Shown piece after piece: positions 1 through 64,000 of a stretch of 64,000 bases of DNA. Source of the stretch: an uncultured Thermoleophilia bacterium (GTDB lineage Bacteria > Actinomycetota > Thermoleophilia > Solirubrobacterales > 70-9); NCBI GenBank assembly GCA_963718595.1, contig OY970365.1:965994-1029993 (forward strand), read 5' to 3'. The translations under genes were made by a program, and so were the position numbers. The notes below the pieces were generated by a model. It saw nothing but the letters and a program-made list of their open reading frames with translations. It was not told the origin of the DNA and did not search any database. How positions within the stretch are numbered: the stretch's first letter is position 1; each line of letters begins with the position of its first letter.

Positions 1-110
1 GCGGTGACGTTGGCGTGCTGCCCGCCCGGCCCCGAGGAGCGGCTGGTCCGCAGCTCGATCTCGGCCAGCGGAATCGCCAGATGCTCGTTGATCCGCAGCT
101 CGTCGGCCAT
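1..110 (-). CDS. arfB: ArfB/YaeJ-type peptidyl-tRNA hydrolase (ribosome rescue), N-terminal part only; the gene runs off the left edge
   Basis: Own minus-strand translation from ATG (cat 108-110): MADELRINEHLAIPLAEIELRTSRSSGPGGQHANVT... The GGQ motif lies ~30 aa from the N-terminus, as in ArfB. Absent from the ORF track because no stop lies in the window. Confidence 0.75.
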   Translation of the reverse strand, partial: MADELRINEHLAIPLAEIELRTSRSSGPGGQHANVT

Positions 111-141
111 CGGCCCAAGCTACCCGGCCAGCCCGCCGTCG

Positions 142-498
142 CTACCCGGCCAGCTCCGGGATGTGGGCCTCGAGGTGGGAGGCAATCGTCTGCCGCACCC
201 AGCGCTGGGTCTCGGCGTCGGCCATCCGGTAGCGGCCGAGCAGCAGCTTCTGGTCGTCGAGCGGCAGGCCGGCGATCTCCCAGCTCACCGCAAGGCGCTC
301 GAACAGCACCTCGGAGCGGCGCAGCCAGGCGTCCTCCAGCGAGGCGGCGGCGCTGGTCGGTGGCTCACCGATCTTCGCGATCGTGCCGGGGCTGAGCGAC
401 TGCCGCAGAGCAAGGACGTTGCCCTCCGGGTCGGTGTACTCGACGGTCGCGACCTTCTCGCGCGTGCGCCTCTTGTTTTTGTTCTTGCGCTTCGCCAT
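142..498 (-). CDS. hypothetical protein (118 aa, Lys/Arg-rich N-terminus)
   Basis: Track ORF 142..774 trimmed to the internal ATG (cat 496-498): MAKRKNKNKRRTREKVATVEYTDPEGNVLAL... Composition is normal after this Met. Upstream of it the frame is Arg/Ser/Pro-rich and overlaps the divergent arginase-family gene. No family recognised. Confidence 0.5.
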   Translation of the reverse strand: MAKRKNKNKRRTREKVATVEYTDPEGNVLALRQSLSPGTIAKIGEPPTSAAASLEDAWLRRSEVLFERLAVSWEIAGLPLDDQKLLLGRYRMADAETQRWVRQTIASHLEAHIPELAG

Positions 499-541
499 CG
501 CGCCGAGTTTGACACCAGCGGTCCTGGTTAGAGTCAGAGGA

Positions 542-1423
542 GTGGAGCCGTTTACCGTCATCGGCGTCCCGATCGACTCGGTCGGTCGCGGCGGCGGCGC
601 GGAGCTGGGACCGCTGGCGCTGCGCCAGCTCGGCCTGATCGAGGCCCTGGACGCTCGCGACGAGGGTGACCTCGCGTTGCGGATCCACGGCGAGGAGCGC
701 GATCCCGCCACCGGGATCCTCGCCAGCGACGAGGTGCTCGCCGCCACGACGGCGATCCGTGCGCGCGTCGCCAAGCTGGTCAGCCTCCGGCGCCGGCCCT
801 TGCTCCTCGGCGGCTGTTGCGCCCCGCTGCCCGGGGCGCTGGCCGGTGCCCGCGACGCGCTCGGCCCGATCGGCCTCGTCCACTTCGACGGCCACGCCGA
901 CCTCTACGACGGCGAGACCTCGACCAGCGGCGAGGCGGCCGACATGCCGGCCGCGGTCGCGCTCGGCCTCGGGCCCGAGGCCTGGGTACAGGTCGCCGGC
1001 GGCGCCTCCGTCGGCCCCCAGCACCTGGCCCTGGTCGGCTACCGCGACCGCGAGGAGTCGATCGCGGACGGGATGCGCCAGCCGGAGACGCTCGCCCCGG
1101 CACCGATCCTGCGACCCCTCGACGTCCTCCGCGCCGCCGGACCCGGCGCCGTCGCCACCGAGCTAAGCGGCCGCCTCGGCAGCGCCATCCCCTTCTGGCT
1201 GCACGTCGACGTCGACGTCCTCGACCCCGGCATCTTTCCGGCCACCGACTACCTGATGCCCGGCGGCGCCAACTGGGAGGAGGTCGCCGAAGTACTCGCA
1301 CCGCTCTTCGCCTCCCCCGCCCTGATCGGCGCCTCGATCGGTTGCTACAACCCGGAGAAGGACCCGGGCGGCAAATGCGGCGAGCAGCTGGTCGAGGTTC
1401 TGGGCGCTGCTGCGCCGGGCTAG
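542..1423 (+). CDS. arginase/agmatinase/formiminoglutamase-family ureohydrolase
   Basis: Track ORF 383..1423 trimmed to in-frame GTG 542 (VEPFTVIGVPIDS...). Ureohydrolase metal-binding blocks VHFDGHADLYD and LHVDVDVLDPG are present. Confidence 0.8.
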   Translation: MEPFTVIGVPIDSVGRGGGAELGPLALRQLGLIEALDARDEGDLALRIHGEERDPATGILASDEVLAATTAIRARVAKLVSLRRRPLLLGGCCAPLPGALAGARDALGPIGLVHFDGHADLYDGETSTSGEAADMPAAVALGLGPEAWVQVAGGASVGPQHLALVGYRDREESIADGMRQPETLAPAPILRPLDVLRAAGPGAVATELSGRLGSAIPFWLHVDVDVLDPGIFPATDYLMPGGANWEEVAEVLAPLFASPALIGASIGCYNPEKDPGGKCGEQLVEVLGAAAPG

Positions 1424-1432
1424 ATCTGAATG

Positions 1433-2119
1433 CTTCGGGGGGGTTGGTGAGAGGGGTTGGGGGTCTCTCGTGCTCGCTGGATTTTTCGCCCGGACTCTCG
1501 GATAGCTCTAAGACACGGACAAGCGAAAAATTAACGCCGCTGTGCGCGAGAGACCCCCAACCCCTCCCCTCAGAGCACCTCGAAGATTCCGCTAGCTCCC
1601 AGGGTTCGATCGTTTGCAGTTTGGATCGCTCAAGGGTTCGCTCGTTTGCTCTTGAGATCGCTCCAGGGTTCGCTCGTCTGCCGGGAGAGATCGAGCCCGC
1701 TCCCAGCTGGTGAGTTGCCGGTTAGTTCCGCATAGCGGTAACAACCGGCAACTCGTGAAGGAGGTTTTTGGATGAACCTTGGGGCGGATTGGGCCCTCGG
1801 CTTTCTCTTGAGAGGAGATTGCGTCCCTTGGTCGTCTATCTAGAGAGATTCCGTCCCTTGGCGTCTCTTTGCAGAGATGCCGGACCCTGGGCGTCCCTGT
1901 CTAGGGATCACGGACCCTGGTCCGTTCGTCAGCTTCGAGATGGTCCCGGTTCGCGAGGGACGGTGGGGGTGTCCTCCGTACGAGCGGCGTTAATTTTTCG
2001 CTCGTCCGTTCTCGAGAGCTTGCTGTTGTTCGGGGCGAAAAATCCAGCGAGGGAGGAGGACACCCCCACCGTCCCTCCCGGCCCGAGGGCCGGGGAGAAG
2101 TGCAGCGGCCCGAGGTTGG
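1433..2119 (+). repeat. ~690-bp non-coding composite palindromic repeat, copy 1
   Basis: Near-identical over long stretches to 42340-43055 in the same orientation. Internal parts: hairpin 1451-1566, three forward CCAGGGTTCG-type units (1599, 1631, 1663), central hairpin 1712-1754, four reverse units (ending 1831, 1861, 1890, 1920), hairpin 1955-2077. Confidence 0.9.
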
Positions 2120-2152
2120 GGGGATGCGGCGGCCCGAGGTGCGCTCGCTACC

Positions 2153-2428
2153 TCAAAGCGCCTCGATCTTCGCCGCCAGCTCGAAGTCCGACGCCGTCAG
2201 GCCGCCCTCGGAGTGACTCGACAGCGAGACGGTCACCTCGTCCCAGGAGATCTCGAGATCGGGATGGTGGTTCATCTCCTCGGCCGGCGCGACCAGCTTG
2301 TCGACGAAGGCGACCGAGCCGACGAAGTCGCCGCAGGCGAACTCTTTGACGATCGCCTCGCCCGCGCGGCTCCAGCCGGGCAGGTCGGCGAGCTTGGACT
2401 CGATCTCCGCGTCGCTGAGCAGTGCCAT
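2153..2428 (-). CDS. pterin-4-alpha-carbinolamine dehydratase (PCD/DCoH family)
   Basis: 91-aa ORF MALLSDAEIESKLADLPGWSRAGEAIVKEF...EEMNHHPDLEISWDEVTVSLSSH. Size and the NHHPD/W..V block are typical of PCD. Confidence 0.9.
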   Translation of the reverse strand: MALLSDAEIESKLADLPGWSRAGEAIVKEFACGDFVGSVAFVDKLVAPAEEMNHHPDLEISWDEVTVSLSSHSEGGLTASDFELAAKIEAL

Positions 2429-2451
2429 CGCCGTATGCTCCCAGGCCAGGG

Positions 2452-3249
2452 ATGAGGGCGCAATCTGGAGATTCGAGGCCGGTTCTCTGGCAGCTCGTGA
2501 TCTCGCACTACAGCGAGAAGGTTCGCTGGGCGCTCGAGTACAAGGGCGTCGACCACATCCGCCGCTCGCCCTTCCCGGGAATGCACATCCCGATCGCGCT
2601 CTGGCTCAGCGGCGGCGAGAGCTTCACCTTCCCGCTCCTCCAGCTCGACGGCCGCACGATCGCCGACTCGACCGCGGCGATCGCGGCCCTGGAGGAGCTG
2701 GCGCCCGAGCCGGCCCTCTACCCCGCCGATCCCGAGCTGCGGCGCCGCGCCCTCGCGCTCGAGGACTACTTCGACGAGGAGCTCGGCCCCCACGCCCGGC
2801 TGCTGCCGTTCCACGAGCTGCTCGGCGACCCGGAGCTGTTCGGCGAGCTGGCAGCGCAGGCGATCCCGGGTCCGCTCGGCAACGCCAAGCGAACGATCAG
2901 CTTCTACGCCCGCAACTACACCCGCCTGCGCTTCGGGACCGGCAGCGAGGAGGCCGCCATGCGGGCGCGGGCCGGGATCGTCGGCGCGATGGAACGGCTC
3001 GAGGAGGAGTTGGAGGCGAGCGGAGGCGAGTATCTGGTCGGCGGGAGCTTCAGCGTCGCCGACCTCACCGCCGCCTCGCTCTTCTATCCCGTGGTCGGGC
3101 CCGAGGGCGGCCCGTTGCCCGTTGACCAGCCGCTCCCCGCCGGGCTCGAAGAGTTCCGCTCAGAACTCCGCCACCGCCCCGGCTTCGCCTGGGTCGAGCA
3201 GACCTTTCTTCGCCACCGCGGCCCGCGGCCGACGGGCACCGCTGTCTAG
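2452..3249 (+). CDS. glutathione S-transferase family protein
   Basis: Track ORF 2422..3249. ATG 2452 is preferred because it avoids overlap with the divergent PCD start. Thioredoxin-like N-domain (LWQLVISHYSEKVRWALEYKGV...PLLQLDGRTIADS) and helical C-domain (GGSFSVADLTAASLFYP). Confidence 0.8.
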   Translation: MRAQSGDSRPVLWQLVISHYSEKVRWALEYKGVDHIRRSPFPGMHIPIALWLSGGESFTFPLLQLDGRTIADSTAAIAALEELAPEPALYPADPELRRRALALEDYFDEELGPHARLLPFHELLGDPELFGELAAQAIPGPLGNAKRTISFYARNYTRLRFGTGSEEAAMRARAGIVGAMERLEEELEASGGEYLVGGSFSVADLTAASLFYPVVGPEGGPLPVDQPLPAGLEEFRSELRHRPGFAWVEQTFLRHRGPRPTGTAV

Positions 3250-4284
3250 CTACGGGGTCATCACGATCTTCAACGCTTCTCGGGCGTCGTACATCGCATA
3301 GGCCTCGGGGGCCTGGTCGAGCGTCATGTGGTGGCTGACCAGCGGCGCCGGGTCGAGCTTGCCGGTCTCCAGCAGGTCGAGGACGTGGTCGACGTGGGCG
3401 ATCACGTTGGCGACGCCGAAGCGCAGCGAGAGGCCCTTCAGCCAGGCCAGGCCCAGGGGGATCTCGACCCGCCCCGCGTAGGCGCCGATCCCGGAGACGG
3501 TGCCGACGTCGCGGCAGAGGCTGACCGCCAGCGCCAGCGGCTCCGGAGCGCCGACCGCGTCGACGGCGACGTCGACGCCGGCGCCGCCGGTACCCGCACG
3601 GACTTCCTTCTTCACGTCCTGCTCGGTCAGGTGCAGCGGCGTCGCCCCGAAGGAGGCGGCCATCGCCAGCCGCTCCTCGACGGTGTCGACGGCGAAGACG
3701 CGGACGGCGCCGGCGGCGAGCGCGCACTGGACCGCACAGAGCCCGACCGGCCCGAGGCCGAGCACGGCAACCGTGTCGCCGGACTTCATCTCGCCGTAGG
3801 AGATCGCGTGGAAGGCGGTGCCCATCACGTCGCCGGCGAAGAGGGCGACGTCGGAGCTGACCGAGTCGGGGACCCGGCGCAGGGTCAAGTTGGCGCGGGG
3901 CACCAGCAGCCGCTCGGCCTGGGCGCCCTGGAGGTTGCCGAGGTTGGTGCCGTGGCCGAAGGTCTGGCCGTTGGTGCAGCGGTGGTAGTCGCCGCGCAGA
4001 CAGGGCGTGCAGGTGGCGCAGGCGGTGTGGAAGCAGCCGACCACGCGGTCGCCGACGGCGACCCGGTTGACGCCGTCCCCGACCGCGAGCACCGTGCCGA
4101 CGAACTCATGGCCGATCGTGAATCCCGGCTCGACCGGGAATCGACCGTGGTAGATGTGGAGGTCCGAGCCGCAGACGGCGCTGGTCTCGACCGCGACGAT
4201 CGCATCGTCGCCGGCGGCCAGCTCCGGCTCCGGTCGCTCCTCGACGCTGACCTGCTCGGGCCCCTGGAAGGTGACGGCGCGCAT
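3250..4284 (-). CDS. zinc-dependent alcohol/formaldehyde dehydrogenase (MDR family)
   Basis: 344 aa. Catalytic-zinc block SAVCGSDLHIYHG...GHEFVG, structural-zinc Cys cluster CATCTPCLRGDYHRC, Rossmann motif VLGLGPVG. Confidence 0.9.
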   Translation of the reverse strand: MRAVTFQGPEQVSVEERPEPELAAGDDAIVAVETSAVCGSDLHIYHGRFPVEPGFTIGHEFVGTVLAVGDGVNRVAVGDRVVGCFHTACATCTPCLRGDYHRCTNGQTFGHGTNLGNLQGAQAERLLVPRANLTLRRVPDSVSSDVALFAGDVMGTAFHAISYGEMKSGDTVAVLGLGPVGLCAVQCALAAGAVRVFAVDTVEERLAMAASFGATPLHLTEQDVKKEVRAGTGGAGVDVAVDAVGAPEPLALAVSLCRDVGTVSGIGAYAGRVEIPLGLAWLKGLSLRFGVANVIAHVDHVLDLLETGKLDPAPLVSHHMTLDQAPEAYAMYDAREALKIVMTP

Positions 4285-4317
4285 GGGCGCAACCGTATCG
4301 CTCCGGGCGCGGTTGCT

Positions 4318-5721
4318 CTAGACGCTGACGCCGGCGACTTGGAAGCGGCTCTGACCGTCGCCGTCGGGGCTGGCGGTCTCGGCGATCCGCGATTCCAGCG
4401 CCAGCTCCTTCTCGAAGTCCGCCGCCTCGCCGTGCTGGAAGGAGACGTCTTTGCCCTCGAGCAGCTCGATGAAGACCTCGACGAAGCGGGCGTCGAGCTG
4501 TTTGCCGGCAACCCGCCGCAGCTCGACGATCGCGTCGTAGCTCGACATCGGCGTCCGGTAGGAGTCGCGGGCAGTCATCACGTCGTAGGTGTCGGCGACG
4601 GAGATGATCCGCGAGAGCTCCGGAATGTCGTCCCCGGCGAGACCGCGCGGATAGCCTTTGCCGTCGATCCGCTCGTGGTGGGCGAGGATGATCTCCGCCA
4701 CCGGGCCATAGCCGTCGAGCGAGGAGACGACGCGGGCGCCCTGCTGGGGGTGGCGCTTGATCAGCATCCAGTCCTCGTCGGTGAGCGGCACGTTGGCCTT
4801 GAGGATGCGGTCGGGAAGGATGAACTTGCCGATGTCGTGCAGCAGCGCGGCAATGTGGACGAGCTCCTCCTCGCGGCGCGAGAAGCCGGCGCGCTGGGCG
4901 ATCGCTCTCGAATAACGGGCGACGGCGGCGGAGTGGCGCGCGGTCATCTGGTCGCGCAGATCGAGGGTGCGCAGCATCGCGCTCAACATCCCGACCTGGA
5001 AGCTGGCCAGCTGCTTGGAGCGCAGCTCCAGTTCCTCGGCCCGCTGCTGAGAGAGCAGCAGCTGACCGAGCAGGTACTGGAAGGTGATCAAGACGACACC
5101 GAAGAGGGCGATCGCCGCGATTCCGATCACGTGGTAGATGAAGGCGACGGCGATCGCCATCATCGCGCTGGCGAACTCGGAGGGCAGGACCGGCGGCAGC
5201 ACCTTCAGCTTCTCGCTGAAGCGGACCCGCTCCAGGTAGGCGCCATAGCCGGCGGTCATCGCGAAGTTGATCGCGAGCACGATCTGGAACAGCGCGAAGA
5301 CGAGCACGTAGAAGATCGGCTCGCCGGCGTCGATCCCGGCTCGCTCGGTCACCTCCATGAAGCCGAGGCCGCCGATCAGCGGGAAGGCGGCGTAGGTGAC
5401 CAGGTTGTTGAGCAGGTCGTGCGGGGCGTCGCGCCAGCGCAGCCACCCGATCGTGATCGTCATCACCCCCAGCAGCGCCGCCGGGGTGCCGCCGAGGAAG
5501 ACCATCGCCAGGACCAGGGCGAGGAAGCTGCCGGAGATCTTGATCTGGGCGTTGGTGGTAATCGCCGTCAGGTCACTGAAGGCGGCGAAGGCAAAGAGGA
5601 CCAGCAGCAGGCCGAAGTTCCAGTTGCCCTGCGGCGCCTCGACGATGGCGACGCCGACGACGACGACCAGCGCCACCGCCTGAAGGGCGATTACTCTCGG
5701 GGTGGGGCGATCGGCGGGCAT
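4318..5721 (-). CDS. membrane-anchored HD-GYP domain protein (probable c-di-GMP phosphodiesterase)
   Basis: 467 aa. About 7 hydrophobic segments at the N-terminus, then HSAAVARY...LLHDIGK...HHERIDGKGYP (HD and GYP signatures). Confidence 0.85.
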   Translation of the reverse strand: MPADRPTPRVIALQAVALVVVVGVAIVEAPQGNWNFGLLLVLFAFAAFSDLTAITTNAQIKISGSFLALVLAMVFLGGTPAALLGVMTITIGWLRWRDAPHDLLNNLVTYAAFPLIGGLGFMEVTERAGIDAGEPIFYVLVFALFQIVLAINFAMTAGYGAYLERVRFSEKLKVLPPVLPSEFASAMMAIAVAFIYHVIGIAAIALFGVVLITFQYLLGQLLLSQQRAEELELRSKQLASFQVGMLSAMLRTLDLRDQMTARHSAAVARYSRAIAQRAGFSRREEELVHIAALLHDIGKFILPDRILKANVPLTDEDWMLIKRHPQQGARVVSSLDGYGPVAEIILAHHERIDGKGYPRGLAGDDIPELSRIISVADTYDVMTARDSYRTPMSSYDAIVELRRVAGKQLDARFVEVFIELLEGKDVSFQHGEAADFEKELALESRIAETASPDGDGQSRFQVAGVSV

Positions 5722-6115
5722 GTCTTGGCTATCGGCAAATAGGTCGAGAAACCGGATTGGCTCCGGATTCCCCGACCAGCGAGCGTTCCCTGCGTTTGGC
5801 AGAAATCGCTCGCTAAATGGACTGGTAAGAAGACGTTAGCGCCGACATGTACTCCGAATGGCAACAAATCGGCAGATATTCCAGGGGGAAAGCGATCTTG
5901 CAGAGCCCCCACAGACCCCAGAACGCGCGAAAGGCGCCCTTGCGGACGCCCTTCGAAACTGCCTGGCGAAGCTTTTGAAGCTTCGCTCTTCAAGTCAAAT
6001 TAGCGACGGAAACCCATTTTGCCTGCTCCCTTCGTATGGATTTGAAGCCCTTAGACCTGTGCGTGGTCCTTCGAAACTCATGCATTTCCTGGGTGGATTT
6101 GTAGCACAACTTTCC

Positions 6116-6155
6116 GGAATCTTGTGCATCTGCAGGAAATCTTGTGCAGATATCG
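6116..6155 (+). promoter_or_regulatory. direct repeat GGAA(A)TCTTGTGCA x2 just upstream of the MFS gene (possible operator/promoter element)
   Basis: Sequence ggaatcttgtgcatctgcaggaaatcttgtgcagatatc ends 21 nt before the ATG at 6176. It lies in an unusually AT-rich 454-bp divergent intergenic region. Confidence 0.3.
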
Positions 6156-6175
6156 ATTAGGACATAGAGCCAGCC

Positions 6176-7483
6176 ATGCCTAATTCAGGACTCAGCGCGC
6201 CCCTGCGCAGACCCCTTTTTCGGCGCCTGGCCGCGACTTACGCGATCAACGAGCTCGGCGATTGGATGGGTCTGATCGCGCTCTCGGTGCTGGTCTACGA
6301 CGAAACCGGGAGCGCGCTGGCGACGGCGGCCCTGTTCATCGGGACGGGATTCCTGCCGGCGATCCTGGCCCCGATCCTGGTCGCCCGGGTCGAGATCCCC
6401 TCCCCCCGCTACGCGCTGCCGGTCCTCTACTGCGCCGAGGCGGCGGTCTTCGGCGGCCTCGCCCTGCTGGCGCTGAACTTCTCGCTGGCCGGCGTCATCG
6501 TCCTCGCCGCGATCGACGGCGCCCTGATGCTCGCCGCCCGCTCGCTCACCCGGGCCGTCGCCGCCTCCCTGCTCGAGCCCTCCGGCGAGCTGCGCGCCGG
6601 CAACGCGATCCTCAACGTCGCCTTCACCGGCGGCGCCGCGCTCGGGCCCGCCTTCGCCGGCCTGATCGTCGCCGGCTTCGGGGTGCCGACCGCGCTGCTG
6701 CTCGACGCGCTCTCCTTCTATGCGATCGCCTGGATCCTCTTCACCGCCGGCGAGATGCCGCGGGCCGAGCCCGAGCCGGGCCACCTGCGCGAGCGCGTGC
6801 GGGCGGGGATTGCCTACATCCGCGAAAAGCGCACCCTGCGCAACCTGCTGCTCGCGCAGGGAGCTGCCTTCGTCTTCTTCGCGGCGGTGATCCCGGTCGA
6901 GGTGATCTACGCCAAGGAGACGCTCGGCGCCGGCGACGCCGGCTACGGCCTGATGCTGGCGGCCTGGGGGGCCGGGATGGTGATCGGCAGCGTCGTCTTC
7001 GCCGCCGTGCGCAAAGCCTCGCTCGCCCTGCTGCTCCTCTTCAGCACGCTCGCGGTCGGCGCCGGCTACCTCGGGCTGGCCGTCGCGCCGACCCTGGCGC
7101 TGGCCTGTGTCGCCTCCGTGCTCGGCGGCACCGGCAACGGCGTCCAGTGGGTGACCGCGGTCAGCGCCGTCCAGGAGCTGACGGTTCCGGGCATGCAGGC
7201 GCGGGTGATGAGCGTGCTGGAGTCGATCGGTGCGGCGACCCCCGGCGTCGGCTTCGCGCTCGGCGGCTTGATCGCCGCCCTGGTCAGCCCCCGAGCCGCG
7301 TTCCTGGTTGCCGGGCTGGGGGTATTCGCGATCGTCCTTCTGGCAGTCCCGGCCCTTGGTCGCAACTGGTCCACACCAGTTGAGACGATTGATTCACATC
7401 AGCTTGACGGGGGTAACGACGTTGTGCTGGAGTTGATTCCAGGAGGCTCGCCAATCCAGAGAGACCGGGAGGTCCAGCTGTGA
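6176..7483 (+). CDS. MFS transporter
   Basis: 435 aa, about 12 hydrophobic helices. N-terminus LFRRLAATYAINELGDWMGLIALSVLVY is typical of the MFS_3/EntS-like group. Confidence 0.85.
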   Translation: MPNSGLSAPLRRPLFRRLAATYAINELGDWMGLIALSVLVYDETGSALATAALFIGTGFLPAILAPILVARVEIPSPRYALPVLYCAEAAVFGGLALLALNFSLAGVIVLAAIDGALMLAARSLTRAVAASLLEPSGELRAGNAILNVAFTGGAALGPAFAGLIVAGFGVPTALLLDALSFYAIAWILFTAGEMPRAEPEPGHLRERVRAGIAYIREKRTLRNLLLAQGAAFVFFAAVIPVEVIYAKETLGAGDAGYGLMLAAWGAGMVIGSVVFAAVRKASLALLLLFSTLAVGAGYLGLAVAPTLALACVASVLGGTGNGVQWVTAVSAVQELTVPGMQARVMSVLESIGAATPGVGFALGGLIAALVSPRAAFLVAGLGVFAIVLLAVPALGRNWSTPVETIDSHQLDGGNDVVLELIPGGSPIQRDREVQL

Positions 7484-9141
7484 AGAAGCTCTTCGTCCTT
7501 TTTGCAGTGCTGGGAACTGCATTGTTCGCATCGCTTGGATTGGTGGCTTGCGGGGGTGGAGACGACAGCAGCGGCAGCAGCGGTGGGAGTGGCAACGGTG
7601 AATCCGGTGGCACCCTGAATGCGACCTACGCGTCCTTCCCCGATTACATGGACCCGGCCCTCTCCTACACGGCGGAAGGCTGGTCGGCGATGGCCGAGGT
7701 CTACACCCCGCTGCTGACCTATAAGCACGCCAACGGCGAGGAAGGCTCTGAAGTGATCCCGGGGCTGGCCAAAGAACTGCCGAAAATCAGCAACGGCGGC
7801 AAGACCTACACGCTCGTACTCCGCCCCGGCCTCAAATACTCCGACGGCAGCGCCGTCAAAGCCTCCGACTTCCCGTTCTCGGTCGAACGGATGATCAAAC
7901 TCAACTCCGGCGGCTCGCCCTTCTACCTGAAGATCGTCGGCGCGGCAGACTACGCCGAAGGCAAGGCGAAAAGCATCTCCGGGATCGAAGCCGACGACAA
8001 AACCGGCCAGATCACGATCGACATCGAAAACCCGAGCGGAACCCTCACCAACGAGCTCGGCCTGATGTTCGTGGCGTTGCTGCCACAGGACACGCCGATC
8101 GAAGACCAGTCGGCCAACCCGCCCCCCGGCACCGGGCCCTACATGATCACCAAATCGCAGCCGGGCAAAGGCTGGGAATACGAGCGCAATCCGCAGTGGG
8201 CGAAAGTCAACGGACCGGCGATGCCGGAACTGCCGGCCGGCAGCGTCGACTCCGCCAAGGTGACGGTGATCCGCAACCCGCAGTCGCAGGTCGACGACAT
8301 CGAACAGGGCACCTACGACTGGATGCAGAACCCGCCGCCGTCCTCGCGCTACGCGGAAGTCAAAGACAAATTCGAAGGCACCCAGTTCCGCGTCGAGCCG
8401 ACGATCAGCACCTACTACTTCTGGTTCAACAACGAGTCGCCCACCTTCAAAGACGTGAAGGTCCGCCAGGCGGTCAACTATGCGATCAACTCGGCGGCGC
8501 TGGAACGGATCTACGCCGGCCAGATCGTCGGCACCCACCAGATCCTGCCGCCGGGAATGCCGGGCTACGAACAGTTCGACCTCTACCCGTACGACCTGGC
8601 CAAAGCCAAAGCGATGATCAAAGAAGCGAACCCGTCGGACATGGACATCACCGTCTGGACCGACACCGAATCGCCGAACAACGAAGCGGGCGAATACCTC
8701 AACGACGTCCTCCAGCAGCTCGGCTTCAACACGAAGCTGAAAATCCTCAACGCCGACAACTACTTCACGGTGATCGGCAACGCGACGACGCCGAACCTCG
8801 ACGCCGGCTGGTCGGACTGGTTCCAGGACTACCCGCACCCGAACGACTTCTTCCAGCCTCTCCTGGCCGGGGAAAGCATCCTGCCGACCAACAACGGCAA
8901 CTTCGCCAAGATCGACGACCCGGCGCTGAACAAAAAAATCACCGACCTCGGTGAAGAACAGCTTGGACCCGATCAGGAAGAGGCCTACAAAGAACTCGAC
9001 AAGGAGTACATGGAACAGGCGCCATGGGCCCCCTACGGCACCCGCACCCTGTCGACCTTCGTCTCCGACGCGATCGACCTCGACAAGGTCATCTTCAACC
9101 CGACGTTCGGGCACTACCTGTCCAGCTTCGAATTCAAGTAA
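7480..9141 (+). CDS. ABC transporter substrate-binding lipoprotein, peptide/nickel (family 5) type
   Basis: 553 aa. Lipoprotein signal LGLVACGGGDD. Family-5 SBP-like sequence throughout. GTG start overlaps the MFS stop by 4 nt. Confidence 0.9.
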   Translation: MKKLFVLFAVLGTALFASLGLVACGGGDDSSGSSGGSGNGESGGTLNATYASFPDYMDPALSYTAEGWSAMAEVYTPLLTYKHANGEEGSEVIPGLAKELPKISNGGKTYTLVLRPGLKYSDGSAVKASDFPFSVERMIKLNSGGSPFYLKIVGAADYAEGKAKSISGIEADDKTGQITIDIENPSGTLTNELGLMFVALLPQDTPIEDQSANPPPGTGPYMITKSQPGKGWEYERNPQWAKVNGPAMPELPAGSVDSAKVTVIRNPQSQVDDIEQGTYDWMQNPPPSSRYAEVKDKFEGTQFRVEPTISTYYFWFNNESPTFKDVKVRQAVNYAINSAALERIYAGQIVGTHQILPPGMPGYEQFDLYPYDLAKAKAMIKEANPSDMDITVWTDTESPNNEAGEYLNDVLQQLGFNTKLKILNADNYFTVIGNATTPNLDAGWSDWFQDYPHPNDFFQPLLAGESILPTNNGNFAKIDDPALNKKITDLGEEQLGPDQEEAYKELDKEYMEQAPWAPYGTRTLSTFVSDAIDLDKVIFNPTFGHYLSSFEFK

Positions 9142-9167
9142 GGGGCGCGGGCGCAGAAGGAAGGCTC

Positions 9168-10253
9168 GTGTCGACCGACCCCCAGCCCGCGGTGGTCCCC
9201 GCCGGAGTTCCCGGCGGGGACTCCGGCTCGGGGCGCGGGTCCGCCGACCGGGGGCCGTGGGCGCTCGCCCTGCGGCGCTTCCTCCGCAACCGCGTCGCCG
9301 TCGCCTTCCTCGGCGTCTTCATCCTGATCGTCCTCTTCGTGCTGGCGGCGCCGCTGTGGGCCGACAACGTCGCCCACACCGGCCCGAACAAACAGCACAC
9401 GCTGGAAAAGATCACCGTCGACGGTGAGAAGAAGGACGTCGTCAGCGTCGAAGGCAAGCCGATCGGGCCGCAGTGGTTCGGCGCCGACGGCAAGTTCTTC
9501 CTCGGCGCCGACAGCCGCCTCGGCCGCGACGAGATGGTGCGGCTGATGTACGGCGGCCGCACCTCGCTACTGGTCGGGTTCGGCTCGGCGATCATCACCA
9601 CCACCCTGGCGATCATCCTCGGGTTGCTCGCCGGCTACTTCCGGGGCTGGGTCGACACCGTGATCGCCCGCAGCCTCGACGTGCTCTGGTCGCTGCCGGT
9701 ACTGCTGATCGGGATCACGACCGGGGTGGCGTTATCGCTCGGCGGCCTCAAGCTGGGGCCATTGGTGATCCCCGGCGGCTCGCTCTGGATCCCGATCTTC
9801 ATCATCAGCGTCTTCACCGTGCCGTACATCGCGCGGCCGATCCGCGGCGAAGTGCTCGCCCTCAGCGAAAAAGAGTTCGTCGAAGCGGCGATCGCCCAGG
9901 GCGCCAGCCCGCTGCGGGTGATGTTCAGCGAGATCCTCCCCAACCTCGCCTCGACGGTGATCGTCTTCTTCACCCTGACGATCGCCAACAACATGCTGTT
10001 CGAGGCGGCGCTCTCATTCCTCGGCGCCGGCGTTCAGCCGCCCAACTCCTCCTGGGGGACGATGATCACCGTCGGGGTCGACCTGCTCAACACGCAGCCG
10101 CTGCTGGCGATCATCCCCGGCTTCATGATCATGCTGACGGTGCTCTCGCTGAACATCATCGGCGACGGTCTCCGCGACGCGCTCGACCCGCGCTCGAAGG
10201 TGCGGCTCGAGGCTCACACCGGAATGGTCGAGCCGAAGGGGGCCTCCGTCTAG
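9168..10253 (+). CDS. ABC transporter permease (OppC/DppC-like)
   Basis: Track ORF 9024..10253 trimmed to GTG 9168, which is preceded by gaaggaagg. EAA-type loop SEKEFVEAAIAQGASPLRVMFSEILPNL. Confidence 0.85.
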   Translation: MSTDPQPAVVPAGVPGGDSGSGRGSADRGPWALALRRFLRNRVAVAFLGVFILIVLFVLAAPLWADNVAHTGPNKQHTLEKITVDGEKKDVVSVEGKPIGPQWFGADGKFFLGADSRLGRDEMVRLMYGGRTSLLVGFGSAIITTTLAIILGLLAGYFRGWVDTVIARSLDVLWSLPVLLIGITTGVALSLGGLKLGPLVIPGGSLWIPIFIISVFTVPYIARPIRGEVLALSEKEFVEAAIAQGASPLRVMFSEILPNLASTVIVFFTLTIANNMLFEAALSFLGAGVQPPNSSWGTMITVGVDLLNTQPLLAIIPGFMIMLTVLSLNIIGDGLRDALDPRSKVRLEAHTGMVEPKGASV

Positions 10254-11215
10254 TGGCCCGCTTCATCGTCAGGCGCCTGGTCGGGATGGTCGCGGTTCTC
10301 TTCGCGGTCTCGATCCTGGTCTTCATCATCACCACCGTCCTCCCCGAGTCCAACCCGGCCCAGCAGCTGGCCGGCAAGAACGCGACGCCCGGCCTGGTCA
10401 AGAACATCGAAGAGGAATGGGGCTTCGACGAATCGCTGCCCAAGCAGTACCTGAACATGATGGAGAAGGTCTTCACCGGCGACCTCACCTCGTACAAACC
10501 GCGGATCAACGTCCAGGAACAGATCGTCGAACGGATCCCGGCGACGCTCTCGCTCAGCATCGGAGCCGCGATCATCTGGCTCTTCTTCGGCCTGCTGCTC
10601 GGCTACTACTCGGCGATCCGGGCCGGCGGCTGGCTCGACCGCGGGCTGACCGTGGTGGCGATCGCCGGCATCTCGATCCCGGTCTTCCTGATCGCGCCGG
10701 TGCTCCTCTACTTCCTCACCTACAAGCTGGAAATCTTTCCCAACGCCCAGTACGTGCCGCTGACCGATGACCCGTGGGAATGGGTCAAGCACCTGATCCT
10801 GCCCTGGTTCACGCTGGCGATCCTCTCGATCGGGTTCTACAGCCGCGTCCTGCGCTCGAACATGCTCGACGTGATGAACGAGGACTACGTGCGCACGGCG
10901 CGGGCCAAGGGGCTGAGCGAGCGACAGGTGATGACCAAGCACGTGCTGCGCAACTCGCTGATCCCGATCGTCACCCTCTTCGGGCTCGACTTCGGCGCCA
11001 CCATCGCCGGCACCGCGATCATCACCGAAGTTCTCTTCTCACTCGACGGGATCGGCAACTACGCGGCGGAAGCAGCGTTCAAGACCGAACTGCCGCCGAT
11101 CATCGGCGTCGCCCTCTACGGCGCCTTCTTCGTCGTCTTCATCAACACCCTGGTGGACATCTTCTACGCCTACCTCGACCCCCGCGTGCGGCTCGGGGAG
11201 ACCGCCAGCGCATGA
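10253..11215 (+). CDS. ABC transporter permease (OppB/DppB-like)
   Basis: In-frame GTG 10253 overlaps the preceding TAG. VARFIVRRLVGMVAVLF...YVRTARAKGLSERQVMTKHVLRNSLIPIVT. Confidence 0.9.
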   Translation: MARFIVRRLVGMVAVLFAVSILVFIITTVLPESNPAQQLAGKNATPGLVKNIEEEWGFDESLPKQYLNMMEKVFTGDLTSYKPRINVQEQIVERIPATLSLSIGAAIIWLFFGLLLGYYSAIRAGGWLDRGLTVVAIAGISIPVFLIAPVLLYFLTYKLEIFPNAQYVPLTDDPWEWVKHLILPWFTLAILSIGFYSRVLRSNMLDVMNEDYVRTARAKGLSERQVMTKHVLRNSLIPIVTLFGLDFGATIAGTAIITEVLFSLDGIGNYAAEAAFKTELPPIIGVALYGAFFVVFINTLVDIFYAYLDPRVRLGETASA

Positions 11216-12252
11216 GCCCGGCGCCGCTGCTCAGCGTCGAGCACCTGCGGGTCGGATTCGCCACCGAAGGCGGGCTGGTGCAGGCGGTCGACGACGTCAG
11301 CTTCGAGGTCAGCCCGGGCGAAGTGCTGGCGATCGTCGGCGAGTCGGGCTCGGGCAAGAGCGTTACCGCGCAGACGATCATGGGCCTAACCCGGTCCAAG
11401 AACGCCCGCATCGAGGGGACGGCGAAGTTCGAGGGCGAGGACCTGGTCGAAGTCTCCGACGCGACCCTGCGGCGGCTGCGCGGCGATCGCGTGGCGATGG
11501 TCTTTCAGGATCCGATGACCTCGTTCAACCCGGTCTACCGGCTCGGCGCCCAGATCGGCGAGGCGATCCGCGCCCATCGCGGCGACGTCTCCAAACAGGA
11601 GGCGCGGGCGCGGGCGGTCGAGCTCTTCGAAGCGGTCGGGATCCCCGACGCTGCGAGCCGGGTCGACGACTACCCGCATGAGTTCTCCGGCGGCATGCGC
11701 CAGCGGGCGATGATCGCGATGGCGCTGGCGCTCGAACCGGACCTGCTGATCGCCGACGAGCCAACCACCGCGCTCGACGTCACGATCCAGGCGCAGATCC
11801 TCGAGCTGCTGCGCGAGCTCAACCGCAAACGCAACCTGGCGACGATCCTGATCACTCACGACCTCGGCGTCGTCGCCGAAATCGCCGACCGGGTGCTGGT
11901 CATGTACGCGGGGCGGGTCGTGGAGCAGGGCACGCTGGACGAGATCTTCTTCGATCCCCAGCACCCCTACACCTGGGGCCTGCTCGGGTCGCTGACCCGG
12001 CTCGACAAACCGCGGCCGCAGCGGCTGCCGCAGATCAGCGGTGCGCCGCCGTCGCTGCTGGCGCTGCCCGAGGGCTGCTCCTTCCGGCCGCGCTGCCCGC
12101 ACGAGTTCGGCGCCTGCGCGGTGCTGCCGCCGCTGGAGGCGCGTCTGCCCGAGCAGGCCGGCCACTGCGACCGCTGCTGGCTCAGCCCCGAGGAGAAGAA
12201 GGGCAAGCGCCAGGTCGCCGGCCAGATCGGTCTGGAGGCTCCGTCGGCATGA
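11212..12252 (+). CDS. ABC transporter ATP-binding protein (OppD/DppD-like)
   Basis: ATG 11212 overlaps the previous stop (ATGA). Walker A GESGSGKS, signature FSGGMRQR, Walker [13 protein letters not shown]. Confidence 0.9.
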
Positions 12253-13085
12253 GCGGCCAGCCACTGCTGGAGGTCACCGACCTCGTCAAGCACTTCCCGA
12301 TCAAGCGCGGCATCCTGATCGACCGCGAAGTCGACCAGGTGCGAGCGGTCGACGGGATCAGCTTCAGGGTCGAGGCCGGGCAGACGCTGGGCCTGGTGGG
12401 AGAGTCCGGCAGCGGCAAGTCGACCGCCTGCCGCACCGTTCTCAACCTGGTCGCGCCGACCTCGGGCTCGGTCAAGTTCGAAGGCGAGGAGATCGCTGGG
12501 CTCGGGCGCCGGCAGATGCGGCCGCTGCGGCGGCAGATGCAGATGATCTTCCAGGACCCCTACGCCTCGCTGAACCCGCGCAAACGGATCGGGCAGATCG
12601 TCGGCGATCCGCTCAAGCGCCAGGACGTCGCCTCCGGCAGCGACCTCAAACGGCGGGTACAGGAGCTGCTCGACCGGGTCGGGCTCTCGCCCGAGCATTA
12701 CAACCGCTTCCCGCACGAGTTCTCCGGCGGCCAGCGGCAGCGGATCGGGATCGCGCGGGCGCTGGCGCTGGCGCCGAAGCTGATCTTCGCCGACGAGCCC
12801 GTCTCCGCCCTCGACGTCTCGATCCAGGCGCAGATCGTCAACCTGCTCGACGACCTCCAGGACGAGTTCGGGCTCACCTACGTCTTCGTCGCCCATGACA
12901 TCGGCGTCGTCCGCCACATCTCCGACCGGATCGCGGTCATGCACAACGGCAGGATCGTCGAGGAGGGCACGGCAGACCAGGTCTGCGAGCACCCCAGCGA
13001 TCCCTACACGAAGAAACTGCTGGCGGCGGTACCGGTGCCCGACCCCCGCGTGAGCCGGGCCCGGCGCGAAGGCGCCGCCACCTGA
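12249..13085 (+). CDS. ABC transporter ATP-binding protein (OppF/DppF-like)
   Basis: 278 aa. [29 protein letters not shown]. 4-nt overlap with the upstream ATPase gene. Confidence 0.9.
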   Translation: MSGQPLLEVTDLVKHFPIKRGILIDREVDQVRAVDGISFRVEAGQTLGLVGESGSGKSTACRTVLNLVAPTSGSVKFEGEEIAGLGRRQMRPLRRQMQMIFQDPYASLNPRKRIGQIVGDPLKRQDVASGSDLKRRVQELLDRVGLSPEHYNRFPHEFSGGQRQRIGIARALALAPKLIFADEPVSALDVSIQAQIVNLLDDLQDEFGLTYVFVAHDIGVVRHISDRIAVMHNGRIVEEGTADQVCEHPSDPYTKKLLAAVPVPDPRVSRARREGAAT

Positions 13086-13088
13086 CTC

Positions 13089-13135
13089 CCGAGTTGCCGG
13101 TTATTTTCGGATAGCGAGAAGAACCGGCAACTCGG
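13089..13135. terminator. 14-bp-stem hairpin CCGAGTTGCCGGTT-N19-AACCGGCAACTCGG, a solo copy of the central hairpin of the 0.7-kb repeat
   Basis: Lies 4 nt after the stop of the last ABC gene. The same arms occur at 1712-1754 and 42618-42660. Confidence 0.6.
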
Positions 13136-13156
13136 CGTCGAGGTTAGGCTGGGGTC

Positions 13157-14107
13157 ATGGGCCTGCCGCTCGCACCCCCGATCAAGCCACAGCTGGCGGC
13201 GACCCGCAAAGAGCTGCCGGTCGGCGAGGAGTGGGCCTATGAGCCCAAGCTCGACGGCTTCCGCGCGATCGTCTTCGTCGACGGCGCCGAGACCTACATC
13301 CAGTCGCGCGGGGGCAAAGAACTGGCCCGCTACTTCCCGGAGCTGAGCTTCGCCCCGGGGCACTGGGTGCTCGACGGCGAGCTGGTGATTCGCGACGCCG
13401 AGGGCAACGTCGAATTCGACTCGCTGCAGGAACGGATCCACCCGGCGCAGTCGCGGATCGAGCGGCTGGCGGCGGAGATTCCGGCCGTCTTCGTCGGCTT
13501 CGACCTGCTGGCCGAGGGCGACGAGGCCCTGCTGGAGACGCCGCTGTCGGAGCGGCGGGCACGGCTGGAGCGGATCGCCGCCGAGGCCGGGATCGAGCTG
13601 ACGCCGCTGACCGCCGACGCCGACCAAGCCGAGGCCTGGCTGCGCAGCATCGAGGGCGTGATGGCCAAGCAGCTCGACGCCCCCTACCTGCCCGGTAAAC
13701 GCAAAGGCTTCGCCAAGGTCAAGCGCGAGCGCACGATCGACTGCGTGGTGATGGGCTGGCGCCCCGGCAAAGAGGAGGGCACCGTCGGCTCGCTGATCCT
13801 CGGCCTCTATGACTGCGAGGACCTGCGCAGCGTCGGCCACATCTCCGGCTTCAGCGCCGCCACCAAACGCAGCATGCGGGCGATGCTGGCACCCCTGGAG
13901 ACGGGCGAGAGCGGCAGCGCCGAGCCCAGCCGCTGGACCGGCGGCCGCGACCTCGAGTGGGTCGCGCTGCGGCCGGAGCTGGTGATCGAGGTCGGCTACG
14001 ACCACGCCGCCTCGGGACGGATTCGGCACGGGGCGCGGTTCCGCTCATTCAGGGAAGACAAAGAGCCCAGGGAGTGTCTGTTCGAGCAGTTGGACGAAGG
14101 GGACTAG
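13157..14107 (+). CDS. ATP-dependent DNA ligase (small, LigC-like)
   Basis: 316 aa. Adenylation motif I EPKLDGFR, followed by nucleotidyltransferase and OB-fold-like regions (EGVMAKQLDAPYLPGKR...KVK). Confidence 0.85.
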   Translation: MGLPLAPPIKPQLAATRKELPVGEEWAYEPKLDGFRAIVFVDGAETYIQSRGGKELARYFPELSFAPGHWVLDGELVIRDAEGNVEFDSLQERIHPAQSRIERLAAEIPAVFVGFDLLAEGDEALLETPLSERRARLERIAAEAGIELTPLTADADQAEAWLRSIEGVMAKQLDAPYLPGKRKGFAKVKRERTIDCVVMGWRPGKEEGTVGSLILGLYDCEDLRSVGHISGFSAATKRSMRAMLAPLETGESGSAEPSRWTGGRDLEWVALRPELVIEVGYDHAASGRIRHGARFRSFREDKEPRECLFEQLDEGD

Positions 14108-15192
14108 AAGAGAGGGCGCTGGGCCGGCGGGTCCTGCCTCGGGGGGAGGCGCCTGCGGGCGAAGGGTTCGTTCTCGGCACCTCCCCCCGAGTCACCCCCC
14201 GGCACACCGTCTCTTCCAGACGAGGTTCCTGCTGGCGCATCGGAGCGGTCGACTAGGGCTCGCTTGAGGCGGGCGCGGCCCCAGGGGCGGAGGGCGCGGG
14301 TGGCGTGTTTTCGCTGGGCCGGGAGCATGTAGGCTCGGCCGCCGTAAAGGGCCTCGTAGCGGGGCAGCAGGTCGGGGCGTTTCTCCTCCAGCCAGGCGAA
14401 AAAGACGTCCTTGACCTCGTCGCGGAGGTGGAGAGCGACGCCGCCGAGGAAGGTCGCGCCGGCCTTGCGGGCGCGTTCGACGATCGGGCGCACCTGGTCG
14501 GGGTCGTCGTTGATGCCCGGCATCAGCGGCGCGATCAGGACGCCGGAGTCGATCCCCCGCCGCCGCAGCTCTTCCACCGCGTCGAGCCGCGCCGCCGGGC
14601 TCGGCGTGTGCGGCTCGGTCGCCCGCCAGGCGTCCTCGTCGAGGGTCGGGACCGAGAGGTTGACCGAGATCGGCAGCGTCCTCGCCATCCGCTCGTAGAT
14701 CTCGATGTCCCGCATCGCCAGCGGCGACTTGGTCAGGACCGAGACCGGCGTCCGCGCCGCCTCCAGTGCCTCGAGGATCTCCGGCATCATCCGGTAGCGG
14801 CTCTCGACCCACTGGTAGGGATCGGTGTTCGTCCCCAGCGCCACCAGCTCCCTCTCCCAAGTCGGCCGCGCCAGCTCCGCCCGCAACAGCTCCGGCACGT
14901 TCACCTTGACCACGATCTCGCGCTCGAAGTCGCGGCCGGCGTCCATGTCCAGGTAGGTGTGGGTGCGGCGGGCAAAGCAATATTTGCAGGCATGGCTGCA
15001 GCCCCTGTAAGGGTTGATCGTCCAGCTGAATCCGTAGCGGCCGCCGGGTACGTGGTTGAGCGCGGAGCGGGAGCGGACCTCGTGGAAGTTGATCCCCATC
15101 GCCTCCGGCGCGTCGAAGGTGCGGACGACCGCGCCGTCGCCGACGCCCGGCAGCCGCAGGTCGTTCTCGACTCTCTGTTCGTCCCACCTCAT
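14104..15192 (-). CDS. radical SAM protein, Rv2578c/SplB-like (COG1533 'DNA repair photolyase' group)
   Basis: Track ORF 14104..15429 trimmed to ATG (cat 15190-15192), MRWDEQRVEND... An alternative ATG lies at 15210. CxxxCxxC cluster motif CSHACKYC. Confidence 0.85.
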   Translation of the reverse strand: MRWDEQRVENDLRLPGVGDGAVVRTFDAPEAMGINFHEVRSRSALNHVPGGRYGFSWTINPYRGCSHACKYCFARRTHTYLDMDAGRDFEREIVVKVNVPELLRAELARPTWERELVALGTNTDPYQWVESRYRMMPEILEALEAARTPVSVLTKSPLAMRDIEIYERMARTLPISVNLSVPTLDEDAWRATEPHTPSPAARLDAVEELRRRGIDSGVLIAPLMPGINDDPDQVRPIVERARKAGATFLGGVALHLRDEVKDVFFAWLEEKRPDLLPRYEALYGGRAYMLPAQRKHATRALRPWGRARLKRALVDRSDAPAGTSSGRDGVPGGDSGGGAENEPFARRRLPPRQDPPAQRPLF

Positions 15193-15193
15193 A

Positions 15194-15207
15194 CGAACAT
15201 ACGTTCG
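15194..15207. promoter_or_regulatory. putative LexA (SOS) box CGAAC-ATAC-GTTCG
   Basis: Perfect match to the Gram-positive/actinobacterial Cheo-box core GAAC-N4-GTTC. Sits immediately upstream of, or at, the start of the radical-SAM gene. Confidence 0.55.
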
Positions 15208-15277
15208 CATGATGCTCGGACGGCGCGGCGCGCATCGACCACCCTGAGGCGTGGTCAAGGCCGGAAGCGCGGAGCGT

Positions 15278-15766
15278 CTAGAGGCTGGAGCCGGTCTCGT
15301 CGCGCTTGTAGGCGCTGAGCTGCTCGAGGGCTTTGGCGCGCGCCTTCTTGCGCAGCGGCGGCAGCAGGGCGACAAGGTGGCCGCTGGGGCCGAGCGCCTG
15401 CTTGGCCCAGCTGTGGAAGTCGAACTCATCGACGTGGTCGACGATCAACCCGGCCGCGTCGAAGCGGAAGCTGGCTCGGACATCGTTGACGACCGGGCGA
15501 CCGGTGGAGAAGGTGTAGCGGGCGATCCAGTGGGCGCTGCCGGTCTGCTCCCCCGCCTCGTCCTCTTGCAGCTCGATCTTCAGGTCTTTGGCGCGGCCGG
15601 TCAGCATCCGCCACATGGCGCCGACGTCCTCACCCTCGAGATCGCCGAAGGCGGGGTCGCGGAAATGGGCGTCGGGGGCGTAGCAGGCGGTCATCGCGCT
15701 GCCGTTGCATTTGGCGAAGGCGGCGTAGAGCCGCTCGATTGTCGCCTTGTTCTCTGCCGCGCCCAT
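15278..15766 (-). CDS. SnoaL-like / NTF2-fold protein
   Basis: 162 aa. N-terminus NKATIERLYAAFAKCNGSAMTACYAPDAHFRDPAFG is typical of SnoaL-like domains. Confidence 0.7.
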   Translation of the reverse strand: MGAAENKATIERLYAAFAKCNGSAMTACYAPDAHFRDPAFGDLEGEDVGAMWRMLTGRAKDLKIELQEDEAGEQTGSAHWIARYTFSTGRPVVNDVRASFRFDAAGLIVDHVDEFDFHSWAKQALGPSGHLVALLPPLRKKARAKALEQLSAYKRDETGSSL

Positions 15767-15830
15767 GCGAACACCTTACGGGGGGACCGCAACCGAGGCA
15801 AACTGGACGAGCCTGGTCGGGTGTCCTCGC

Positions 15831-16982
15831 CTAGGCGCCGGGCACGGGAGCGCCCGCGGTCTGCTCCTCGAAGTGCTTGCTGAGCATCGTCACCTGGCCC
15901 TGGTAATTGGAGCCGAGGCCGCTGCCGTAGAGGCGCTCGGCCGGCGCCTCCATCCACTCCAGCGCGAGCTTGCAGACCGGCTGGCGGTGCTCGACCATGA
16001 AGGAGACGTCGCGGGCGCGGACCTCCAGTGCGGCGCGGCTGCCGGGACGGCCGCCCGCCGGGTCGTAGCCGAAGCCGGGGTCGAAGAAGCCGGCATAGTG
16101 GGTGCGCAGCTCACCGGCAGTCGGGTCGTAGGCCATCATCTCGGCGGCGATCTGCGGCGGGATGCTGACCCCCTCCTCGGAGAGCAGCAAATAGAAGATC
16201 TCCGGCTCGAGCACTATGCGTCCGCCCGGCTCGGGGTAGACCGGGTCCCAGTAGTCGCTCCAGCGGTAGGCGCGGATCTTCGAGAGGTCGACCGGGAGGC
16301 TGTTCTTCTTCGCCCGGTAGCCGACGGTGCGGTCGGCGGGACCGGAGAGGTCGAGGCTGAGGAAGAGACCGTCGGCCAGCGCCAGCTCGTGCTGAGCGAC
16401 GGGGTCGGCGCCCAGGTAGACGAGTGGTGTCTCGCCCTGCAGATCGCGGATCTGGGCGTCGCCGAGGCGGACGTCGCCGCGGGCCAGGCGAAGCTGGTTG
16501 AGCGAGAGCCCGGTCTTGACCTGGATCGCGAAGGAGCGCGGGACGACCTCCAGATAGAGCTTGCCGCGGTAGCCGGCGCGGACGTCGTCGAAGCGGTGGT
16601 GGCGGTCGGTGATAACCCGGGTGAACACGTCGAGGCGGCCGGTCGAGCTCTTCGGATTGGCCTTGGCGCGGACGTCGTCGGGGAGCGCCAGCTCCTCGAT
16701 CAGGGGCACCAGGTAAGGTCGGTCGCGCTCCAAGACGGCGCCGTCACGGAGGTCGATCCGCTGGAAGGCGAGGTCCTCCATCTTCTCCTCGACGGTCGAG
16801 TCGACGTCCGGGAGGAAGGAGCAGCGCAGGGCCCAGGCGACGTCGCCCAGCCGCAGGTCGATGCTGGCCGGCTGGATCGCCTCCGGCCGGATCCGGTAAT
16901 CGCCGGAGCTGACCCACTCACTCTCGATCGCCGCGGCGAGCGCCTGTGAGGGGAACACACCAGCGCTTTGCGCCTCGGTCAT
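15831..16982 (-). CDS. 2'-deoxycytidine 5'-triphosphate deaminase, long (~380 aa) DCD-family form
   Basis: 383 aa. QPASIDLRLGDVAW... and two dUTPase-like halves. Recognised from memory of the long DCD family, not from a search. Confidence 0.7.
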   Translation of the reverse strand: MTEAQSAGVFPSQALAAAIESEWVSSGDYRIRPEAIQPASIDLRLGDVAWALRCSFLPDVDSTVEEKMEDLAFQRIDLRDGAVLERDRPYLVPLIEELALPDDVRAKANPKSSTGRLDVFTRVITDRHHRFDDVRAGYRGKLYLEVVPRSFAIQVKTGLSLNQLRLARGDVRLGDAQIRDLQGETPLVYLGADPVAQHELALADGLFLSLDLSGPADRTVGYRAKKNSLPVDLSKIRAYRWSDYWDPVYPEPGGRIVLEPEIFYLLLSEEGVSIPPQIAAEMMAYDPTAGELRTHYAGFFDPGFGYDPAGGRPGSRAALEVRARDVSFMVEHRQPVCKLALEWMEAPAERLYGSGLGSNYQGQVTMLSKHFEEQTAGAPVPGA

Positions 16983-17644
16983 CCAGCAGAGATTATTCGC
17001 CGCGCCTCGGCCGTGCCGAGGTAGGGCGTCAAAGCGAATTCGAGCACCGCCGGGGTGAGCTCGTCGAGGCGCTCGATCTCGCCGGCGAGGATGCGCCGGC
17101 CGAGCAGCGAAGCGATGCCGCCGACGACCGCCTCGTCGGTCGCCAACGGCACCTCGCCGCCGGCGGGCGCCGGCGGGGCGCCCTCGCGCAGATAGGGGAC
17201 GAAGCTCTCGACCGCGGCCTGGTAGCGGTCGTAGACGCCGCGGCCGGCCCGCAGGCCCTCGACCAGGGTGATCCCGGCCAATGGCGGGTCGTTGGCCAGA
17301 AGCTCGATCATCGAAGCGATCCCGGCGCGCACCCGCGGCGGCCAGTCGGCGGTGTCGTGGGCAGCGCAGGCGGCGAGGACGCGCTCACGGATCCGCTCGA
17401 CCGCCGACTCGTAGGCGGCGTAGAAGCACTCGTCCTTGGTCTCGAAGTGCTTGTAAAAGTCACTCTTGGACACGGCCGCCCGCTGACCGATCAAGGAAAC
17501 AGTGGTTTTCTGGTAGCCGACTTCGTAGAGAACTTCGGTGAGTCCGTTGATCAGTCTTTCCCGCTGGTTCTGAGCGACGAATTCAGGGGAAAGGCCGTGG
17601 CGTCCTCGAGGTAGTCGCTCCATCTCGGGGGTGAAGTCTGCCAC
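16979..17644 (-). CDS. TetR family transcriptional regulator
   Basis: 221 aa. HTH region RERLINGLTEVLYEVGYQKTTVSLIGQRAAVSKSDFYKHFETKDECF. Its stop overlaps the dCTP deaminase start by 4 nt. Confidence 0.85.
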   Translation of the reverse strand: MADFTPEMERLPRGRHGLSPEFVAQNQRERLINGLTEVLYEVGYQKTTVSLIGQRAAVSKSDFYKHFETKDECFYAAYESAVERIRERVLAACAAHDTADWPPRVRAGIASMIELLANDPPLAGITLVEGLRAGRGVYDRYQAAVESFVPYLREGAPPAPAGGEVPLATDEAVVGGIASLLGRRILAGEIERLDELTPAVLEFALTPYLGTAEARRIISAG

Positions 17645-17672
17645 CGTACTGTTACTTTCGCGGCGCGGTTAC

Positions 17673-18278
17673 CTACTTCGGTTCGGTTACACCGCAGTAC
17701 GGTGATAGTACGAAACGCGAGAGCTCCGGCAGTAACTCGGCTGTCTCCGCTGGTCCCCCGGCGCGGATGCGCTGATGGAGGATCCAGGCGACGCCGCCGA
17801 CCAGCGACTCCTCGATCGTCGCCGGCAGCCGCTCGCGCGACGGCGCGTTGGTCTTCAGCAATCGCACGAATGCGTCGAGAGCGGCCTCATAGCTGGCCGC
17901 TGCCGTCGGAGTGGCGGCAAGCGCCTCGACCAGGCACATGCGCGCGGCGGCCGGTTGCTCGGCAACGAAGTCCAGTAGTGCCGCCAGCCCGGATTCGATC
18001 CGCTGCCGCCAGCTGCCACCGGCTTGCTCACAGGCTGCTTCGACCGCCGCCAGCGCCTCTTCGAAATAGAAGGCGAAGGCGCAGAGGAAGAGGTCCTCCT
18101 TGCCGCCGAAGTTGTCGTAGAGCGTTTTGCGGGCGACCCCCGCCCGGCTGACGATGGCGGCGATCTTGGTCGCCTCGTAGCCCTGCTCAGCGCTGAGTTC
18201 AGCGATCGCATGAACCATGCGACGCTGCTTTTGGACTGCGATGGGATCTCGTGGAAGCTCGGGCCGAGGCGGCTTCAT
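17673..18278 (-). CDS. TetR family transcriptional regulator
   Basis: 201 aa. RRMVHAIAELSAEQGYEATKIAAIVSRAGVARKTLYDNFGGKEDLF. Confidence 0.85.
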   Translation of the reverse strand: MKPPRPELPRDPIAVQKQRRMVHAIAELSAEQGYEATKIAAIVSRAGVARKTLYDNFGGKEDLFLCAFAFYFEEALAAVEAACEQAGGSWRQRIESGLAALLDFVAEQPAAARMCLVEALAATPTAAASYEAALDAFVRLLKTNAPSRERLPATIEESLVGGVAWILHQRIRAGGPAETAELLPELSRFVLSPYCGVTEPK

Positions 18279-18413
18279 CTTGGCCTCCCGGGGTCGGCCG
18301 GGAGCATGGGGACAGGAGTAAACGCGGTACCCCGATCGACGCCCGGCCCAACATCCCTTCTGGTACCTTGGCGAAACTTTGGAAGTCCTTTTTAGGAACC
18401 AGGAAGTTTCTAG

Positions 18414-19172
18414 GTGCCCTTCGATCGCATCCAGTTGAGCCAGGAGATCGTCGTGGCGGCCATCGGCGACGACTGGCCCTCAGATCAAGTCGCGGCCGCG
18501 ATCGAACTGCTTGCCAACCGCGAGGGCAGGTTCCCCACCGGCGTCCGCAAACTTCCTCCCGATCTCGTCAAGGCCGTGCAGCGCGAGCGCCTGGTGGGGG
18601 CGATGCTGATGGCCGCCTCCGAACTCGGCTACCGGGAAGCGCACGTGCAGGACGTGATCGACCGCGCCGGCGTCTCCAGGCCAACCTTCTACGAGCACTT
18701 CTCCAACAAAGAGGTCTGCTTCCTTGCCGCCTTCGACATCAGCGCGGCGCGTCTTCGGAACAAGGTCGACTCCGCAGCGCAGCGAGGCGGCGACAGCTGG
18801 CGCGATCGCCTCCGCTTCAGCCTCGCAGCGCTGATCGAGTTCGCGAGCGCCGAGCCGGCGACGGCGAGGACGCTGATCGTCGAGGCCCGTGCGGCCAGCT
18901 CCGAGGTGGTGCTGCGCCGCGTGCAGCTGCTCGAGCACTTCGCCCAGTGCCTCGACGTCGAAGTCCGAAAACGGCTCCCCGCCAACGCCGAATGCTCCGC
19001 GGTGACCGCCTCCGGGGTCGTCGGCGGCGTCGAAGCGCTGCTCTACTCGCGGCTGTGCCGGGGGGAATACGACAAGCTCGAGGAGCTGCTGCCATCGCTG
19101 ATGTACTTCGCCGTCCTCCCTTACGAGGGGCACGAGGCGGCCAACGAGGAGCTCGCCCTCGAGGCAGGTTGA
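18414..19172 (+). CDS. TetR family transcriptional regulator
   Basis: 252 aa, GTG start. RERLVGAMLMAASELGYREAHVQDVIDRAGVSRPTFYEHFSNKEVCF. Confidence 0.85.
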   Translation: MPFDRIQLSQEIVVAAIGDDWPSDQVAAAIELLANREGRFPTGVRKLPPDLVKAVQRERLVGAMLMAASELGYREAHVQDVIDRAGVSRPTFYEHFSNKEVCFLAAFDISAARLRNKVDSAAQRGGDSWRDRLRFSLAALIEFASAEPATARTLIVEARAASSEVVLRRVQLLEHFAQCLDVEVRKRLPANAECSAVTASGVVGGVEALLYSRLCRGEYDKLEELLPSLMYFAVLPYEGHEAANEELALEAG

Positions 19173-19196
19173 GCGGCTGCGGCTAGAGTCCGGCCG

Positions 19197-19610
19197 ATGA
19201 GGTCGCCGCAGGCCGCCCGGGCGGCGCTGGTTTTCCTGCTGGTCGCCGCCCTGTCGATCGGGCTGACCGCAACCATCGTCCCCCACACCTTCTACGCCGA
19301 CTTCCCGTTTCTCGCCAGCTGGGTCGAGCTGCTGCCGCCCTACAACGAGCACCTGGTGACCGACGTCGGTGGCCTCTACCTCGGCTTCTCGGTTCTCCTC
19401 GCCTGGGCGGCCGTCACCCTCGACCGCACCCTGGTCCAGGCCGTCTCCGTTGCCTGGCTGCTCAGCGCCGGCATCCACCTGCTCTTCCACGCCGGCCACC
19501 TCGACAACTTCTCCACCGGCGACGCGATCGCCGAGATCGCCAGCCTGGCGCTGCTGTTGGTTCCGCCGCCCGTCGCCGTCTGGGCGACCTCGCCGCGCGC
19601 CTCTGCCTAG
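19197..19610 (+). CDS. hypothetical membrane protein (about 4 TM)
   Basis: 137 aa with hydrophobic segments and normal composition. No family recognised. Confidence 0.55.
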   Translation: MRSPQAARAALVFLLVAALSIGLTATIVPHTFYADFPFLASWVELLPPYNEHLVTDVGGLYLGFSVLLAWAAVTLDRTLVQAVSVAWLLSAGIHLLFHAGHLDNFSTGDAIAEIASLALLLVPPPVAVWATSPRASA

Positions 19611-19624
19611 AATCGAGCTGTCCC

Positions 19625-19711
19625 GGAGGGGTGCCGGAGCGGTTGAACGGGGCAGTCTCGAAAACTGTTGGCGTCGCAAGGCGCTCGTGGGTTCGAATCC
19701 CACCCCCTCCG
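19625..19711 (+). tRNA. tRNA-Ser (anticodon CGA)
   Basis: Hand-folded cloverleaf. Acceptor GGAGGGG/CCCCTCC, anticodon stem gcagt/actgt with loop cuCGAaa, long variable arm, T-arm gtgggTTCGAAtcccac. No encoded CCA. Confidence 0.9.
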
Positions 19712-19726
19712 TTCAGCAGCAGAGGC

Positions 19727-22510
19727 TCAGCGTTTCTTCGGGACCAGCTTCGCGGCGACCTGGCCGCGGCTGGTCTCGCCGCCGGGCACCTTGCCGACGA
19801 GAGCGACCACGGCCTTGATCTGGCCGAGCTTGGCGAGCTTGCCCAGGCCAGCCTTGGAAAGCCTGCCGGCGAGGCCCGCCGTCTTGCCGGGGGCGACCTC
19901 GAGGGTCGAGCCGCCCAGCTTCAGCTTCGCTTTGCCTTTGCCTTTCGGCTTCGGGAGGCTGGCGCTGACGGCGACGTCGACTGAGCAGGACTGGGCGCTG
20001 GCGGCCGGGCAGCTGAGCGCAGCGGCCTTGATCGTGAAGGCGCCGCTCTTGGCGACCTTGACGGTGCCGGCGTTGGCAAGCAGCTTCAGCGTCATCCGCA
20101 GCGACGGTGGCGGCGGTGGGGGCGGCGGCGAAGACGGGCTCGGGCACTGGAGGCGGATGTCGAGATTGGTGACCGGTGGCGGGATCGTCATCACCGCGGT
20201 CTCGACTTGGCCCTGGCCGGGCTGGCCGGGGGCATGGCAACCGGCCTTGACCACCTGGACCTTGTAGAAGCCGGCGATCACGTCCCAGCCAAAGTGCCCA
20301 CTGGCTTCGCTGCTGTCGGGGTTGCGCCGGTTCATCGGCGACATCACGGCGGATCCGTCGGGGACGACGGTGAAGGGACCGGCGCTGAGATCCGAGCGCA
20401 GCAGGGTCACGGTCGCGCCGGGCAGCGGGGCGCCGTCAACGGTGCGGACGAAGCCGCTGGGGTCGATGTAGATCGGGAAGATCGGTTCTTCGTCTTCTTC
20501 GGTTTCTTCGTCTTCTTCGGTTTCTTCTTCTTCCTGTTCTTCGTCTTCTTCTTCTTCTTCGTCTTCTTCTTCTTCGGGCGGGGTTTCTTCTTCTTCTTCG
20601 GGTTCTTCGTCTTCTTCCTGTTCTTCTTCTTCGTCTTCTTCTTCCTCGTCTTCTTCTTCTTCCTGTTCTTCCTCTTCTTTTTCTTTTTGCACCGGGTCGC
20701 GCGGCGGCGGAGCGAGGATCCGCATCCGCGCGGCGCCGTGGTTGGGGAACAGCGGAACCACCGAGAAGACGAAGATGCACTTACCCGGAGTGGCGCTGGC
20801 TTCGGGGGCGCCGTTGGGCGGGATCCGCAGGGTCTGGCCGTTGGCGAATTCGATCCGCGCTTCGGCTTCGGCGTTGCAGTTGGCCTGATGGCGGACCGCG
20901 AACGGTTCCTGCCAGTGCACTATCGGGACCCCTTCGCCAGTCGTTCCCTTGGCGCCGGCACCGGTGAATTTGGTCGTCGGGGGCGGTGGTTTTGGCAGCG
21001 GCAGGACGACGTCCTGGTTGGTCTTCTCGGTTTCGGCCTTGGTACGGCTGATCGTTTCGCGGGTTTTCGAGGCCGCGTTGGAGCCGGCCGGCGGGAAGGC
21101 GGTGACGCGATAGTCGCCGGCGACGGGGACCTGGAGTTTGTAGAAGCCGCTGCCGTCGGTCGTGGTCGCGCGGCAGGGGCTGCCTTTGAGCTTGCAGACC
21201 TGGACCGGGGCGCCTTTGGCCGCTTTCGCGGCTTCGGCTTTGCCTTCGTAGACGTGGCCGCTGATCGAGCCGGCGACGCTGCTGAGGGCAACGTCGGTTT
21301 CGCCGTTGGAAGAGGTCGCGGTCACCCTCACCACCAGCGCCTTGCCGAGGTCGGCCGCGGCGGCGGTGTAGGAGGTGCCGGTCGCACCGGGGATCGCGGT
21401 GCAGGTCTCGCCGTCTGGCTCGCAGCGCAGCCACTGGAAGTCGAAGGCGCCGGTGGCGTTGTCCCAGCTACCGGGGTTGGCCGTGAAGGCTTCGCCTTGG
21501 CGCGGGTTGCCGGCGCCGGCCGAGGCCATCGGCGCGCCGACGTTGATCGGTGGCGAGGCGGCTTTGCAGCCGTCGGGCAACCGGGTCGCTGAGCGTTCGG
21601 CGACCGGCCACGAGGTCGCGTCGTAGAAGCAGAGGTACTCGACCTCGGTCACCGGCAGCACCCAGTTGGTGAGAGCGGGTCGATCGAGCGAGACGCCCGA
21701 GTTATTGGAGCCCGAGAAGCCGTCGCTGTCGGTGACCACACTGGCGGGGTTGGCGGCGATGCTGGCGGGGTCGCGAAGAATCAGCAGGCCGGCGTTCGTG
21801 CCCGAAGAGTTGAGCGCCACCCAGGTGTCGTTCCAGTCGGTCTGGACCGCGAGGCTGGTGCCCAGCGTGTTGAGGCCACTGCTGTCCGCCTTGGGGAAGA
21901 CGACCTGGTTGTAGGTGCCGCCCGGCAGCCGCGGCACGTAGGCGCGCATCCCCTGCGCCAAGACGGCGGAGTGGGTCTGGTTCGCGGCGAAGGTCCAGCG
22001 GCGCTCGACCCGGACCGTATTGGCTGCCGCTCCGCCGTCGAAGAACGAGTAGCGGGTGCGTACCGGGACGGGAGGCGAGTCACCGGAGCACGCTTGCGGC
22101 GTGATCGAGTTGATCTCGACGCTGCGCTCTCCCCGTGGCCCCCAGGTCCCGCGACTGCCGGCAACCACCGGTCCGGGGCTCTGACCGTCGGCGTTGCCGT
22201 AAGACTGGCCCCAGAACTCGCTGGAGGGGTCCCCGCAGCCGCCGCCGCCCTGACTGGCGACGTTCGGGCCGAAGGCGAGGCTCGCTTCGCGCCGCCATTC
22301 GACCGTGTCCACCCGCTCGATGTTGGCTGCGGAGTCGCCGAAGTTCCATTTGTAGTTCGGCGTCGTGACCAGGTCGGGGCCGTCGTCGATCACGATCGCG
22401 GCCCCGGCACGGGGGGCGAAGGCGAGCGCGGCGAGGAGCGCGAGGGCGCCGATCAAGAGCCAGCCGCGGCATCCGCGCAATGAAATATCGGCGTGTAGCG
22501 GACGGGACAT
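19727..22510 (-). CDS. large secreted protein with CarboxypepD_reg-like beta-sandwich domains, a long poly-Glu/Asp tract, a poly-Pro linker and a Lys-rich C-terminus
   Basis: 927 aa. Signal-like N-terminus GWLLIGALALLAALAFAPRAGAA. SISGHVYEG...TTDGSGFYKLQVPVAGDYRVTAFP and GAPLPGATVTLL...GFYKVQVVKAGC resemble carboxypeptidase-regulatory domains. Also an acidic tract and PPPPPPPP. Confidence 0.8.
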   Translation of the reverse strand: MSRPLHADISLRGCRGWLLIGALALLAALAFAPRAGAAIVIDDGPDLVTTPNYKWNFGDSAANIERVDTVEWRREASLAFGPNVASQGGGGCGDPSSEFWGQSYGNADGQSPGPVVAGSRGTWGPRGERSVEINSITPQACSGDSPPVPVRTRYSFFDGGAAANTVRVERRWTFAANQTHSAVLAQGMRAYVPRLPGGTYNQVVFPKADSSGLNTLGTSLAVQTDWNDTWVALNSSGTNAGLLILRDPASIAANPASVVTDSDGFSGSNNSGVSLDRPALTNWVLPVTEVEYLCFYDATSWPVAERSATRLPDGCKAASPPINVGAPMASAGAGNPRQGEAFTANPGSWDNATGAFDFQWLRCEPDGETCTAIPGATGTSYTAAAADLGKALVVRVTATSSNGETDVALSSVAGSISGHVYEGKAEAAKAAKGAPVQVCKLKGSPCRATTTDGSGFYKLQVPVAGDYRVTAFPPAGSNAASKTRETISRTKAETEKTNQDVVLPLPKPPPPTTKFTGAGAKGTTGEGVPIVHWQEPFAVRHQANCNAEAEARIEFANGQTLRIPPNGAPEASATPGKCIFVFSVVPLFPNHGAARMRILAPPPRDPVQKEKEEEEQEEEEDEEEEDEEEEQEEDEEPEEEEETPPEEEEDEEEEEDEEQEEEETEEDEETEEDEEPIFPIYIDPSGFVRTVDGAPLPGATVTLLRSDLSAGPFTVVPDGSAVMSPMNRRNPDSSEASGHFGWDVIAGFYKVQVVKAGCHAPGQPGQGQVETAVMTIPPPVTNLDIRLQCPSPSSPPPPPPPPSLRMTLKLLANAGTVKVAKSGAFTIKAAALSCPAASAQSCSVDVAVSASLPKPKGKGKAKLKLGGSTLEVAPGKTAGLAGRLSKAGLGKLAKLGQIKAVVALVGKVPGGETSRGQVAAKLVPKKR
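20485..20690 (-). repeat. low-complexity (GAA/GAG/GAC)n tract encoding ~70 consecutive Glu/Asp-dominated residues
   Basis: Plus strand reads ttcttcgtcttcttcggtttcttc... Translation: QKEKEEEEQEEEEDEEEEDEEEEQEEDEEPEEEEETPPEEEEDEEEEEDEEQEEEETEEDEETEEDEEP. Confidence 0.9.
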
Positions 22511-22690
22511 CGCGCGAACCTACCACCGGATCTCGACTCTGGCGATGAAACCCGCCGATCAGTTCGGGTGCAATCCGGCGAGCAGACCGAGATCGGGAGG
22601 TTTTTCGACTGCCGGCGATCCACGAGCTGCACGGCTGAGAGGGACGAGCTTCTGCTCGCTCTTGGTTCTCTAGGCTTTGTCCAGCACCCC

Positions 22691-22780
22691 GGAGAGGTGT
22701 CCGAGTGGCTTAAGGAGCGCGATTGGAAATCGCGTGGGCGGGGTTAACCCGCCTCGAGGGTTCGAATCCCTCCCTCTCCG
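22691..22780 (+). tRNA. tRNA-Ser (anticodon GGA)
   Basis: Hand-folded. Acceptor GGAGAGG/CCTCTCC, anticodon stem cgcga/tcgcg with loop ttGGAaa, long variable arm, T-arm gagggTTCGAAtccctc. Confidence 0.9.
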
Positions 22781-22792
22781 CTGCGGTTACGG

Positions 22793-23263
22793 TCAGGCGC
22801 GCCGGGCGGCGAAGAAGGCGCGCAGGAGGTCGGCGCACTCCGCTTCGCGAACGCCGGCGATGACTTCGGGGCGGTGGTTGAGGGCCGGCTCCGCCAACAC
22901 GTCGAGGACGGAGCCGGCAGCGCCTGCCTTGGGGTCGGCGGTGGCGATGACGACGGTGGGTATGCGGGCGAGGACGATCGCGCCGGCGCACATCGCGCAG
23001 GGCTCGAGGGTGACGTAGAGGGTCGTGCCCGGGAGGCGCCAGCCGCCGAGCGCCTCGGCGGCGGCGCGGATCGCGAGGACCTCGGCGTGGGCGGTGGGGT
23101 CGCGACGCAGCTCGCGCTCGTTGCCGGCGGCGGCGAGGAGCGCGCCGTCGCCGAAGATCGCGGCGCCGATCGGGACGTCGCCGTGGGACTCGGCCAAGCG
23201 CGCCTGCTCGATCGCCAGCCCCATCGCCCGCTCGTGGACGGCCATTTCGTCGACCTCGCTCAT
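22793..23263 (-). CDS. tadA: tRNA-specific adenosine deaminase
   Basis: 156 aa. Deaminase zinc motifs HAEVLAI and TLEPCAMCAGA. Confidence 0.9.
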   Translation of the reverse strand: MSEVDEMAVHERAMGLAIEQARLAESHGDVPIGAAIFGDGALLAAAGNERELRRDPTAHAEVLAIRAAAEALGGWRLPGTTLYVTLEPCAMCAGAIVLARIPTVVIATADPKAGAAGSVLDVLAEPALNHRPEVIAGVREAECADLLRAFFAARRA

Positions 23264-23362
23264 CGATCCGGGAGTATGTCTCCCTACAACTTCGCCGGAG
23301 CCGCGGTGTTAGCCAAGTGAGGCTCGCCCGGTAGCCATATTTCGGCGAGCACCGGCCTTCAT

Positions 23363-24712
23363 ATGAAACGACATCGCCGCATAGCCGCCATCGTGGCCTC
23401 CCTGACGCTGCTTTTGGCCGCTGCCCCCGCGCAGGCGGAGATCGGCCTGGAGCCGGCGCGCGGCTTCGTGCCACGGCAGGTCGTGGTCAAGTTCGAGGGC
23501 GAGCGTTCGGCGCGGACGCTGGAGCTCCCGCGCGACGCCGACGTCCAGGAAACGACCGCGAGGCTGCGCGACAGGGCAGCCGTCGAGTACGCCGCCCCCA
23601 ACTTCATCGCCACCGCCTCGGCGGTCTCCCCCGCTCCCTTCACGATCCCCAATGACACCGGCGGCATCGACGGCGCCGCCGAAGCCAGCAGCTTCGGCGA
23701 CTGGACGCTGAAACAGTGGAACTTCCTGCCTTGGGAAGAAGCCCCGGGCTTGCGGATACCTGCCTCTCCAGGCGGGATCGACGCGATCGGCGCCTGGCAG
23801 AACCTGGCGGCGGCCGGCCGTCCCGGTGGCAAGGGAATCACGGTCGCCGTGCTCGACACCGGGGTCGCCTACCGCGAACAGGGCAGCACCTTCCTGCGCA
23901 GCCCCGACTTCGGCCCGGGGCAGTTCGTCAAAGGGTTCGACTTCGTCGATAACGACCGCCTGCCGCTGGACGAGAACGGGCACGGTACCCACGTCGCCGG
24001 CACGATCGCCGAGAAGACCGACAACGAGGTTGGACTGACCGGGATCGCCTTCAACGCGCGGCTGATGCCGATCCGCGTCCTCGACTCACAGGGACGCGGC
24101 GATGCCGCCGGAATCGCCAAGGGAATCCGCTTCGCGATCGCCCAGCAGGCGCAGGTGATCAACTTGAGCTTCAACTTCGGCTGTGGCAAGAAGGTGCCGG
24201 GGGTCGACGAAGCGCTGCGCGAGGCCTACGCGAAAGGGATCGTCGTCATCGCCTCCGCCGGCAACCTCGGCGCCGAGACCTGCGTCTCACCGCCGGCCAC
24301 CGGGCCGCGAGTGATCGCGGTCGGCGGCAGCACCGAGGGCGGCTGTCTCGGCGAGTACTCGCTGGCCGGAGCGGAGATCGACGTGCTGGCGCCGGGTGGC
24401 GGCATCCCGATCGCCGGCTGTCCCTCGATCTCGGCACGGCCGATCTACCAGGTGACGCTGCGGCCCGGGACCACCAACCTCTTCGGGATCCCCGTCACCT
24501 ACGTCGGCACCTCGATGGCGGCCGCGCACGTCTCCGGGGTTACCGCCTTGGTCCTCGCCAGCGGCGTCGTCAAGTCCGGTCTGAAGCCGAAAGGCCGGGT
24601 CGACACCGTCACCCGCCGCCTGCGCAAGACCGCCCGCAGCCTCGGCCTGGAACGGACCCAACAGGGCGCCGGCCTGATCGACGCGGCCGCCGCTACGGAA
24701 TCAACGCGGTGA
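23363..24712 (+). CDS. secreted subtilisin-like serine protease (peptidase S8)
   Basis: 449 aa with a signal peptide. Catalytic triad blocks VAVLDTGV, HGTHVAGT, GTSMAAAHVSG. Confidence 0.9.
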   Translation: MKRHRRIAAIVASLTLLLAAAPAQAEIGLEPARGFVPRQVVVKFEGERSARTLELPRDADVQETTARLRDRAAVEYAAPNFIATASAVSPAPFTIPNDTGGIDGAAEASSFGDWTLKQWNFLPWEEAPGLRIPASPGGIDAIGAWQNLAAAGRPGGKGITVAVLDTGVAYREQGSTFLRSPDFGPGQFVKGFDFVDNDRLPLDENGHGTHVAGTIAEKTDNEVGLTGIAFNARLMPIRVLDSQGRGDAAGIAKGIRFAIAQQAQVINLSFNFGCGKKVPGVDEALREAYAKGIVVIASAGNLGAETCVSPPATGPRVIAVGGSTEGGCLGEYSLAGAEIDVLAPGGGIPIAGCPSISARPIYQVTLRPGTTNLFGIPVTYVGTSMAAAHVSGVTALVLASGVVKSGLKPKGRVDTVTRRLRKTARSLGLERTQQGAGLIDAAAATESTR

Positions 24713-24722
24713 TCCGGGCGAC

Positions 24723-24798
24723 CTGACCAAGCAGGTCAAGGACGAGTGAGGGAGTGTGCTCCGCACATGACCGAGCGAGGACGCCGAGATGCGCCGGT
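24723..24798 (+). repeat. 76-bp intergenic repeat, copy 1
   Basis: ctgaccaagcaggtcaaggacgagtgagggagtgtgctccgcacatgaccgagcgaggacgccgagatgcgccggt. Differs from 28714-28789 at about 4 positions. Confidence 0.85.
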
Positions 24799-24807
24799 GC
24801 CGTGTCC

Positions 24808-25251
24808 TCAGCTGGTGCGGACGATGATCACTGAACACGGAGCATGGTGCGAGACGTTGTTCGGCACGCTGCCCATCAGGTAGCGGCGAGCGCCGGTCAT
24901 CCCCTTGTTGCCGACCACGATCAGATCGGCCTTGACCTGTTCGGCGACGTTGAGGATGGCGTCGGCGGGGTCGGCCTCGATCGGGTGGGTCTGGACCTCG
25001 ATCCCCGCTTTGCGCGCCTCGGCAGCGGCAGCCTCGAGAACGAGGTTGACGTCCTCGCGCGGGCCGATCTCGTGCTGGACGTCGGGCGGAGCCGCGCTCT
25101 GCTCGCCTTTGACGCGGCGCTCGGGCACGGGCGCATAGGCGCTGACGATGTTGAGCTGGGCCCCGAGGGCCTTCGCCAAGTCGACTGACTGGCGGACTGC
25201 CTCCCCGGCGGTCTCAGAGCCGTCGGTTCCAACCACGATTCGAGTGAACAC
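24808..25251 (-). CDS. universal stress protein (UspA family)
   Basis: 147 aa. MFTRIVVGTDGSETA...VVGNKGMTGARRYLMGSVPNNVSHHAPCSVIIV. Confidence 0.9.
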   Translation of the reverse strand: MFTRIVVGTDGSETAGEAVRQSVDLAKALGAQLNIVSAYAPVPERRVKGEQSAAPPDVQHEIGPREDVNLVLEAAAAEARKAGIEVQTHPIEADPADAILNVAEQVKADLIVVGNKGMTGARRYLMGSVPNNVSHHAPCSVIIVRTS

Positions 25252-25325
25252 GCCGCCTCCCTCTGCTCGGTCGCTGAACGCCGTTGATACTAAACGGGAT
25301 CGCCCGAGCGGGTGCGAGCGCCCGC

Positions 25326-25472
25326 TCAGCGCCGGTATTCCGCCGGCAGGCCGCGAAAGCCATCACCGAGGATTTCGGTCGGGGTGGTGCTGAGGCGGAC
25401 GATCGCGATCGCCATCGAGGCAACGAGGCAGACCACGAGCACGAGCATCCCCGCTTTCCAGATCCAGGGCAC
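25326..25472 (-). CDS. possible 48-aa single-pass membrane peptide
   Basis: Own translation (below the track size cutoff): VPWIWKAGMLVLVVCLVASMAIAIVRLSTTPTEILGDGFRGLPAEYRR. Only an ORF plus a hydrophobic helix; no other support. Confidence 0.25.
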   Translation of the reverse strand: MPWIWKAGMLVLVVCLVASMAIAIVRLSTTPTEILGDGFRGLPAEYRR

Positions 25473-25543
25473 GGCCGAACCCTAGAGGCTTCCCGGGGGC
25501 CGGTCGGCTCCCGGGCACCTTTGCCTCGGGCTATGGTGGGGCC

Positions 25544-26260
25544 ATGGGGCTGGAGCGTGTCGCCAACGGGGTCTGGTTGCTGCGCGGGGACTTCCGCGGG
25601 GCGATGAACATCTATTTCATCGAGGACGGCGACGGCGTCGTCCAGTTCGACGCCGGCACCAAGGCGATGCGCAAGCGGGCGCGGGCCGCGGCCGCCGAGC
25701 TCGGCGGCGTCAAGCAGTTGGTGCTGGGCCACGCTCACGCCGACCACCGCGGCACGGCTCCTTTTATGGGCGCGCCGATCCTCTGTCACCCCGACGAGGT
25801 CGCCGACGCCGAAAGCGACTCCTGCATGGCCCCGTACTGGCACCTCTCGGAGCTGCCCGTAAAGCCGATCCGGTGGCTCTACGAACGGGTGCTGCTGCCG
25901 CGCTGGGATGGCGGCGCCGTGAAGATCGACGGCACGGTCTCCGAGGGCGAGGAGGTCGCCGGTTTCGAGGTCCTGCACATGCCTGGGCACGCGCCGGGGC
26001 TGATCGCACTCTGGCGCGAGCGCGACCGGGTGGCGCTGGTCAGCGACGTCGCCTACCAGGTCGATTCCGCCCACCTCAAACCGCTGCCGCACGGCGAGGC
26101 CAGCGTCCCGCACCCCGCTTGGGCCTGGGATCACCCGAAGGCGCGCGAGTCGGTGCGGCGACTGGCGGCACTGGAGCCCGAAGTGGTCGCAACCGGGCAC
26201 GAGCAGCCGCTGCGCGGCCCCGGTCTGCGCGAGGTGCTCGAGCGGGCTGCCGAGAAGTAG
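25544..26260 (+). CDS. MBL-fold metallo-hydrolase
   Basis: 238 aa with the HxHxDH motif (GHAHADHRG). Confidence 0.85.
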   Translation: MGLERVANGVWLLRGDFRGAMNIYFIEDGDGVVQFDAGTKAMRKRARAAAAELGGVKQLVLGHAHADHRGTAPFMGAPILCHPDEVADAESDSCMAPYWHLSELPVKPIRWLYERVLLPRWDGGAVKIDGTVSEGEEVAGFEVLHMPGHAPGLIALWRERDRVALVSDVAYQVDSAHLKPLPHGEASVPHPAWAWDHPKARESVRRLAALEPEVVATGHEQPLRGPGLREVLERAAEK

Positions 26261-26323
26261 CGACGCCCGCGGCGCCCTGGAGGGTGGCATCGCGCGCCCG
26301 CCTGCCATAAGTTGCCTGCCCTG

Positions 26324-28696
26324 ATGATCGGGACCTATGCCTCGGCGGCGCTGATCTGTGGCGCCTCGCTGCTGGTCGGCCGCGCGCTGCTGACGCTGGC
26401 CGGCCGGCGTGCTTGGTCGTGGCTGGAGCCGGGAGTCGGGTTCGGCGCGATCATCACCGTCAGCGGCTTGCTGGCGCGGGCGCCCGGGCACGGCACCGGC
26501 GCCAGCCTCGGCCTCCTCGCGCTGGTCGCGGTCGCGGCGGCCATCGTCTTCCGCGAGCGCGGCTACGAGGTCGCGGGCGTGCTGCGGGCCGGCGCACCGG
26601 TTGCGATCGCGATCGCTCTCCTGCTGGCGATTCCGTTCGCGGTCAGCGGCCACTGGGGGCTGCTCGGCGTCGGCTTCAACAACGACCTCGGGCTCCACCT
26701 CGCCTGGGCGGAGTGGCTGCGCAGCGGCTTCGGCCCGACGCCGGAGCCGGGCTACCCGCTCGGTCCGCACGGGCTGGCGGTGGCGACCGCGGTGGTTCCG
26801 GGAATCAACCTCGCGCAGGCCTTCATCGGCGAGATCGTCGCGATCGGCGTCCTCACCGGGTTGACCGCGATCGGCGCCCTCGGCGAGATGCGACCGGCGC
26901 GGCGGGCTCTGGCGGCGGTGCTGGTGGCGGTGCCCTACCTGGCCGCCTCCTACTTCGCCCAGGCGGCCTTCAAGGAGACCGCCGAGGCGCTCTTCGTGCT
27001 CAGCACCGTCGTCTTCCTCCTGGCGCCGGGGTCGTTGCCGACGGGGTTCCGGCGGCGACTGCGCTTCGCGCTGCCGGTACTGGCGCTGCTCGGCGGCATC
27101 TTCTTCTCCTACAGCTTCGCCGGCGTCGCCTGGCCGGTCGCGATCGCCGCCCTCTGGAGCCTGACCCTGCCGGCGGTGCGACGGGCGCTGCGGCCGAAGG
27201 CGCTGCTGCGCTTCCTGCTGCGACCGCTGACGCTGCTGGCGCTGATCGTCCTGGCCGGGCTCGCGGTCCTGGCCCTGGTCGGCCCCTTCGGCTTCGCCGG
27301 CGCCTTCAACAAGGTCGCCGGCAGCAACACCTACGGCCCGGTCTCGCCGATCGAGACGCTCGGCGTCTGGTGGAGCTCCAACTATCGCCTCGACGCGGTC
27401 GGCAGCGCCATGCTGCCGGGCTTGGCCGGGGCGATCGCGGTGGCGGCGCTACTGGTCGGCGTTGCCTGGTGGGTGCAGCGGCGCGAAGTGACGGTCCCGA
27501 TCGCGCTCGGCGGCGCCGCCGTCCTCTACCTGGTTTCGCTGCCCTTCAGCGGCGACTACTCGCAGGCCAAGGCCCTGATGATCGCCGCCCCGCTGGCAAT
27601 GCTGGTCGCCGCCAAACCGCTGATCTGGGAGTTCCCCCGCCTCGCCCGCCGACGGGCCGATAACGGGCCTATATCTCCCGTTATCGGCCCGTCGGCGGGG
27701 GTTTTGCGGGTTGGGTGGGCGCTGCTTGGCATCGCCTTCGTCGGCGGATCGATCTATTCGAGCCTGCTGGTGCTGCGGGACGCGCCGGTGGCGCCGCCGG
27801 GGCACGGGTCGGAGCTGCAGGCGTTCCTGCCGATCGTGCGCGGCGAGCCGGTGCTCTACGCGGGTCAGGACCGCTACGCCGCCTACGAGCTGCTCGGCGC
27901 CGACACCCACGTGCCGCTGGTCGAGTTTCCCGACGAGGCGGTCTCGCCCAACCCGGAGAAGCCGTTCGACACCGGCGACGCCTACAGCCCGATCGACTTC
28001 GACTCGTTCTCGACCGGCACCCTCAACGCCTTCCCCTATGTGGTCACCAGCCGCGCCGCCTGGAACAGCGAGGCGCCGCCGAACTTCAAGCGCGTCGCCG
28101 CCACCCCCTCCTACGTCCTCTGGGAACGCGACGGCGACACCCCCGAGGACCGCCAGGTCCTGCTCGAGGGAACCGCCGCTGGCGCCTACGCCGGCTGCGA
28201 CTCGCCCGAGATCCGCATCCTGCTCGCCAACCCCGGGCACGCGACGCTCTTCCCCGACGCCGTGGTCGGCGGCAAAGCCGACTGGGACGCCGGCTCGATC
28301 CTCAGCCCCGGCAGCGAGACCTCGCAGACCCTGGACCTGCCCGCCGGGACCTGGAACCTCTCCCTCCAGTACTTCTCCCCCCTCGCCCTCACCCTCTCCG
28401 CCCCCGGCTTCCAAGAGCCCCTCCACGCCGCCCTCGACGGCCAACGCCCGAACACGATCAGCCTCGGCAACAACGGCCAGTTCTGGCCCGCGGGCCGCTA
28501 CGAGAGCGACGGCGGCAGCACCCGCTTCACGCTCTCAGTAGCCGACGCCACCACGATCCAAGACCTCACCGGCTACAGCGGCAAGGCCTACATCGGCGAA
28601 CTGGTCGCCGTCCCAGCCAAGCCTCACCGGACCGTGCCCCTATCCCAGGCCTGCAACTCCTGGATCGACTCTTACGAATCCGACGCGGCACCGTAG
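26324..28696 (+). CDS. large polytopic membrane protein with a C-terminal extracytoplasmic domain (GT-C-like glycosyltransferase candidate)
   Basis: Track ORF from TTG 26312; ATG 26324 is more likely. More than 12 hydrophobic helices in the first ~470 aa, then a ~300-aa soluble region. The family call is an inference from architecture only. Confidence 0.7.
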   Translation: MIGTYASAALICGASLLVGRALLTLAGRRAWSWLEPGVGFGAIITVSGLLARAPGHGTGASLGLLALVAVAAAIVFRERGYEVAGVLRAGAPVAIAIALLLAIPFAVSGHWGLLGVGFNNDLGLHLAWAEWLRSGFGPTPEPGYPLGPHGLAVATAVVPGINLAQAFIGEIVAIGVLTGLTAIGALGEMRPARRALAAVLVAVPYLAASYFAQAAFKETAEALFVLSTVVFLLAPGSLPTGFRRRLRFALPVLALLGGIFFSYSFAGVAWPVAIAALWSLTLPAVRRALRPKALLRFLLRPLTLLALIVLAGLAVLALVGPFGFAGAFNKVAGSNTYGPVSPIETLGVWWSSNYRLDAVGSAMLPGLAGAIAVAALLVGVAWWVQRREVTVPIALGGAAVLYLVSLPFSGDYSQAKALMIAAPLAMLVAAKPLIWEFPRLARRRADNGPISPVIGPSAGVLRVGWALLGIAFVGGSIYSSLLVLRDAPVAPPGHGSELQAFLPIVRGEPVLYAGQDRYAAYELLGADTHVPLVEFPDEAVSPNPEKPFDTGDAYSPIDFDSFSTGTLNAFPYVVTSRAAWNSEAPPNFKRVAATPSYVLWERDGDTPEDRQVLLEGTAAGAYAGCDSPEIRILLANPGHATLFPDAVVGGKADWDAGSILSPGSETSQTLDLPAGTWNLSLQYFSPLALTLSAPGFQEPLHAALDGQRPNTISLGNNGQFWPAGRYESDGGSTRFTLSVADATTIQDLTGYSGKAYIGELVAVPAKPHRTVPLSQACNSWIDSYESDAAP
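27649..27695. repeat. 47-nt palindromic element (subtype I) inside the membrane-protein CDS
   Basis: ccgacgggccgataacggg-cctatatct-cccgttatcggcccgtcgg: perfect 19-bp arms with an AT-rich loop. Translated in frame as RRADNGPISPVIGPS. Confidence 0.85.
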
Positions 28697-28713
28697 CGCG
28701 TCAAAAAAGTCGG

Positions 28714-28789
28714 CTGACCAAGCAGGTCAAGGACGACCGAGGGAGTGTGCTCCGCACATGACCGAGGGAGGACGCCGAGATGCGCCGGT
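28714..28789 (+). repeat. 76-bp intergenic repeat, copy 2
   Basis: ctgaccaagcaggtcaaggacgaccgagggagtgtgctccgcacatgaccgagggaggacgccgagatgcgccggt. Its last base is the first base of the desaturase stop codon. Confidence 0.85.
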
Positions 28790-29715
28790 CAGACGGCTTT
28801 CGCTTCGAGTCTCTCAGGGCTAACCCGGACGACGTCCCAAACCAGGTGCACCTTCTCCAGGCCATCGATGACGAGAGCCGAGATGTCCACCTGGTACCAG
28901 CGCAGCCCGTGCGTCGCCGAGGTCGGGAAGGCGTGGTGGCTGTTGTGGAAAGCCTCGCCCAGAGTCGGGATCGCGATCAGGGCGAGGTTGCGGGATTGGT
29001 CGGTGGTCTCGAACTCGCGCTTGCCGAAGACGTGGCAGAGCGAGTTGATGCTGTAGGTGAAGTGGTGGAGGACGAAGACGCGGACGAGGCCGCCCCAGAG
29101 CAGGCCGGTGAGGCCGGCGAAGAGGGTGCCGCCAATCGCCCAGCCGAGGAAGAAGGGGATCAGCAGGCCGAGGATCGCCCAGTAGATGAAGGTGCGGTCG
29201 ACCCAGGAGATGACCGGGTCTTTGAGCAGGTCCGGCGCGAAGCGCTCCTTGTTGCCCCGCTGAGTGTGGATGAAGAGCCAGCCCATGTGGGCGTGGAAGA
29301 GGCCGCGCATCGCCCCCGACCAGCCGTGGCCGTGGTCGACGTGGGGGCTGTGCGGATCGCCCTCCTGGTCGGAGAAGGCGTGGTGCTTGCGGTGGTCGGC
29401 GACCCAGGAGATGATCGGGCCCTCGATCGCGGCGGAGCCGAGGATCGCCAACAGCCCGCGCATCCAGTTCGAGGTCTTGAACGAGCGGTGGGTGAAGAGG
29501 CGGTGGAAGCCGACCGTGATCCCGAGCCCGGTCAGGAAGTACATCCCGAGGAAGAGGAAGACGTCGCTCCAGTGCAGGGCGCTGCCCCAGACCTGCCAGC
29601 CGGCGAAGCCGATCGCGAGGAACGGGATCAGCGTCACCAGGCCGGTGATGATCCGGTCGCGGGTCTCATTCTCGACCGGCTGAATATCTGAGGGAAGCGG
29701 CGCAGCGGTAGCCAT
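28789..29715 (-). CDS. membrane acyl-CoA/acyl-lipid fatty acid desaturase (DesA3-like)
   Basis: 308 aa. Three His boxes HRLFTH, HRKHH, HNSHH. Confidence 0.9.
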   Translation of the reverse strand: MATAAPLPSDIQPVENETRDRIITGLVTLIPFLAIGFAGWQVWGSALHWSDVFLFLGMYFLTGLGITVGFHRLFTHRSFKTSNWMRGLLAILGSAAIEGPIISWVADHRKHHAFSDQEGDPHSPHVDHGHGWSGAMRGLFHAHMGWLFIHTQRGNKERFAPDLLKDPVISWVDRTFIYWAILGLLIPFFLGWAIGGTLFAGLTGLLWGGLVRVFVLHHFTYSINSLCHVFGKREFETTDQSRNLALIAIPTLGEAFHNSHHAFPTSATHGLRWYQVDISALVIDGLEKVHLVWDVVRVSPERLEAKAV

Positions 29716-29790
29716 GGTCCGATCATACGCGTCGTACCAGAAGGGCGCCCTAATTTCGCCGGCACCGACGCGGCGCTAAGGTGCGCGGCG

Positions 29791-31005
29791 GTGCCGTTCG
29801 CAAATCCCGCCAGCCTGCGCCGAGAGATCGAGGCCCGCCTGCCCGACCGCCCCTTCGTGGTCGAGTTCTGGGACGGCTCGAAGCTGGCCTCGACGACCGG
29901 CGACGGGCCCACCTTCAGCGTCCGCTCACCCCGCGCCGCCGCCCACGTTCTGCGCGCGCCCGGTCAGCTCGGCCTCGGCCGCGCCTACGTCAGCGGCGAG
30001 CTCGAGGTCGACGACATCGACGCCGTGATCGAGCTGCTCGACGGCTGGCAGCCGCCGGCGCTCGACGGCGCCGACAAGCGGGCGCTGCTGCTCGGCGCGG
30101 TCCGCGCCGCCGGCCTGACCCCACCGCCGTCGCGCCCCGACGCCGAGCTGCGCCCCAGCGGCCGCCGCCACTCCAAGGAGCGCGACGCCCGCGCCGTGCG
30201 CCACCACTACGACGTCTCCAACGAGTTCTTCGAGCTCTTCCTCGGCGAGACGATGGTCTACAGCTGCGCGATCTGGAACAAAGGCGCGACGACGCTGAAG
30301 GAGGCCCAGGAAGAGAAGCTGGAGACGGTCGCCCGCAAGCTCGAGCTGAAGGAGGGCGACCGCGTCCTCGACGTCGGCTGCGGGTGGGGTGGCTTTCCAC
30401 TCTGGGCCGCGACCAAGCACGGCGCCAACGTCGTCGGCATCACTCTCTCCCCGCCCCAGGCCGAAAAGGCGCGCCGGCGGGCCGAGGAGGCGGGCGTCGG
30501 CGACCGCGTCGACATCCGCGTCATGGACTACCGCGACATCGCCACCAGCGGCGAGAAGTTCGACGCGATCGCCAGCATCGGCATGGTCGAGCACGTCGGC
30601 GCCTCGCAGATCGAGGTCTACGCCGAGACCCTCGCCTCCGTGCTCGAACCCGGCGGGCGCCTGCTCAACCACGGCATCACCCGCCTGCGCCATACCGACG
30701 GCGAGGCCGGCGCCTTCTCCGAGCGCTACGTCTTCCCCGACGCCGCGCCGCTGCACCTCTCGCGCAATCTGCTGGCGCTGGAACGAGCCGGCTTCGTCAC
30801 CCACCACGTCGAGGACTACGCGCCCGACTACGCCGAGACCCTGCGCCACTGGTACACCAACCTCGACGACAACATCGAGGAGGCGACGCGGCTGGCCGGC
30901 GAGGAACGGATCCGCGTCTGGCGCCTCTACCTGCGCGCCGCGAGGAACGGGTTCCTCTCGGGCTTCACCAACATCTACCAAGCCCGCTGCTCTAAGTCCG
31001 CCTGA
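29791..31005 (+). CDS. cfa: cyclopropane-fatty-acyl-phospholipid synthase family methyltransferase
   Basis: 404 aa. HYDVSNEFFELFLGETMVYSCAIW and SAM motif VLDVGCGWGG. Confidence 0.9.
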   Translation: MPFANPASLRREIEARLPDRPFVVEFWDGSKLASTTGDGPTFSVRSPRAAAHVLRAPGQLGLGRAYVSGELEVDDIDAVIELLDGWQPPALDGADKRALLLGAVRAAGLTPPPSRPDAELRPSGRRHSKERDARAVRHHYDVSNEFFELFLGETMVYSCAIWNKGATTLKEAQEEKLETVARKLELKEGDRVLDVGCGWGGFPLWAATKHGANVVGITLSPPQAEKARRRAEEAGVGDRVDIRVMDYRDIATSGEKFDAIASIGMVEHVGASQIEVYAETLASVLEPGGRLLNHGITRLRHTDGEAGAFSERYVFPDAAPLHLSRNLLALERAGFVTHHVEDYAPDYAETLRHWYTNLDDNIEEATRLAGEERIRVWRLYLRAARNGFLSGFTNIYQARCSKSA

Positions 31006-31023
31006 CCGGCGCGTCAGCCGAAC

Positions 31024-31689
31024 TTAGAGGGGGAAGCCTGAGGTGACGTCCTCGATCGCCCAGTCGGCGCCGGCCTGACGCTGTTCCTCGACTGAGTAGG
31101 CGCCGGTGGCGACGCCGACGACGCGAATGCCGGCGCCGTGGCAGGCGCTGACATCGCGCGGAGTGTCGCCGACGCCGATCGTGGCATCGAGCTCGAGCGG
31201 GGAGCCGGCGACCTCTCCCCCGCGCTCGATCCCCCTGCGGGTCAGCTCGGTGCGATCGCGGGCGTCGGAGCCGTAGCCGCCGAAGCTGAAGAAGCGGTTG
31301 AGGCCGGCGCGGGCGAGCTTGATGTGGGCGGCGGCTTCGATGTTGCCGGTGACGATCCCCAGCAGCACGCCCTGCTCGGTCAGCCGCGGCAGGATCTGCT
31401 CGATCCCCGGCATCAGCTCGTAGCCGTCGGACTCGGCGACGGCCGCCTCGAGCTGGCCGAGATAGGCCGCGATCGCCTGCCCCCGCTCGACCTCGCTGCC
31501 GTCGCGACCGACCACCTCGCGGAAGATGATCTCGACGATTTCCGGGTCGGTCATCCCCGCCCGCGTATGTTCGGAGACGTTGGCGTCGACACCGTGCAGC
31601 TCACGGAAGGCGCGCTGCCAGGCCACCGCGCCGGCCCCGCCGGTCACCAGCAGGGTGCCGTCGATGTCGAAGAGAACCGCCTTGATCAC
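31024..31689 (-). CDS. HAD-superfamily hydrolase (phosphoglycolate phosphatase-like)
   Basis: 221 aa. Motif I LFDIDGTL, motif IV GVGDTPRD. Confidence 0.85.
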   Translation of the reverse strand: MIKAVLFDIDGTLLVTGGAGAVAWQRAFRELHGVDANVSEHTRAGMTDPEIVEIIFREVVGRDGSEVERGQAIAAYLGQLEAAVAESDGYELMPGIEQILPRLTEQGVLLGIVTGNIEAAAHIKLARAGLNRFFSFGGYGSDARDRTELTRRGIERGGEVAGSPLELDATIGVGDTPRDVSACHGAGIRVVGVATGAYSVEEQRQAGADWAIEDVTSGFPL

Positions 31690-31698
31690 CGGGCGAAC

Positions 31699-33159
31699 CT
31701 AGCGGGCGGCGATGTGCTGTGAGAAGAGGCCGATCTTGCGCGGTGCGCGAGTGGCCCGTGCCTTCGCCTTGCGCGGCTTGCCGGTGCCGCTGAGTGCGGC
31801 GGTGTAGGCGCCGCCCTCGCCGTCGACGCGAAGGATCGCTTCCTTGGCGCCGAAGCTGGTCGGCGTGAAGCGGACCCGGACCAGGCACTTGCCACCGCGG
31901 CCAAGTGCGACGCCGGTGCATTCGTCTCCGGTGACCTGGAACTGGCCGAGGTTGGCGCCGACGATCGAGACCGAGCCCATCTCGACCATGGTCTCGCCAT
32001 CGTTGCGAACGACGAAGGTCTGGGCAGAGCTGCGGGTGCCGTTGGCGACGGCGCCGAAATCGAAGGCCCCGGGCGCCATCGTCACCGCGGGCGCCATGCC
32101 CTCGCCTTCGAGGAAGACCATCGTGCCGGCGTCCCCGTCGCCGAAGAGGGCAAAGCGCGCGCGCTTGGGGCCGGAGTCCTGCGGGGCGAAGCGGACATGG
32201 GCGGTGCAGCTGCTGCCGGGCATCAGTTCGCTGGCGGTGCAGTTCTCGTCGAGCAGGCGGAAGCTGCCGGAGTCGCCACCGGCGACCACGGCGATGAAGA
32301 AGGCGGCCGGGAGGTTGCCCGAGTTGGCGATCTTGATCGTGCGCACAGAGCTCTGCGAGCCGACCGTGATGGCTCCGAAGTCAAATGGGTTGCGCAGCGC
32401 CGCCACGACCGGGCCGCCGCCTTCGCCGCTCACCGTGGCGGTGAAGACGGAGCCGTTGACGACCGCGCGCACCTGCGCCGTGTAGGTGAGGAGGTCGTGC
32501 GGGTTGAAGTTGACCTGGACGTAGCAGGAGTCAGCGGGGTTGAGCAGGCCGCCCCAACAGTTGCTGTTGCCGGTCCAGAAGACGCTGGTGTCGCCCTGGA
32601 TTTCGAGGTTGTTGATCTGCGCCGGCGCGGCGCCGGTGTTGGTCAGCTGCAGGTAGGTCGAGGCCGTGTCGCGGTTGATCCGCTGCACACCGAAGTCGTA
32701 GCTGCCAGGGCTGAAGGCGAACTGCGGTTCAACCGCTTTGCCGGAGACCGGGAAGGATTCGGCGCTGCGTCCGCCCTGGAAGGTGACGACCATCGTCGTT
32801 TCCTTGAGGCCGGCGCTGGAAGGCTTCAGACCGACCTGGAAGCCGCACTTCTGCCCTTCGGCGAGGTAGCCGCAGCTGGAGCCGTTGGCGAAGAACTCGC
32901 CCACTTCGGCGCCTTCGAGCGTGACCTTGTCGATGTTGGCGTCTTCACCGGGGTTGGTGATCTCGACTTCGATCGCGGCGCCGTTGTACCCGGTCGTCGT
33001 GGTCGGGACCACGATCGGCGCAGGGCTCACCGTCAGCGGTGAGCCGGCGCCTTCCATGGGCGCTGCTAGGGCGCGCGCGGGGATCAGCGCGGCGGCGGTG
33101 AGAAGGAGGACGAGGATCGCGGAGGCGAGCAGCTTCGGCTCGGCTAGAGGCTTGTTCAT
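31699..33159 (-). CDS. secreted protein with repeated choice-of-anchor-D / ASH-like beta-sandwich domains
   Basis: 486 aa with a signal peptide. About four repeats of the pattern FDFG...V...N.G......I.G.....F......C.......C.V.V.F.P. Confidence 0.7.
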   Translation of the reverse strand: MNKPLAEPKLLASAILVLLLTAAALIPARALAAPMEGAGSPLTVSPAPIVVPTTTTGYNGAAIEVEITNPGEDANIDKVTLEGAEVGEFFANGSSCGYLAEGQKCGFQVGLKPSSAGLKETTMVVTFQGGRSAESFPVSGKAVEPQFAFSPGSYDFGVQRINRDTASTYLQLTNTGAAPAQINNLEIQGDTSVFWTGNSNCWGGLLNPADSCYVQVNFNPHDLLTYTAQVRAVVNGSVFTATVSGEGGGPVVAALRNPFDFGAITVGSQSSVRTIKIANSGNLPAAFFIAVVAGGDSGSFRLLDENCTASELMPGSSCTAHVRFAPQDSGPKRARFALFGDGDAGTMVFLEGEGMAPAVTMAPGAFDFGAVANGTRSSAQTFVVRNDGETMVEMGSVSIVGANLGQFQVTGDECTGVALGRGGKCLVRVRFTPTSFGAKEAILRVDGEGGAYTAALSGTGKPRKAKARATRAPRKIGLFSQHIAAR

Positions 33160-33242
33160 GCCGCGTCATCGACCCGGCAGGCGCCCACTTGAGCAGTGGA
33201 TCCGAAAAATCTCGACTTTTCGGTAGATCCGCGCCTGCTGCG

Positions 33243-34283
33243 CTAGTGCTCGAGCAGGTCCCGCTGGCTGAGCACGTAGAGCAAACCGAGCGCCGGCAGC
33301 ACCAGCAGCGCCGCGATCACGAAGACAACGAAGACCACGTCGAGGGTCGAGTCGGGCGCCGCTGCCTGGTCGATCCGCAGGCTGGTCGGCAGCAGGTACG
33401 GAAACTGCGCCACCGCCCAGCCCCAAATCACCGCGACCACGGCCCCCGCCGCCAACGGCCGCAAAAACACCCCGCCGACGGGCCGATTTGTCGCCTCACC
33501 GTTGACTTTTCGGCCCATCGACGAGAGGAGGAGGGCGATGGCGCCGAGGCCGCAGATGGCGCTGAGGATGACGAGGGGCAGGGCTTGGTCGGTGAGGCGG
33601 TCGAAGAGGTAGCGGGCTTCGGCGTGGAGCTCGACCAGGCCGAAGGCGGCGGCGGCCCCGGCGACGGCGCCGGCACCCAGCGCCCGCCGCGCAAAGTAGC
33701 GCTCGAGGTCGGCCTCGCCGGCGCGGCGGGCGTCGCCGACCAGGAAGACCGCGGAGAGGTAGGCGCCGGTGGCGACGAACATCGCCCCGATCAACAGCGG
33801 CAGCGGCGCCAGCCAGCTCGAGAAGGCGTCGCCGGTGCCGTCTGCGGGGACGTTGCCGCTGGCGATCGCGCCGACCACGGTGCCCATGAAGAACGGGGTC
33901 AGGACCGAGGAGAGGGCGAAGAGGGCGCCGAAGCTGCGCTGGCCGGTCAGCGTCGCCACCGTTTTGCGGAAGGCGAAGCCGGCGCCGCGCAGGACGATCC
34001 CCAGCGCCGCCAGCGCGATCGGCACGTAGAGGATGCTGAAGATGGCGCTGAAGGCGGGCGGGAAGGCGGTCCAGAGAACGACGAGGATGAAGATCAACCA
34101 GACGTGGTTGGCCTCCCAGACGGGGGTCAGCGAGCGCTGGATCAGCGCCCGCGGTTTCGCCCCCCTCTCGTCGCCGCCGGCGATGAGATCCCAGAAGCCG
34201 CCGCCGAAGTCGGCGCCGCCGAAGAGCGCGTAGAAGGTCGCCCCAACCCAGAGGATCGCCGCGGCGGCGTCGGCCTTGCTCAC
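33243..34283 (-). CDS. cydB: cytochrome bd ubiquinol oxidase subunit II
   Basis: Last 346 codons of track ORF 33243..36740, from GTG (cac 34281-34283) overlapping the cydA stop (GTGA). ILWVGATFYALFGGADFGGGFWDL... is typical of CydB. Confidence 0.9.
   Translation of the reverse strand: MSKADAAAAILWVGATFYALFGGADFGGGFWDLIAGGDERGAKPRALIQRSLTPVWEANHVWLIFILVVLWTAFPPAFSAIFSILYVPIALAALGIVLRGAGFAFRKTVATLTGQRSFGALFALSSVLTPFFMGTVVGAIASGNVPADGTGDAFSSWLAPLPLLIGAMFVATGAYLSAVFLVGDARRAGEADLERYFARRALGAGAVAGAAAAFGLVELHAEARYLFDRLTDQALPLVILSAICGLGAIALLLSSMGRKVNGEATNRPVGGVFLRPLAAGAVVAVIWGWAVAQFPYLLPTSLRIDQAAAPDSTLDVVFVVFVIAALLVLPALGLLYVLSQRDLLEH
33475..33520. repeat. palindromic element (subtype II) inside cydB
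   Basis: ccgacgggccgatttgtcgcctcaccgttgacttttcggcccatcg. Translated on the minus strand as SMGRKVNGEATNRPVG. Confidence 0.8.
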
Positions 34284-35665
34284 GGGGCCGCCTCCTCGGG
34301 CGGCGCGTACGGCGTGCCCTCGGGTTCGGCCAGGCCTTCGCGCCAGCGCCGAGACATCCCACGCAGGACCAGGACCGCGGTCGTCCCCAGGGCGGTGTAG
34401 ACGAGCAGGATCAGGCCGAAGGCGAACCAGATCCCGCTCGCCTCGGTGACCGCTTCCTCGGTCCGCATGTAGCCCTGCACGATCCATGGCTGCCGCCCTA
34501 CCTCGGTAACGATCCAGCCGCACCACAGGGCCAGGATCGCGCCGATGCCGGAGACCGCGACCGCCCGCAGGAACCAGGGCGTATGCGGGATGTCCCGCCG
34601 TTTCCACCAGACCCAGGCCAGCCACACGGCCAGCCCCATCAGCGCCGTCCCGACCCCGACCATGAGGTCGAAGGAGAGGTGCAGCAGCGTGTTCGCCGGC
34701 GGCTGTTCGTCCTCGGGGATGTCGTTCAGGCCGGTGACCACGGTGTCGGCGCTCCACCCGACCAGGAACGAGTCGAGGTCGGGGATCGGGATCCCGAACT
34801 TGACCCCGTCGGAGGTGCAGAAGCCGCCGACCCACTCGGTCTGGTTGGGGCCGGTCTCCTGGATGCACTCCATCGCCGCGAACTTGGCCGGCTGGTGGTC
34901 GGCGACTTCGCGGGCGGCGGTGTCGCCGACGAAGAGCTGGATCGGGGTTGCGATGCAGGCGATCGTCAGCGGGATCAGCAGACCCAGCCGGTGCAGGCGG
35001 TCGCGGCGGCCCTTCAGCATCCCCACCGCGTAGATCGAGGCGACGAGGAAGCCGGTGACCATGTAGGCGGCGAGGATCATGTGCGGGACCTCGTAGCCGA
35101 AAGCCGGGTTGAAGAGGACCTTGAGCGGCTCGGTGTCGATCACCTCGCCGGCGCCGTTGAGGGTGAAGCCCTGCGGCTGGTTCATCCAGGCGTTGGCGGC
35201 GACCACCGAGGCGGCGCCGCCGATGCCGGTGATCACCATCGGCACCCCGGACCAGAAGTGAGCCCAGCCGCCGAGCCGCCTCCAGCCGTAGATATAGATC
35301 GCGAGGAAGATCGCCTCGAGAAAGAAGAAGATGCCCTCGATCGCGAAGGCGATCCCGAAGACGGAGCCGAAGCGGTCCATGAACTCGGGCCAGAGCAGGC
35401 CGAACTCGAAACTGAGCACGGTGCCGGTGACGGCGCCGACCGCGAAGGTGACCGCCATCGCCTTCGACCAGCGCCGGGCCAGCTCCATGGCGTCGTCGTC
35501 GCCGCGCTTGAGGCCGAGGTAGTTGGCGAGCAGGATCGTCGCCGGCAGCGCCACCCCCAGACAGGAGAGGACGATGTGAAAGGCGAGCGTGAACGCCATC
35601 AGCTCGCGGGCGGCGAGCAGATTCGACTCCGACGCCGCCAGGGGGAGCGCGTCGAAGGGGATCAT
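34280..35665 (-). CDS. cydA: cytochrome bd ubiquinol oxidase subunit I
   Basis: 461 aa. FHIVLSCLGVALP..., WSKAMAVTFAVGAVTGTVLSFEFGLLWP, FAIEGIFFFLEAIFLAIYIYGW. Confidence 0.95.
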   Translation of the reverse strand: MIPFDALPLAASESNLLAARELMAFTLAFHIVLSCLGVALPATILLANYLGLKRGDDDAMELARRWSKAMAVTFAVGAVTGTVLSFEFGLLWPEFMDRFGSVFGIAFAIEGIFFFLEAIFLAIYIYGWRRLGGWAHFWSGVPMVITGIGGAASVVAANAWMNQPQGFTLNGAGEVIDTEPLKVLFNPAFGYEVPHMILAAYMVTGFLVASIYAVGMLKGRRDRLHRLGLLIPLTIACIATPIQLFVGDTAAREVADHQPAKFAAMECIQETGPNQTEWVGGFCTSDGVKFGIPIPDLDSFLVGWSADTVVTGLNDIPEDEQPPANTLLHLSFDLMVGVGTALMGLAVWLAWVWWKRRDIPHTPWFLRAVAVSGIGAILALWCGWIVTEVGRQPWIVQGYMRTEEAVTEASGIWFAFGLILLVYTALGTTAVLVLRGMSRRWREGLAEPEGTPYAPPEEAAP

Positions 35666-35674
35666 GCGCCGAGC

Positions 35675-37312
35675 CTACTCGCCGCGGCGGGCGTTGCGGT
35701 AGTGCCGGATCAGCGCGTTGGTGGAGCTGTCGTGGGCGAGCTTCGGCTCGGCGTCGGCCTCGAGCTCGGGGATGATCGCGACGGCCAGCACCTTGCCCAG
35801 CTCGACGCCCCACTGGTCGAAGGAATCGATCCCCCAGATCGCGCCCTGGGTGAAGACGCTGTGCTCGTAGAGAGCGACCAGGCTGCCGAGGGTCTCCGGG
35901 GTGAGGCGCTCGGCGAGGATCGTGTTCGAGGGCCGGTTGCCCTCCATCACCCGGTGCGGCACGACCGCCTCCGGCGTCCCCTCCGCCCGCACCTGCTCGG
36001 CCGTTTTGCCGAAGGCGAGCGCCTCGCCCTGGGCGAAGACGTTGGACATCAGCAGGTCGTGGTGGCGCCCGAGCGGATTCAGCGAGTGGGCGAAGCCGAT
36101 GAAGTCGCAGGGGATCAGCTTCGTGCCCTGGTGGATCAGCTGGTAGAAGCTGTGCTGGCCGTTGGTCCCCGGCTCGCCCCAGTAGATGGCGCCGGTCTCG
36201 TAGTCGACGTGGGTGCCGTCGAGGGTGACGTGCTTGCCGTTGGACTCCATCGTCAGCTGCTGCAGGTAGGCGGGGAAGCGGTGCAGGTACTGGTCGTAGG
36301 GGAAGACACCGCTGGTTTGGGCACCGAAGAAGTCGCCGTACCAGACCGAGAGCAGTCCCATCAGCATCGGCAGGTTGGAGCCGGTCGGAGCCGTCTGAAA
36401 GTGCTCGTCGACGGCGTGGAAGCCGGCCAGCATCTCGGCGAACTGGGCCGGGCCGATCGCCAGCATCGTCGAGAGCCCTACGCCTGAGTCCATCGAGTAG
36501 CGGCCCCCCACCCAATTCCAAAAGCCGAACATGTTGTCGGTGTCGATCCCGAACTCGGCTACGCCCTCGGCGTTGGTGGAGACGGCGACGAAGTGCTTGG
36601 CGACCGCGGCCTCGTCGCCGCCGAGCCCGGCCAGAAGCCAGTCGCGAGCCGACTTGGCGTTGGTCATCGTCTCCAGCGTCGTGAACGTCTTCGAGCAGAT
36701 CACGAACAGGGTCTGCTCGGGATCGAGATCGCGCGTGCACTCGGCGAAGTCGGTGCCGTCGACGTTGGAGACGAAGCGGAAGCTCAGCTCGCGGCGGCTG
36801 TAATGGCGCAAAGCCTCGTAGGCCATCACCGGGCCGAGGTCGGAGCCGCCGATGCCGACGTTGACGACGTTGCGGATCGGCTTACCCGTATGCCCGACCC
36901 ACTCACCGGAGCGCACCCGCTCGGCGAAGGCGCCCATGCGGTCGAGCGTCTCGTGCACCTGCTTGACGACGTCGACGCCGTCGACCACCAGCGAGCGGTT
37001 GCGCGGCATCCGCAGCGCCACGTGCAGCACGGCGCGGTCCTCGGAGACGTTGATGTGGTCGCCGCGGAACATCGCTTCGCGACGCTCGGCGACGCCGCGT
37101 TCGCGGGCCAGCTCGCCGAGCAACAGCAGCGTCTCGTCGGTGATCCGGTTCTTCGAGAAGTCGAGGCGCAGACCGGCGGCGTCGGCGACCAGGCGCTCGC
37201 CGCGCTCGGCGTCGGCGGCGAACAAATCACGAAGATGCGTGCCGCTGACGTCCTCGTAGTGAGCCTGCAGCGCCGCCCAGGCGGGCAGCTCCCGCAGCGG
37301 CGCCCCGGTCAC
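35675..37312 (-). CDS. pgi: glucose-6-phosphate isomerase
   Basis: 545 aa. [29 protein letters not shown] start overlaps the tal stop. Confidence 0.95.
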
Positions 37313-38408
37313 CCGGTTACGACGCCGCGCTTGGAGGCGATCGAGCCGAGCAGCTCTTCCCAGGACTTGACGAAGCTCGCCTTGCCCTCCTCCTGGAGGC
37401 GGGCCGCGAGGGCGGCGACGTCGATGCCGGCGTCGGCGAACTCCTGCAGGACCGCCTCGGCGTTGCCGCCGTCCTTGGGGAGGAGGTCGCCGACCTCACC
37501 GTGCTGGGAGAAGGCGACCAGGGTCGGCTCGGGCATCGTGTTGACCGTGAACGGCGAGGCCAGCTCTTCCACGTACATCGTGTCGGAGGCGTCGGGGTCC
37601 TTGGTCCCGGTCGAGGCCCAGAGCAGGCGCTGGGCCCGAGCGCCCTCGTTGAGCAGGCGCTGCCAGCGGTCAGACTCGAGCAGCTCGTGGTAGGCGCGGA
37701 AGGCGCGGCCGCCGATCGCGACCCCGAGCCGGTTCTTCAGCTCGGCCGGCACCGTCTCGGCGATCGCGACGTCCCAGCGGCTGATGAAGAGCGAGGCAAC
37801 CGAGCCGACGTTGGGATCGAGCCCGGCCTCGATCCGCCGTTCGACCCCCTTCATGTATGCGTCGGCGGCGCCGAGGTAGTGCTTGTCGTCGAACAGCAGG
37901 GTGACGTTGACGGGGACGCCGGCGAAGATCGTCTCCTCGATCGCCACCTGCCCGGCCTCGGTTCCTGGGATCTTGATGAAGAGGTTGTCGCGCTCGGCCT
38001 TGGCGTGCAGCGCCGCCGCCTGCGCGATCGTCGCCTCGGCGTCGTCGGCCAGCAGCGGCGAGACCTCCAGCGAGGCCCAGCCGTCGACGCGGTCGGTGCG
38101 CTCGTGGATCGGGGCGAAGAGGTTGGTGGCGTCGCGCAGGTCGGCGATCGCCAGCTCGAAGAAGATCTTCTCGTCGGCGTTGGCGCCGACGCGGTCGCTG
38201 TCGTCATCGGTGCCGCCGAGCTCGGAGATCTGCTCGTCGTAGGCGTCGCCGGCGCCGATCGCCTTGTCGAAGATCGTCGGGTTCGAGGTCAGCCCGGTGA
38301 CCGAGAGCTCGTCGATGTAGCCCTGTAGGACGCCCTCGGCGAGCATCGGCCGGGTGATGTTGTCGAGCCAGAGGCTCTGGCCCAGTTCGTGCAGTCGCTC
38401 GGTTGCCT

Positions 38409-38412
<4 letters not shown>
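37309..38412 (-). CDS. tal: transaldolase (long actinobacterial type)
   Basis: In-frame ATG (cat 38410-38412) within track ORF 37309..39435. [21 protein letters not shown]...[10 protein letters not shown]. Confidence 0.95.
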
Positions 38413-40472
<2,060 letters not shown>

Positions 40473-40503
40473 GCGGCCTCCGATCCTAGATGAAGGGCGG
40501 TTG

Positions 40504-42306
<1,803 letters not shown>

Positions 42307-42339
42307 GGGGGCGGTTATACCGGGGCGGGGGCGGCTTTG

Positions 42340-43055
42340 TTCGAGGGGGTTTGGTGAGAGGGGTTGGGGGTCTCTCGTGCTCGCTGGATTTTTCGCCCGG
42401 ACTCCCGGATAGCTCTCAAGAGCGGACAAGCGAAAAATTAACGCCGCTGTGCGCGAGAGACCCCCAACCCCTCCCCTCAGACCTCCCGAAGAGATCCGCT
42501 AGCTCCCAGGGTTCGCTCGTTTGCAGTTTGGATCGCTCCAGGGTTCGGTCCTCTGCACTTTTGGCTGGCTCCAGGGTTCGATCGTCTGCCGGGAGAGATC
42601 GAGCCGCTTCAGCTCGTGAGTTGCCGGTTAGTTCCGCATAGCGAGAACAACCGGCAACTCGTGAAGGAGGTTTTGGATGAGCCTTGGGCGGATTGGGCTC
42701 TCGGCCTTCCTCTTGAGAGAGAGATTGCGTCCCTTGTCGTCTATCTAGAGAGATTCCGTCCCTTGTCATCTCTTTGCAGAGATGCCGGACCCTGGTCGTC
42801 CCTCTCTAGGGATCCCGAACCCTGGGCGTCCCTGTCTAGAGATGTCGAACCTCGTTCGTCAGCTTCGAGATGGTCCCGGTTCGCGAGGGACGGTGGGGGT
42901 GTCCTCCGTACGAGCGGCGTCCTCATTTTTGCGCTGCAGCGGTATCTCGGACGGTGGGAGCACTCCCCAGCAAAAATCCCAGCGAAGGTAGGAGGACACC
43001 CCCACCGTCCCTCCCGGCCCGAGGGCCGGGGAGGAGCGCAGCGGCCCGAGGTTGG
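42340..43055 (+). repeat. ~715-bp non-coding composite palindromic repeat, copy 2
   Basis: Same order of modules as 1433-2119: hairpin 42358-42473, forward units at 42506/42538/42571, central hairpin 42618-42660, five reverse units (ending 42736, 42765, 42795, 42825, about 42853), hairpin 42885-43013. Confidence 0.9.
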
Positions 43056-43062
43056 CGAGACC

Positions 43063-43932
43063 CTAGCTCTCTTTGCCCCGCTGGCGCAAAAACCGCTGGA
43101 ACTCACGAGCGATCGTGTCGGCGGAGGGCAGATCCTCGCCCTCAGCGGTCAGGAGGTCGACCTGTTCGGCCTCGATCCGCGCGACCAGCTCCTCGATCTC
43201 GGGATTGGCGGCGACGGCGCGGCCGATCTGCTCCTCGTAGTCGAGCGTTTCCTCCTCCAGATCCGATGCCTCGATGGCGATGCCGGTCAGGCCCTCGAGC
43301 CGGCGCAGCAGCGCCAGCGCCGCCTTCGGGTTGGGGACCGCGGCGACGTAGTGGGGGACGGCTGCCCAGAGCGAGGCGGAGTCGATTCCGGCTTGGCGGC
43401 AGAGGTCGTGGACGACGCCGGTGATCCCGGTCGGGCCCTCGTAATTCGAGCGCTCGAGCTCGAGCTCGTCGACCAGGGACTGGCTCGAGGCGAGACCGCT
43501 GATCGGCACCGGCAGGGTGTGGGAGACCTCGGCGATCAACGCCCCGAGGGTGATCACCATCTCCACGTCGAGGGCATCGGCGGCGGTCGCGATCGTCTCC
43601 GAGAAGGTGCGCCAGCGCAGGTTCGGCTCGGTCCCGTCGAGCAGGATCAGGTCGCGGTCGGCGGTCGGGACGCGGGCGGCGAAGAGGTTGTTCTCCGGCC
43701 AATCGATGCGGCGGGTGTGGCCTTCCTCGAGGGTGATCGTCGGCCGCGTCGACTGGAAGTCGAAGAACTCCTCGGGGTCCACTTTCGCGATCAGCTCGGC
43801 GTCGAGCGAGGCCGCAATCGCCCCCAGCGCGGTCGAGGCCGAGGCCGCGGCGTCGTTCCAGCCGCGAAATGCACAGACCAGCACGGGGGAACGCAGGTGA
43901 GGTAGGTCGCCTTCCCACTTCAGTGATTCCAC
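43063..43932 (-). CDS. PAC2 (proteasome assembly chaperone 2-like) family protein
   Basis: In-frame GTG (cac 43930-43932). LVCAFRGWNDAAASASTA...LLDGTEPNLRW...NYEGPTGITGV is typical of actinobacterial PAC2 proteins. Confidence 0.8.
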   Translation of the reverse strand: MESLKWEGDLPHLRSPVLVCAFRGWNDAAASASTALGAIAASLDAELIAKVDPEEFFDFQSTRPTITLEEGHTRRIDWPENNLFAARVPTADRDLILLDGTEPNLRWRTFSETIATAADALDVEMVITLGALIAEVSHTLPVPISGLASSQSLVDELELERSNYEGPTGITGVVHDLCRQAGIDSASLWAAVPHYVAAVPNPKAALALLRRLEGLTGIAIEASDLEEETLDYEEQIGRAVAANPEIEELVARIEAEQVDLLTAEGEDLPSADTIAREFQRFLRQRGKES

Positions 43933-44333
43933 GCTCTGAGCGTAGACGATGCGGTTGGCCCGCCTATGGGGCCTGAGCGGGCTCGGCGCACTAGCTGCGC
44001 CGCCATGAAAAGCGCCAGCGCCGCGAAGGAGAGCTGCAGCGCTCGTTCGGGGAGCTCGTTGGAGAGGGCCACCCCGGCCAGCACTCCGAGCGGCGAGAGC
44101 ACGCCGATGATCAGCGCCTCGCGCAGGTTGACGTTGCCATAGCCCTTCTGGCGGATCGCGCCAACCAGGGCGACGAGCACGATCATCAACAGCGAGGTCG
44201 ACTCCGCCTCGACCTGGCCGAGGCCGATGAAGATCGTCAGCGCCGGCACGAAGAGGACGCCGCCGCCGACCCCGACGAGGCCGCCGGCGCAACCGCCGGC
44301 GATGCAGATCAGGACCGCCAGGACCTCGTTCAC
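43920..44333 (-). CDS. TauE/SafE (TSUP) family membrane protein, C-terminal-half-like
   Basis: 137 aa, 4 TM. GGCAGGLVGVGGGVLFVPAL motif. GTG start overlaps the upstream half-gene stop (GTGA). Confidence 0.7.
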   Translation of the reverse strand: MNEVLAVLICIAGGCAGGLVGVGGGVLFVPALTIFIGLGQVEAESTSLLMIVLVALVGAIRQKGYGNVNLREALIIGVLSPLGVLAGVALSNELPERALQLSFAALALFMAAQLVRRARSGPIGGPTASSTLRAWNH

Positions 44334-44716
44334 TTGAGGATCAGCTCGATAGCGATACCGACCAGCAGCAGCGCGAACAGGTAGGAGACCGCCTTCTGGG
44401 GGATGCGCTGCTGGATCGCGGTGCCGAGGACGACGCCGAGCACGGCCGGGATCGTCAGCAGCAGACCGGTGGCGACGTGGACGTTGCCGTAGAGGCCGCC
44501 CTGGAGGATGGCGCCGAGCAGCCCGATCAGGACGATCGCGGCGAGGCTGGTGCCGGTCGCCAACCGCTCCCCGTAGGCGAACCAGAAGATCAGCAGGGGC
44601 ACGATCACGGTGCCGCCGCCGACCCCGAAGAGGCCGCTGAAGAGGCCGGCGACGGTGCCGATCGCCGCCAGCTTCAGCAGGTCATCGCGGCTCAAGGCGC
44701 CGGTTGCGGTCGACAT
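44330..44716 (-). CDS. TauE/SafE (TSUP) family membrane protein, N-terminal-half-like
   Basis: 128 aa, 4 TM. GLFSGLFGVGGGTVIVPLL motif. Confidence 0.7.
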   Translation of the reverse strand: MSTATGALSRDDLLKLAAIGTVAGLFSGLFGVGGGTVIVPLLIFWFAYGERLATGTSLAAIVLIGLLGAILQGGLYGNVHVATGLLLTIPAVLGVVLGTAIQQRIPQKAVSYLFALLLVGIAIELILK

Positions 44717-45550
44717 GTGGCGATACTAGTTGCCGTGTCTCTCGAATCTGAGCAGGGTGCCGGGGCCTGGACCGCGCTCCTGGAGCCACTTCGAGCCCAC
44801 CCGGAGCAGGCGGCGATCCTGACCGACGTCGACGGGACCCTGGCGCCGATCGTCGAGCGGGCCGAGGACGCGGCGATCCTTCCCGCTGCCCGCGAGATCC
44901 TGCTCGCGCTCAGTCAGCGCTACGGCTTGGTCGGGTGCGTCTCCGGCCGCCAGGCGACAGACGCGCGCCAGCTGGTCGGGCTCGACAGCCTCGCCTACGC
45001 CGGCAACCACGGACTCGAGCTGCTGCTGCCCGGCGATACCGAGCCGCGGCCCGACCCCTCGCTGGCGGGGCGCGAGCGACAGGCGGCCGAGTTCATGGCC
45101 GGGATCGACGGGCGGCTGACCGGGTCGGGGCTGCGAAGCGAGGACAAGGGACCGATCCAGGCGCTGCACTGGCGCGGCGCCGAGGACGAGGCGGCGGCCG
45201 AGAGCCGCGCCCACGAGATTGCGAACGAGGGCGGCAAGGCCGGCCTGGAACCGCGCTGGGGGCGCAAAGTGCTGGAGCTGCGCCCGGTCGGCGGCGGCGG
45301 CAAGGACGCCGCGGTCGCCTCGCTGCTGGCGGGCGAGGGACTCGACCGCGCTGTCTATGCCGGCGACGACCGCACCGACCTCGACGCCTTCCGCCGGCTG
45401 CAGGAGCTGCGCGAGGAGGGCGAGCTGTCAGCGGCAGTACGGGTCGGCGTGCTCTCGCCGGAGGCGCCGGCCGAGATCGGCGAAGAGTCGGACCTGACCG
45501 TCGGCAGCCCCGAGGGCTGGCTGCGGATCCTCGAGTGGCTGGCGGCCTGA
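44717..45550 (+). CDS. otsB: trehalose-6-phosphate phosphatase
   Basis: HAD motifs LTDVDGTLAPI and YAGDDRTDLDAF. Start uncertain (GTG 44717 or 44735); it abuts the divergent TauE start. Confidence 0.85.
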   Translation: MAILVAVSLESEQGAGAWTALLEPLRAHPEQAAILTDVDGTLAPIVERAEDAAILPAAREILLALSQRYGLVGCVSGRQATDARQLVGLDSLAYAGNHGLELLLPGDTEPRPDPSLAGRERQAAEFMAGIDGRLTGSGLRSEDKGPIQALHWRGAEDEAAAESRAHEIANEGGKAGLEPRWGRKVLELRPVGGGGKDAAVASLLAGEGLDRAVYAGDDRTDLDAFRRLQELREEGELSAAVRVGVLSPEAPAEIGEESDLTVGSPEGWLRILEWLAA

Positions 45551-45554
45551 TCCC

Positions 45555-46073
45555 GTGCCCTACACCGACCTCCTGCGCTTGACCGTCTTCGTCACCGGCG
45601 CCGAGGCGACCGCGCTCGGCGCGATCACCGCGATCGGGGCCAGCCGCGAGGGCGACGACACGACCGTGCTCGTCGCCGCCGCCTGGTGGCTGATCGCGCT
45701 GGGGATCGGCTTCTGGCTCGGGCGGCCGGCGCGCGCCGCCGCGGATATGCGCGACCCCCTCGCCCGCGCCAAGACCGCTACCTCGCTGCCGTCGGAGACG
45801 CCGACCCGGATCGCGATCGGGCGCCTCTGGCCGATCGTCCTCACCGCCTTCATCGCCGGCGGTCTCGGCCTCTTCTTCCCCGGCGTCGCCGTGATCGGCG
45901 CCGGCTACGCCCTGATCGTCTCGCTCGCCTGGCATACCCGCGAGGGGGCGGTGCTGGCAATCGAGCAGCGCGACGGCGTCAAGTTCTACGTCGTCCCCAC
46001 CAATGCGCTGCGACCGGTCGAGCTGGTGCGGACCCCGGGCTTGCGCAGCGTCCCGCACGGCTCGGCCTACTGA
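45555..46073 (+). CDS. hypothetical membrane protein
   Basis: 172 aa, about 4 hydrophobic segments, GTG start 5 nt after the otsB stop. No family recognised. Confidence 0.55.
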   Translation: MPYTDLLRLTVFVTGAEATALGAITAIGASREGDDTTVLVAAAWWLIALGIGFWLGRPARAAADMRDPLARAKTATSLPSETPTRIAIGRLWPIVLTAFIAGGLGLFFPGVAVIGAGYALIVSLAWHTREGAVLAIEQRDGVKFYVVPTNALRPVELVRTPGLRSVPHGSAY

Positions 46074-46075
46074 CG

Positions 46076-46117
46076 CTTCCGAGTTTGGGGCCCCCATAGG
46101 GACACCAAACTCGGAAG
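46076..46117. terminator. bidirectional terminator-like hairpin CTTCCGAGTTTGG-N16-CCAAACTCGGAAG
   Basis: 13-bp perfect stem between convergent genes (45555..46073 + and polX -). Arms begin CCGAGTT and the loop carries CATAG, as in the 13089/1712/42618 hairpins. Confidence 0.65.
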
Positions 46118-46120
46118 GGC

Positions 46121-47851
46121 TCAGAGCAACGCCTTGAATTTGGTCCAGGCGACGGTGTTCGCGACGTCGGCCTTGGTCAGCCAGGCGCGGCGGGCGGTGG
46201 CGACGGCGTAGGCCATGTTGGCGAGGGTGTCGACGCCGTGGGCGTCGGTATTGAGGACGATCTTGGCGCCGGCGTCGACCGCGAGGCGGGCGTGGCGGTC
46301 GGAGAGGTCGCGACGGTTGGGGTTGCCGTTGATCTCGATCATCGTCCCGGTCCTCGCCGCCGCCTCGGCGACCGCCTCGACATCGATCCCGTAGGGCTCG
46401 CGGCGGCCGATCAGGCGGCCGGTGAGATGACCGATGCAGTCGACGTCGGGATTCTCGATCGCGGCGAGGACGCGGGCGGTCATCTCCTCGGCGGAGATCG
46501 AGAAGGACGTGTGGACGCTGGCGACGACCCAGTCGAGGGCGGCGACGAGGTCGTCGGGGTAGTCGAGGCTGCCGTCGAGGCCGATGTTGATCTCCGACCC
46601 GGCGAGCAGTCGGAAACGCCTTCCCCCGTGCCCGGTGCCCTTGTTCCAGGCCTTGATCTCCTCGATCCGCTCCCACAGGCGCTCGTCGGTGACGTGGTCG
46701 CCGAAGCCGTGGCTGGCCGAGTGATCGGTGATCGCCAGATAGGAGTAGCCGCGCTCCTGCGCCGCCGCCGCCATCTCCTCGAGCGTGTTGCGGCCATCGG
46801 AGAGGGTCGTGTGCGAGTGCAGGTCCCCCTTGATGTCGCCGAGCTCGATCAGCTTTGGCAGCTTGCCCTCGCGCGCCGCCTTCAGCTCACCGCGGCCCTC
46901 GCGCAGCTCCGGCTCGATGTAGGCGTAGCCGAGACGCTCGTAGACGCCCTGCTCGCTGTCGCAGAGGGTGACGTCGCCGCTCTCGGTCTCGGTGATCCCG
47001 TGCTCGGAGACCGAGAGGCCGCGGGAGACCGCCTCTTCGCGTAGCTGCACGTTGTGGTCCTTGGAGCCGGTGAAGTGCTGGAGCAGGTTGCCGAAGGCCG
47101 CCGGCGGCACGATCCGCAGGTCGACCGAGATCCCGTTGTGGGTCTGGGCGCGAACGCCGTTGGGGCCGGGGGTGCCGGCAGCAGCGATCAGCGGGTGCTC
47201 CACGAAGAACTCCGAGAGCGCCGCCGGCTCGTCGGCAGTGGCGATCAGGTCGATGTCCTTGCAGGTCTCGGCCCAGCGTCGGGCCGAGCCGGCGACCTCG
47301 ACCCGGTTGGCGGCGGGGTGCTCGCGCAGCGCGCTCGCCAGTTCCTCGGCGATCGGACGCACCATCGAGAGCAGCACCCGTCCGGTTCCCTCGCCGGGCT
47401 CGCCGAGCCGCTCCAGCGCCGCCAGCACGTTCTGCTCGGCCTTCGGCCCGAGGCCCTTGACCTCGCGGATCTTCTCCGCCTCCGCCGCCGCCTTGAGGTC
47501 GTCGAGCGTGCTGACTTCGAGCTCTTCGAACAGCAGCCGCGCGGTCTTCGCCCCCACACCCGGCACCCGCGTCACTTCGATCAGGGTCGGCGGGAACTTC
47601 GCCTTCAGCTTCACCGCGGCCGGAATCTCCCCCGTCGCCAGCAGCGCGTCGATCTTTTCGGCCAGCGTCTTGCCGACCCCGGGAACCTCCGTCGCCCGCC
47701 CTTTGGCGGCCAGCTCGGCGACCGAGATGGGGCTTTCGCGGATCGCCTTGGCGGCGGTCGAGTAAGCGAGCACGCGGTATTTGACCGCCCCGTCGAGCTC
47801 GTAGAGGACGCCCAGTTCCTCGAGCGCCGCGGCAATCTCTGCATTGGTCAC
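46121..47851 (-). CDS. polX: family X DNA polymerase with a C-terminal PHP domain
   Basis: 576 aa. HhH motifs VPGVGKTLAEKI and VPGVGAKTARLL; PHP motifs GDLHSHTTLSDG and ITDHS. Confidence 0.9.
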   Translation of the reverse strand: MTNAEIAAALEELGVLYELDGAVKYRVLAYSTAAKAIRESPISVAELAAKGRATEVPGVGKTLAEKIDALLATGEIPAAVKLKAKFPPTLIEVTRVPGVGAKTARLLFEELEVSTLDDLKAAAEAEKIREVKGLGPKAEQNVLAALERLGEPGEGTGRVLLSMVRPIAEELASALREHPAANRVEVAGSARRWAETCKDIDLIATADEPAALSEFFVEHPLIAAAGTPGPNGVRAQTHNGISVDLRIVPPAAFGNLLQHFTGSKDHNVQLREEAVSRGLSVSEHGITETESGDVTLCDSEQGVYERLGYAYIEPELREGRGELKAAREGKLPKLIELGDIKGDLHSHTTLSDGRNTLEEMAAAAQERGYSYLAITDHSASHGFGDHVTDERLWERIEEIKAWNKGTGHGGRRFRLLAGSEINIGLDGSLDYPDDLVAALDWVVASVHTSFSISAEEMTARVLAAIENPDVDCIGHLTGRLIGRREPYGIDVEAVAEAAARTGTMIEINGNPNRRDLSDRHARLAVDAGAKIVLNTDAHGVDTLANMAYAVATARRAWLTKADVANTVAWTKFKALL

Positions 47852-47948
47852 GCAGACAACCTAACCTGAGTTGAATCGGCCTTCGGGAAGGTCGCTATAC
47901 TTTCTGAAGTATTGAGCCAAGAACCTCGACTCGGGAGAGGGAAATCCA

Positions 47949-48275
47949 GTGACCGGAAAACTTACCGACGTATCCGACGCAACTTTCAAAGCCGACGTCC
48001 TCGACGCCGAGGGCCCCGTGCTCGTTGACTTCTGGGCCCCCTGGTGCGGCCCCTGCCGCGTCGTCCATCCGGTCCTCGAGGAGATCGACGGCGAGCGTGA
48101 CGATCTCACGATCCTCTCGATCAACGTCGACGAGAACCAGCAGACGGCGGAACAGTACGGCGTCCTCTCGATCCCGACGATGATCCTCTTCAAGCAGGGC
48201 GAGATCGCCAAGAAAGTCGTCGGCGCGATGCCCAAGCGTCGCCTCGAGGCGGAGCTGGAGCCGGCGCTCGCTTAG
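47949..48275 (+). CDS. trxA: thioredoxin
   Basis: 108 aa with the WAPWCGPCR active site. Confidence 0.95.
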   Translation: MTGKLTDVSDATFKADVLDAEGPVLVDFWAPWCGPCRVVHPVLEEIDGERDDLTILSINVDENQQTAEQYGVLSIPTMILFKQGEIAKKVVGAMPKRRLEAELEPALA

Positions 48276-48299
48276 GCGGCGCCGCTCCCTCCATTCGCG

Positions 48300-48476
48300 A
48301 TGCCGTTCGTAGAGGTCCACTGGTACGAGGGCCGCTCCGACGACCAGAAGGCCGAGATCGCCAAGCGGATCGAAGCTGCCCTGGGCGACGTCGCCGGCGT
48401 GCCCCCGGACCACTGCTGGGTGAAGTTCTCGGACTCGAAGAAAGCCGACTTCATTATTGGGGAAGCCGAGGACTGA
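48300..48476 (+). CDS. 4-oxalocrotonate tautomerase family protein (58 aa)
   Basis: Own translation (below the track cutoff): MPFVEVHWYEGRSDDQKAEIAKRIEAALGDVAGVPPDHCWVKFSDSKKADFIIGEAED. Catalytic Pro at position 2 and a beta-alpha-beta pattern typical of 4-OT. Confidence 0.75.
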   Translation: MPFVEVHWYEGRSDDQKAEIAKRIEAALGDVAGVPPDHCWVKFSDSKKADFIIGEAED

Positions 48477-48487
48477 GGGTCAGGGAC

Positions 48488-48631
48488 GGAGGGGTGGTGG
48501 TGGCCTCTCCGGGAATTTGTCGTGCCCCCTGAAGGGGGCTACTCCCTCATGTCGAGCCCGCCTATGGCGGGCAGAAATAAGGAAAGGGCCCTTACGGGCG
48601 ACATTCCCGGAGAGGCCACCACCACCCCTCC
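48488..48631. repeat. 144-nt hairpin with a perfect 29-bp G-rich/C-rich stem enclosing three mini-hairpins
   Basis: Arms ggaggggtggtggtggcctctccgggaat / attcccggagaggccaccaccacccctcc. Interior contains gccccc-tgaa-gggggc, gcccgcc-tat-ggcgggc, gccc-ttac-gggc. Confidence 0.85.
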
Positions 48632-48776
48632 CACGCCAGCGCTCAGTCATGGCGCCCTGCTGCTCGTCGGTCAGATAACGCGGGACGAACGGATGCTGTT
48701 GATCTGGCGGAACCAAACCTCCACCCGCACCTGCTATCCGCCTACGGGCTAGGGCTGAAGTAGCTGTCCGGTTTGT

Positions 48777-48904
48777 GGCGGTGTCGGGGGTGGGTGCGTT
48801 CAGCCTCCACAACTCGTTGCATATATCCGGCGCCGCCAGGCGCCGTCTAGGTTGCACCGGCTCTGCCGGTGCTAGGCGCAAACGCACCCACCCCCGACAC
48901 CGCC
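48777..48904. repeat. 128-nt hairpin with a perfect 24-bp G-rich/C-rich stem enclosing two mini-hairpins
   Basis: Arms ggcggtgtcgggggtgggtgcgtt / aacgcacccacccccgacaccgcc. Interior contains ggcgcc-gcca-ggcgcc and gcaccggc-tct-gccggtgc. Abuts the acyltransferase stop codon. Confidence 0.85.
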
Positions 48905-50959
48905 TCAGAACAGATCCGCTTCCTTCAGCCCTTCCCCGATCCAAGGACTCAAGGTGCGGGCGAAGGTCGCCGTGAGGTGCGACTTGTCGCGGTAGACGAG
49001 GGCGTTGCCGATCACGGCGCGGCAGAGGTCGCTGGGGCAGATCTCGTCGTTGATGTCGATCAGATGGGCAAAGGGGCTGGCTTTGGCGGCGCGGACGTCG
49101 TATTCCTTGTTCCAGTCGCGGACCCGCTTGAAGGCGCACTTGTCGAGGTTGTGGAGGTCTTCGGAGACGCAGCTGGGAACGTCGCTGGCGGAGGCGGGGG
49201 TGTCGCGAATGACCGCTACCTGCAGGCCTGCGCGGTCGATTCGGTCGAGGGTCTTGCGATAACCCGCTTCGAGCGCGTCGGCGCCTTCTTCGCCGCTCAG
49301 TTCGTTGCCCGCTTCGTCGAACGGCGTGTAGGCGGTGTCACCGCTCATCACGACCATCGCCCGCGATCCGCTCCCTTCGATCCGCTTCAGCGTCTCCTCG
49401 CGCCAGGCGTCGCACTGGGAGTACTCGCGGTCTTCGATCATGCTGCGGATCTTCACCTCGCCCGGCGTGCATTCGGCCTTGGTCAGGACGATCAGGCGCC
49501 ATCTGTTCTCGTGCGCCAGTTTCTCCAGCGGCGCGAAGTACTGCATCGCGTGCGAGTCGCCGAACAGGATCAGCGTCTTCGTCCCATCCGGATCGCCGTA
49601 GAGGCAGCGGTTGGAGTTGGTGCCGGCGATCCCGACCAGGCAGCCGTCGTAGAAAGCCTGCGAGCGATCCTCGCGGGCGCGCAACGGGTTCGGGCGCAGG
49701 GCGACGGCGCTGTCCTGGGGCTCGACCTGTTGATCGAGCGCGGCCGCGCCCTGGACCTCGGACAGCGGCGCCGTCTCGAGCGACGGCTGCAGGTCTTCGA
49801 GCAGGAGGACGCCGCCGAGCGAGAGCGCCATGCAGGCGGCCCCGAGCGCGAAGGCCCGACGCGGCATCCGCACCAACGCCTTGGCGCGGCGGAACGGTTC
49901 CTCGATCGCCCAGTGGGTGATCGCCGTGGGGATCCAGGAAAAGGCGACGACGGCGATTCCCTCGGCGACCGAGAGCGGTCCCCAGAGGGCGGCGGCGAAC
50001 ATCAGCAGCGGCCAGTGCCAGAGGTACCACGAGTAGGAGATGCCGCCGATGTAGCGAGCCGGGCGGGTCGAGAGCAGACCGCTCGCAGTCGCCTGGTTGC
50101 CGCTGCTCTGCAGCGAGGCGCCGACGAGGATCAGGGCGGCGGCGCCGAGGGTCGGGACCAGGGCGGCGACGCCGGGGAAGGGGGTGGTTGCGTCGAAGGC
50201 GAGGATCGCGTAGGCGATCGCCGCCACTCCAGCCCAGCCGAGCCCGATCGCCAGCCGGCGCGGCAGCGTCACGGCCCCCAGCAGCGCCAGCAGGCCCCCG
50301 AGCGCCAGCTCCCAGGCGCGGCCGAAGGTCGAGAAGTAGGCGGCGTGGGGCTGGGCGTCGGTGTAGTAGATGCCGAAGGCGAGCGAGCCGAGGAAGATCA
50401 GGCCGAGGGTCGCCCAGAGCACCGGTCGGACCGAGCGGCCACGGCGGCGGAAATGCCAGGTCACGGCCAGGATCAGGGTCGGCCAGACGAGATAGAACTG
50501 CTCCTCGATCGCCAGCGACCAGAGGTGCAGGACCGGGCTCGGTTCGATGTCCTGAGCGAAGTAGTCGACCGACTGCGCGGCGAAGTGCCAGTTGGCGACG
50601 TAGAAGACCGAACTGACGATGTCGCCGGAAATTTCGGCAACCCGCAGCGGCGAGAGGATGATCAGGCTGAGGATCGCGACGGTGACCAGAAGGGTGGCCG
50701 AGAGCGGCAGCAGGCGTTTGATCCGGCGCGCGTAGAAGCCGGGGATCGAGATCGTGTTGGAGCGCCCCAACTCGTTCAACAGCAGGCGGGTGATCAGGAA
50801 GCCGGAGATGACGAAGAAGACGTCGACGCCGACGTAGCCGCCGGCCGCGAAGGGGATGCCGGCATGGGCGAGCAGGACCGCGACGATCGCGATCGCGCGC
50901 ATCCCTTCGATGTCCGGCCGAAAACCGGTACTCGTCTTCTCTTGTCTGGCAGAAGGCAT
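48905..50959 (-). CDS. acyltransferase family 3 membrane protein with a C-terminal SGNH-like domain (OafA/OatA-like O-acyltransferase)
   Basis: 684 aa. FRPDIEGMRAIAIVAVLLAHAG...VDVFFVISGFLIT, about 10 TM, then a soluble domain with LFGDSHA. Confidence 0.85.
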   Translation of the reverse strand: MPSARQEKTSTGFRPDIEGMRAIAIVAVLLAHAGIPFAAGGYVGVDVFFVISGFLITRLLLNELGRSNTISIPGFYARRIKRLLPLSATLLVTVAILSLIILSPLRVAEISGDIVSSVFYVANWHFAAQSVDYFAQDIEPSPVLHLWSLAIEEQFYLVWPTLILAVTWHFRRRGRSVRPVLWATLGLIFLGSLAFGIYYTDAQPHAAYFSTFGRAWELALGGLLALLGAVTLPRRLAIGLGWAGVAAIAYAILAFDATTPFPGVAALVPTLGAAALILVGASLQSSGNQATASGLLSTRPARYIGGISYSWYLWHWPLLMFAAALWGPLSVAEGIAVVAFSWIPTAITHWAIEEPFRRAKALVRMPRRAFALGAACMALSLGGVLLLEDLQPSLETAPLSEVQGAAALDQQVEPQDSAVALRPNPLRAREDRSQAFYDGCLVGIAGTNSNRCLYGDPDGTKTLILFGDSHAMQYFAPLEKLAHENRWRLIVLTKAECTPGEVKIRSMIEDREYSQCDAWREETLKRIEGSGSRAMVVMSGDTAYTPFDEAGNELSGEEGADALEAGYRKTLDRIDRAGLQVAVIRDTPASASDVPSCVSEDLHNLDKCAFKRVRDWNKEYDVRAAKASPFAHLIDINDEICPSDLCRAVIGNALVYRDKSHLTATFARTLSPWIGEGLKEADLF

Positions 50960-50985
50960 GGGGGGAGAGGAATGGTAGGGCGCTT

Positions 50986-51837
50986 CTAGTCCGGGATGGT
51001 GCCCTGCGCCTGGCCTTCGGCTATGTCAGCCAGCCAGATCAGGGCGCTTTGCAGCACTTCCGGCTGCGAGCGCTCGGCGTGGTGGCCACCGAGCACCTCC
51101 CACAGATAGACCTTCAGGAACTTGTTCGCGAACTGCTCGCTCTGGGAGATCGGAACGACCTGGTCGTCGATCCCGTGCACGATCAGCAGCGGCTGCCGCT
51201 CGGCCCGGCGCAGCGGCGAGAGCCGGTAGCGGGCGGGCAGGTTGAGCGCTACCCGTTCGTAGTACCTGGGGCCGTACTGCCCCAGCGGCCATTCCCAGCT
51301 GACCAGGTTGGAGACCGGCGCCTTGGCGACGGCGGCGCCGACCAGACCGTCGCCGGAGAGCAGCGCCGCCAGGGTGCCGCCGGCCGAGGAGCCGTAGGCG
51401 TAGACCATCGTCCTGCCGCCGAGCTTCAGGCGCAGCCGCTTGGCTTCCGCCCGCACCGCCAGCACCGCCGCCGGCATGTCGCCCAACGGGTAGGTCGTGT
51501 AATGGGGGATGAAGCCCGCTTTGAGTGCGGCTTCGCGCGTGGTCGCTTCGAATTCGTCGTCGTCGAAGAGGAAGGAGCCGCCGTGCAGCAGGATCAGGTG
51601 CGGCTTTGGGCCGGCCTGGTGGCCAGCGCCGAGCTGCGGCTCCGGGTAGGCGTCGAATTTCGACTTCGCCGGTTTCGCCGGCGCGGCGGCGGGCGCCGCG
51701 GGCGCGGTGAGGAGGGCGAGCAGCAGGGCGGCGAGCAGCGCCAGCGCAGCGCCGCCGCGATGGGTGGACCGGGAAGAGCCGATACCGCCGAAACCCGGGC
51801 GGCGGCCGGTAGTCGCGGAGCGGCTGCGGGCGTTCAA
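50986..51837 (-). CDS. secreted alpha/beta hydrolase (esterase/peptidase S9-like)
   Basis: 283 aa. Signal/Tat-like N-terminus, LILLHGGSF, nucleophile elbow GSSAGG, LLIVHGIDDQVVP. Start overlaps the ileS stop by 4 nt. Confidence 0.8.
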   Translation of the reverse strand: MNARSRSATTGRRPGFGGIGSSRSTHRGGAALALLAALLLALLTAPAAPAAAPAKPAKSKFDAYPEPQLGAGHQAGPKPHLILLHGGSFLFDDDEFEATTREAALKAGFIPHYTTYPLGDMPAAVLAVRAEAKRLRLKLGGRTMVYAYGSSAGGTLAALLSGDGLVGAAVAKAPVSNLVSWEWPLGQYGPRYYERVALNLPARYRLSPLRRAERQPLLIVHGIDDQVVPISQSEQFANKFLKVYLWEVLGGHHAERSQPEVLQSALIWLADIAEGQAQGTIPD

Positions 51838-54800
51838 TTCCGCGCTACCGCGATCGTCAGTTCCATCCCGTCGATGCTGACCGTGGCGCCGTCGCCGGCG
51901 TCGAAGGAAACGGCGCTCGCCAGCACCTCCCCGACCAGGTAGGCCTGGTGCTCACGGGCGGCGTCCAGCAGCGCCTCCTCGCCGCCGAGCCCGAGCTCGA
52001 TCCGGTCGGTGATCTCCAACCCCGCCTCTTTACGCGCGATCTGGACCGCGTGGACGATCTCGCGGGCGAGCCCCTCGCGGCGCAGCTCCTCGTCGAGCTC
52101 GAGCGCCAGGGCAACCGCGTGCCCGGCCTCGGCCTCGACCTCGTAGCCCTCGAGCGGCTGCAGGGCGAGGCTGATGTCGTCGGGGGCAAGGGTGTGATCG
52201 GAGCCGTCGATCGAGATCCCGATCTCGCCGCCATCGGCAAGGACCGAAGCCACATGAGCGGCATCGAGCGCCGCCACCGCGGCGGCAACCTGCGGCATCG
52301 ACTTGCCGAAGCGCGGCCCGAGGGTGCGGTAGTTCGGCTTCGCCGTATAGCTCACCAGCTCGCCTTGATCACTGACGAAGTCGAGCTCTTTGACGTTGAG
52401 CTCCGCCAGGATGATCTCTGCCCGGGCCTCGATCGCGGTGCGCTCGCTCTCGTTGGCGACGATCACGGCGCGGCGCAGCGGCTGGCGCACCTTCGCCTTC
52501 GCCTGCGCACGGGCGGCGCGGCCGAGCTCGACCGTGAGCCGGACCGCCTCCATCCCGGCCTCCAGCTCGGGGTCGGCAAGGGCGGGGTCGACGACGGGGA
52601 AGTCGCGCAGGTGGACCGAGTCCTCGGCACCGCCGGAGCCGCCGGCGAGATTGAGATGGACCTCATCGGCGAGGAACGGCGTGAACGGGGCCAGCATCGC
52701 CACCGTCTCCAGCAGGCAGTGGCGCAGGGTCGCGAAGGCGGCCCGGTCGCCTTCCCAGAAGCGCCGCCGCGAGAGCCGCACGTACCAGTTGGAGAGCTCC
52801 TCGACGTACTCGGAGATCGCCTTGCCGGCGGTGGTGCAGTCGAAGTCGTCCATCCGCTCGCGCACGGTCGCGACCGTCGCCTGCAGCCGCGACAGCGCCC
52901 AGCGATCGAGGTCGTTCTCCGAATCGCGTGGTTCCTTACCGGCCTCAGGGGCCGAAAAGGAACCACGAGTGGGGAAGTCGTCGGGGCCGAGGCCCTCGGC
53001 GTTCGCGTAGAGGACCCAGAAGGAATAGGTGTTCCAGAGCGTCAGCATGAACTGGCGCACCGACTCGCCGACGGTGTCGACCGAGAAGCGGTAGCCGGCC
53101 CAGGGCTGCTGGGTCGCCAGGTAGTACCAGCGGAAGGCGTCGGCGCCGTGGGTCGCAAGCACGTCCCAGGGATCGACGACGTTGCCGCGGCTCTTCGACA
53201 TCTTCTGGCCCTCGGGGTCGAGGATCAGGCCGAGGCAGACGCAGTTGCGGAAGCTCGACTCGCCGAACAGCAGCGTCGACTCGGCCAGCAGCGTGTAGAA
53301 CCAGCCGCGGGTCTGGTCCTGGGCCTCGCAGATGTAGTCGGCGGGGAAGCGTTCGGCGAACAGCTCCTGGTTCTCGAACGGGTAGTGGAACTGGGCGAAC
53401 GGCATCGCGCCGCTGTCGTACCAGGTGTCGATCACCGAGTCGACGCGGTGCATCTCGCCGCCGCACTTGCCGCAGGGCCAGGTCACCTCGTCGATATAAG
53501 GACGGTGGAGGTCGTCGGGGGTGGCGGCGCCGGAGCGCTGGCCGAGCTCCTCGACCGAGCCGATGCACTCGACCTCGCCGCACTCGCGGTCGGCGCAGCG
53601 CCAGACCGGCAGCGGCGTCCCCCAGTAGCGGTCGCGCGAGAGCGCCCAGTCGACGTTGTTCTCCAGCCATTTGCCGAAGCGGCCGTGCTTGACGTGCTCG
53701 GGGTGCCAGCCGATCGTCTCGTTGTTGGCCAGCAGCTCCGCCTTCGCCTCGGAGGTGCGGACGTACCAGCTCGAGGTCGCGTAGTAGAGCAGCGGCGTGC
53801 CGCAGCGCCAGCAGTGCGGGTAGGAGTGCTCGTAGATCTGCTCGCGGAAGAGCAGGCCGCGGCGCTCGAGGTCGGCGATCAGCTCCCGCGTCAGCTCCGG
53901 ATCCTTGACGAAGCGGCCCTCGAAGCCGACGACGCGGCGGTCGAAGGTGCCGTCGGGAGCAACCGGGTTGTAGAGCGTCTCGCGCCGGGTCGGGTCGAAG
54001 ATTCCATTCGCCGCGGCCACCGCGTAGTCGTCCTCGCCGAAGGCGGGCGCGATGTGGACGAGCCCGGTGCCGTCCTCGGTAGTGACGAAGTCGCCAGCGA
54101 GAACGCTAAACACCGGCCGATGGGCCGATTTGTCAACCATGGGTTGACTTTTCGGCCCATCGGCAGCGGGGCCGCCGTCGCCGAGCTCGAAGACCGGGCC
54201 CTCGTAGCGGCGGCCGACCAAGTCGGCGCCGGGCAGGCGGTCGATCACCTCGGCTCCCTCCCCCAGCACCTTCTCGACCAGCGGCTCGGCCAGGACCAGG
54301 GTCTCGTCGCCGGACCGCACGCGCGCGTAGGTGACCTTGGGTGCGACCGCGACGGCGACGTTGCCGGGCAGGGTCCACGGGGTGGTCGTCCAGACCAGCA
54401 GCGACTCGCCCTCGGCGCCGAGCAGCGGGAAGCGCACATATATGGACGGGTCCTCGACGTCTTTGTAGCCCTGCGCGACCTCGTGCGAGGAGAGCGGCGT
54501 GCCGTCGCGCGGGCAGTAAGGCACGACCTTGTGGCCCTCGTAGAGGCGGCCGCCGTCGAAGAGCTTCTTCAGCGACCACCAGACCGACTCGATGTAGTCG
54601 TCCTCGAGCGTGACATAGGGGTGGTCGAGATCGATCCAGTAGCCGATCCGCTCGGTCAGCTTGTTCCAGTCCTCGACGTACTCGAAGACCGACTCGCGGC
54701 AGCGCTGGTTGAACTCGGCGATCCCGAACTCCTCGATCTCGTCCTTGGAGGAGATCCCCAGCTGTTTTTCGACCTCGAGCTCGACCGGCAGCCCGTGGCA

Positions 54801-55064
54801 GTCCCAGCCCGCCTTGCGCGGCACCCGGTAGCCGCACATCGTGCGGTAGCGCGGGTAGATGTCCTTGAAGACGCGGGCGAGGACGTGATGGGAACCGGGG
54901 CGGCCGTTGGCGGTGGGCGGGCCCTCGTAGAAGGACCAGACCTCGGCGCCCTCTCGGTTGGCGAGCGAGCGCTCGAAGACTTCGCCCTCGCGCCAGCGCT
55001 CGAGCACGCGCTGCTCGAGGTCGGGGAAGGACTGCTTGGGATCGACGGGTGTGAATCCAGGCAC
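51834..55064 (-). CDS. ileS: isoleucine--tRNA ligase (type 2)
   Basis: 1076 aa. PPTANGRPGSHHV (HIGH region), KMSKSRGN, TTEDGTGLVHIAPAFGEDD editing-domain block. Confidence 0.97.
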   Translation of the reverse strand: MPGFTPVDPKQSFPDLEQRVLERWREGEVFERSLANREGAEVWSFYEGPPTANGRPGSHHVLARVFKDIYPRYRTMCGYRVPRKAGWDCHGLPVELEVEKQLGISSKDEIEEFGIAEFNQRCRESVFEYVEDWNKLTERIGYWIDLDHPYVTLEDDYIESVWWSLKKLFDGGRLYEGHKVVPYCPRDGTPLSSHEVAQGYKDVEDPSIYVRFPLLGAEGESLLVWTTTPWTLPGNVAVAVAPKVTYARVRSGDETLVLAEPLVEKVLGEGAEVIDRLPGADLVGRRYEGPVFELGDGGPAADGPKSQPMVDKSAHRPVFSVLAGDFVTTEDGTGLVHIAPAFGEDDYAVAAANGIFDPTRRETLYNPVAPDGTFDRRVVGFEGRFVKDPELTRELIADLERRGLLFREQIYEHSYPHCWRCGTPLLYYATSSWYVRTSEAKAELLANNETIGWHPEHVKHGRFGKWLENNVDWALSRDRYWGTPLPVWRCADRECGEVECIGSVEELGQRSGAATPDDLHRPYIDEVTWPCGKCGGEMHRVDSVIDTWYDSGAMPFAQFHYPFENQELFAERFPADYICEAQDQTRGWFYTLLAESTLLFGESSFRNCVCLGLILDPEGQKMSKSRGNVVDPWDVLATHGADAFRWYYLATQQPWAGYRFSVDTVGESVRQFMLTLWNTYSFWVLYANAEGLGPDDFPTRGSFSAPEAGKEPRDSENDLDRWALSRLQATVATVRERMDDFDCTTAGKAISEYVEELSNWYVRLSRRRFWEGDRAAFATLRHCLLETVAMLAPFTPFLADEVHLNLAGGSGGAEDSVHLRDFPVVDPALADPELEAGMEAVRLTVELGRAARAQAKAKVRQPLRRAVIVANESERTAIEARAEIILAELNVKELDFVSDQGELVSYTAKPNYRTLGPRFGKSMPQVAAAVAALDAAHVASVLADGGEIGISIDGSDHTLAPDDISLALQPLEGYEVEAEAGHAVALALELDEELRREGLAREIVHAVQIARKEAGLEITDRIELGLGGEEALLDAAREHQAYLVGEVLASAVSFDAGDGATVSIDGMELTIAVARN
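54117..54163. repeat. 47-nt palindromic element (subtype II) inside ileS
   Basis: ccgatgggccgatttgtcaaccatgggttgacttttcggcccatcgg. Translated on the minus strand as ADGPKSQPMVDKSAHRP. Confidence 0.85.
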
Positions 55065-55108
55065 GAGGCTGCGGATTCTAGGAGCGGGCGCTCAGCGGCA
55101 GCGGGTCC

Positions 55109-55555
55109 TCACCAGACGAGGATGAAGTCGCCCGGTTCTTTGGGATTGGCGTAGACCGGCAGGACCAGGCCCTCGCGCATCTGGTTGGCGCTGAAGACGG
55201 GCATCACTTCGCGGCGCGTGAACTCGGTGCGGCCGACGCCGGGAATGTCGACGTCGAGCTTCAGCTTTATCAGCGGCATCTCGTTCACGGTCGTGTGCGA
55301 GTTGCCGACGCCGACGATCGTCGCGGTGCCCTTGATCCCGTTGCGGAAGATCCAGTCCTGGTGGGCGGCCTTGCGCTCGGTGTGGCGGGAGTAGAGGCCG
55401 AGCCCGACGGCGACGAGGACGAAGATGCCGCCGGTCGAGGCGATGATCAGCGAGGTCTCGAGGTCGGCGCCGAACAGCGCCGGGCCGACGCACAAGGCCA
55501 GGCCCAGTAGCCCGAAGAGGGCGATCAGAAAGTAGCCGGTGCGGTTGATCTGCAT
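55109..55555 (-). CDS. hypothetical membrane protein (2 N-terminal TM plus a beta-rich domain; DUF3592-like by architecture)
   Basis: 148 aa. MQINRTGYFLIALFGLLGLALCV...; 2-nt gap to the upstream ORF. Confidence 0.6.
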   Translation of the reverse strand: MQINRTGYFLIALFGLLGLALCVGPALFGADLETSLIIASTGGIFVLVAVGLGLYSRHTERKAAHQDWIFRNGIKGTATIVGVGNSHTTVNEMPLIKLKLDVDIPGVGRTEFTRREVMPVFSANQMREGLVLPVYANPKEPGDFILVW

Positions 55556-55557
55556 CG

Positions 55558-56154
55558 CTACTCCCCGCTCTCCCGGGCGATCCGCTCGGCGACCTGGACG
55601 GTCGCCTCACAGAGCGCGGCGAGTCCGTCGCTGCCGGGGTCGTCCTCCTCGACGCTGCCGAGCAGGGTGCCATAGGCGAGCTCGAAGGAGAAGTCGGCGG
55701 GGGGCTTGGAGGCGAGGTAGTCGACCAGCGCCGGCGAGAACAGCTGCCGCATCCAGTTCGGGTCCTGGAAGGGGCCGGTGCTGATCGTGTAGCGCTCGTT
55801 CAGCTTCGTGCTCTCGGTCCAGAGCTTGGAGTGGCGGGCCCCGAAGCCGTAGAACTCGTCATCGCGGGTGCTGCGGCCCTGGCGGATGCAGAACAGGCGC
55901 GGCGCGAAGGGGGTCGAGCCGGGGACCTCGACCAGGGCGACGTTGAAGCGGAAGGTCTTGTTGCGTTTGTAGGCGAGGTGGCCGACGATCCCCTCGACCT
56001 CGCCGGCGAGCCGGCCGCGGGCGGCGGGCCCGAGCTGGCCACCGACGGTGGACTCGACCAGGAGCGGCGTCAGCTGCCCGACGCCCACTGCCGGCACCAG
56101 CTCCAGGCCGCGCGCGGCGGCGAAGGCAGCGTAGGTCGAGTCCGGGCCGGCCAC
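55558..56154 (-). CDS. hypothetical protein
   Basis: 198 aa, normal composition, no recognisable motif. Confidence 0.55.
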   Translation of the reverse strand: MAGPDSTYAAFAAARGLELVPAVGVGQLTPLLVESTVGGQLGPAARGRLAGEVEGIVGHLAYKRNKTFRFNVALVEVPGSTPFAPRLFCIRQGRSTRDDEFYGFGARHSKLWTESTKLNERYTISTGPFQDPNWMRQLFSPALVDYLASKPPADFSFELAYGTLLGSVEEDDPGSDGLAALCEATVQVAERIARESGE

Positions 56155-56278
56155 GGCGGCAGCCTATTCGGCGGGCGGGACCCACCTCCACTGTGCTTTG
56201 TGTGCGCCAGGCGAACAAAAGGCACCGGGGAGCGATCTCGACATCGATCGGTGGCGAGATCTCGAATAGGGTTGCGCC

Positions 56279-57154
56279 ATGCCTACCTACGATCTCAACG
56301 GAAAAGTGGCTCTGGTCACCGGCGCCGCGCGCGGCATCGGCTACGAGACGGCGCGCCAGCTGCACACGCGCGGCGCCTCGGTGGCTGTGCTCGACCTCGA
56401 CCTGACCGCCGCCTCCGAGGCGGCGGAGCGGATCGGGCCGCGGGCCTTCGGGATCGGCGCCGACGTAACCGACCACGGGGCCATGCAGGCCGCCGTCGCC
56501 GAAGTGGTCGAGCGCTTCGGCGGCCTCGACGTGGCGATGGCCAACGCCGGCATCGCCCAGTCCCAGGTGGCAACCGTGCGCGGGATCAGCACCGAGGAGT
56601 GGGAGCGCGTCTTCGAGGTCGATCTGCTCGGCGTCTGGCGCACCGTGCGCGCGGTCCTGCCCCAGATCGTCGAGCGCCAGGGCCACATCGTCGTCGTCGG
56701 CTCCGTCTACTCCTTCGCCAACGGCGTCTTCAACAGCCCCTACGCGGTCGCCAAGGCCGGGGTCGAGGCGCTCGGCCGCTCGCTGCGGGCGGAGCTGGTG
56801 CCGCTCGGCGCCAGCGCCAGCGTCGCCTACTTCGGCTGGGTCGACACCAAGCTCGTCCAGGACGGTTTCGCCCGCCCCCACTCCGAGCGCGTGCTCGCCA
56901 ACTCACCCGACTGGCTGATGAAGCGGATCCAACCCGACGAGGCGGGCGCCGCCGTCGTCCGTGGCATCGAAGAACGCGCTCCCCGCATCTTCGCCCCCAA
57001 GTGGTGGCGCTACGTCTCCGCCTTCCGCGGCCTGATCAACCCGCTGCTCGACCGCCGCTTCGACAGCGACAAGGAGATGATCGCGACCGTGCGTGAGATC
57101 GAGGCCGCCACCGACGAGCAGGGCGCAGCCGCGGTCTCAGCCGTTACGCGTTAG
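56279..57154 (+). CDS. short-chain dehydrogenase/reductase (SDR)
   Basis: 291 aa. TGAARGIG and YAVAKAG motifs. Confidence 0.9.
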   Translation: MPTYDLNGKVALVTGAARGIGYETARQLHTRGASVAVLDLDLTAASEAAERIGPRAFGIGADVTDHGAMQAAVAEVVERFGGLDVAMANAGIAQSQVATVRGISTEEWERVFEVDLLGVWRTVRAVLPQIVERQGHIVVVGSVYSFANGVFNSPYAVAKAGVEALGRSLRAELVPLGASASVAYFGWVDTKLVQDGFARPHSERVLANSPDWLMKRIQPDEAGAAVVRGIEERAPRIFAPKWWRYVSAFRGLINPLLDRRFDSDKEMIATVREIEAATDEQGAAAVSAVTR

Positions 57155-60007
57155 CTGCTCGAGCAGGATCAGGACGGATTCGTAGGGCTCGCCGGTGGCG
57201 CGCTCGAGGCCGATCTCGCAGGTGCGGTTACTGGAGAGGCGGGCGTCGAAGTGGCGGCCCTCGAGCTCTTCGGCCTGGGGGCGGGTGGCGGCCTCGGTCA
57301 GCTCCGGGTGAGAGATGCCGCGGTCGCCGGCGAAGCCGCAGCAGGTGGCCGAGGGAGCGATGTAGACCTCGTCGGCGAGGGTGTCGGCGAGGACGCGGAT
57401 CTTCGGGGTCAGGCCCATGCGACGGGTGGCGCAGGTCGGGTGGACGGTGGCCGAGCCGGTCCGCTCGGCGACCTCGAGCCAGGGCAGCAGGCGGTCGTGC
57501 GCCCAGGCGACAGAGTCGAGGATCTCCAGCTTCCCGAGCCGCTCGGCGTTCTCCTCGCTGAGCACCCCGGCGCCGGGCTCGGCGACCGCGTTGGTGCAGG
57601 AGGCGGCGTCGACCACGATCGGCAGCGCTCCCTCGCCGCTCCACTCCCAGAGCCGCTCGACCATCTCGTTGGCCTTGAAGCGGTGGGCATCGGCGAACCC
57701 TTTGGAGCTCCAGGGCAGCCCGCAGCAGCTGCCGACCACGTCGGGTGGGATCCAGACCGGCTTCCCGGCCCGCGCGGACACTTCCACCAGCGCCTCGACA
57801 ACCCACCGCCGACGGGCCGATTTGGGGCCTATATCTCCTCTTTTCGGCCCGTCGGCCGCGGTGCCGAAGATGCGGTTGGTGCAGGAGGGGACGTAGACGG
57901 CGGTGGCCCCGGTGTGGATCGTCACCGGCAGCTTGCTCGAGGCGGCGCCCGGCAGCGCTCGTCCGCGCTTGGTCCGGCGGGCGATCGGACCGCCGACCCG
58001 CAGGCCCAGCCGTGAGGCGCCCTCGACCATGCCCCAGCGCTGCGCTTTGCGCAGCGCCGAGCGCTCCTCGCGCTCGGAGTGCTCGCGGTGGCGCAGGTCC
58101 TTGACCAGGGCGCCGGTGTCGATCCCGACCGGGCAGGCGATCTGGCAGGAGCCGTCGGCGGCGCAGGTTGCCAGCGCCTCGTACTCGAATTCCTTCTCCA
58201 GGGCCAGCCGCACCGGGGAGTCCTCGGGCTGGCGGGCGATCTCCCGCCGCAGCACGATCCGCTGCCGCGGCGTCGTCGTCAGGTCGCGGCTGGGGCAGAC
58301 CGGCTCGCAGAATCCGCACTCCACGCAGGAGGTCGCCGACTCCTCGATCGGCGGCGTCGTTTTCAGGTTGCGCAGGTGCGCGTCGGGGTCGCGGTTGAGG
58401 ACGACGCCCGGGGAGAGCACCCCGTCGGGATCGGCCAGCCGCTTGATCCGCCACATCAGCTCGGTCGCCCGCTCGCCCCACTCTCGCTCCACATAAGGGG
58501 CCATGTTGATCCCGGTCCCGTGCTCGGCCTTGAGCGAGCCGTCGTACTTGCCGACGATCAGCTCGACCAGCTTGCCCATGAAGGCCTCGTAGCGGTCGAG
58601 GTCCTCCTGTTTGGCGAAGTCCGGGGTCAGCATGAAATGGAGGTTGCCGGCGGAGGCGTGGCCGGCGACGCCGGCCAGGAACCCGTGCTCCCCCAGCAAC
58701 GCCTGCAGGTCGCGGGCGCCCTCGGCGATCCGCTCCGGCGGCACGCAGACGTCCTCGACGATCAGCGCCGTCCCGGCCAGTCGCAGTTTGCCGATCAGCC
58801 CGTGCAGGCCCTCGCGCACGCGCCAGCTCAGCTCGATCTCCTCGAGCTCGCGGGAGAAGGCGATCGGGCGGATCGTCTCGTGCGAGGAGAGCAGCGCTTC
58901 GGCGCCGGCCACGTACCCGGCCAGCCCGGCCTCCTCCTCGGCACCGAACTCGACCAGCAGCACCGCCGACTCGGGCGGCAGCTCTTTCCACTCCTGCGGC
59001 GCCCCGACCATGTTCCAGGCGGCGGTGATCAGGGCCGGCGCGACCATCAGCTCGACCGCGGTGGCGCCGGACTCGACCAGGTCGGGGACGGTCGCGATCG
59101 CGGCGTCGATGCTGGGGAAGTGAACCCAGGCGGTGGTGGTCACGGCCGGCAGCGGCACGGTCTCGAAGACCGCCTCGGCGACGAAGCCGAGCGTGCCCTC
59201 CGAGCCGACCAGGAGGCGGCGGAAGATCTCCAGCGGCTCGTCGGCATCGAGGAAGGCGCAAAGGCGGTAGCCGGTCGTGTTCTTGATCGCGAACTTGCGG
59301 CGGATCCGCTCGCTGAGCTCGGCATCGGCGCGAATCTCGTCGCGGATCGCTTCCAGGCCGGCGGCAAGCTCCGGCTCGGCGGCGGCGAACTGCTCGCCCG
59401 CGCCGGGGGCGGAGCTGTCGATCGTCGTCCCCGAGGGGAGGACGAAGGTGAGCGCGCGCACGGTCGAGTAGGAGTCCCTGGTGACGCCGCAGCGCATCCC
59501 GCCCGAGTTGTTGGCGATCACGCCGCCGACGGTGGCGACGTCGGTCGAGGCCGGGTCGGGGCCGAGCTTGCGACCGTGTGGGGCGAGCACGCGGTTGACG
59601 TGGCCGAGGATCGTGCCCGGCTTGACCCGGGCACGGGCGCCGTCCTCCTCGACCGCGACGCCGCCGAAGTGGCGGCGCACGTCGACGAGGATGCCGTCGC
59701 TCTGGCCCTGGCCGTTGAGGCTGGTGCCGCCGGCGCGGAAGGTGACCGGGATCCCCTGCTCGCGGCCGAAGGCGAGCACCTTGGCGACGTCGCCGGCGTC
59801 GTGCGCCATCACCACCGCGCGCGGGAAGAGCCGGTAGGGGCTGGCGTCGGAGGCGTACTTGACCAGGTCGCCGGGGCTGGTCAGCACCCGGTCGGCGCCG
59901 AGCAGCCCCTCCAGTTCGCCGCGCAACGGCTGCGCGACCCCGGCCGCGAGCTCGTCCGGAGCGCGGTCGACGGCGGGCGCCGGAACGGTTGCGACGCCCT
60001 CCGTCAC
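57137..60007 (-). CDS. FAD-binding oxidase fused to a 4Fe-4S dicluster and CCG domains (GlcD-GlcF / D-lactate dehydrogenase-like)
   Basis: Track ORF trimmed to GTG (cac 60005-60007). FAD PCMH domain (FRAGGTSLNGQ), CVECGFCEPVCPS and CAADGSCQIACPVG clusters, CCG motifs SCCGLPW and TCCGFAG. Confidence 0.85.
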   Translation of the reverse strand: MTEGVATVPAPAVDRAPDELAAGVAQPLRGELEGLLGADRVLTSPGDLVKYASDASPYRLFPRAVVMAHDAGDVAKVLAFGREQGIPVTFRAGGTSLNGQGQSDGILVDVRRHFGGVAVEEDGARARVKPGTILGHVNRVLAPHGRKLGPDPASTDVATVGGVIANNSGGMRCGVTRDSYSTVRALTFVLPSGTTIDSSAPGAGEQFAAAEPELAAGLEAIRDEIRADAELSERIRRKFAIKNTTGYRLCAFLDADEPLEIFRRLLVGSEGTLGFVAEAVFETVPLPAVTTTAWVHFPSIDAAIATVPDLVESGATAVELMVAPALITAAWNMVGAPQEWKELPPESAVLLVEFGAEEEAGLAGYVAGAEALLSSHETIRPIAFSRELEEIELSWRVREGLHGLIGKLRLAGTALIVEDVCVPPERIAEGARDLQALLGEHGFLAGVAGHASAGNLHFMLTPDFAKQEDLDRYEAFMGKLVELIVGKYDGSLKAEHGTGINMAPYVEREWGERATELMWRIKRLADPDGVLSPGVVLNRDPDAHLRNLKTTPPIEESATSCVECGFCEPVCPSRDLTTTPRQRIVLRREIARQPEDSPVRLALEKEFEYEALATCAADGSCQIACPVGIDTGALVKDLRHREHSEREERSALRKAQRWGMVEGASRLGLRVGGPIARRTKRGRALPGAASSKLPVTIHTGATAVYVPSCTNRIFGTAADGPKRGDIGPKSARRRWVVEALVEVSARAGKPVWIPPDVVGSCCGLPWSSKGFADAHRFKANEMVERLWEWSGEGALPIVVDAASCTNAVAEPGAGVLSEENAERLGKLEILDSVAWAHDRLLPWLEVAERTGSATVHPTCATRRMGLTPKIRVLADTLADEVYIAPSATCCGFAGDRGISHPELTEAATRPQAEELEGRHFDARLSSNRTCEIGLERATGEPYESVLILLEQLTRNG
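57809..57855. repeat. 47-nt palindromic element (subtype I) inside the FAD/Fe-S oxidase CDS
   Basis: ccgacgggccgatttggggcctatatctcctcttttcggcccgtcgg. Translated on the minus strand as ADGPKRGDIGPKSARR. Confidence 0.85.
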
Positions 60008-60056
60008 TTGTCCCCCATGGGCGGGGGGCAAGACACGGATCGCCGCAGGCGGGTCA

Positions 60057-61655
60057 TCAGAAGAGCGACATGCCGGTCTCGACCGGCACTTCGACCAGCT
60101 CGGGCTTCGAGGAGGCGAGCGCGGTCTGCAGGGCGGCGCTGACTTCGTCGCGGTCGCGGGCGCGGTGGGCGCTGACGCCGTAGCCCTCGGCGACCGCGGC
60201 GACGTCGAGCGCCGGCAGGTCGAGGCCGGGCGCACCGGTCACCTGCTCGACTTCGGCGAACCACTTGAGGATCGCGTACTCGGAGTTGCGCAGGACCAGG
60301 AAGGTGACCGGGGCGTTGTAGGCGACGGCGCTCCAGAATGCGGTGATCGCGTACTGGGCCGAGCCCTCGCCGAGCACGCAGACGACCGGGCGGTCGGGTT
60401 GGGCGAGTTGGACGCCGACCGAGGCGGCGAGGCCGAAGCCGAGGCCGCCGCCGGCAGCGAAGTAGTAGCTGCCCGGCCGCGAGAGCCGCAGCTGGTTGCG
60501 CAGGGCGAGCGTGCTGGAGGGGGACTCGAGGACGACGATCGCGTCCTCGGGCAGGACCTCGCGCAGGGCGCTGTGGACGGTCGAGGCGTTGAGCGGGTCG
60601 GTGGCCGGGATTTCGCCCGGGCCCGGGTTCGGCTCCGGCGCCGTGCGGGTCGACTCGGGAACGGCGGCCAGCAGCGCCCCCAGGGTCAGCGCCACGTCGG
60701 CGACGATCGCGTCGCCCATCGGCGCCCTCACCGCCTCGTCCGGGTCGCTGGTGATCGCGACCAGCTTCGCCCCCTCCGGCAGCAGCGGCCCCGGGATGTA
60801 CGGGTAGTACGGGAAGACGGAGCTGCCGACGACGAGGATCAGGTCGTGGCCCTCCAGCGTCTGCCCGGCCGGGCCGATCGCCGGCGGCAGCACGCCGCGG
60901 TAGTTCGGGTGGCCCTCGGGAAAGCCGAGGCGGTGGCCGCCGGTCGCGGGCGAGGCCCAGACCGGCAGGCGCTGGCGCTCGGCGAGGCCGACGGCCAGAT
61001 CCCAGGCGCCGCTGGTGTCGATGTCGGGGCCGGCGACGAGGACCGGGTTGGCGGCGGCGTCGAGCGCCGCGGCGAGGGCGCGAACCGCCTCCGGGTCGGC
61101 GCCGGCCCGGCCGCTCACCTTGCGCTCGATCGCGGCGCGGGCGTCGGCCTCGTCGACCTCGGCGTCCCAGTCGTCCATCGGAATCGAGACGAAGACGGGG
61201 CCCCGCGGCGGCAGCCCGGCGAGATGGGCGCCGTGGGCAAGGGCCAGCGGCACGTCCTGGGCGCGCGGCGGCTCGAAGGACCACTTGACCAGCGGGTGCG
61301 GCATCCGCGTCGCGTCGCGGTTGGTCAGGTTCGCCTGCAGAGTGACCTGGGCCCGCGCCTGCTGGCCGGCGGTGATCAGCAACGGCGAGTGGTTGGCCTG
61401 GGCGTTGAAGATCGCGCCCATCGCGTTGCCGACCCCCGGCGCCGTGTGCAGGTTGACGACGGTGGTCCTGCCCGAGGCCTGGGCGAATCCGTCGGCCATC
61501 CCGACCACGACCGCCTCCTGCAGGCCGAGCACGTAGTTGAAGTCGGCCGGGTAGTCGGCCAGCATCGGCAGCTCGGTCGAGCCCGGGTTGCCGAAGATCG
61601 TCGTCATCCCGTGGGCGCGGAAGAGGTCGAACGTTGCGTCTCTGACTGTAAGCAT
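60057..61655 (-). CDS. thiamine-diphosphate-dependent decarboxylase (benzoylformate decarboxylase-like)
   Basis: Internal ATG (cat 61653-61655). MLTVRDATFDLFRAHGMTTIFGNPGSTELP...NLHTAPGVGNAMG...; C-terminal ThDP motif GEGSAQY...N. Confidence 0.9.
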   Translation of the reverse strand: MLTVRDATFDLFRAHGMTTIFGNPGSTELPMLADYPADFNYVLGLQEAVVVGMADGFAQASGRTTVVNLHTAPGVGNAMGAIFNAQANHSPLLITAGQQARAQVTLQANLTNRDATRMPHPLVKWSFEPPRAQDVPLALAHGAHLAGLPPRGPVFVSIPMDDWDAEVDEADARAAIERKVSGRAGADPEAVRALAAALDAAANPVLVAGPDIDTSGAWDLAVGLAERQRLPVWASPATGGHRLGFPEGHPNYRGVLPPAIGPAGQTLEGHDLILVVGSSVFPYYPYIPGPLLPEGAKLVAITSDPDEAVRAPMGDAIVADVALTLGALLAAVPESTRTAPEPNPGPGEIPATDPLNASTVHSALREVLPEDAIVVLESPSSTLALRNQLRLSRPGSYYFAAGGGLGFGLAASVGVQLAQPDRPVVCVLGEGSAQYAITAFWSAVAYNAPVTFLVLRNSEYAILKWFAEVEQVTGAPGLDLPALDVAAVAEGYGVSAHRARDRDEVSAALQTALASSKPELVEVPVETGMSLF

Positions 61656-61743
61656 CGGCACAAGCCTATCCGCAGCGGGAGAACGACTGAGCATTGCCTC
61701 GCCCCCAATTCAAGGCCGCGCGATCGGTGTCGATAGCGAGAGG

Positions 61744-62427
61744 GTGATTCGCTACGTAGCCATCATCTGCGCCGCCGCTCTGTGCCTGGCCGCGGGCGCC
61801 GCCGGCACCGCCGCGGCGGAACCGCCGCCGAGCGAAACCAGCCTCGTCTACGGCCCCAGCTCGATCGTCCCGATCCCGACCTCGATCCCGCACGAAGCGG
61901 GCGACATGGTCGACAAGCGAATCGTCCCCGACCTGCGCTGGATCGCCCAGCGGTACCCGATCTACGTCACCGACGGCTACTCCGGGCCGCTGCCCGACGG
62001 CGGCTGGTCGGGTTGCCACGGCTGCCACGTCGTCGGCTCCGACCACTACAACGGGCTGGCGGTCGACATCGTGCCGCTCGTTCCCAGCTCCAGCTGCGAC
62101 GCCAGATGGACCGCGATCACCCGCCTCGCTCTCTGGGCCGAGCCGAAACAGAACCGGCCGGTGCTCCCCTTCCGCTGGGTCGGCTACAACGGCGACGTCG
62201 CCCACGGCTGCGGCCACCACCTCCACCTCTCCTGGAACCACGCCACGGCGCGCCGCTACGCGCTTGCCGAATGGGTCGAAGTCTTTCCCGCCTCCGGGCT
62301 CGAAAACGTCAAACAGACCCGGACCAAGAAGCGGGTCCCGAAGACTCCGAAGGCGCCCGCCGGCCCCAGCGGCGGCATCTCCCAGGCAGCCACAGGCGGC
62401 CTCTCACCTCGCGGCACCGGCGACTGA
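61744..62427 (+). CDS. secreted LAS-superfamily zinc metallopeptidase (peptidase M15-like)
   Basis: GTG 61744 within track ORF 61588..62427. Signal peptide, SDHYNGLAVDI (SxHxxGxAxD) and GHHLHLSW (HxH) metal-ligand motifs. Confidence 0.65.
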   Translation: MIRYVAIICAAALCLAAGAAGTAAAEPPPSETSLVYGPSSIVPIPTSIPHEAGDMVDKRIVPDLRWIAQRYPIYVTDGYSGPLPDGGWSGCHGCHVVGSDHYNGLAVDIVPLVPSSSCDARWTAITRLALWAEPKQNRPVLPFRWVGYNGDVAHGCGHHLHLSWNHATARRYALAEWVEVFPASGLENVKQTRTKKRVPKTPKAPAGPSGGISQAATGGLSPRGTGD

Positions 62428-62467
62428 GCCCTACGCGCGATTACCTCAAAGGCTGTAGAAATAGTCG

Positions 62468-63601
62468 GTGCCCGACCAGCCAATACGGAAGAGAGCCGCT
62501 TCGGCACCAGACGTGCGTGAACAGGTAGAGCGACCGCCGATCCTGCCACGCAGTGTCTCGATCGGCATCTACGTAGTTGCAGCGGTGGCGACGGTGTGCG
62601 CACTGGCCGTGAACATCGCGAGCCCCAGTGGCTGGAAGGTGGACGGGTTCACCCTCGCGCTTCTCGGGCTGCTGATCCTAATTCCCATCGCCGAGCGGGT
62701 GCGGAAAGTGAAGGTGACGAAATTCGCCGAAATCGACGTCGGCGAGAAGGTCATCGAGGAAATCGAGAAGGTCGGAGCGCTGGTCGAGGACGAGCTGGTT
62801 GCACGCGAGGATCGGGCCGAAGCAGAGGAAGCCGAGGACGCCATCGACGAGACCGAACAAGACCTGCGGACGGTCGAGCGCCACCGTGCGAACCCGAGGA
62901 CGATCAGGCAAATCGTGTGGGTCGACGACAACCCCGACGGCAACCGGATAGAGATCGCCGTGCTCAGACGGCGCTTCAAGGTCGAGACGGCGCGATCGAC
63001 GGCGGCGGGCCTGGCGGCGATCGGCGATCCCGACGAGACGGCGGTGATCAGCGACGCCGTGAGAGGCGAAGCCGGCGAGAGCAACCTCCGGGCGGGGCTC
63101 GATCTGATCGAAGCGCTTCAGGATCGCCACCCCCAGGTCCCGGTTTACGTTTACTGCGGTCAGGAGACCGCCGAAAAGTACGCACAGCCGCTGAAGGACG
63201 GCGGCGCCAAGGTCGTCACCGCTTCATTCGACGAGCTCAGCCGCGTGATTCGCGCCGACGCGCGAGCCAGCTTCGAAGCAGAGGTGGGCGCGCTGCTGGA
63301 GGCGGTGGGGGCAGTCTCCGAACAGGAGGCCGGCATCGATTTTCTCCTCGACCTGCCCGGCGTGCGGGTCGCGGTCGAGGCAAAGGACTACCGGCGAACC
63401 CCCAAGGCCGCGGCCCTCGACCGGACCATGGACTTGCTCGCGGAGACGATCCGCCTGGACAAGGCGGAGGCCGGACTAGTCGTCGTCCCCAAGGACGTCT
63501 TTGACCCCGCCCAGCGTGAGCGAGCGAAGGCGCGGGGAGTGCGATTGGTCGCGGTGGGTGAGCTCCTCCAGGAGCTGAAGGCGCTCAGCCGCCCCGACTG
63601 A
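62468..63601 (+). CDS. membrane-anchored protein: 2 TM + acidic coiled-coil + receiver (CheY)-like domain + Mrr-type PD-(D/E)xK nuclease-like domain
   Basis: 377 aa. TM segments IGIYVVAAVATVCALAV and FTLALLGLLILIPIA. REC-like IVWVDDNPDGN...AVISD...VYVYCG...GAKVV. C-terminus SFEAEVGALLEAVG...GIDFLL...VAVEAKDYRR...AGLVVV...VRLVAVGELL matches the Mrr_cat pattern (FE..V..LL, G.D, E.K). Confidence 0.7.
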   Translation: MPDQPIRKRAASAPDVREQVERPPILPRSVSIGIYVVAAVATVCALAVNIASPSGWKVDGFTLALLGLLILIPIAERVRKVKVTKFAEIDVGEKVIEEIEKVGALVEDELVAREDRAEAEEAEDAIDETEQDLRTVERHRANPRTIRQIVWVDDNPDGNRIEIAVLRRRFKVETARSTAAGLAAIGDPDETAVISDAVRGEAGESNLRAGLDLIEALQDRHPQVPVYVYCGQETAEKYAQPLKDGGAKVVTASFDELSRVIRADARASFEAEVGALLEAVGAVSEQEAGIDFLLDLPGVRVAVEAKDYRRTPKAAALDRTMDLLAETIRLDKAEAGLVVVPKDVFDPAQRERAKARGVRLVAVGELLQELKALSRPD

Positions 63602-63630
63602 TCGAACGAACCCGCCATAGGATTGGCGGA

Positions 63631-64000
63631 ATGGATGCACGGCAACTGATTGCGCTCGCCTGCGCTGCGGCAGCAGTGGCGCTCGCCGGATGCGGCGGCG
63701 GGCGCGACGACGATGCGCAGACGCCGGTCGCCTGCCTGGAAGGCTCGGGGGCGTACGTGCGGGCGCTGGCGAGCGCACCCGGCAAGGTGCTGGTCGGCGA
63801 GACCCCGATCGGCTCCTGTCTGACCGAGAACCAGAGCGGCGGTGAGCTGGCCACGGTCGGGGAAGCGATGATCGACGCCGCCACCGAACTGAACGCCGAG
63901 GCCCGTGAAGACCCTGGCGCCCAGGCGACGTTGGAGCTCGGCTACCTGGTCGGCGCCGCGAAGCGCGGCGCCGAGGAGACCGAAGGCATCCACACCGACC
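63631..64000 (+). CDS. hypothetical lipoprotein, N-terminal part (runs off the right edge)
   Basis: Own translation: MDARQLIALACAAAAVALAGCGGGRDDDAQTPVACLEGSGAYVRAL... with an LAGC lipobox. No stop before the window end. Confidence 0.5.
   Translation, partial: MDARQLIALACAAAAVALAGCGGGRDDDAQTPVACLEGSGAYVRALASAPGKVLVGETPIGSCLTENQSGGELATVGEAMIDAATELNAEAREDPGAQATLELGYLVGAAKRGAEETEGIHTD

Follow-up and report, generated by a model that had tools for sequence, protein, structure and literature searches.

A non-coding sequence of about 0.7 kb, shaped like a giant imperfect palindrome, occurs twice in a 64,000-nucleotide stretch of DNA from an uncultured Thermoleophilia bacterium (the window), and its first copy, which lies between two convergent genes, raises the question of what such a sequence is, how it came to be there and what it may do. 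The first-pass annotation considered a foldback-type mobile element, a centromere- or origin-like protein-binding locus and a long structured RNA. Our analysis shows that the 0.7-kb unit is a mosaic of three separately dispersed repeat modules, not one indivisible element. The reading that we favour, which could as easily be wrong as right, is drawn by analogy with BIME, REPIN and TRIT repeats: the modules would form 3'-end cassettes that act on transcript ends and were spread by a DNA-level process.

Location and identity of the two copies

When positions 1400-2170 were aligned with 42310-43090 (MAFFT), copy 1 (1437-2119) and copy 2 (42344-43055) matched in the same orientation with 89% column identity. 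The repeat finder recovered the pair as families D2, D4, D8, D9, D11 and D12, one 68-nt block being 100% identical, so that the alignment and the repeat finder both bear out the annotated duplication of the sequence. Homology ends at ~1437/42344 and ~2119/43055; outside these points the flanks are unrelated and the neighbour genes different, which rules out the larger segmental duplication that the first-pass annotation had named as its own possible refutation. The description of the sequence as present at two places only has to be widened, as the central hairpin also stands alone at 13091-13133 and every module recurs in other genomes.

Copy 1 fills the entire intergenic region (1424..2152) between an arginase-family gene on the + strand (stop TAG 1421-1423) and a pterin-4a-carbinolamine dehydratase (PCD) gene on the - strand (2153-2428, stop 2153-2155). 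Copy 2 (42307..43062) lies between a Ser/Thr kinase gene (- strand, probable start ~42306), whose 5' end adjoins the A end of the copy, and the stop (43063-43065) of a PAC2-family gene on the - strand. The A end of copy 2 is thus opposite a gene start and not a stop, a point against the 3'-end cassettes that we favour. Because relatives have a convergent helicase gene at that place, the kinase-start neighbour looks like a rearrangement. A synteny break falls exactly where one element ends.

Internal anatomy of the composite

The foldback shape of the repeat was confirmed, and the internal layout is as the annotation described it: hairpin A, three forward units, a central hairpin, four reverse units and hairpin B. 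In copy 1, the A-type long hairpin (LH) A1 occupies 1422..1595 on the + strand (covariance-model match of 155 bits) and is sense to the arginase gene, whose stop codon ends 1 nt within the start of the model. Hairpin A proper (1446-1571) has 23-nt arms that are 96% complementary; the outer stem of A1 is GAGGGGTTGGGGGTCTCTCGTGC / GCGCGAGAGACCCCCAACCCCTC, the inner stem is ATTTTTCGC / GCGAAAAAT with a TTAAC bulge, and the apex is variable. Three 32-nt tandem units follow on the + strand (1599..1694, starting at 1599, 1631 and 1663; families D3 and D4), each made of the core GCTCCAGGGTTCG and then a small hairpin. The 43-nt central hairpin C, GAGTTGCCGGTT-N19-AACCGGCAACTC, is found at 1712..1754 (inverted repeat I4). 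The B side lies on the - strand, with four ~30-nt tandem units (~1806..1925; families D1, D6 and D4) that read in the PCD sense as a core CCARGGR followed by a mini-hairpin ATCTCT-N4-AGAGAY, and with the B-type LH B1 (1932..2108, 125 bits), which is sense to the PCD gene. Hairpin B proper (1947-2085) has 31-nt arms with 90% complementarity (I2), and its interior is the reverse complement of the interior of hairpin A (inverted repeat I1, 96 nt, 72%). Between B1 and the PCD stop, a leader of 2-3 tandem ~24-27-nt units with CCTCGGGCCG was seen on the - strand (2079..2140; families D9 and D10); this leader is also present in L057 and L058.

Copy 2 is composed of LH A2 (A-type, 42329..42502, + strand, 160 bits), three ~32-33-nt tandem units (42506..42600, + strand, family D8), central hairpin C (42618..42660), five ~30-nt tandem units on the - strand (42711..42860, family D4), one more than in copy 1, which has a 25-column gap, and LH B2 (B-type, 42862..43044, - strand, 76 bits), which is sense to PAC2 and has an inner stem altered on both sides (ATTTTTGC / GCAAAAAT). 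The solitary hairpin C at 13091..13133 (family D9), outside both composites, lies between two genes: the TGA stop of a gene for an ABC-transporter ATPase is 5 nt before it, and the start of one for an ATP-dependent DNA ligase follows 23 nt after it.

On either strand, folding of the whole unit is far better than that of shuffled sequences (z = -8.1 and -7.9, with 0/20 shuffles as good), and the number of diagnostic sub-motifs expected by chance in a shuffled window is 0.00. Taken singly, an arm of an LH also forms a small palindrome of about 21-25 nt, for example GAGAG...CTCTC. Some of the features of the composite would suit a protein-binding array at the DNA level, in which the units, together with the AT-rich LH inner stems, would be bound by gyrase, a nucleoid-associated protein or a protein of the partition/centromere type. 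Such binding could, for instance, relieve the positive supercoiling that convergent genes build up between them, a role suggested for BIME-2 with gyrase. The units are phased at 30-32 bp (about three helical turns) and arranged symmetrically around the central palindrome, composites are found between convergent genes, and the region is AT-enriched (58-62% G+C, compared with 69% for the window).

Coding potential and searches for known elements

The unit is crossed by ORFs of the spurious kind that high-G+C DNA typically contains, in agreement with its annotation as non-coding. A Shine-Dalgarno-like sequence with a 23-codon ORF was read on the + strand of copy 1 (1758..1843), consisting of a perfect AAGGAGGT (1758-1765), N6 spacing, an ATG at 1772 and a TAG at 1841-1843. 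Both window copies have the ribosome-binding site and the ATG, and their ORFs each retain 23 codons despite four single-base indels; the peptide differs between the copies over the frame-shifted stretches (ADWALG versus RIGLSA), and no composite of any other genome examined contains the ribosome-binding site and ATG. A protein-coding unit was therefore ruled out. These results bear on the wider proposal of an independent gene with its own promoter, whether for a long structured non-coding RNA, an sRNA/protein sponge or a small protein (AAGGAGGT-N6-ATG, 23 codons), which we find hardly credible. Such a gene would fit the very stable folding of both strands, the CCARGG motifs that recur between the mini-hairpins and the preserved 23 codons behind a perfect ribosome-binding site. 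It would have to do so with no canonical promoter called above chance in a scan of both copies and with no Rfam match: at the gathering threshold, Rfam 15 returned only two tRNAs within the 64-kb window, and permissive settings added only sub-threshold matches to generic miRNA-precursor hairpin models, as the annotation, which recognised no RNA family, would lead one to expect. Moreover, the two halves mirror each other, so that within one transcript every motif would be sense in one half and antisense in the other, and module content differs widely between orthologous loci.

No match was obtained by blastn in 72,556 plasmid records or in 50,697 phage records, and viral contigs gave no exact motif match. 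Housekeeping genes flank the copies, and their synteny is conserved; an origin from a plasmid, phage or virus (iteron origin, centromere, cos/att site) was rejected on these grounds. The annotated exclusion of an IS and of a CRISPR array also held. No transposase gene was found in or beside any copy. The ORFs between inverted LH pairs (L041, L013) are TruA-like and HAD-like, and a crude regex scan of 496 kb found no HUH...YxxNP motif, on which basis a REPtron, that is, a RAYT gene between inverted LHs, was rejected for these loci. A literature search for Solirubrobacter repeats found nothing.

A dispersed family of modules

A covariance model of the LH was run over 473 kb of Solirubrobacterales MAGs and soil metagenome contigs and returned about 50 distinct LH sites. 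The LH motif was present in 37 metagenome stretches, and the central hairpin occurred alone in 19 stretches from Solirubrobacterales/actinomycete MAGs. The repeat family is lineage-specific, the lineage being Solirubrobacterales. Across the family the LH measures ~125-165 nt, the tandem units 30-32 nt and the central hairpin 43 nt. Composites and half-composites with the same module order and different module counts were found in L020, L028, L034, L045, L033, L057, L058, L060 and L062. As seen in the window, L020, L028, L034, L045, L057, L058 and L060, a composite holds 0-5 tandem units and its central hairpin is exchangeable (C or X). The mini-palindromes of the units change on both sides (ATCTCT/AGAGAT to ATCCCT/AGGGAC) with pairing preserved. 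A protein-binding array is poorly served by a unit number that varies so freely between orthologous composites and by mini-palindromes in which pairing is kept and the half-site sequence is not.

In the A' subtype (L057, L058, L061, L062, L028, L011), the conserved LH interior is flipped relative to the gene, and therefore a sequence-specific reading of the interior as sense RNA is not universal. This flip counts against the preferred reading; its tolerance fits recognition of double-stranded DNA by a binding protein.

Conservation of pairing and possible RNA-level signals

In the LH, 96% of cells are paired and 13/25 pairs have changes on both sides. Compensated cells number 114, compared with 37 in shuffles and <=16 in slid controls, so that compensatory changes across LH copies exceed both controls. 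Covariation is seen in the outer stem; the inner stem, ATTTTTCGC/GCGAAAAAT, hardly varies. Against the cassette reading, compensatory changes in a DNA palindrome can also be produced by repair or conversion templated on the hairpin, with no RNA-level selection.

In 29/42 LH copies, folding is better for the gene-sense strand than for the opposite strand (255 G-U pairs against 152; Wilcoxon p = 0.007), a modest bias among copies that are not independent. Both B-type LHs of the window fold better on the antisense strand. The canonical terminator scan found no U-tract after any hairpin, and it called 0 canonical intrinsic terminators in copy 1 and 1 in copy 2, a yield equal to or below that of shuffled sequence. 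The sense-strand bias speaks for cassettes that act on transcript ends; its modest size, the antisense preference of the two window B-type LHs, and the lack of a U-tract, a canonical terminator and a promoter in these scans weigh against them.

Stop-codon anchoring and polarity

Where a gene was called within <=150 nt on the 5' side of an LH, it reads into the LH in 35 cases, one of them a known antisense miscall, and away from it in 2; on the 3' side, 4 genes read in and 13 away. Stop codons lie at fixed offsets of ~-1 or ~-17 from the start of the LH model, and TAG or TGA stops precede the A-type copies at 0-8 nt. Because the LHs are polar and their 5' side almost always abuts the stop of the gene that reads in, the composite is two polar half-units placed face to face between convergent genes, each attached to one stop codon. 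This accounts for the palindromic symmetry, and the centromere- or origin-like role that had been entertained for the locus is therefore unnecessary. The more distant LH copies carry GTAG/GTAA 8-12 nt before the stem and its complement after the stem; since the GTAG/GTAA also provides the stop codon for the ORF upstream, tag and stop are inseparable in these copies.

Strict stop-codon polarity is left without explanation by an array of protein-binding sites. Outer stems that covary instead of keeping their sequence, and solitary LHs that occur within tandem gene pairs and leave 10 nt to the ORF beyond, are likewise difficult for it, and we regard the array as very doubtful. Solitary central hairpins are also found beside gene starts, which is a difficulty for the 3'-end cassettes.

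Orthologous loci in relatives, an empty site and homogenisation

At the PAC2 locus, a complete composite follows the PAC2 stop in 4/4 relatives (94-98% amino-acid identity). At the arginase locus, an A-type LH directly follows the stop in three relatives, where the LH and the following modules are present and the contigs break inside the element. The composites at both orthologous loci are built differently in the relatives from the window copies. Since relatives carry a repeat of the family at both loci, neither copy is a recent hop, and recent transposition of copy 1 or copy 2 was dismissed as unsupported. In the more distant genome L063 the arginase-PCD site is empty, the two stops overlapping in CTAG with no element; judged from this site, the comparison does show that composites were gained over evolutionary time. 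The filled site reads ...CTAG[element]CTAC..., and this CTAG/CTAC pair, left and right of the element, is suggestive of a target-site duplication at one locus; no clean duplication could be demonstrated when the filled and empty arginase-PCD sites were compared. Identity between copies is 0.92-0.94 within a genome and 0.69-0.80 at the same locus between genomes. Because copies within a genome are more alike than orthologous copies, the comparison indicates concerted evolution.

A purely selfish origin was also considered. The LH would be non-autonomous, REPIN- or MITE-like DNA, moved in single-stranded form by a transposase, either a hairpin-recognising one of HUH/RAYT type or one that targets TA/CTAG, with its gene at another place in the genome. 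The composite would represent a nested or foldback assembly, and no mRNA function would be needed. Placement at stop codons would reflect target choice, because TA targets are rare at 69% G+C and concentrated at stops, in addition to survivorship. An empty site with stops overlapping in CTAG and a filled CTAG[element]CTAC, a GTAG/GTAA and its complement around distant LH copies, which recall GTAG-tagged REPs (PMC3733652), arms that are small palindromes as in REP doublets, a multi-copy element within which many relatives' contigs break, homogeneous copies within a genome and a synteny break at the exact end of an element are all consistent with this origin. We nevertheless think it rather unlikely. 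The searches for a transposase beside the copies and for HUH...YxxNP were negative, and the ORFs between inverted LHs are of other kinds; the two outermost ends of the composite do not form an inverted repeat, and no clean target-site duplication could be demonstrated; and several species carry an element at each of the two window loci, with no sign of recent movement. In addition, stems vary between copies where a transposase-binding terminal repeat would be expected to be constant, and the 35:2 gene polarity exceeds what replication-strand bias alone would give.

A proposed model of 3'-end cassettes

The cassette reading takes as its starting point the observed family, its modularity and gene polarity, the compensatory conservation of its hairpins, the shared loci, the one empty site and the homogenisation within genomes. 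Its polar basic unit runs from the stop codon of a gene through an LH of 125-165 nt and a short linker (CTCGAAG...) to a variable number of 30-32-nt units, each with a CCARGG core and a mini-hairpin, and finishes in a terminal hairpin of 43 nt. Between convergent genes, two such half-units meet at a common terminal hairpin and produce the giant palindrome. Transcription would place the cassettes at the 3' ends of the flanking mRNAs, and the very stable LH and hairpin array may form a barrier that ends or attenuates transcription, blocks 3'-to-5' decay and insulates convergent or tandem genes from each other. Reports describe such a role for the REP/BIME of E. coli, and one has been suggested for mycobacterial TRIT. 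Spread and homogenisation would take place at the DNA level, through gene conversion among copies or the action of a hairpin-recognising transposase.

A bolder extension, which we consider distinctly unlikely, starts from the near-invariant inner stem and bulge (GCTGG-ATTTTTCGC ... GCGAAAAAT-TAAC-GCCGC). These could be the recognition site of a dedicated trans-acting factor of this Solirubrobacterales clade, and the cassettes would then be a new, actively maintained 3'-end-defining or gene-insulating system, installed with precision even between overlapping convergent stops, kept uniform in each genome by the factor and distinct from both REP/RAYT and intrinsic termination.

Classical U-tract terminators are largely lacking in high-G+C Actinomycetota, and the family offers a testable candidate for how transcripts end there. 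The candidate cassettes belong to uncultured, abundant soil bacteria, are conserved in sequence and structure, are fixed to stops and oriented to genes, and occupy the same loci across species. The repeats also break metagenome assemblies, as at least 9 related contigs end inside one. If they have no function, they would still be a REPIN/BIME-like repeat population outside the Proteobacteria.

Comparison with known repeat systems

Like the ERIC/IRU elements and MITEs such as the Neisseria Correia elements, the LHs are imperfect palindromes of roughly similar size (~100-160 bp in those systems) in transcribed or, for the LHs, putatively transcribed intergenic regions, and are present or absent at orthologous sites between species. 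ERIC and Correia copies have a constant sequence and terminal inverted repeats, Correia elements having a TA duplication, and ERIC/IRU and Correia elements can alter transcript stability. The family described here differs in that its stems covary, no clean target duplication is seen and its copies are polar relative to genes.

REPINs were reportedly described by Bertels and Rainey in 2011 as REP doublets that form hairpins and are accompanied by a RAYT transposase; the RAYT association is their defining feature, and the arms are their most conserved part. The LH resembles a REPIN in being a hairpin of ~100 nt or longer with two inverted arms, each a small palindrome, and a spacer between them, in having copies that evolve as a population within the genome and, in more distant copies, in possible GTAG-like tags outside the stem. 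In contrast to REPINs, the interior 'spacer' and not the arms is the most conserved part of the LH.

In terms of placement, the 'tuberculosis Rho-independent terminator' (TRIT), reported in Mycobacterium only (Gardner et al. 2011, PMC3152330), is also similar. TRIT hairpins have a very narrow distribution of distances to stop codons (PMC3152330). Both are actinobacterial, genus- or order-restricted hairpins conserved in sequence and structure, occur in about 10^2 copies at gene termini with a narrow stop distance, and are palindromic, hence open to bidirectional use, with no classical U-tract. Compared by description, the likeness is one of placement and logic, with no sequence relationship evident. 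Each TRIT consists of one short hairpin overlapping the coding-sequence end and lacks a tandem-unit array and mosaic organisation.

The closest analogy in organisation and genomic placement is REP/BIME, contrary to the first-pass annotation, which had set this class aside. REPs in 3'UTRs act as terminator-stabilisers and correlate with convergent-gene expression (bioRxiv 10.64898/2026.03.23.713779), and GTAG REPs often supply TAG stops (PMC3733652). The roles reported for them are those of terminator, mRNA stabiliser and gyrase/IHF binding site (bioRxiv 10.64898/2026.03.23.713779, PMC3733652, PMC2817692). The main palindrome here measures 125-165 nt, has an AT-rich inner stem and a bulge that are conserved, and is longer than a REP (20-40 nt); only single LH arms and the 43-nt central hairpin fall in the REP size range. 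The tandem units are also different, being 30-32-nt combinations of a core and a mini-hairpin; no RAYT gene was seen in the loci scanned; and the host is an uncultured Actinomycetota clade, whereas REP/BIME are those of E. coli and other Proteobacteria. What the two have in common are multi-copy extragenic palindromes joined with short motifs into mosaic clusters of alternating orientation and variable tandem units, lineage-specific sequences, and positions at gene 3' ends, between convergent genes and inside operons, often a few nt from a stop codon. By this analogy, the family is a new variant of intergenic repeat much like the REP/BIME of E. coli.

Anatomy of the 0.7-kb composites

The first-pass annotation had described a sequence that occurs twice in the window, and the two copies were found to be alignable from ~1437/42344 to ~2119/43055 at 89% identity, with the similarity ending there. 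The same pair, including a 68-nt block at 100% identity, was recovered independently by a repeat finder. The internal order that had been claimed was confirmed for copy 1, which consists of hairpin A (1446-1571; 23-nt arms, 96% complementary), three direct units of 32 nt at 1599, 1631 and 1663, a central hairpin (1712-1754), four ~30-nt units at about 1806-1925, and hairpin B (1947-2085; 31-nt arms, 90% complementary). As had also been proposed, the interior of hairpin B is the reverse complement of that of hairpin A (96 nt, 72%). Copy 2 differs from copy 1 in having one additional 30-nt unit and a diverged interior of hairpin B. When folded as a single strand, the composite forms a giant foldback on either strand (z about -8), and its G+C content is 61-62% compared with 69% for the window.

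Copy 1 lies between convergent genes for an arginase-family protein and pterin-4a-carbinolamine dehydratase (PCD), while copy 2 has the 5' end of a Ser/Thr kinase gene on one side and the stop codon of a PAC2-family gene on the other. Since the genes flanking the two copies are unrelated, the repeat is not part of a larger duplication that includes its neighbors.

Dispersal of the modules

The composite is a mosaic of modules, each of which is dispersed separately. BLAST searches showed that the long hairpin of ~125-165 nt (LH; A-type or B-type according to the composite end) is itself a dispersed element, found alone, paired, or within composites. In a scan of one genome per GTDB species, the central hairpin was found in 19 stretches, which without exception belong to Solirubrobacterales or 'Actinomycetes' MAGs, a distribution that also identifies the lineage of the host; it was solitary in 19/19 and part of a composite in 0/19. 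The 19-mer GCGAAAAATTAACGCCGCT from the LH interior was found in 37 stretches in a metagenome scan. Composites at three loci from other genomes (L028, L020 and L034) have the module order of the window with different contents. The L028 composite consists of an A-type LH, one unit, the central hairpin (C), a second hairpin (X), two units and a B-type LH, while that of L020 shares this architecture in reverse orientation, with X in the center. Half-composites were found at L045 (C, three units, B-type LH) and L033 (A-type LH and X). Hairpin X, GAGGTCGCA...CCCCGTATAGCGGGG...TGCGACCTC, has the same design as C, with arms that are different but complementary.

A third, solitary copy of the central hairpin, GAGTTGCCGGTT-N19-AACCGGCAACTC, is located at 13091-13133 of the window, 5 nt past the TGA stop codon of an ABC-transporter ATPase gene, with an ATP-dependent DNA ligase gene starting 23 nt further on. 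In Solirubrobacterales MAGs the central palindrome is usually extended (GAGTTGCCGGTTTGTC...GACAAACCGGCAACTC) and adjoins gene ends and gene starts alike.

Other repeats were also observed in the window. A second, unrelated family of ~57-nt palindromes (27646-27702, 33472-33528, 54114-54170 and 57806-57862) has the form CCGCCGACGGGCCGAT-[variable apex]-(T)TCGGCCCGTCGGCGG, with two apex types, ...GGGCCTATATCTCC... and ...TTGTCAACCATGGGTTGAC.... A 76-nt repeat, CTGACCAAGCAGGTCAAGGACGA..GAGGGAGTGTGCTCCGCACATGACCGAG.GAGGACGCCGAGATGCGCCGGT, occurs in two short intergenic regions (24723-24798 and 28714-28789; 96% identical), each between a + strand ORF end and a - strand ORF end; it had no Rfam match at the gathering threshold and could represent either a conserved RNA or a further family of gene-end repeats. 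A long TTC/GTC/TTC triplet run with 9-15-nt periodicity on the + strand (20468-20713) falls within a large ORF on the - strand (about 19727-22519), which would thus encode a Glu/Asp-rich low-complexity stretch; this gene is flanked by tRNA genes at 19625-19711 and 22691-22780.

Structural conservation of the long hairpin

A consensus was derived from an alignment of 27 LH copies. The outer stem is G-rich/C-rich and varies in sequence from copy to copy, the inner stem, GC-GG-ATTTTTCGC / GCGAAAAAT-(TAACG)-CC-GC, is almost invariant, its 5' half having lain outside the search pattern, and the apex of ~33 nt is variable. A covariance model identified about 50 distinct LH sites in 473 kb of scanned sequence, including loci L005, L011 and L013, all from Solirubrobacterales MAGs, and only the four expected sites in the window.

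Covariation, a check suggested by the first-pass annotation, was counted on a model-based alignment of the 40 best copies, in which fitting to the model favors structure: 96.1% of cells were paired, 13/25 pairs were changed on both sides, and 114 compensated cells were counted, compared with 37 ± 6 after shuffling and no more than 16 with the partners slid by 1-3 columns. The effect is large despite the model-fitted alignment and is visible by eye; the inner stem is GAAATTCGCC / GGCGAATTTC at L059 and ATTTTTGC / GCAAAAAT in the B-type LH of copy 2. A DNA-level array of protein-binding sites, for which the tandem units might serve, is a less likely reading of the element. An independent RNA gene is also less likely; in line with the first-pass annotation, in which no RNA family had been recognized, the element matches no Rfam family, with sub-threshold matches only to generic miRNA-precursor hairpin models.

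The LHs are structurally unstable in three ways. At L060 (10880-10935) the orthologous LH has collapsed to a short hairpin in which the stem alone is kept (GGGAGG-TGGGGCA-CCCTCCC), and at L058 (10930-11020) the AT-rich inner stem has been swapped for a G+C-rich one. In the A' subtype (L057, L058, L061, L062, L028 and L011) the conserved interior is flipped relative to the stems and the gene, a state that an inversion between the LH arms would produce.

Polarity towards stop codons

LHs were oriented by their conserved interior, and genes were called by a codon-position G+C test. On the 5' side, 35 genes within 150 nt read into the LH (one of these, at the A-type LH of copy 2, being a known antisense miscall) and 2 read away; on the 3' side, 4 read into it and 13 away. 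The distance from the end of the stop codon to the model start is nearly fixed, at about -1 for A-type and about -17 for more distant copies. In about a dozen cases the next ORF begins 0-12 nt from the LH 3' end, so solitary LHs also lie between tandem genes, always in the sense orientation.

When each composite is read from either flanking gene, the module order is identical: stop codon, (short leader), LH, a linker with CTCGAAG, n units (a CCARGG(R) core and a mini-hairpin, e.g., ATCTCT-N4-AGAGAT) and the central hairpin. The "giant palindrome" of the first-pass annotation is therefore two polar half-units that meet between convergent genes. When folded, the LH is more stable on the gene-sense strand than on the other strand in 29/42 copies, and G-U pairs are more frequent on that strand, at 255 compared with 152 (Wilcoxon p = 0.007). 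This bias hints modestly at RNA-level selection, with the caveats that the copies are related to one another and that both B-type LHs of the window run against it.

A peptide gene is likewise a less likely reading. In both copies (1758-1843 and 42664-42748) a perfect 8-nt Shine-Dalgarno signal, AAGGAGGT, whose complement ACCTCCTT is identical to the 16S rRNA 3' end, precedes N6, ATG and a 23-codon ORF. Four single-base indels (-1, +1, +1, -1) between the copies leave the length unchanged and alter the peptide, and the signal is absent from the composites of other genomes; the candidate was rejected on both counts. Scans of the element detected no promoter-like site, and U-tract terminators did not exceed the chance level.

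Gain, probable rearrangement and homogenization

In relatives with 81-87% identical arginase, an A-type LH lies right behind the TAG stop codon and the contigs break within the element; one further relative has an arginase-PCD gap of 431 bp. ERZ25039516, the more distant genome that also carries L060, has a 72% identical arginase. At its locus L063 (4876-4879) the site is empty: arginase and PCD converge with their stop codons overlapping in a palindromic CTAG, which is a TAG stop on each strand, and there is zero intergenic DNA. Composites are therefore gained. The filled site of the window, GGGCTAG[element]CTACCTCA, would be compatible with a CTAG or TA duplication, as judged from a single diverged locus that offers no proof.

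The main rival to a function at gene 3' ends is a purely selfish nature of the elements, which would be REPIN/MITE-like DNA with a placement that follows from the choice of target. In 69% G+C DNA, TA and CTAG seldom occur outside stop codons. The first-pass annotation had seen no transposase encoded in the unit, and none was found within or adjoining any copy. ORFs between inverted LH pairs, considered as transposase candidates, were TruA-like and HAD-like, and a crude scan for HUH...YxxNP in 496 kb gave no hits. Searches found no plasmid or phage similarity of the element, and its motifs had no matches in viral contigs.

In relatives with 94-98% identical PAC2 protein, a composite always lies directly past the PAC2 stop codon, B-type LH first, with a different build in every relative: one or two units without a central hairpin (L057), three units, X and a B-type LH with a G+C-rich inner stem (L058), or a B-type LH reduced to a short hairpin (L060); at L059 the contig ends within the element. 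In the three relatives whose contigs extend past the element (L057, L058 and L060), the far-side gene is a convergent UvrD/PDDEXK helicase, whereas in the window (42307-42345) it is the kinase gene, by its 5' end, followed by transketolase. The break in synteny thus coincides precisely with the A end of copy 2, an indication that the repeat was the breakpoint of a rearrangement, and the kinase promoter must be in or just beside the element.

Within a genome, the A-type LHs of two different loci have an identity of 0.92-0.94 (pairs from the window, MAG GCA_036265715.1 and JGI sample 3300085758, the two contigs of the last being assumed to come from one organism), compared with 0.69-0.80 for one locus between genomes. 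Variants are genome-specific: the window has the standard interior and hairpin C, while the MAG and the JGI sample have the A' interior, which looks like the standard interior flipped relative to the gene, and the central hairpin, where present (the MAG), is X. This pattern is concerted evolution, by conversion, turnover or co-evolution with a factor. At least nine metagenome or MAG contigs end inside an LH or composite (L020, L028, L029, L042, L056, L059, L061, L062 and L064), as usually happens when short-read assembly fails to span a multi-copy repeat.

Discussion

These elements form a family of polar, stop-codon-anchored, structure-conserved, multi-copy cassettes. We propose that they form the 3' ends of the mRNAs on either side. 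Together, the very stable LH, the array of small hairpins behind it and the terminal hairpin may attenuate or stop RNA polymerase and block 3'-exonucleolytic decay; convergent and tandem neighbor genes would thereby be insulated from one another. The spread and homogenization of the cassettes must proceed at the DNA level. As REP/RAYT biology shows, the selfish-DNA and 3'-end-function views are not mutually exclusive. The family is of use for studying how transcript 3' ends are formed in high-G+C Actinomycetota, a question that is still open, and it helps explain assembly breaks in these MAGs.

No description of these elements was found in the literature. Mosaic extragenic palindromes at gene ends are well known as a kind of element, and the family is not categorically new; what is new is the LH with its conserved AT-rich inner stem and bulge, the tandem units of core and mini-hairpin, the strict anchoring to stop codons, and the host clade. 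E. coli REPs have been reported to play the role that is proposed for the cassettes: REP325 stabilizes mRNA and serves as a terminator that depends partly on Rho, and where REPs separate two convergent genes, a correlation with higher expression of both was seen (bioRxiv 10.64898/2026.03.23.713779). GTAG-tagged REPs are often the source of the neighboring ORF's TAG stop codon (PMC3733652). The mycobacterial TRIT hairpin, with a proposed role like that of the cassettes, shares with them a very narrow distance to the stop codon (PMC3152330).

Follow-up and report, generated by a model that had tools for sequence, protein, structure and literature searches.

The two large hairpins at positions 1451-2077 of the window (the whole stretch of 64,000 nucleotides analyzed here) are the inverted ends of a directional, non-coding mosaic repeat of 0.55-0.68 kb. 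We give roughly even odds (probability about 0.5) to the reading that this repeat is a non-autonomous palindromic mosaic of the REPIN/BIME kind, with the hairpins as its inverted ends and with a putative partner factor.

Structure of the hairpins and of the composite repeat

The window belongs to a single-contig genome (G000; 2.86 Mb, 69% G+C) of an uncultured soil Solirubrobacterales bacterium. One copy of the repeat fills the gap of 730 nt that separates the TAG stop of an arginase-family gene from the stop of the pterin dehydratase gene (Table 1). The first-pass annotation had described the interiors of the two terminal hairpins as inverted paralogues closed by stems that are different but individually perfect, and both descriptions were borne out. 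The interior of the left hairpin, h1 (76 nt), matched the reverse complement of the interior of the right hairpin, h2 (77 nt), in 62 of 79 columns (78%), compared with 49 of 86 columns when the two interiors were aligned on the same strand, and every arm base of both hairpins was paired. When aligned, the stems read GAGGG--GTTGGGGGTCT-CTCG in h1 and GAGGGACGGTGGGGGTGTCCTCC in h2. Three substitutions and three inserted bases distinguish them, and each of these changes is mirrored on the partner arm. The word terminal, used for the hairpins in that annotation, holds only in the sense that a larger repeat has them as its inverted ends.

Folded either as RNA or as DNA, both hairpins were far more stable than shuffled sequences (z = -7.8 to -9.5), and none of 200 shuffles was equally stable. 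A repeat search recovered both arm pairs, together with a long inverted repeat (1446-1541 / 1983-2078) that was 72% complementary. We built a covariance model, R1, from 11 hairpin variants; it scored h1 at 100 bits on the plus strand and h2 at 114 bits on the minus strand, which for h2 is the sense strand of the model. Sense and antisense scores were about 45 bits apart, indicating that the module has a polarity, which is set by its asymmetric core. Each hairpin module consists of two inverted, G-rich arms of 19-23 nt, mostly of the form GGAGGG-N7-CCCTC(C) and each dyad-like in itself. The arms enclose the core, a conserved asymmetric sequence of about 75 nt with an A/T-rich inner helix.

Table 1. 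Positions of the composite repeat, its parts and its neighbors (window coordinates; genome coordinates in the last row)
Feature	Position	Strand	Details
Flanking gene, arginase family	542-1423	+	Pfam PF00491, E = 8e-28
Leader (~29 nt)	1424-1450	+	Consensus GGCGGATTTCGTTCGAGGGGGTTTGGTGA; directly 3' of the arginase-family TAG stop
Left hairpin h1	1451-1566	+	Arms 1451-1470 / 1547-1566, 20/20 bp perfect
h1 inner A/T-rich helix	1481-1489 with 1523-1531		ATTTTTCGC with GCGAAAAAT
h1 apical loop	~1491-1518		Variable; pi = 0.17 among 20 copies
Three 32-nt sub-repeats	1599-1695	+	CCAGGGTTCG-type; from repeat search; 1-3 in other copies
Central 43-nt hairpin	1712-1754	+	GAGTTGCCGG...CCGCATAGCGG...CCGGCAACTC; fold z = -5.3 / -7.5
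~30-nt sub-repeats	1796-1920	+	CGGACCCTGG-type; opposite in orientation to the left sub-repeats; 1-5 in other copies
Right hairpin h2, A-type interior	1955-2077	-	Arms 1955-1977 / 2055-2077, 23/23 bp perfect
Tail	2078-2152	+	Three units of ~24 nt (GGCCCGAGG-type) at 2080, 2107 and 2131
Flanking convergent gene, pterin-4a-carbinolamine dehydratase	2153-2428	-	Pfam PF01329, E = 1e-28
Second composite copy in the window	42347-43059	+	h1 42358-42473; h2, B-type interior, 42885-43013
C/Y solo hairpins (examples)	G000:C1:82648-82769, 585895-586007, 644347-644463, 2189496-2189624		

Between and around the hairpins, the composite is built from smaller modules. Every full copy has a conserved leader (pi = 0.19), which is missing at the empty orthologous site in G016, another genome of the genus. 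The central hairpin is nearly invariant (pi = 0.007), and variant copies of it carry compensatory stem changes. It is followed by a GGAGG/ATG motif and then by the inverted units of about 30 nt. We considered whether the small ORF at 1772-1843, which lies behind GGAGG, is a gene; single-base indels among the copies shift the frame downstream of the motif, thus it is not conserved coding sequence. In the window copy the tail runs up to the pterin dehydratase stop, TCA (TGA on the reverse strand), and its units number 2-4 across copies. Tandem clusters of GGCCCGAGG were found in the genome only beside copies of the element, and the tail too is missing at the empty site. The interior of h2 comes as either of two types, A or B, across copies. 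The central hairpin module (GAGTTGCCGG...ATAGC...) was also seen alone, at window positions 13091-13134 and at about eight other places in the genome.

When the whole gap was compared with the genome, it matched about 25 places, of which 19 were full-length (80-93% identity) and several were shortened; seven solo hairpins were among the matches. The first stem closes every one of the approximately 25 left ends, and the second closes every right end. The difference between the left and right stems therefore did not arise in the window copy but was inherited from a master composite. At one copy (genome position 1780220), compensatory 2-nt indels were present in both arms.

In total, 58 hairpin modules of A/B type and 23 of C/Y type were found in the genome. 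One subfamily carries CCCGGTAGGGGT at the inner end of the stem, and A-type arms (GAGGGGTTGGGGG...) lack the GTAG/CGTC tag. The C/Y subfamily, whose members were gathered through the interior motif only (CGTCTTGCACTTTTT...AAAAAGTTAAGCG), comprises 23 solo hairpins with 23 different closing stems, 16 of which contain at least 19 perfect pairs. In one C/Y hairpin, the stops of a convergent gene pair, TAG and CTA, are base-paired to each other within the stem. We also noticed a second family, class X, of hairpins of about 145 nt in about 20 copies, mostly arranged as inverted pairs about 130 nt apart. One member lies in the window at 48488-48631 (genome 1014481-1014624). The conserved interior of class X contains the mini-hairpins CCCCTAAAGGGG and GCCCGCCTATGGCGGGC, and each copy is closed by a different perfect stem of 24-31 bp. 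A giant hairpin with a perfect 24-bp stem lies close by at 48777-48904 (genome 1014770-1014897), and its interior is unlike that of class X.

Covariation of the arms and the kind of constraint

The R1 hairpin was detected in 49 of the 60 other genomes of the genus that were searched, and in none of 80 genomes that represent 37 further genera of the order. The genomes were assembled from metagenomes and belong to uncultured soil Solirubrobacterales/Thermoleophilia. Plasmid and phage collections contained no match to the element. Covariation was measured on 119 hairpins from 17 genomes, with statistics that ignore the tree and kinship. Standard pairs were formed by 96.1% of stem cells, compared with 43-58% when the partners were slid, and double changes were observed in 18 of the 19 closing-stem pairs. 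The covariation score was 0.56, against 0.09-0.12 in the slid controls. None of 500 shuffles reached the observed number of paired cells, of changes on both sides, or the observed covariation score; two measures based on type counts were reached by 1 and 21 of the 500 shuffles. Since the alignment had been fitted to the model, the arms were also compared without any alignment. The 119 hairpins contained about 75 distinct arm sequences, the median perfect run was 20 bp, and 87 of the hairpins had at least 19 perfect pairs. Related genomes and paired hairpins are not independent, and the p-values quoted in this work are indicative only. These results supported the earlier claim that both arms have changed together. 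Frequent unpaired substitutions in further copies had been named as the sign of missing pressure on pairing, and what we observed was the opposite.

The composition of the pairs was informative about the level at which the constraint acts. Among 2009 cells of the closing stem, 1952 (97%) were Watson-Crick, 12 were G.T, 16 were A.C and 29 were other mismatches. Wobble pairs thus made up 0.6% of the cells, and G.T was no commoner than A.C. A selected RNA helix would tolerate G.U, so that the lack of a wobble preference points to a palindrome maintained at the DNA level. The first-pass annotation had proposed either selection for a stem, as RNA or as cruciform DNA, or hairpin-templated repair. 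The coupled change of the arms on which this proposal was based stands, and the RNA variant has become less likely, given the absence of a G.T bias and the flipped interiors described below.

An RNA-level explanation would hold that the hairpins serve as 3' UTR terminators, exonuclease barriers or RNase III sites, and that the stems covary because the RNA folds. The elements begin 2-60 nt past stop codons and fill gaps between convergent genes, at resident as well as orthologous loci their stems and cores are conserved and their apical loops vary, and REPs have often been proposed to act as RNA (PMC3733652). Hairpins next to a gene 3' end, counted over the 119 hairpins, were in the sense orientation in 66 cases and antisense in 10 (binomial p = 3e-11, with non-independent cases). 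This sense rule, however, is largely a trivial consequence of the geometry of the composite, whose ends are inverted and each face outward. It fails for the C/Y solos, which occur in both orientations relative to the abutting gene, and for the composites of genome G014, in which the left hairpin is flipped. The C/Y solos likewise have a flipped interior. The second copy in the window, moreover, adjoins a kinase gene at its 5' end. Neither a terminator with a U-tract nor a promoter was found, G.U on the sense strand was not favored over A.C, and a search of Rfam gave no family match, only sub-threshold chance hits to microRNA precursor models. The confinement of the family to one genus also speaks against a function in RNA, and we regard this explanation as rather unlikely.

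We then compared sequence diversity along the repeat. Among the 20 full copies, the mean pairwise difference (pi) was 0.000-0.004 in the arms and core of h1 and in the 5' arm of h2, and 0.015 in the 3' arm of h2; the single-copy spacers gave 0.06-0.10 and the apical loops 0.17-0.30. Changes private to one copy were found at 1 of 1720 stem sites versus 15 of 2401 spacer sites (p = 0.004), and no private double change was seen in the stems where about five were expected. In one hairpin that is orthologous between G000 and G014, the arms were identical at 40 of 40 positions and all nine differences in the interior were apical, and the flank was identical at 91 of 124 positions (73%). The type-1 stem was unchanged between G000 and G016. 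These patterns of substitution show that the stem sequence at resident loci is under purifying selection, and so is the core.

This result bears on the possibility that the pairing is kept up purely by mutation, one arm being copied onto its partner by template switching within a strand or by gene conversion between the arms, while the hairpin itself is under no selection. Such a process would account for the strictly Watson-Crick pairing without wobble bias and for indels that are mirrored on both arms. A flipped interior is the product expected when the arms of an inverted repeat recombine with each other, and it implies that such recombination has taken place. At site 1358296, the stems of G000 and G014 differ at many positions and both are perfect, indicating that replacement or rapid coordinated change also occurs. 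Unbiased conversion alone, however, would give approximately neutral change in the stems, including double changes, and this does not fit stems that are conserved in sequence among the 20 copies, at the orthologous G014 locus and in G016, nor an unpaired core that is conserved as well. Of the templated repair proposed earlier, the mirroring of the arms therefore remained as support, while unbiased repair as the sole cause fitted poorly. We consider a purely mutational upkeep improbable. Across the family, it is the Watson-Crick complementarity of the arms as DNA that is conserved, together with the core.

Insertion sites and the search for a partner enzyme

The genes around the copies were called with a crude ORF/GC3 caller. 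By these calls, 78 of the 392 convergent gene pairs of G000 have no intergenic gap, and 34 pairs overlap by 4 nt, with CTAG at the empty junctions that we read. TAG made up 39% of the stop codons of the genome in the same crude calls.

The site orthologous to that of the window copy is empty in G016, G052, G022 and G020, where the two stops overlap or adjoin. In G024 and G008 it contains a solo hairpin of another subfamily, the 5' arm of which includes the last codons of the gene. G046 has a mini-hairpin at this site, and G014 has its own version of the composite. Some further orthologous sites in G016 are empty (e.g., TAG-GACTGGC-TCA), and one has the leader and the central hairpin only. In a G014 copy (G014:C64:23100-23850) orthologous to G000:1599800, the right hairpin is exactly missing and CACCCTCCC, a short remnant of an arm, is left between conserved flanks, as expected for slippage or excision across a hairpin. 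Many orthologous sites in G014 and G016 hold versions specific to the genome; this would require either concerted evolution or repeated replacement, and it counts against the REPIN/BIME-like reading. Comparison of these orthologous sequences showed apparent gain, loss and replacement of elements at gene-end junctions.

Mutually unrelated hairpins also occupy one convergent-gene junction in different species (G000:C1:483072; G016:C1:1713020-1713200). The occupant in G016 is a perfect palindrome of 44 nt (CCCTGTCGACTTAATCACGCACGTGCGTGATTAAGTCGACAGGG); a different hairpin is found in G014 and other inserts in G015, and G010 is empty there. G015 further carries, at G015:C1:1225990-1226250, two palindromic GCCGACGGGCCGAAAAG elements of about 47 nt where G000 has a C/Y hairpin.

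A comparison of filled with empty sites at five loci revealed no consistent target-site duplication. Matching YTAR tetranucleotides flank only two composites (TTAG/TTAG and CTAG/CTAG), both in non-convergent contexts, and TAG/TAA stops were mildly over-represented at the left junction (13 of 17 versus 48% expected, p = 0.03). On these two cases and this p-value, a YTAR target preference was too weak to be adopted. We also rejected the idea that the variable outer stems are inverted target duplications; no such sequence was present at the empty orthologous sites, and the outer stems of the Y subfamily are homologous to one another and have diverged with compensation. The elements may have inserted into pre-existing palindromes; the 44-nt palindrome of G016 stands at one such site.

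The composites were oriented 10 plus to 4 minus below about 1.6 Mb and 3 plus to 9 minus above it. The strand bias of genes switches near 1.5 Mb, and the GC skew is unclean. A replication-strand bias was not accepted, as the count of 19:7 relative to the inferred replichores (p = 0.03) is based on small numbers and the C/Y solos showed no bias.

We searched for an enzyme that could be the partner of the repeat. Y1_Tnp (PF01797, Y1/RAYT) was matched in none of 41 genomes of the genus, G000 among them, and the same search gave matches in 6 of 14 control genomes. DDE_Tnp_1 was absent from G000 and from the hairpin-rich G014 and G016, and across the genus its occurrence does not follow the abundance of hairpins. 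No rve, TnpB-domain or IS110 match was found in G000, and a BLAST search of the genome against itself revealed no multi-copy coding repeat resembling an insertion sequence. Three matches to tyrosine recombinase were present in the genome.

In G008, a 991-bp IS982-like insertion sequence with DDE_Tnp_1 (G008:C1:435988-436978) separates the two hairpins of a composite. This insertion sequence carries perfect 19-bp inverted repeats of its own (CTAGATGGTTGATTCCACG) and is present in at least five further copies in G008. This 1.5-kb hairpin pair was considered as a candidate for an autonomous partner, and was rejected because the inverted repeats of the transposase element mark it as a nested insertion.

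With no RAYT, no target duplication and no autonomous relative found, we assign the repeat to neither the REPIN nor the MITE family. It is conceivable, though we hold it to be doubtful, that the hairpins constitute a genus-specific, self-propagating system of perfectly paired DNA hairpins without a known transposase. Such a system would be copied by a new structure-specific enzyme or by hairpin-templated or template-switch copying, and would be retained as insulators of convergent genes with overlapping stops. Several unrelated families of hairpins in G000 (the A/B hairpins of R1, C/Y and class X) behave alike in this respect, with conserved interiors and a perfect stem that is unique to each copy.

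A classical MITE, in which the arm pairs would be terminal inverted repeats bound as double-stranded DNA by a DDE transposase, is very unlikely: the inverted ends, multiple intergenic copies, presence/absence polymorphism, the dyad-like form of each arm (GGAGGG..CCCTC) and the YTAR flanks and TAG/TAA excess noted above would suit it, but no general target duplication was found, the five transposase families tested are missing from G000, the only transposase seen between hairpins is the nested one in G008, the non-palindromic center of the arms stays complementary too, and the 23 different stems of a single genome could not all be read sequence-specifically by one protein.

Relation to known repeats

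We return to the non-autonomous REPIN/BIME-like repeat as the preferred reading. Against it stand the negative outcomes of the searches for a partner enzyme and for a consistent target-site duplication. According to this reading, the folded hairpin, as single-stranded DNA or as a cruciform, would be the recognized form, and a putative genus-specific factor would copy or maintain the elements. The matching of the arms would be kept by purifying selection, probably with arm-to-arm templated correction or recombination. Two old hairpin sub-lineages would have been joined in a master composite, which would then have been copied about 25 times. The elements would settle where insertion is tolerated in a compact genome that leaves few bases between gene ends, and the hairpins may secondarily act as terminator- or insulator-like elements.

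In the way it works, the repeat comes closest to REPINs. In both, two inverted short palindromic units and a spacer form one hairpin of about 70-120 nt, and both have tens of extragenic copies, vertical persistence in a lineage, conserved ends, a variable spacer and compensatory changes; in REPINs, the two sides often carry compensatory changes (PMC3116915). Unlike in REPINs, no RAYT/Y1 HUH gene accompanies the hairpins in the 41 genomes of the genus, and the spacer includes a conserved asymmetric core, whereas the spacer is the least conserved part of a REPIN. The hairpins described here are also built into a directional 0.65-kb mosaic that also contains sub-repeats, the central hairpin and the tail, and their arm sequences are far more diverse.

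Similar to BIMEs, the composite contains palindromic units in alternating orientation mixed with other short motifs, and it is placed after genes, between convergent or co-directional ones. Its units, however, are 3-4 times larger, and it is restricted to one genus of uncultured Solirubrobacterales. The lack of a dedicated transposase has a precedent in the CGTC REPs, a REP family for which none is found either (PMC3733652).

The composite is also comparable to hairpin MITEs such as Correia/NEMIS, ERIC and BOX, in being non-coding and intergenic, in having inverted ends and in being potentially co-transcribed with its neighbors. BOX elements are modular, with a variable number of internal units, and the varying number of sub-repeats in the composite is similar. 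It differs from hairpin MITEs in that there is no target duplication or cognate insertion sequence, that each end is a complete hairpin, and that the stem sequence varies widely between members with pairing kept.

A further parallel is provided by the attC sites of integrons. These are imperfect palindromes of similar length that are recognized as folded single strands, so that structure is conserved over sequence, and they stand directly after open reading frames. The hairpins share with them the conservation of structure rather than of sequence, the length and the position directly after ORFs, but they are dispersed between syntenic chromosomal genes and do not form cassette arrays.

With about 75 near-perfect stems of 19-25 bp around one core and with no wobble bias, these hairpins are among the cleanest natural cases of covariation between the arms of a DNA hairpin. 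They make a system for separating selection on folded DNA from templated correction. The lineage is without RAYT, and G000 is without the five transposase families tested, which also makes it a system for asking how REP/REPIN-like repeats persist and spread when their usual enzyme is missing. For the annotation of compact actinobacterial genomes, the finding means that such elements can be entire intergenic regions.

Follow-up and report, generated by a model that had tools for sequence, protein, structure and literature searches.

The window analysed here is a stretch of 64,000 nucleotides from an uncultured Thermoleophilia bacterium, with a GC content of 0.65–0.72. Four of its protein-coding genes each carry one copy of a small DNA palindrome, and direct reading of the four ORFs confirmed that all of them stay open across the element. 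The host genes and the elements, the latter given at their full 49 nt, are as follows.

26312–28696, plus strand: host gene 1, hydrophobic protein, 794 aa; start codon uncertain
33243–34283, minus strand: host gene 2, cydB, cytochrome bd oxidase subunit II, 346 aa (PF02322, E 1.6e-61)
51834–55064, minus strand: host gene 3, ileS, isoleucyl-tRNA synthetase, 1076 aa
57137–60004, minus strand: host gene 4, FAD-/Fe-S-binding oxidase resembling D-lactate dehydrogenase, ~955 aa; start codon approximate
27648–27696, unstranded: copy 1, type I core CGGGCCTATATCTCCCG; in frame in the membrane-protein ORF, reads RRADNGPISPVIGPS
33474–33522, unstranded: copy 2, type II core, partly decayed; in frame in cydB, reads MGRKVNGEATNRPVG
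54116–54164, unstranded: copy 3, type II core GTCAACC-ATG-GGTTGAC; in frame in ileS, reads DGPKSQPMVDKSAHRP
57808–57856, unstranded: copy 4, type I core, inner stem decayed; in frame in the FAD/Fe-S oxidase, reads DGPKRGDIGPKSARR

A preliminary description of this DNA had reported four 47-nt palindromes. The elements are real, but the conserved unit is 49 nt long and includes a flanking G and C. Three copies lie exactly where they had been placed (27649–27695, 54117–54163, and 57809–57855), while copy 2 occupies 33475–33521 and had been ended one base short. The two core subtypes, I and II, and the four quoted peptides were correct. The identities proposed for CydB, IleS, and the FAD/Fe-S oxidase (domains FAD_binding_4, FAD-oxidase_C, Fer4, and CCG) also held, whereas the product of host gene 1, described as a membrane protein, has no Pfam match.

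Analysis of the individual copies indicated that copy 1 has perfect arms of 23 nt (DNA fold -36.3 kcal/mol, z -10.5; covariance model 69.8 bits), and that copy 2 has a single right-arm mismatch (TCGGCCCATCGA) and a weak fold (z -1.7; 52.1 bits). The fold of copy 3 reaches -26.6 kcal/mol (z -7.8; 66.3 bits), and that of copy 4 has a z of -4.5 (60.6 bits). The window contains four matches to the pattern GGGCCGA-N15-35-TCGGCCC, where 0.14 would be expected, and none of 100 shuffles reaches four. The covariance model, which was built from 123 family members, recovers exactly four window sites at 46–70 bits; the next-best match in the window scores 23.7 bits and comes from a different palindrome. 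No Rfam family matches at the four sites.

Anatomy and distribution of the palindromic unit

A public scan of 185,579 species genomes yielded at least 125 copies on at least 117 stretches from at least ~60 genomes, and the listed stretches are all labelled as Solirubrobacterales, Thermoleophilia, Actinomycetes, or Actinomycetota MAGs. Among the matches listed, 120 of the 125 copies measure 47 nt, four measure 48 nt, and one measures 45 nt. The conserved 49-nt palindrome has the layout G-CCGAYGGGCCGA-WWW-6 bp variable stem-~5 nt loop-stem'-WWW-TCGGCCCRTCGG-C, in which the base preceding the 47-mer is G in 118 of 119 listed family copies and the base following it is C in 114 of 119. The outer stem, G-CCGAYGGGCCGA, spans 12–13 bp and is invariant in the sampled family; this invariance is partly circular, as exact arms were demanded by the search pattern, and its one independent support is the arm-encoded residues retained in orthologues from the protein search. 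The 3-nt A/T segment that follows is paired in only about two-thirds of the copies. The inner stem of 6 bp, closed by a loop of ~5 nt, varies in sequence and retains its pairing, so that the whole forms a two-tier stem of 22 pairs.

The Watson–Crick share at the inner-stem pairs is 57–91% (87–91% at the three outermost), with three to four common pair types at each pair. The covariation score of the family alignment is 0.306 versus 0.115 when shuffled (0/500 shuffles reach the observed value), and slid partners give at most 0.081. At these pairs G:T makes up ~1–5% of cells and is not enriched, and at position 5:43 C:A and T:G are equally frequent (16 versus 15); the low G:T share and this balance fit a symmetry at the DNA level.

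Conservation drops immediately beyond the paired ends (G...C, CCGA...TCGG). The ends are fully paired, and the CGTC/CATC motif sits within the stem rather than unpaired. A longer hairpin reaching into the flanks was rejected: although the left flank is rich in C and the right one in G, they pair no better within a copy than across different copies, whether assessed position by position or by duplex energy (p = 0.12–0.48 for the latter). An attC-like AAC...GTT signature, or an A/T extension setting orientation, was likewise rejected: the A/T pattern seen in all four window copies is not general, because stop codons largely explain it and there is no coding-strand bias. In the family, a weak A at -9/-8 and T at +55/+56 are mostly accounted for by stop codons 7–9 nt off, and a run of at least three T or A lies within 16 nt of about one-fourth of the copies, with no strand preference among coding copies (7 versus 6). 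A canonical intrinsic (Rho-independent) terminator was also discarded as a candidate, none of the four window copies matching the consensus. The arms occur almost exclusively as inverted pairs at a fixed 23-nt spacing, unlike a DNA uptake sequence (DUS/USS), which is a short motif present mainly as single copies in either orientation. In ~1 Mb of sampled DNA, lone half-sites with an exact arm all derive from degenerate or nested copies, and those with one mismatch look like chance.

When coding calls were made by a GC3/ORF heuristic rather than by gene prediction, 32 of the 119 listed family copies (~27%) were in frame within GC3-supported ORFs, with 14, 12, and 6 copies in the three frames. 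Depending on the frame, the arms encode RRA[DE]...IGPSA, ADGP...SA[HR]R, or PMGR...RPIG in unrelated proteins. The three frames and three different peptide types bear out the earlier proposal that the conserved entity is the DNA palindrome and not a peptide motif. Most family copies are intergenic. By the same heuristic gene call, a stop codon lies within 80 nt of 34 copies, at gaps mostly of 1–15 nt and typically 3–9 nt, and 10 of these 34 are located between convergent stops. The notion that intragenic copies are more decayed was not retained, as the difference in perfect inner stems (25% of intragenic versus 41% of other copies) is not significant (p = 0.19).

Comparison of the cores revealed an identity of 0.68 within genomes versus 0.42 between genomes (p = 3e-38), indicating that cores are genome-specific; asymmetric cores such as CGGGAGATATAGGCCCG are common to unrelated loci and different genomes. 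Seven nested composites of 107 nt, with an exact 30-nt offset on each side, all lie at non-orthologous loci and are concentrated in two genomes (3/3 and 2/2 sampled copies). Independent nested insertion at orthologous loci was rejected on these grounds; a composite subfamily spreading as one unit would explain the composites as well as nested insertion does. A blastn search of plasmid and phage collections found no match to the element, and IMG/VR contained only two contigs, which share one 44-nt variant that surrounds a ribosome-binding site and ATG.

Filled and empty alleles of the host genes

Comparison of orthologues at 78–97% identity, with the filled or empty state scored at the site by motif, revealed that for each of IleS, CydB, the oxidase, and the membrane protein some orthologues carry the segment and others lack it at one and the same site. 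Orthologues that carry the segment encode it with the same palindrome, which is read in three frames across the proteins. The net insert relative to empty alleles is 42–51 nt, amounting to 51 nt in the oxidase and to 51 or 48 nt in ileS, where the empty alleles L118 and L126 have a 51-nt gap and L120 a 48-nt gap. In cydB the difference in protein length is 14 residues (42 nt). For the membrane protein, 42 nt is the figure obtained from aligning the site, the whole proteins differing by 18 residues (794 versus 776 aa); its syntenic orthologues measure 790 aa when filled and 776 aa when empty, and the insert is present in the orthologue of L122 and absent from that of L121. The length had been expected to be a multiple of three, which holds for the net difference between filled and empty alleles and not for the conserved element itself, at 47/49 nt. 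By the site-motif count, the element peptide is present in 84 of 120 CydB orthologues, with a clearly empty class of 332–334 aa, and 76 of 120 oxidase orthologues are filled, the 44 empty ones all having equal site length.

The close relative GCA_036265715.1 has 28.6 kb of syntenic DNA in which the element is missing at three sites filled in the window, with the genes intact; the copy in its oxidase gene is present. In a relative at ~93% protein identity, the core matches that of the window at the membrane-protein site and differs from it in ileS and cydB. On the ileS gene tree, presence at the site requires 17 changes versus 20.6 expected under random placement, which is an almost random distribution. 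The closest filled/empty pair, L125 and L126, is ~97% identical across ileS and differs by the 51-nt gap at the insert site, around which a sharply bounded divergent block of ~100 nt interrupts otherwise near-identical sequence. The difference within this pair resembles the swap of an allelic block rather than a new insertion.

Neither of the two alternatives considered at the outset, ancestral protein sequence and host pseudogenes, was borne out when examined. Judged from the alleles, the insert is added DNA, because orthologues differ by its presence or absence at one site. The host genes are not pseudogenes, because their ORFs are intact, the GC3 coding signal runs on in the same frame on either side of the elements, and filled alleles persist in dozens of species. 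In an alignment with the solved IleS structure 8c8w, the inserted segment of IleS falls opposite a gap. In a predicted model of CydB, whose mean pLDDT of 50.5 is too weak to be firm, the insert residues 256–270 are nearly all coil between two predicted helices.

Origin and maintenance of the element

We consider the four copies to be members of a family of lineage-specific small dispersed DNA palindromes, of the REP / RPE / MITE kind, in small-genome Solirubrobacterales (class Thermoleophilia, phylum Actinomycetota), with a probability of about 0.82. The copies survive in two settings, namely short intergenic spacers just after stop codons and the interior of genes. As read from the alleles, genic survivors are those with a net addition that is a multiple of 3 and a stop-free frame through the element, and the intragenic element is predicted to be translated as a loop insert of 14–17 net extra residues.

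We infer the mobility of the element rather than observe it, because several marks of transposition were not found. The filled/empty comparisons define neither a clean insertion boundary nor the target duplication that the preliminary description had allowed for; the ORFs between paired copies are ordinary genes and include no transposase, and the 25 commonest Pfam families in 70 neighbouring ORFs contain none either; and half-site pairs spaced like insertion-sequence ends are absent from ~1 Mb of sampled DNA. The element would have entered its sites as added DNA without target duplication, probably moving as a hairpin by means of a trans-acting enzyme that recognises the invariant arms. Its pairing may be upheld at the DNA level, by intrastrand templated quasi-palindrome correction or a hairpin intermediate, and probably not by selection on RNA structure. 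Filled alleles may also have been exchanged between related lineages as short blocks via homologous recombination, and the similarity of cores within a genome would result from recent amplification or from replacement at existing sites. Intergenic copies probably double as terminator-like or mRNA-end hairpins, and intragenic copies are most likely tolerated passengers.

A specific version of this reading, tentative but worth retaining, is that of a REP/REPIN-type element whose single-stranded hairpin DNA is mobilised by a RAYT-like (HUH, tyrosine) transposase. The hairpin architecture, the DNA-level symmetry, the lack of target duplication, the siting at gene 3' ends, the genome-specific sequence populations, and the intragenic copies, which tagged REPs also have (PMC3733652), all point to such an element. 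However, the unpaired GTAG or CGTC tag is absent, with CGTC lying inside the stem, the 49-nt length exceeds the 20–40 nt given for REPs, a tyrosine transposase was not seen near the sampled copies, and the REP survey does not mention Actinobacteria (PMC3733652). It is also conceivable, if unlikely, that the invariant arms are the recognition site of a putative lineage-specific enzyme that places new hairpins preferentially at the apex of existing copies and overwrites the old cores. Such apex insertion would jointly explain the 107-nt composites with their 30-nt offsets, the genome-specific cores, and the core swap at ileS and cydB with constant arms; if true, the palindromes would form a self-homing system in concerted evolution, for which no counterpart among REPs or RPEs has been described.

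The elements might instead be functional sites selected by the host (terminators, mRNA stabilisers, or sites bound by a chromosome organiser) that arose and were kept in place, the intragenic ones also being functional, for example in pausing or attenuation. The start of intergenic copies 1–15 nt past stop codons, often between convergent genes, the very stable hairpins, the retention of the arm sequence across ~60 genomes, and the conservation of arm-encoded residues at orthologous positions where cores change would suit such a role. We nevertheless regard it as improbable, as origin in place cannot yield identical 49-nt units with shared asymmetric cores at unrelated loci and genomes, nor account for the presence of copies, in three frames, within ileS, cydB, and further genes; moreover, most copies have no adjacent T-tract, and three of the four window copies are missing from the close relative, whose genes are intact. 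We give similarly little credence to a classical MITE, moved by cut-and-paste by the transposase of an insertion sequence sharing the 12–13 bp terminal inverted repeats. Its short length, terminal inverted repeats, presence/absence polymorphism, and genome-specific subfamilies agree with what was found, but there is no target-site duplication, the flanking G...C is inverted rather than direct, no distant arm pairs bracket a gene in ~1 Mb, and the whole element is palindromic with a covarying interior that an element relying on terminal inverted repeats alone would not need. That the segments are ancestral protein loops with incidental palindromy is already contradicted and extremely improbable: the inserts do occupy loop positions of variable length, most of the sampled CydB and oxidase orthologues are filled, and Fitch parsimony assigns the filled state to the oxidase tree at its midpoint root, but identical 12-nt arms encode three peptide types by frame in unrelated proteins, the majority of copies are intergenic, close relatives have empty alleles, and at this position the solved structure of IleS shows a gap.

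The dispersed palindromes provide an unusually clean natural data set: in dozens of species the same loops of IleS, CydB, and further conserved enzymes occur in both filled and empty form, and the constraints at the nucleotide level are known. This data set bears on how proteins tolerate or exploit insertions of 14–17 residues, on how DNA palindromes stay perfect, and on whether transposition or the sharing of alleles through recombination accounts for the spread of such elements. In work on these MAGs, gene trees and analyses based on indels will be confused by the elements, which may also affect the assembly and annotation of Solirubrobacterales genomes.

Comparison with known systems

REPINs are inverted REP doublets linked to a RAYT gene, and REPIN-RAYT systems form genome-specific populations of hairpin repeats with conserved stems and more variable loops and without target duplication. 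The present family resembles REPIN-RAYT systems in its genome-specific hairpin populations without target duplication, and differs from them in that no doublet structure was found and no RAYT gene was seen, either in the ORFs between paired copies or in the 25 commonest Pfam families among the 70 neighbouring ORFs.

Bacterial MITEs that make in-frame fusions include ERIC, BOX, and the Anabaena MITEs; these are longer than 100 bp, are bounded by defined terminal repeats, show target duplications, and can often be traced to an identifiable insertion sequence (review PMC10969869). The elements described here are likewise short non-autonomous repeats translatable within host ORFs, and they have terminal inverted repeats (arms of 12–13 nt, as required by the search pattern). 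In contrast to MITEs, they show no target-site duplication, and beyond the flanking G/C there is no copy-specific relation.

Tagged REPs have GTAG or CGTC unpaired at one end, stems of 5–13 bp, and usually a short tail, and are often head-to-head dimers (Di Nocera et al. 2013, PMC3733652). They lie mostly within 20 bp of ORF 3' ends, between unidirectional or convergent genes; some are wholly within ORFs, including tRNA synthetase genes and DnaE2, in several phyla, and CGTC REPs occur without an identifiable transposase (PMC3733652). The family shares with them the small hairpins near ORF 3' ends, as judged by heuristic gene call, and the intragenic subset. It differs in having no unpaired tag, a two-tier stem of 22 pairs, and an organisation as single units or 107-nt composites.

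RPEs measure ~150 bp, belong to AT-rich obligate intracellular alphaproteobacteria, and encode a conserved peptide per family (PMC10969869, PMC3733652). Like RPEs, the present elements are dispersed palindromes, many in frame in unrelated housekeeping genes, with the ORF kept and orthologues with or without the insert; this in-frame state was found for 4/4 copies in the window and 32/119 listed family copies. RPEs are about 100–150 bp long with a conserved peptide, whereas the elements here are 47–49 nt with three peptide types, are read in three frames, have a variable covarying inner stem, and belong to free-living-type Actinomycetota of ~70% GC. The analogy with in-frame insertion of RPEs is supported as a likeness in behaviour, not family membership, and relatedness in sequence would not be expected. 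The in-frame behaviour is not confined to Rickettsia; REP-type cases are on record in several phyla (PMC3733652), and a literature search found no paper describing such elements in this actinobacterial lineage. The palindromes are a new family of an already known sort of small repeat, intragenic REPs being known in other phyla, and they extend the RPE/REP phenomenon of selfish palindromes translated in essential proteins to high-GC, free-living-type Actinomycetota.

A dispersed, lineage-restricted palindrome family with DNA-type covariation

Four copies of the palindromic element lie in the window, each within a protein-coding host:
27649-27695, copy 1, type I core, in a 794-aa hydrophobic membrane protein without a Pfam family
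33475-33521, copy 2, type II core, in CydB (PF02322)
54117-54163, copy 3, type II core, in IleS
57809-57855, copy 4, type I core, in an oxidase with the domains FAD_binding_4, FAD-oxidase_C, Fer4, and CCG

These positions agree with those of the preliminary description, except that copy 2, which carries a single mismatch in its right arm, ends one base further on. The pattern GGGCCGA-N15-35-TCGGCCC occurs 4 times in the window (GC of 0.65-0.72) versus 0.14 expected, with none of 100 shuffles reaching four, and three of the four copies rank among the longest short-range inverted repeats of the window. A covariance model built on 123 copies returned exactly these four sites (46-70 bits), where no Rfam family was found; the next match in the window (23.7 bits, 13085-13139) is a different palindrome.

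In the species-representative genome collection, a pattern scan gave at least 117 stretches. Among the matches listed, all source MAGs are labelled Solirubrobacterales, Thermoleophilia or, more loosely, Actinomycetes or Actinomycetota, and many of the family-bearing genomes have chromosomes of 2.5-3.1 Mb. With the window included, the listed loci contain 125 copies, of which 120 are 47 nt long, four 48 nt, and one 45 nt. The 47-mer first described is indeed conserved, but the true conserved unit is 49 nt, since in the position matrix 118 of 119 copies have a G just before the 47-mer and 114 of 119 have a C just after it; beyond these 49 nt there is no more than a richness in C on the left and in G on the right. 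Solitary arms are almost absent, and exact lone half-sites in approximately 1 Mb were all degenerate or nested copies. Plasmid and phage collections gave no match to the element. IMG/VR contained one odd 44-nt variant in two contigs (L123, 5293-5336; L124, 5340-5383), a hairpin with the exact 12-nt arms of the family around an unrelated interior with AAGGAG and ATG, perhaps a translation-start hairpin of a viral or proviral contig with ~68% GC.

The outer stem of 12-13 bp is invariant, which is partly built into the sample because the scan pattern demanded exact arms; conserved arm-encoded residues in the orthologues from protein searches lend this invariance independent, indirect support. Next inward are three A/T positions, paired in only about two thirds of the copies and often mismatched as T:T or A:A, followed by an inner stem of six pairs, whose sequence varies freely while pairing is kept, and a loop of ~5 nt that is often ATATA-like or CCWGG-like. 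At pair 16:32, for instance, 62 copies have GC and 47 have CG. The covariation score of the alignment was 0.306, compared with 0.115 for shuffled partners (0 of 500 reached 0.306) and at most 0.081 for slid partners. G:T pairs are rare, without enrichment among the non-Watson-Crick cells, and the mismatch types at position 5:43 are equal (C:A 16, T:G 15), suggesting that the symmetry is kept at the DNA level and not by selection on a single transcribed RNA strand. Folding as single-stranded DNA indicated that copies 1 and 3 are very stable (z of -10.5 and -7.8), while copies 2 and 4 (z of -1.7 and -4.5) are partly decayed.

In-frame copies of translated type and presence/absence polymorphism

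Using GC3 and an open-frame heuristic rather than a gene finder, we placed 32 of 119 copies (27%) within an ORF with coding signal in one frame on both sides. The in-frame copies read RRA[DE]...IGPSA in 14 cases, ADGP...SA[HR]R in 12, and PMGR...RPIG in 6. According to the same heuristic calls, 34 of the other copies have a stop codon within 80 nt, usually across a gap of 1-15 nt, and convergent stops flank 10 of these; REPs have a similar 3'-end distribution (PMC3733652). None of the window copies matches the canonical terminator consensus.

Direct reading of the ORFs confirmed that all four hosts in the window stay open across the element, and the peptides previously assigned to the four copies are correct. 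For each of the four hosts, we examined close orthologues with or without the element at the orthologous site (filled or empty). For IleS, 22 of 120 orthologues (80-93% identity) are filled, reading ...AADGPxSxxxxxxxSAHRPVF..., and the remainder have a short site such as DREPGG-FPV or DGGPAN-AFRV; at the DNA level, empty ileS alleles are shorter by 51 nt (L118, L126) or 48 nt (L120), and opposite the element the solved IleS structure 8c8w shows a gap. For CydB, a site-motif count gave 84 of 120 orthologues filled with (M/T)GR(K/N)-x7-NRP(I/V)G, which has a hydrophobic segment on either side, while in the clearly empty class (332-334 aa) the site reads LLRGGRRPLRPL or the like, with 14 residues fewer than when filled. 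The oxidase is filled in 76 orthologues and empty in 44, all with one site length (IF-AGSP-xEALV) and a net difference of 17 residues. The membrane protein is filled in the window (794 aa) and one relative (790 aa) and empty in another (776 aa), the site alignment giving a net 42 nt. In a low-confidence CydB model (mean pLDDT of 50.5), the insert residues 256-270 are almost wholly coil between predicted helices, which is only suggestive of an inter-helix position.

Because identical DNA arms give different conserved residues in different proteins, these comparisons indicate that the segments are added DNA. The reading as ancestral protein sequence was rejected, given filled and empty close orthologues and the same arms read differently across proteins, and the pseudogene reading was rejected along with it; the host genes are plainly functional.

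Contig OY969122.1 (locus L055, 1011-4514, minus strand) encodes a 1167-aa ORF with two in-frame main-family elements (1868-1914 and 4190-4236), by eye resembling a DnaE/DnaE2-type DNA polymerase. DnaE2 genes are known to carry REP insertions (PMC3733652).

Genome-specific cores and block exchange among close relatives

Pairwise core identity is 0.68 within and 0.42 between genomes (60 genomes, p = 3e-38), and the cores are thus genome-specific: all seven sampled copies of one genome are TACGTCAAG-N5-CTTGACGTA-like, and four of four in another are CGGGAGATATAGGCCCG-like. A relative with ~91-95% identity in syntenic DNA (JGI 3300085758) carries the element in the same places of ileS, cydB, and the membrane-protein gene, with type I cores throughout, whereas the window copies in ileS and cydB are type II, indicating that the core is replaceable while the arms stay.

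Presence and absence are scattered on the gene trees, with 17 Fitch changes for IleS (20.6 expected at random), 15 for CydB (30.8), and 6 for the oxidase (36). GCA_036265715.1 (L118, L121; ~90-94% nucleotide identity to window 24000-38000 and 51500-57000) is free of main-family elements across 28.6 kb of synteny, lacking them in ileS, cydB, and the membrane-protein gene; the oxidase copy is present and the second-family ileS insert is retained, so that close genomes differ in element content from one site to the next. The closest discordant pair shares ~97% identity over ileS as a whole and differs in one sharply bounded block, comprising ~40 nt of diverged upstream coding sequence, the element, and ~12 nt downstream, within near-identical surroundings. 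This looks like short allelic exchange by homologous recombination, and not fresh insertion or clean excision.

At seven non-orthologous loci (L017, L024, L028, L033, L048, L095, and L098), 107-nt composites have one element exactly centred in another, with the outer arms 30 nt off on each side; two genomes dominate (DASTTQ, 3 of 3 sampled copies; OY970241, 2 of 2). They arose either by insertion targeted to the apex of existing hairpins or by spreading of a composite subfamily as one unit. The geometry gives an added unit of ~60 nt, made up of the 47-mer and, per side, 6-7 bases of loose conservation, in agreement with the C-rich and G-rich flanks of the family and with 20-codon non-homologous blocks in cydB and the membrane protein.

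Other palindromes were observed in the window:
52927-52967, minus strand, second in-frame palindromic insert in ileS, unrelated to the main family (CGTGGTTCC-TTACCGGCC-TCAGG-GGCCGAAAA-GGAACCACG, read as RGSFSAPEAGKEPR)
1712-1754 and 13089-13135, third family, arms GAGTTGCCGGTTA...TAACCGGCAACTC, both intergenic and starting at or just past the stop codon of the upstream gene
46076-46117, palindrome with 19-bp arms (CTTCCGAGTTTGGGGCCCC / GGGACACCAAACTCGGAAG), TGA before and TCA after

The second ileS insert is absent from about half of the 120 IleS orthologues, and its arms recur in L118 and L119 at the orthologous position, as well as between genes in L121 (6810-6848); in-frame insertion in these genomes thus involves two or more palindrome families. 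In L126 (JGI 3300044815), the IleS loop of this second insert is occupied, ~2110 nt along the ileS alignment, by a further in-frame 45-nt AT-rich palindromic insert (CGTTCC-C-CTGTTC-CTTTT-CCACG-AATGA-CGTGG-ATAAC-GAACAG-C-GGAACG) that is absent in the ~97% identical L125. The similar architecture of the third-family copy at 13089-13135 explains its 23.7 bits with the main-family model. As TCA is the reverse complement of a stop, the palindrome at 46076-46117 may sit between convergent gene ends, and it may represent a further hairpin-repeat or terminator family.

Possible mechanism and comparison with known systems

Neither the flanks of family copies nor the filled/empty comparisons contained a target duplication, no copy-specific flank pairing was found across family copies, and no linked transposase was found near the sampled copies. 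The element would enter as added DNA without target duplication, probably as a hairpin processed by an enzyme that acts in trans and recognises the invariant arms. The palindrome could be maintained by intrastrand templated correction, the established mechanism of quasi-palindrome mutagenesis. Intergenic copies may have a terminator-like hairpin role, and intragenic copies would be tolerated passengers. The element differs from classical MITEs in having no target duplication, from intrinsic terminators in lacking a T-tract, and from uptake sequences in lacking solo motifs.

The proposed likeness to Rickettsia palindromic elements is borne out in behaviour (PMC10969869), and that interpretation was essentially right; the behaviour also resembles that of intragenic GTAG/CGTC-tagged REPs, which are known in several phyla, including in tRNA synthetase and DnaE2 genes; the CGTC REPs, too, come without a transposase that could be identified (PMC3733652). 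The element belongs to neither group. It is 49 nt long and read in all three frames, whereas Rickettsia palindromic elements are ~150 bp, and it differs from the tagged REPs in having no unpaired tag and a two-tier stem. The REP survey does not mention Actinobacteria (PMC3733652), and our literature searches brought up no account of palindromic repeats from Solirubrobacterales or Thermoleophilia. It constitutes a new family within a known kind of small palindromic repeat, and the value of the element lies in the new lineage, the high in-frame share, the clean material for comparison, and arms that stay constant while cores turn over and copies nest.

Follow-up and report, generated by a model that had tools for sequence, protein, structure and literature searches.

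REP and BIME repeats have been proposed to protect the 3' ends of mRNAs, to terminate transcription and to act as recombination substrates. BOX elements of Streptococcus pneumoniae, with the arrangement boxA-boxB(n)-boxC, are intergenic, form stable folds, can precede genes and encode no transposase. The Correia elements of Neisseria have long inverted arms, are variably present, can be co-transcribed with their neighbours and can mediate rearrangements, and the definition of the MIRU-VNTR loci of mycobacteria is that strains differ in copy number at a given locus. REP/BIME sequences lie outside genes and are found preferentially behind genes, as well as in gaps flanked by convergent or co-directional ORFs, and a conserved, unpaired GTAG or CGTC tag at one end of the palindrome is a criterion for a REP (PMC3733652). 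An overview of Correia elements (NEMIS) and other MITEs is available (PMC3184786).

The element analyzed here (copy 2) is a non-coding block between a PAC2-family gene and a Ser/Thr protein kinase gene in a window of 64,000 nt, the whole stretch of DNA that was analyzed. The host genome, a MAG of an uncultured bacterium of the order Solirubrobacterales, is a single contig of 2.86 Mb with 69% G+C; its actinobacterial class, Thermoleophilia, is, to our knowledge, almost unstudied. A related element (copy 1) is present in the same window. We assign a probability of about 0.7 to the reading that copy 2 is one unexceptional copy of a non-coding mosaic repeat family specific to the genus, this figure covering the whole explanation, including the origin of its present position by recombination.

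Anatomy of copy 2 and the repeat family

The first-pass annotation had described copy 2 as filling almost the entire gap between the two genes and copy 1 as lying between two gene ends. Both descriptions were confirmed: copy 2 spans the distance from the PAC2 stop codon to near the kinase GTG codon (Table 1), and the genes flanking copy 1 are convergent. The two copies showed a mean column identity of 90% over about 740 alignment columns, and the alignment contained an indel about one unit long. This indel and the positions of the unit cores agreed with the earlier count of five reverse units in copy 2 versus four in copy 1. Words taken from the stems of the large hairpins matched the window at copies 1 and 2 only (chance expectation, approximately 0.01).

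Table 1. Features of the copy 2 locus, with copy 1, in window coordinates
Feature	Position	Strand	Remarks
Copy 1	~1430..2140	+	Between convergent genes; aligned to copy 2
Ser/Thr protein kinase gene	40504..42306	-	GTG start 42306-42304; Pfam Pkinase 3.3e-46
TATAAC box	42314..42319	-	7 nt upstream of kinase GTG; outside repeat
Copy 2, 0.7-kb non-coding element	42325-43062		Between PAC2 stop and kinase GTG
Left leader GGCGGCTTTGTTCG, 14 nt	42330..42343	+	Conserved in 25 aligned copies and in G016 and G014 copies
Left long-hairpin module	42345..42486	+	Arms 42345-42380 / 42451-42486, 36 nt; interior type A, 70 nt
Forward tandem units, three, 32-33 nt, core CCAGGGTTCG	42506..42594	+	Direct repeat families D1, D2
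Central REP-like hairpin, 43 nt	42618..42660	+	12-bp outer stem, apex CCGCATAGCG
Reverse tandem units, five, 29-30 nt	42718..42860	+	Cores 42728, 42757, 42786, 42816, 42846
Right long-hairpin module	42877..43021	+	Arms 42877-42907 / 42991-43021, 31 nt; interior 42908-42990 = allele B
Tail	43013..43062	+	Small GC hairpin CCCGGCCC/GGGCCGGG and one GCGGCCCGAGG unit; abuts PAC2 stop codon
PAC2-family gene	43063..44292	-	Stop 43063-43065; Pfam PAC2 3.6e-58

Three short tandem arrays, a REP-like central hairpin of 43 nt and two long-hairpin modules make up each copy; the long-hairpin modules measure about 140 nt, and the interior of one is inverted with respect to that of the other. The genome contains approximately 25 long copies (450–716 bp, 77–91% identity) and, as solo modules, about 8 long hairpins and about 10 central hairpins; left long-hairpin modules are among those found alone elsewhere in the genome. 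Many extragenic copies of an imperfect palindrome of 20–40 nt, combined in mosaics, are a hallmark of REP/BIME sequences; their counterparts here were the 43-nt central hairpin type and about 25 mosaics with inverted hairpin modules. The left long-hairpin module had a median pairwise identity of 95.7% (24 copies), and the left leader stood directly after a stop codon in most of the other copies.

Unit number varied among the 25 long copies of this genome, from 0 to 3 for the forward units, from 2 to 7 for the reverse units and from 1 to 3 for the tail units, in agreement with the unit-number variation that had been proposed from copies 1 and 2. The five reverse units of copy 2 are unremarkable, because five other copies also carry five. 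In the right module, the stem word GGGACGGTGGGGGTGTCCTCC was identical in copies 1 and 2 and the interiors differed, as had been noted. The description of the copy 2 interior as diverged was correct in that it differs from copy 1, but the difference is not private drift: the interior is the type B allele of six long copies, nearly identical at genome positions 527564, 546124, 1008333, 1750068, 2428167 and 2553239. The B interior was also found inverted and within other stems at two further places, and a third interior type, which is dominant in the sister species G014, occurred once in this genome.

The central hairpin type was found at about 33 genome loci, 2 of which lay within ORF calls. 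Its apex, CGCATAGCG or the complement, was conserved, and the stems covaried, differing in both arms. Individual hairpins of this type were 43–57 nt long (for example, C1:906263-906313, 2383574-2383628 and 2441538-2441594) and had the common apex CGC(A/T)TA(G/T)CG. Their stems, among them GAGTTGCCGG, GAGGTCGC, GGTGGTCGCC and GAGTCCGC, were very different yet fully complementary. The earlier suggestion that structure is kept over sequence was borne out by the alternative stems, which differed in both arms, by the three alternative interiors and by the persistence of hairpin-forming ability. To judge from these copies, modules are shuffled between copies rather than drifting, and the ability to form a hairpin is the persistent feature. 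Comparison within the genome shows arrays that have evidently gained and lost units and hairpin modules that have evidently been exchanged among copies.

Two candidate features were rejected. A small ORF after the central hairpin (AAGGAGG...ATG) was judged non-coding; it was frameshifted between copies 1 and 2, and its ATG was missing in G016. Two 933-aa genes beside two of the copies encode unrelated proteins that have no repeat or transposase features, and the equal length is a coincidence.

For the classification of gaps, genes were called with a third-position G+C filter. Among the 25 long copies, 12 were in convergent gaps, 11 in tandem gaps and 2 in doubtful divergent gaps; convergent gaps make up 18.7% of all gaps, so that their share among the copies was enriched (p = 8e-4). 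A gene 3' end was touched by 23 of the 25 copies, which usually started 0–50 nt from a stop codon. The preference for positions downstream of genes that characterizes REP/BIME sequences was therefore observed here. Copy 2 is one of the co-directional cases, and the copies in tandem gaps were oriented 5 versus 6. The orientation of the copies relative to replication (17 of 25 alike) was not significant and was dropped as a candidate signal.

Turnover among relatives and an inversion beside the kinase

The hairpin module was matched in half of the 24 genomes sampled from the genus. Elements of the sister species G016 had the same architecture with different middle sequences, and the minimal elements of that species keep the central hairpin alone. 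When the flanks of 23 copies were mapped onto the sister species G016 and G014, about 9–11 of the 23 sites were empty or nearly empty in G016, and one was clearly empty in G014. Presence and absence at the same site in close relatives, by which MITEs are recognized, was thus observed. The copy 1 site was empty in G016, where the two convergent stop codons overlap as CTAG, and was filled in G014 with an element of that species' own flavor. The PAC2 site was empty in 9 species (gap of 10–35 bp). Global pairwise alignments of filled versus empty sites were poor, and the junctions were read directly instead.

At common sites, the sister species likewise carried their own hairpin flavor. In 14 comparisons, the same-site copy of the relative gave the best cross-species match only twice, and cross-species scores did not exceed 344 bits, versus 568–983 bits when the 16 full-length copies of our genome were compared with each other. 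Read from these junctions and scores, the comparison shows that sites have been gained or lost between sister species and that copies within a genome are more alike than same-site copies in relatives. Metagenome contigs scanned for the kinase-side junction gave no match. A metagenome scan for the hairpin core returned 13 genuine modules, all of them distant; the same species was not among their sources, and no coding version was found.

Several side observations concern the same sites. In the 25 relatives with a convergent gap between PAC2 and a nuclease gene, this gap is a hot spot: outside the nine species with the short gap, it contains no fewer than five unrelated elements of the hairpin or palindrome kind, or small inserted ORFs of 0.4–1.1 kb. 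In G014, the segment C13:5700-6769 joins the right flank of our copy at 606264 to the left flank of the copy at 546124 through a single element, which could reflect a rearrangement of 60 kb between copies or else a chimeric assembly. For at least eight of our sites, the two flanks lay on different G014 contigs, and several contigs began or ended within a few hundred bases of an element.

The neighborhood of copy 2 differs from that in relatives. PAC2 faces, in convergent orientation in 25 relatives, the orthologue of a gene located at 1734806-1737748 in our genome, which encodes a 980-aa protein with a PD-(D/E)XK nuclease domain. The kinase gene directly follows the orthologue of our gene at 1732940-1734052, which encodes a 370-aa PD40 propeller protein, in 27 of the 28 relatives with enough sequence (spacer of 37–151 bp). 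In our genome, copy 2 (plus orientation) adjoins PAC2 with its right end and the kinase gene with its left end, and another copy, in minus orientation at 1734121-1734793, meets the nuclease gene with its left end and the PD40 gene with its right end. This reciprocal swap of four flanks between two inverted copies indicates a crossover between them, with a probable inversion of about 726 kb. The dnaA gene at 1364091 lies 355 kb from one of the two copies and 370 kb from the other. Since gene-strand bias changes sides near 1.45 Mb, the inversion would be roughly symmetric about the origin. GC skew was too weak to locate origin and terminus and was dominated by the rRNA operons; dnaA and gene-strand bias were used instead. 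Because the closest relative, G014, retains the PAC2/nuclease junction, the inversion would be recent.

In G014 and G016, an element or a fragment of one is present upstream of the kinase gene in the same orientation, so the left part of copy 2 has probably long occupied this position and the right part probably came with PAC2. In the proposed scenario, an ancestral element between the PD40-propeller gene and the kinase gene would have crossed over with an inverted copy between PAC2 and the nuclease gene, and copy 2 would be a chimera, its left part derived from the kinase side and its right part from the PAC2 side. The single inversion in this scenario is reconstructed from other species, and the G014 contig ends inside the kinase-side element. 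Copy 2 is not a dedicated kinase control element, because about 25 copies of the family exist, mostly at gene ends, and because its adjacency to the kinase appears to result partly from recombination. The exchanged flanks show the family copies to be, by all appearance, substrates for homologous recombination.

G016 carried further rearrangements in the same region. Among these, the flanks of our copy at C1:1414124-1414745, about 50 kb from dnaA, were 11 kb apart and in opposite orientation in G016 (C1:2609976-2621301). The G016 flanks of this copy adjoin a G016 composite element, which constitutes a second rearrangement breakpoint at a copy.

Kinase start region, folding and mode of spread

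The first-pass annotation had proposed that the element forms the 5' leader of the kinase transcript or contains its promoter. Orthologues of the kinase were present in 50 of 60 genomes of the genus. An AT-rich hexamer was located 6–8 nt before the start codon in 31 of 31 kinase orthologues, with or without an upstream element, and was the sole conserved feature upstream of the gene in this set. Most of the hexamers read TATAAC; the others read TATAAG, TATAAA, TATATA or CAGAAT. No Shine-Dalgarno sequence was found before the kinase in the 31 orthologues. Actinobacterial -10 boxes have the form TANNNT, and leaderless transcripts are common in this group. Because an AT-rich box is conserved in a 69% G+C genome and a Shine-Dalgarno sequence is absent, the TATAAC box is probably the -10 box of a leaderless kinase promoter located outside the element. 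The hexamer mostly ends in C, versus the usual actinobacterial T, and the -35 position of the putative promoter is weak and falls, at most, within the outermost 14-nt leader of the element. The proposal of a leader or promoter function was therefore not sustained: the conserved box is outside the element and is present in species that lack the element, and a search of both strands of the element found no sigma-70-like promoter.

In many orthologues, the hexamer is in the loop of an imperfect inverted repeat (window 42296-42340, minus strand), the 3' arm of which contains the start codon and GGGGAC codons. In this repeat, 61% of cells were paired versus 56% in shuffles, and RNAalifold found no consensus structure in the kinase start region. 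A leadered kinase mRNA with a start-codon hairpin is possible from this arrangement, and the start region could contain a leaderless promoter, a start-codon hairpin, or both. If transcription proceeded from PAC2, the element would form a very stable hairpin block at the 3' end, terminating or protecting the PAC2 mRNA and insulating the kinase gene.

Folding of copy 2 was far more stable than that of shuffled sequences on either strand (plus, z = -9.8; minus, z = -8.3). The plus-strand RNA was more stable than its complement in 25 of 25 copies, which are not independent of one another, with a mean difference of 33 kcal/mol, because the mismatches in the stems are G-U on that strand (G-T in DNA). 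A G-rich arm always located 5' was discarded as a strand signal, as this holds for any palindrome on both strands. A search for a GC-rich hairpin followed by a T run found 1 site in 1.1 kb, inside the right hairpin, versus 1.0 expected by chance; this test addresses intrinsic (Rho-independent) terminators with a U-tract. A scan with Rfam 15 returned only microRNA-type hairpin noise far below gathering scores.

Searches of the single-contig genome for Y1_Tnp/RAYT (PF01797), rve, DDE_Tnp_1, Transposase_mut, IS110 and TnpB gave no matches; control genomes were detected by the PF01797 search. No multicopy protein genes were found in the genome except for a few high-identity clusters of short ORFs. 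These clusters were at about five loci (near 774, 1254, 2018, 2030 and 2083 kb), which we take to be rRNA operons. Palindromic repeats abound in this genome, although it seems to lack insertion sequences. No target-site duplication was seen at solo modules or in comparisons of filled and empty sites, where poorly conserved junctions could hide short duplications. Terminal inverted repeats of the whole element were absent: the leader GGCGGATTTCGTTCG bears no relation to the GCGGCCCGAGG units of the tail, and the inverted arms are internal only. Neither the genome nor its relatives nor the metagenome matches contained an autonomous or longer, coding version of the element, and plasmid and phage collections contained no similar DNA.

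These results bear on three other explanations. If the element were the 5' leader of the kinase or carried its promoter, the number of units would tune kinase expression. The element ends about 24 nt from the start codon with the ORF open into it, the two sister species also have an element or fragment at this place, the -35 position of the putative promoter is within the 14-nt leader, and the weakly supported inverted repeat at the start codon would need a leader. We nevertheless consider this explanation unlikely: in 27 of 28 relatives the short spacer lacks a full element and the box and start region are still conserved, the same element occurs at 24 other unrelated loci, mostly between gene ends, recombination would have brought in the right half of copy 2, and neither strand of the element has a sigma-70-like promoter. 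A different role at the RNA level, in which the family would consist of structured non-coding RNA genes or RNA-level regulators selected on one strand, would account for the strongly non-random folding, the greater stability of the plus-strand RNA in every copy and the covariation of stems around conserved apices. Palindromes maintained by DNA-level processes covary equally well, however, and the strand asymmetry counts as a single observation because the 25 copies descend from one master sequence. Together with an Rfam result that did not rise above noise, the lack of a promoter-like site and the random orientation relative to flanking genes in tandem gaps, this makes an RNA family very improbable.

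The third explanation, that the element is an active transposon of the MITE type mobilized in trans by a transposase that recognizes the hairpin arms or the iteron-like units, is addressed by the comparisons among species and by the searches described above. Such a transposon would be expected to leave sites that differ in occupancy between sister species, of which one seen here is cleanly empty, highly similar copies within the genome and modules with inverted arms of 36–38 nt, and the inverted arrays of units, spaced by about three helical turns, resemble the multiple binding sites at transposon ends. Set against these features are the junctions examined, none of which showed a target-site duplication, the ends of the composite, which are not inverted repeats of each other, and the failure to match six major transposase families in the single-contig genome, a longer coding version in the genome, relatives or metagenome matches, or any plasmid or phage; on balance, we regard an active MITE as quite unlikely. 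Under the mosaic-repeat reading that we prefer, spread and homogenization would proceed without an enzyme encoded by the element, through some trans-acting function or through recombination and gene conversion.

Relation to described repeats and significance of the family

The family shares with REP/BIME sequences its GC-rich palindromes, its construction as mosaics of inverted hairpins and linker motifs, and its extragenic enrichment at gene ends; as in those repeats, the sequence is specific to a species and homogeneous within one genome. REP/BIME sequences are known from E. coli and other Proteobacteria, whereas the present family is in the actinobacterial class Thermoleophilia, where it has neither the tag nor a RAYT (Y1 transposase) gene. 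No GTAG or CGTC was found by the hairpins, the flanks of which read CGTGAG...CTCACG or GAGTTGCC. The Thermoleophilia modules are also much larger, with hairpins of about 140 nt in a composite of 0.7 kb, and include three tandem arrays.

Conserved end modules combined with variable internal units are reminiscent of BOX elements, the likeness being one of architecture only, with no sequence homology. BOX elements are about 100–300 bp long, occur in another phylum and lack two large inverted hairpin modules; furthermore, an effect on neighboring genes has been shown for some BOX copies. Correia elements are similar in being non-coding repeats with long inverted arms and a presence that varies between relatives, but they are marked by a TA target duplication, by inverted repeats at the two ends of the whole element and by defined promoter and IHF sites, whereas no duplication, inverted ends or promoter-like site was found in the present family. 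Intergenic tandem units of tens of bases, the number of which differs between loci, recall MIRU/VNTR loci; the variation described here is, by contrast, between copies of one genome. Because it has no RAYT gene or tag and no terminal inverted repeats, duplication or transposase, the family falls outside both the RAYT (REPIN) systems and the classical MITEs as these are defined. By analogy, it behaves like the mosaic repeats of the REP/BIME or BOX type.

These findings document a BIME/BOX-like mosaic repeat family in Thermoleophilia, thriving in a genome that is apparently free of insertion sequences. It is set apart from the closest described repeats by the large size of the modules, the three arrays, the missing tag, the lack of RAYT or any common transposase, and the host class, and it turns over fast between sister species. 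A hairpin-rich block before the kinase gene is accordingly no ground for annotation as a kinase regulator. Because many G014 contigs end inside elements, copies of the family fragment short-read MAG assemblies, which is relevant to the assembly of soil Actinomycetota. The family also appears to have reshaped the chromosome through the origin-centered inversion of about 726 kb, and other rearrangement breakpoints were likewise at copies.

The spread and uniformity of the copies without a detectable transposase may reflect a new mechanism, an idea that we put forward tentatively and consider doubtful. It could involve an unrecognized enzyme specific for the conserved apex CGCATAGCG or for the CCAGGGTTCG units; alternatively, copies could arise at gene ends by hairpin-primed copy-and-paste or by gene conversion. 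Because the mismatches take the G-U form on one strand in each of the 25 copies, the structure of the single strand may be under selection. Propagation without a RAYT or a common transposase could make this family more than an ordinary one.
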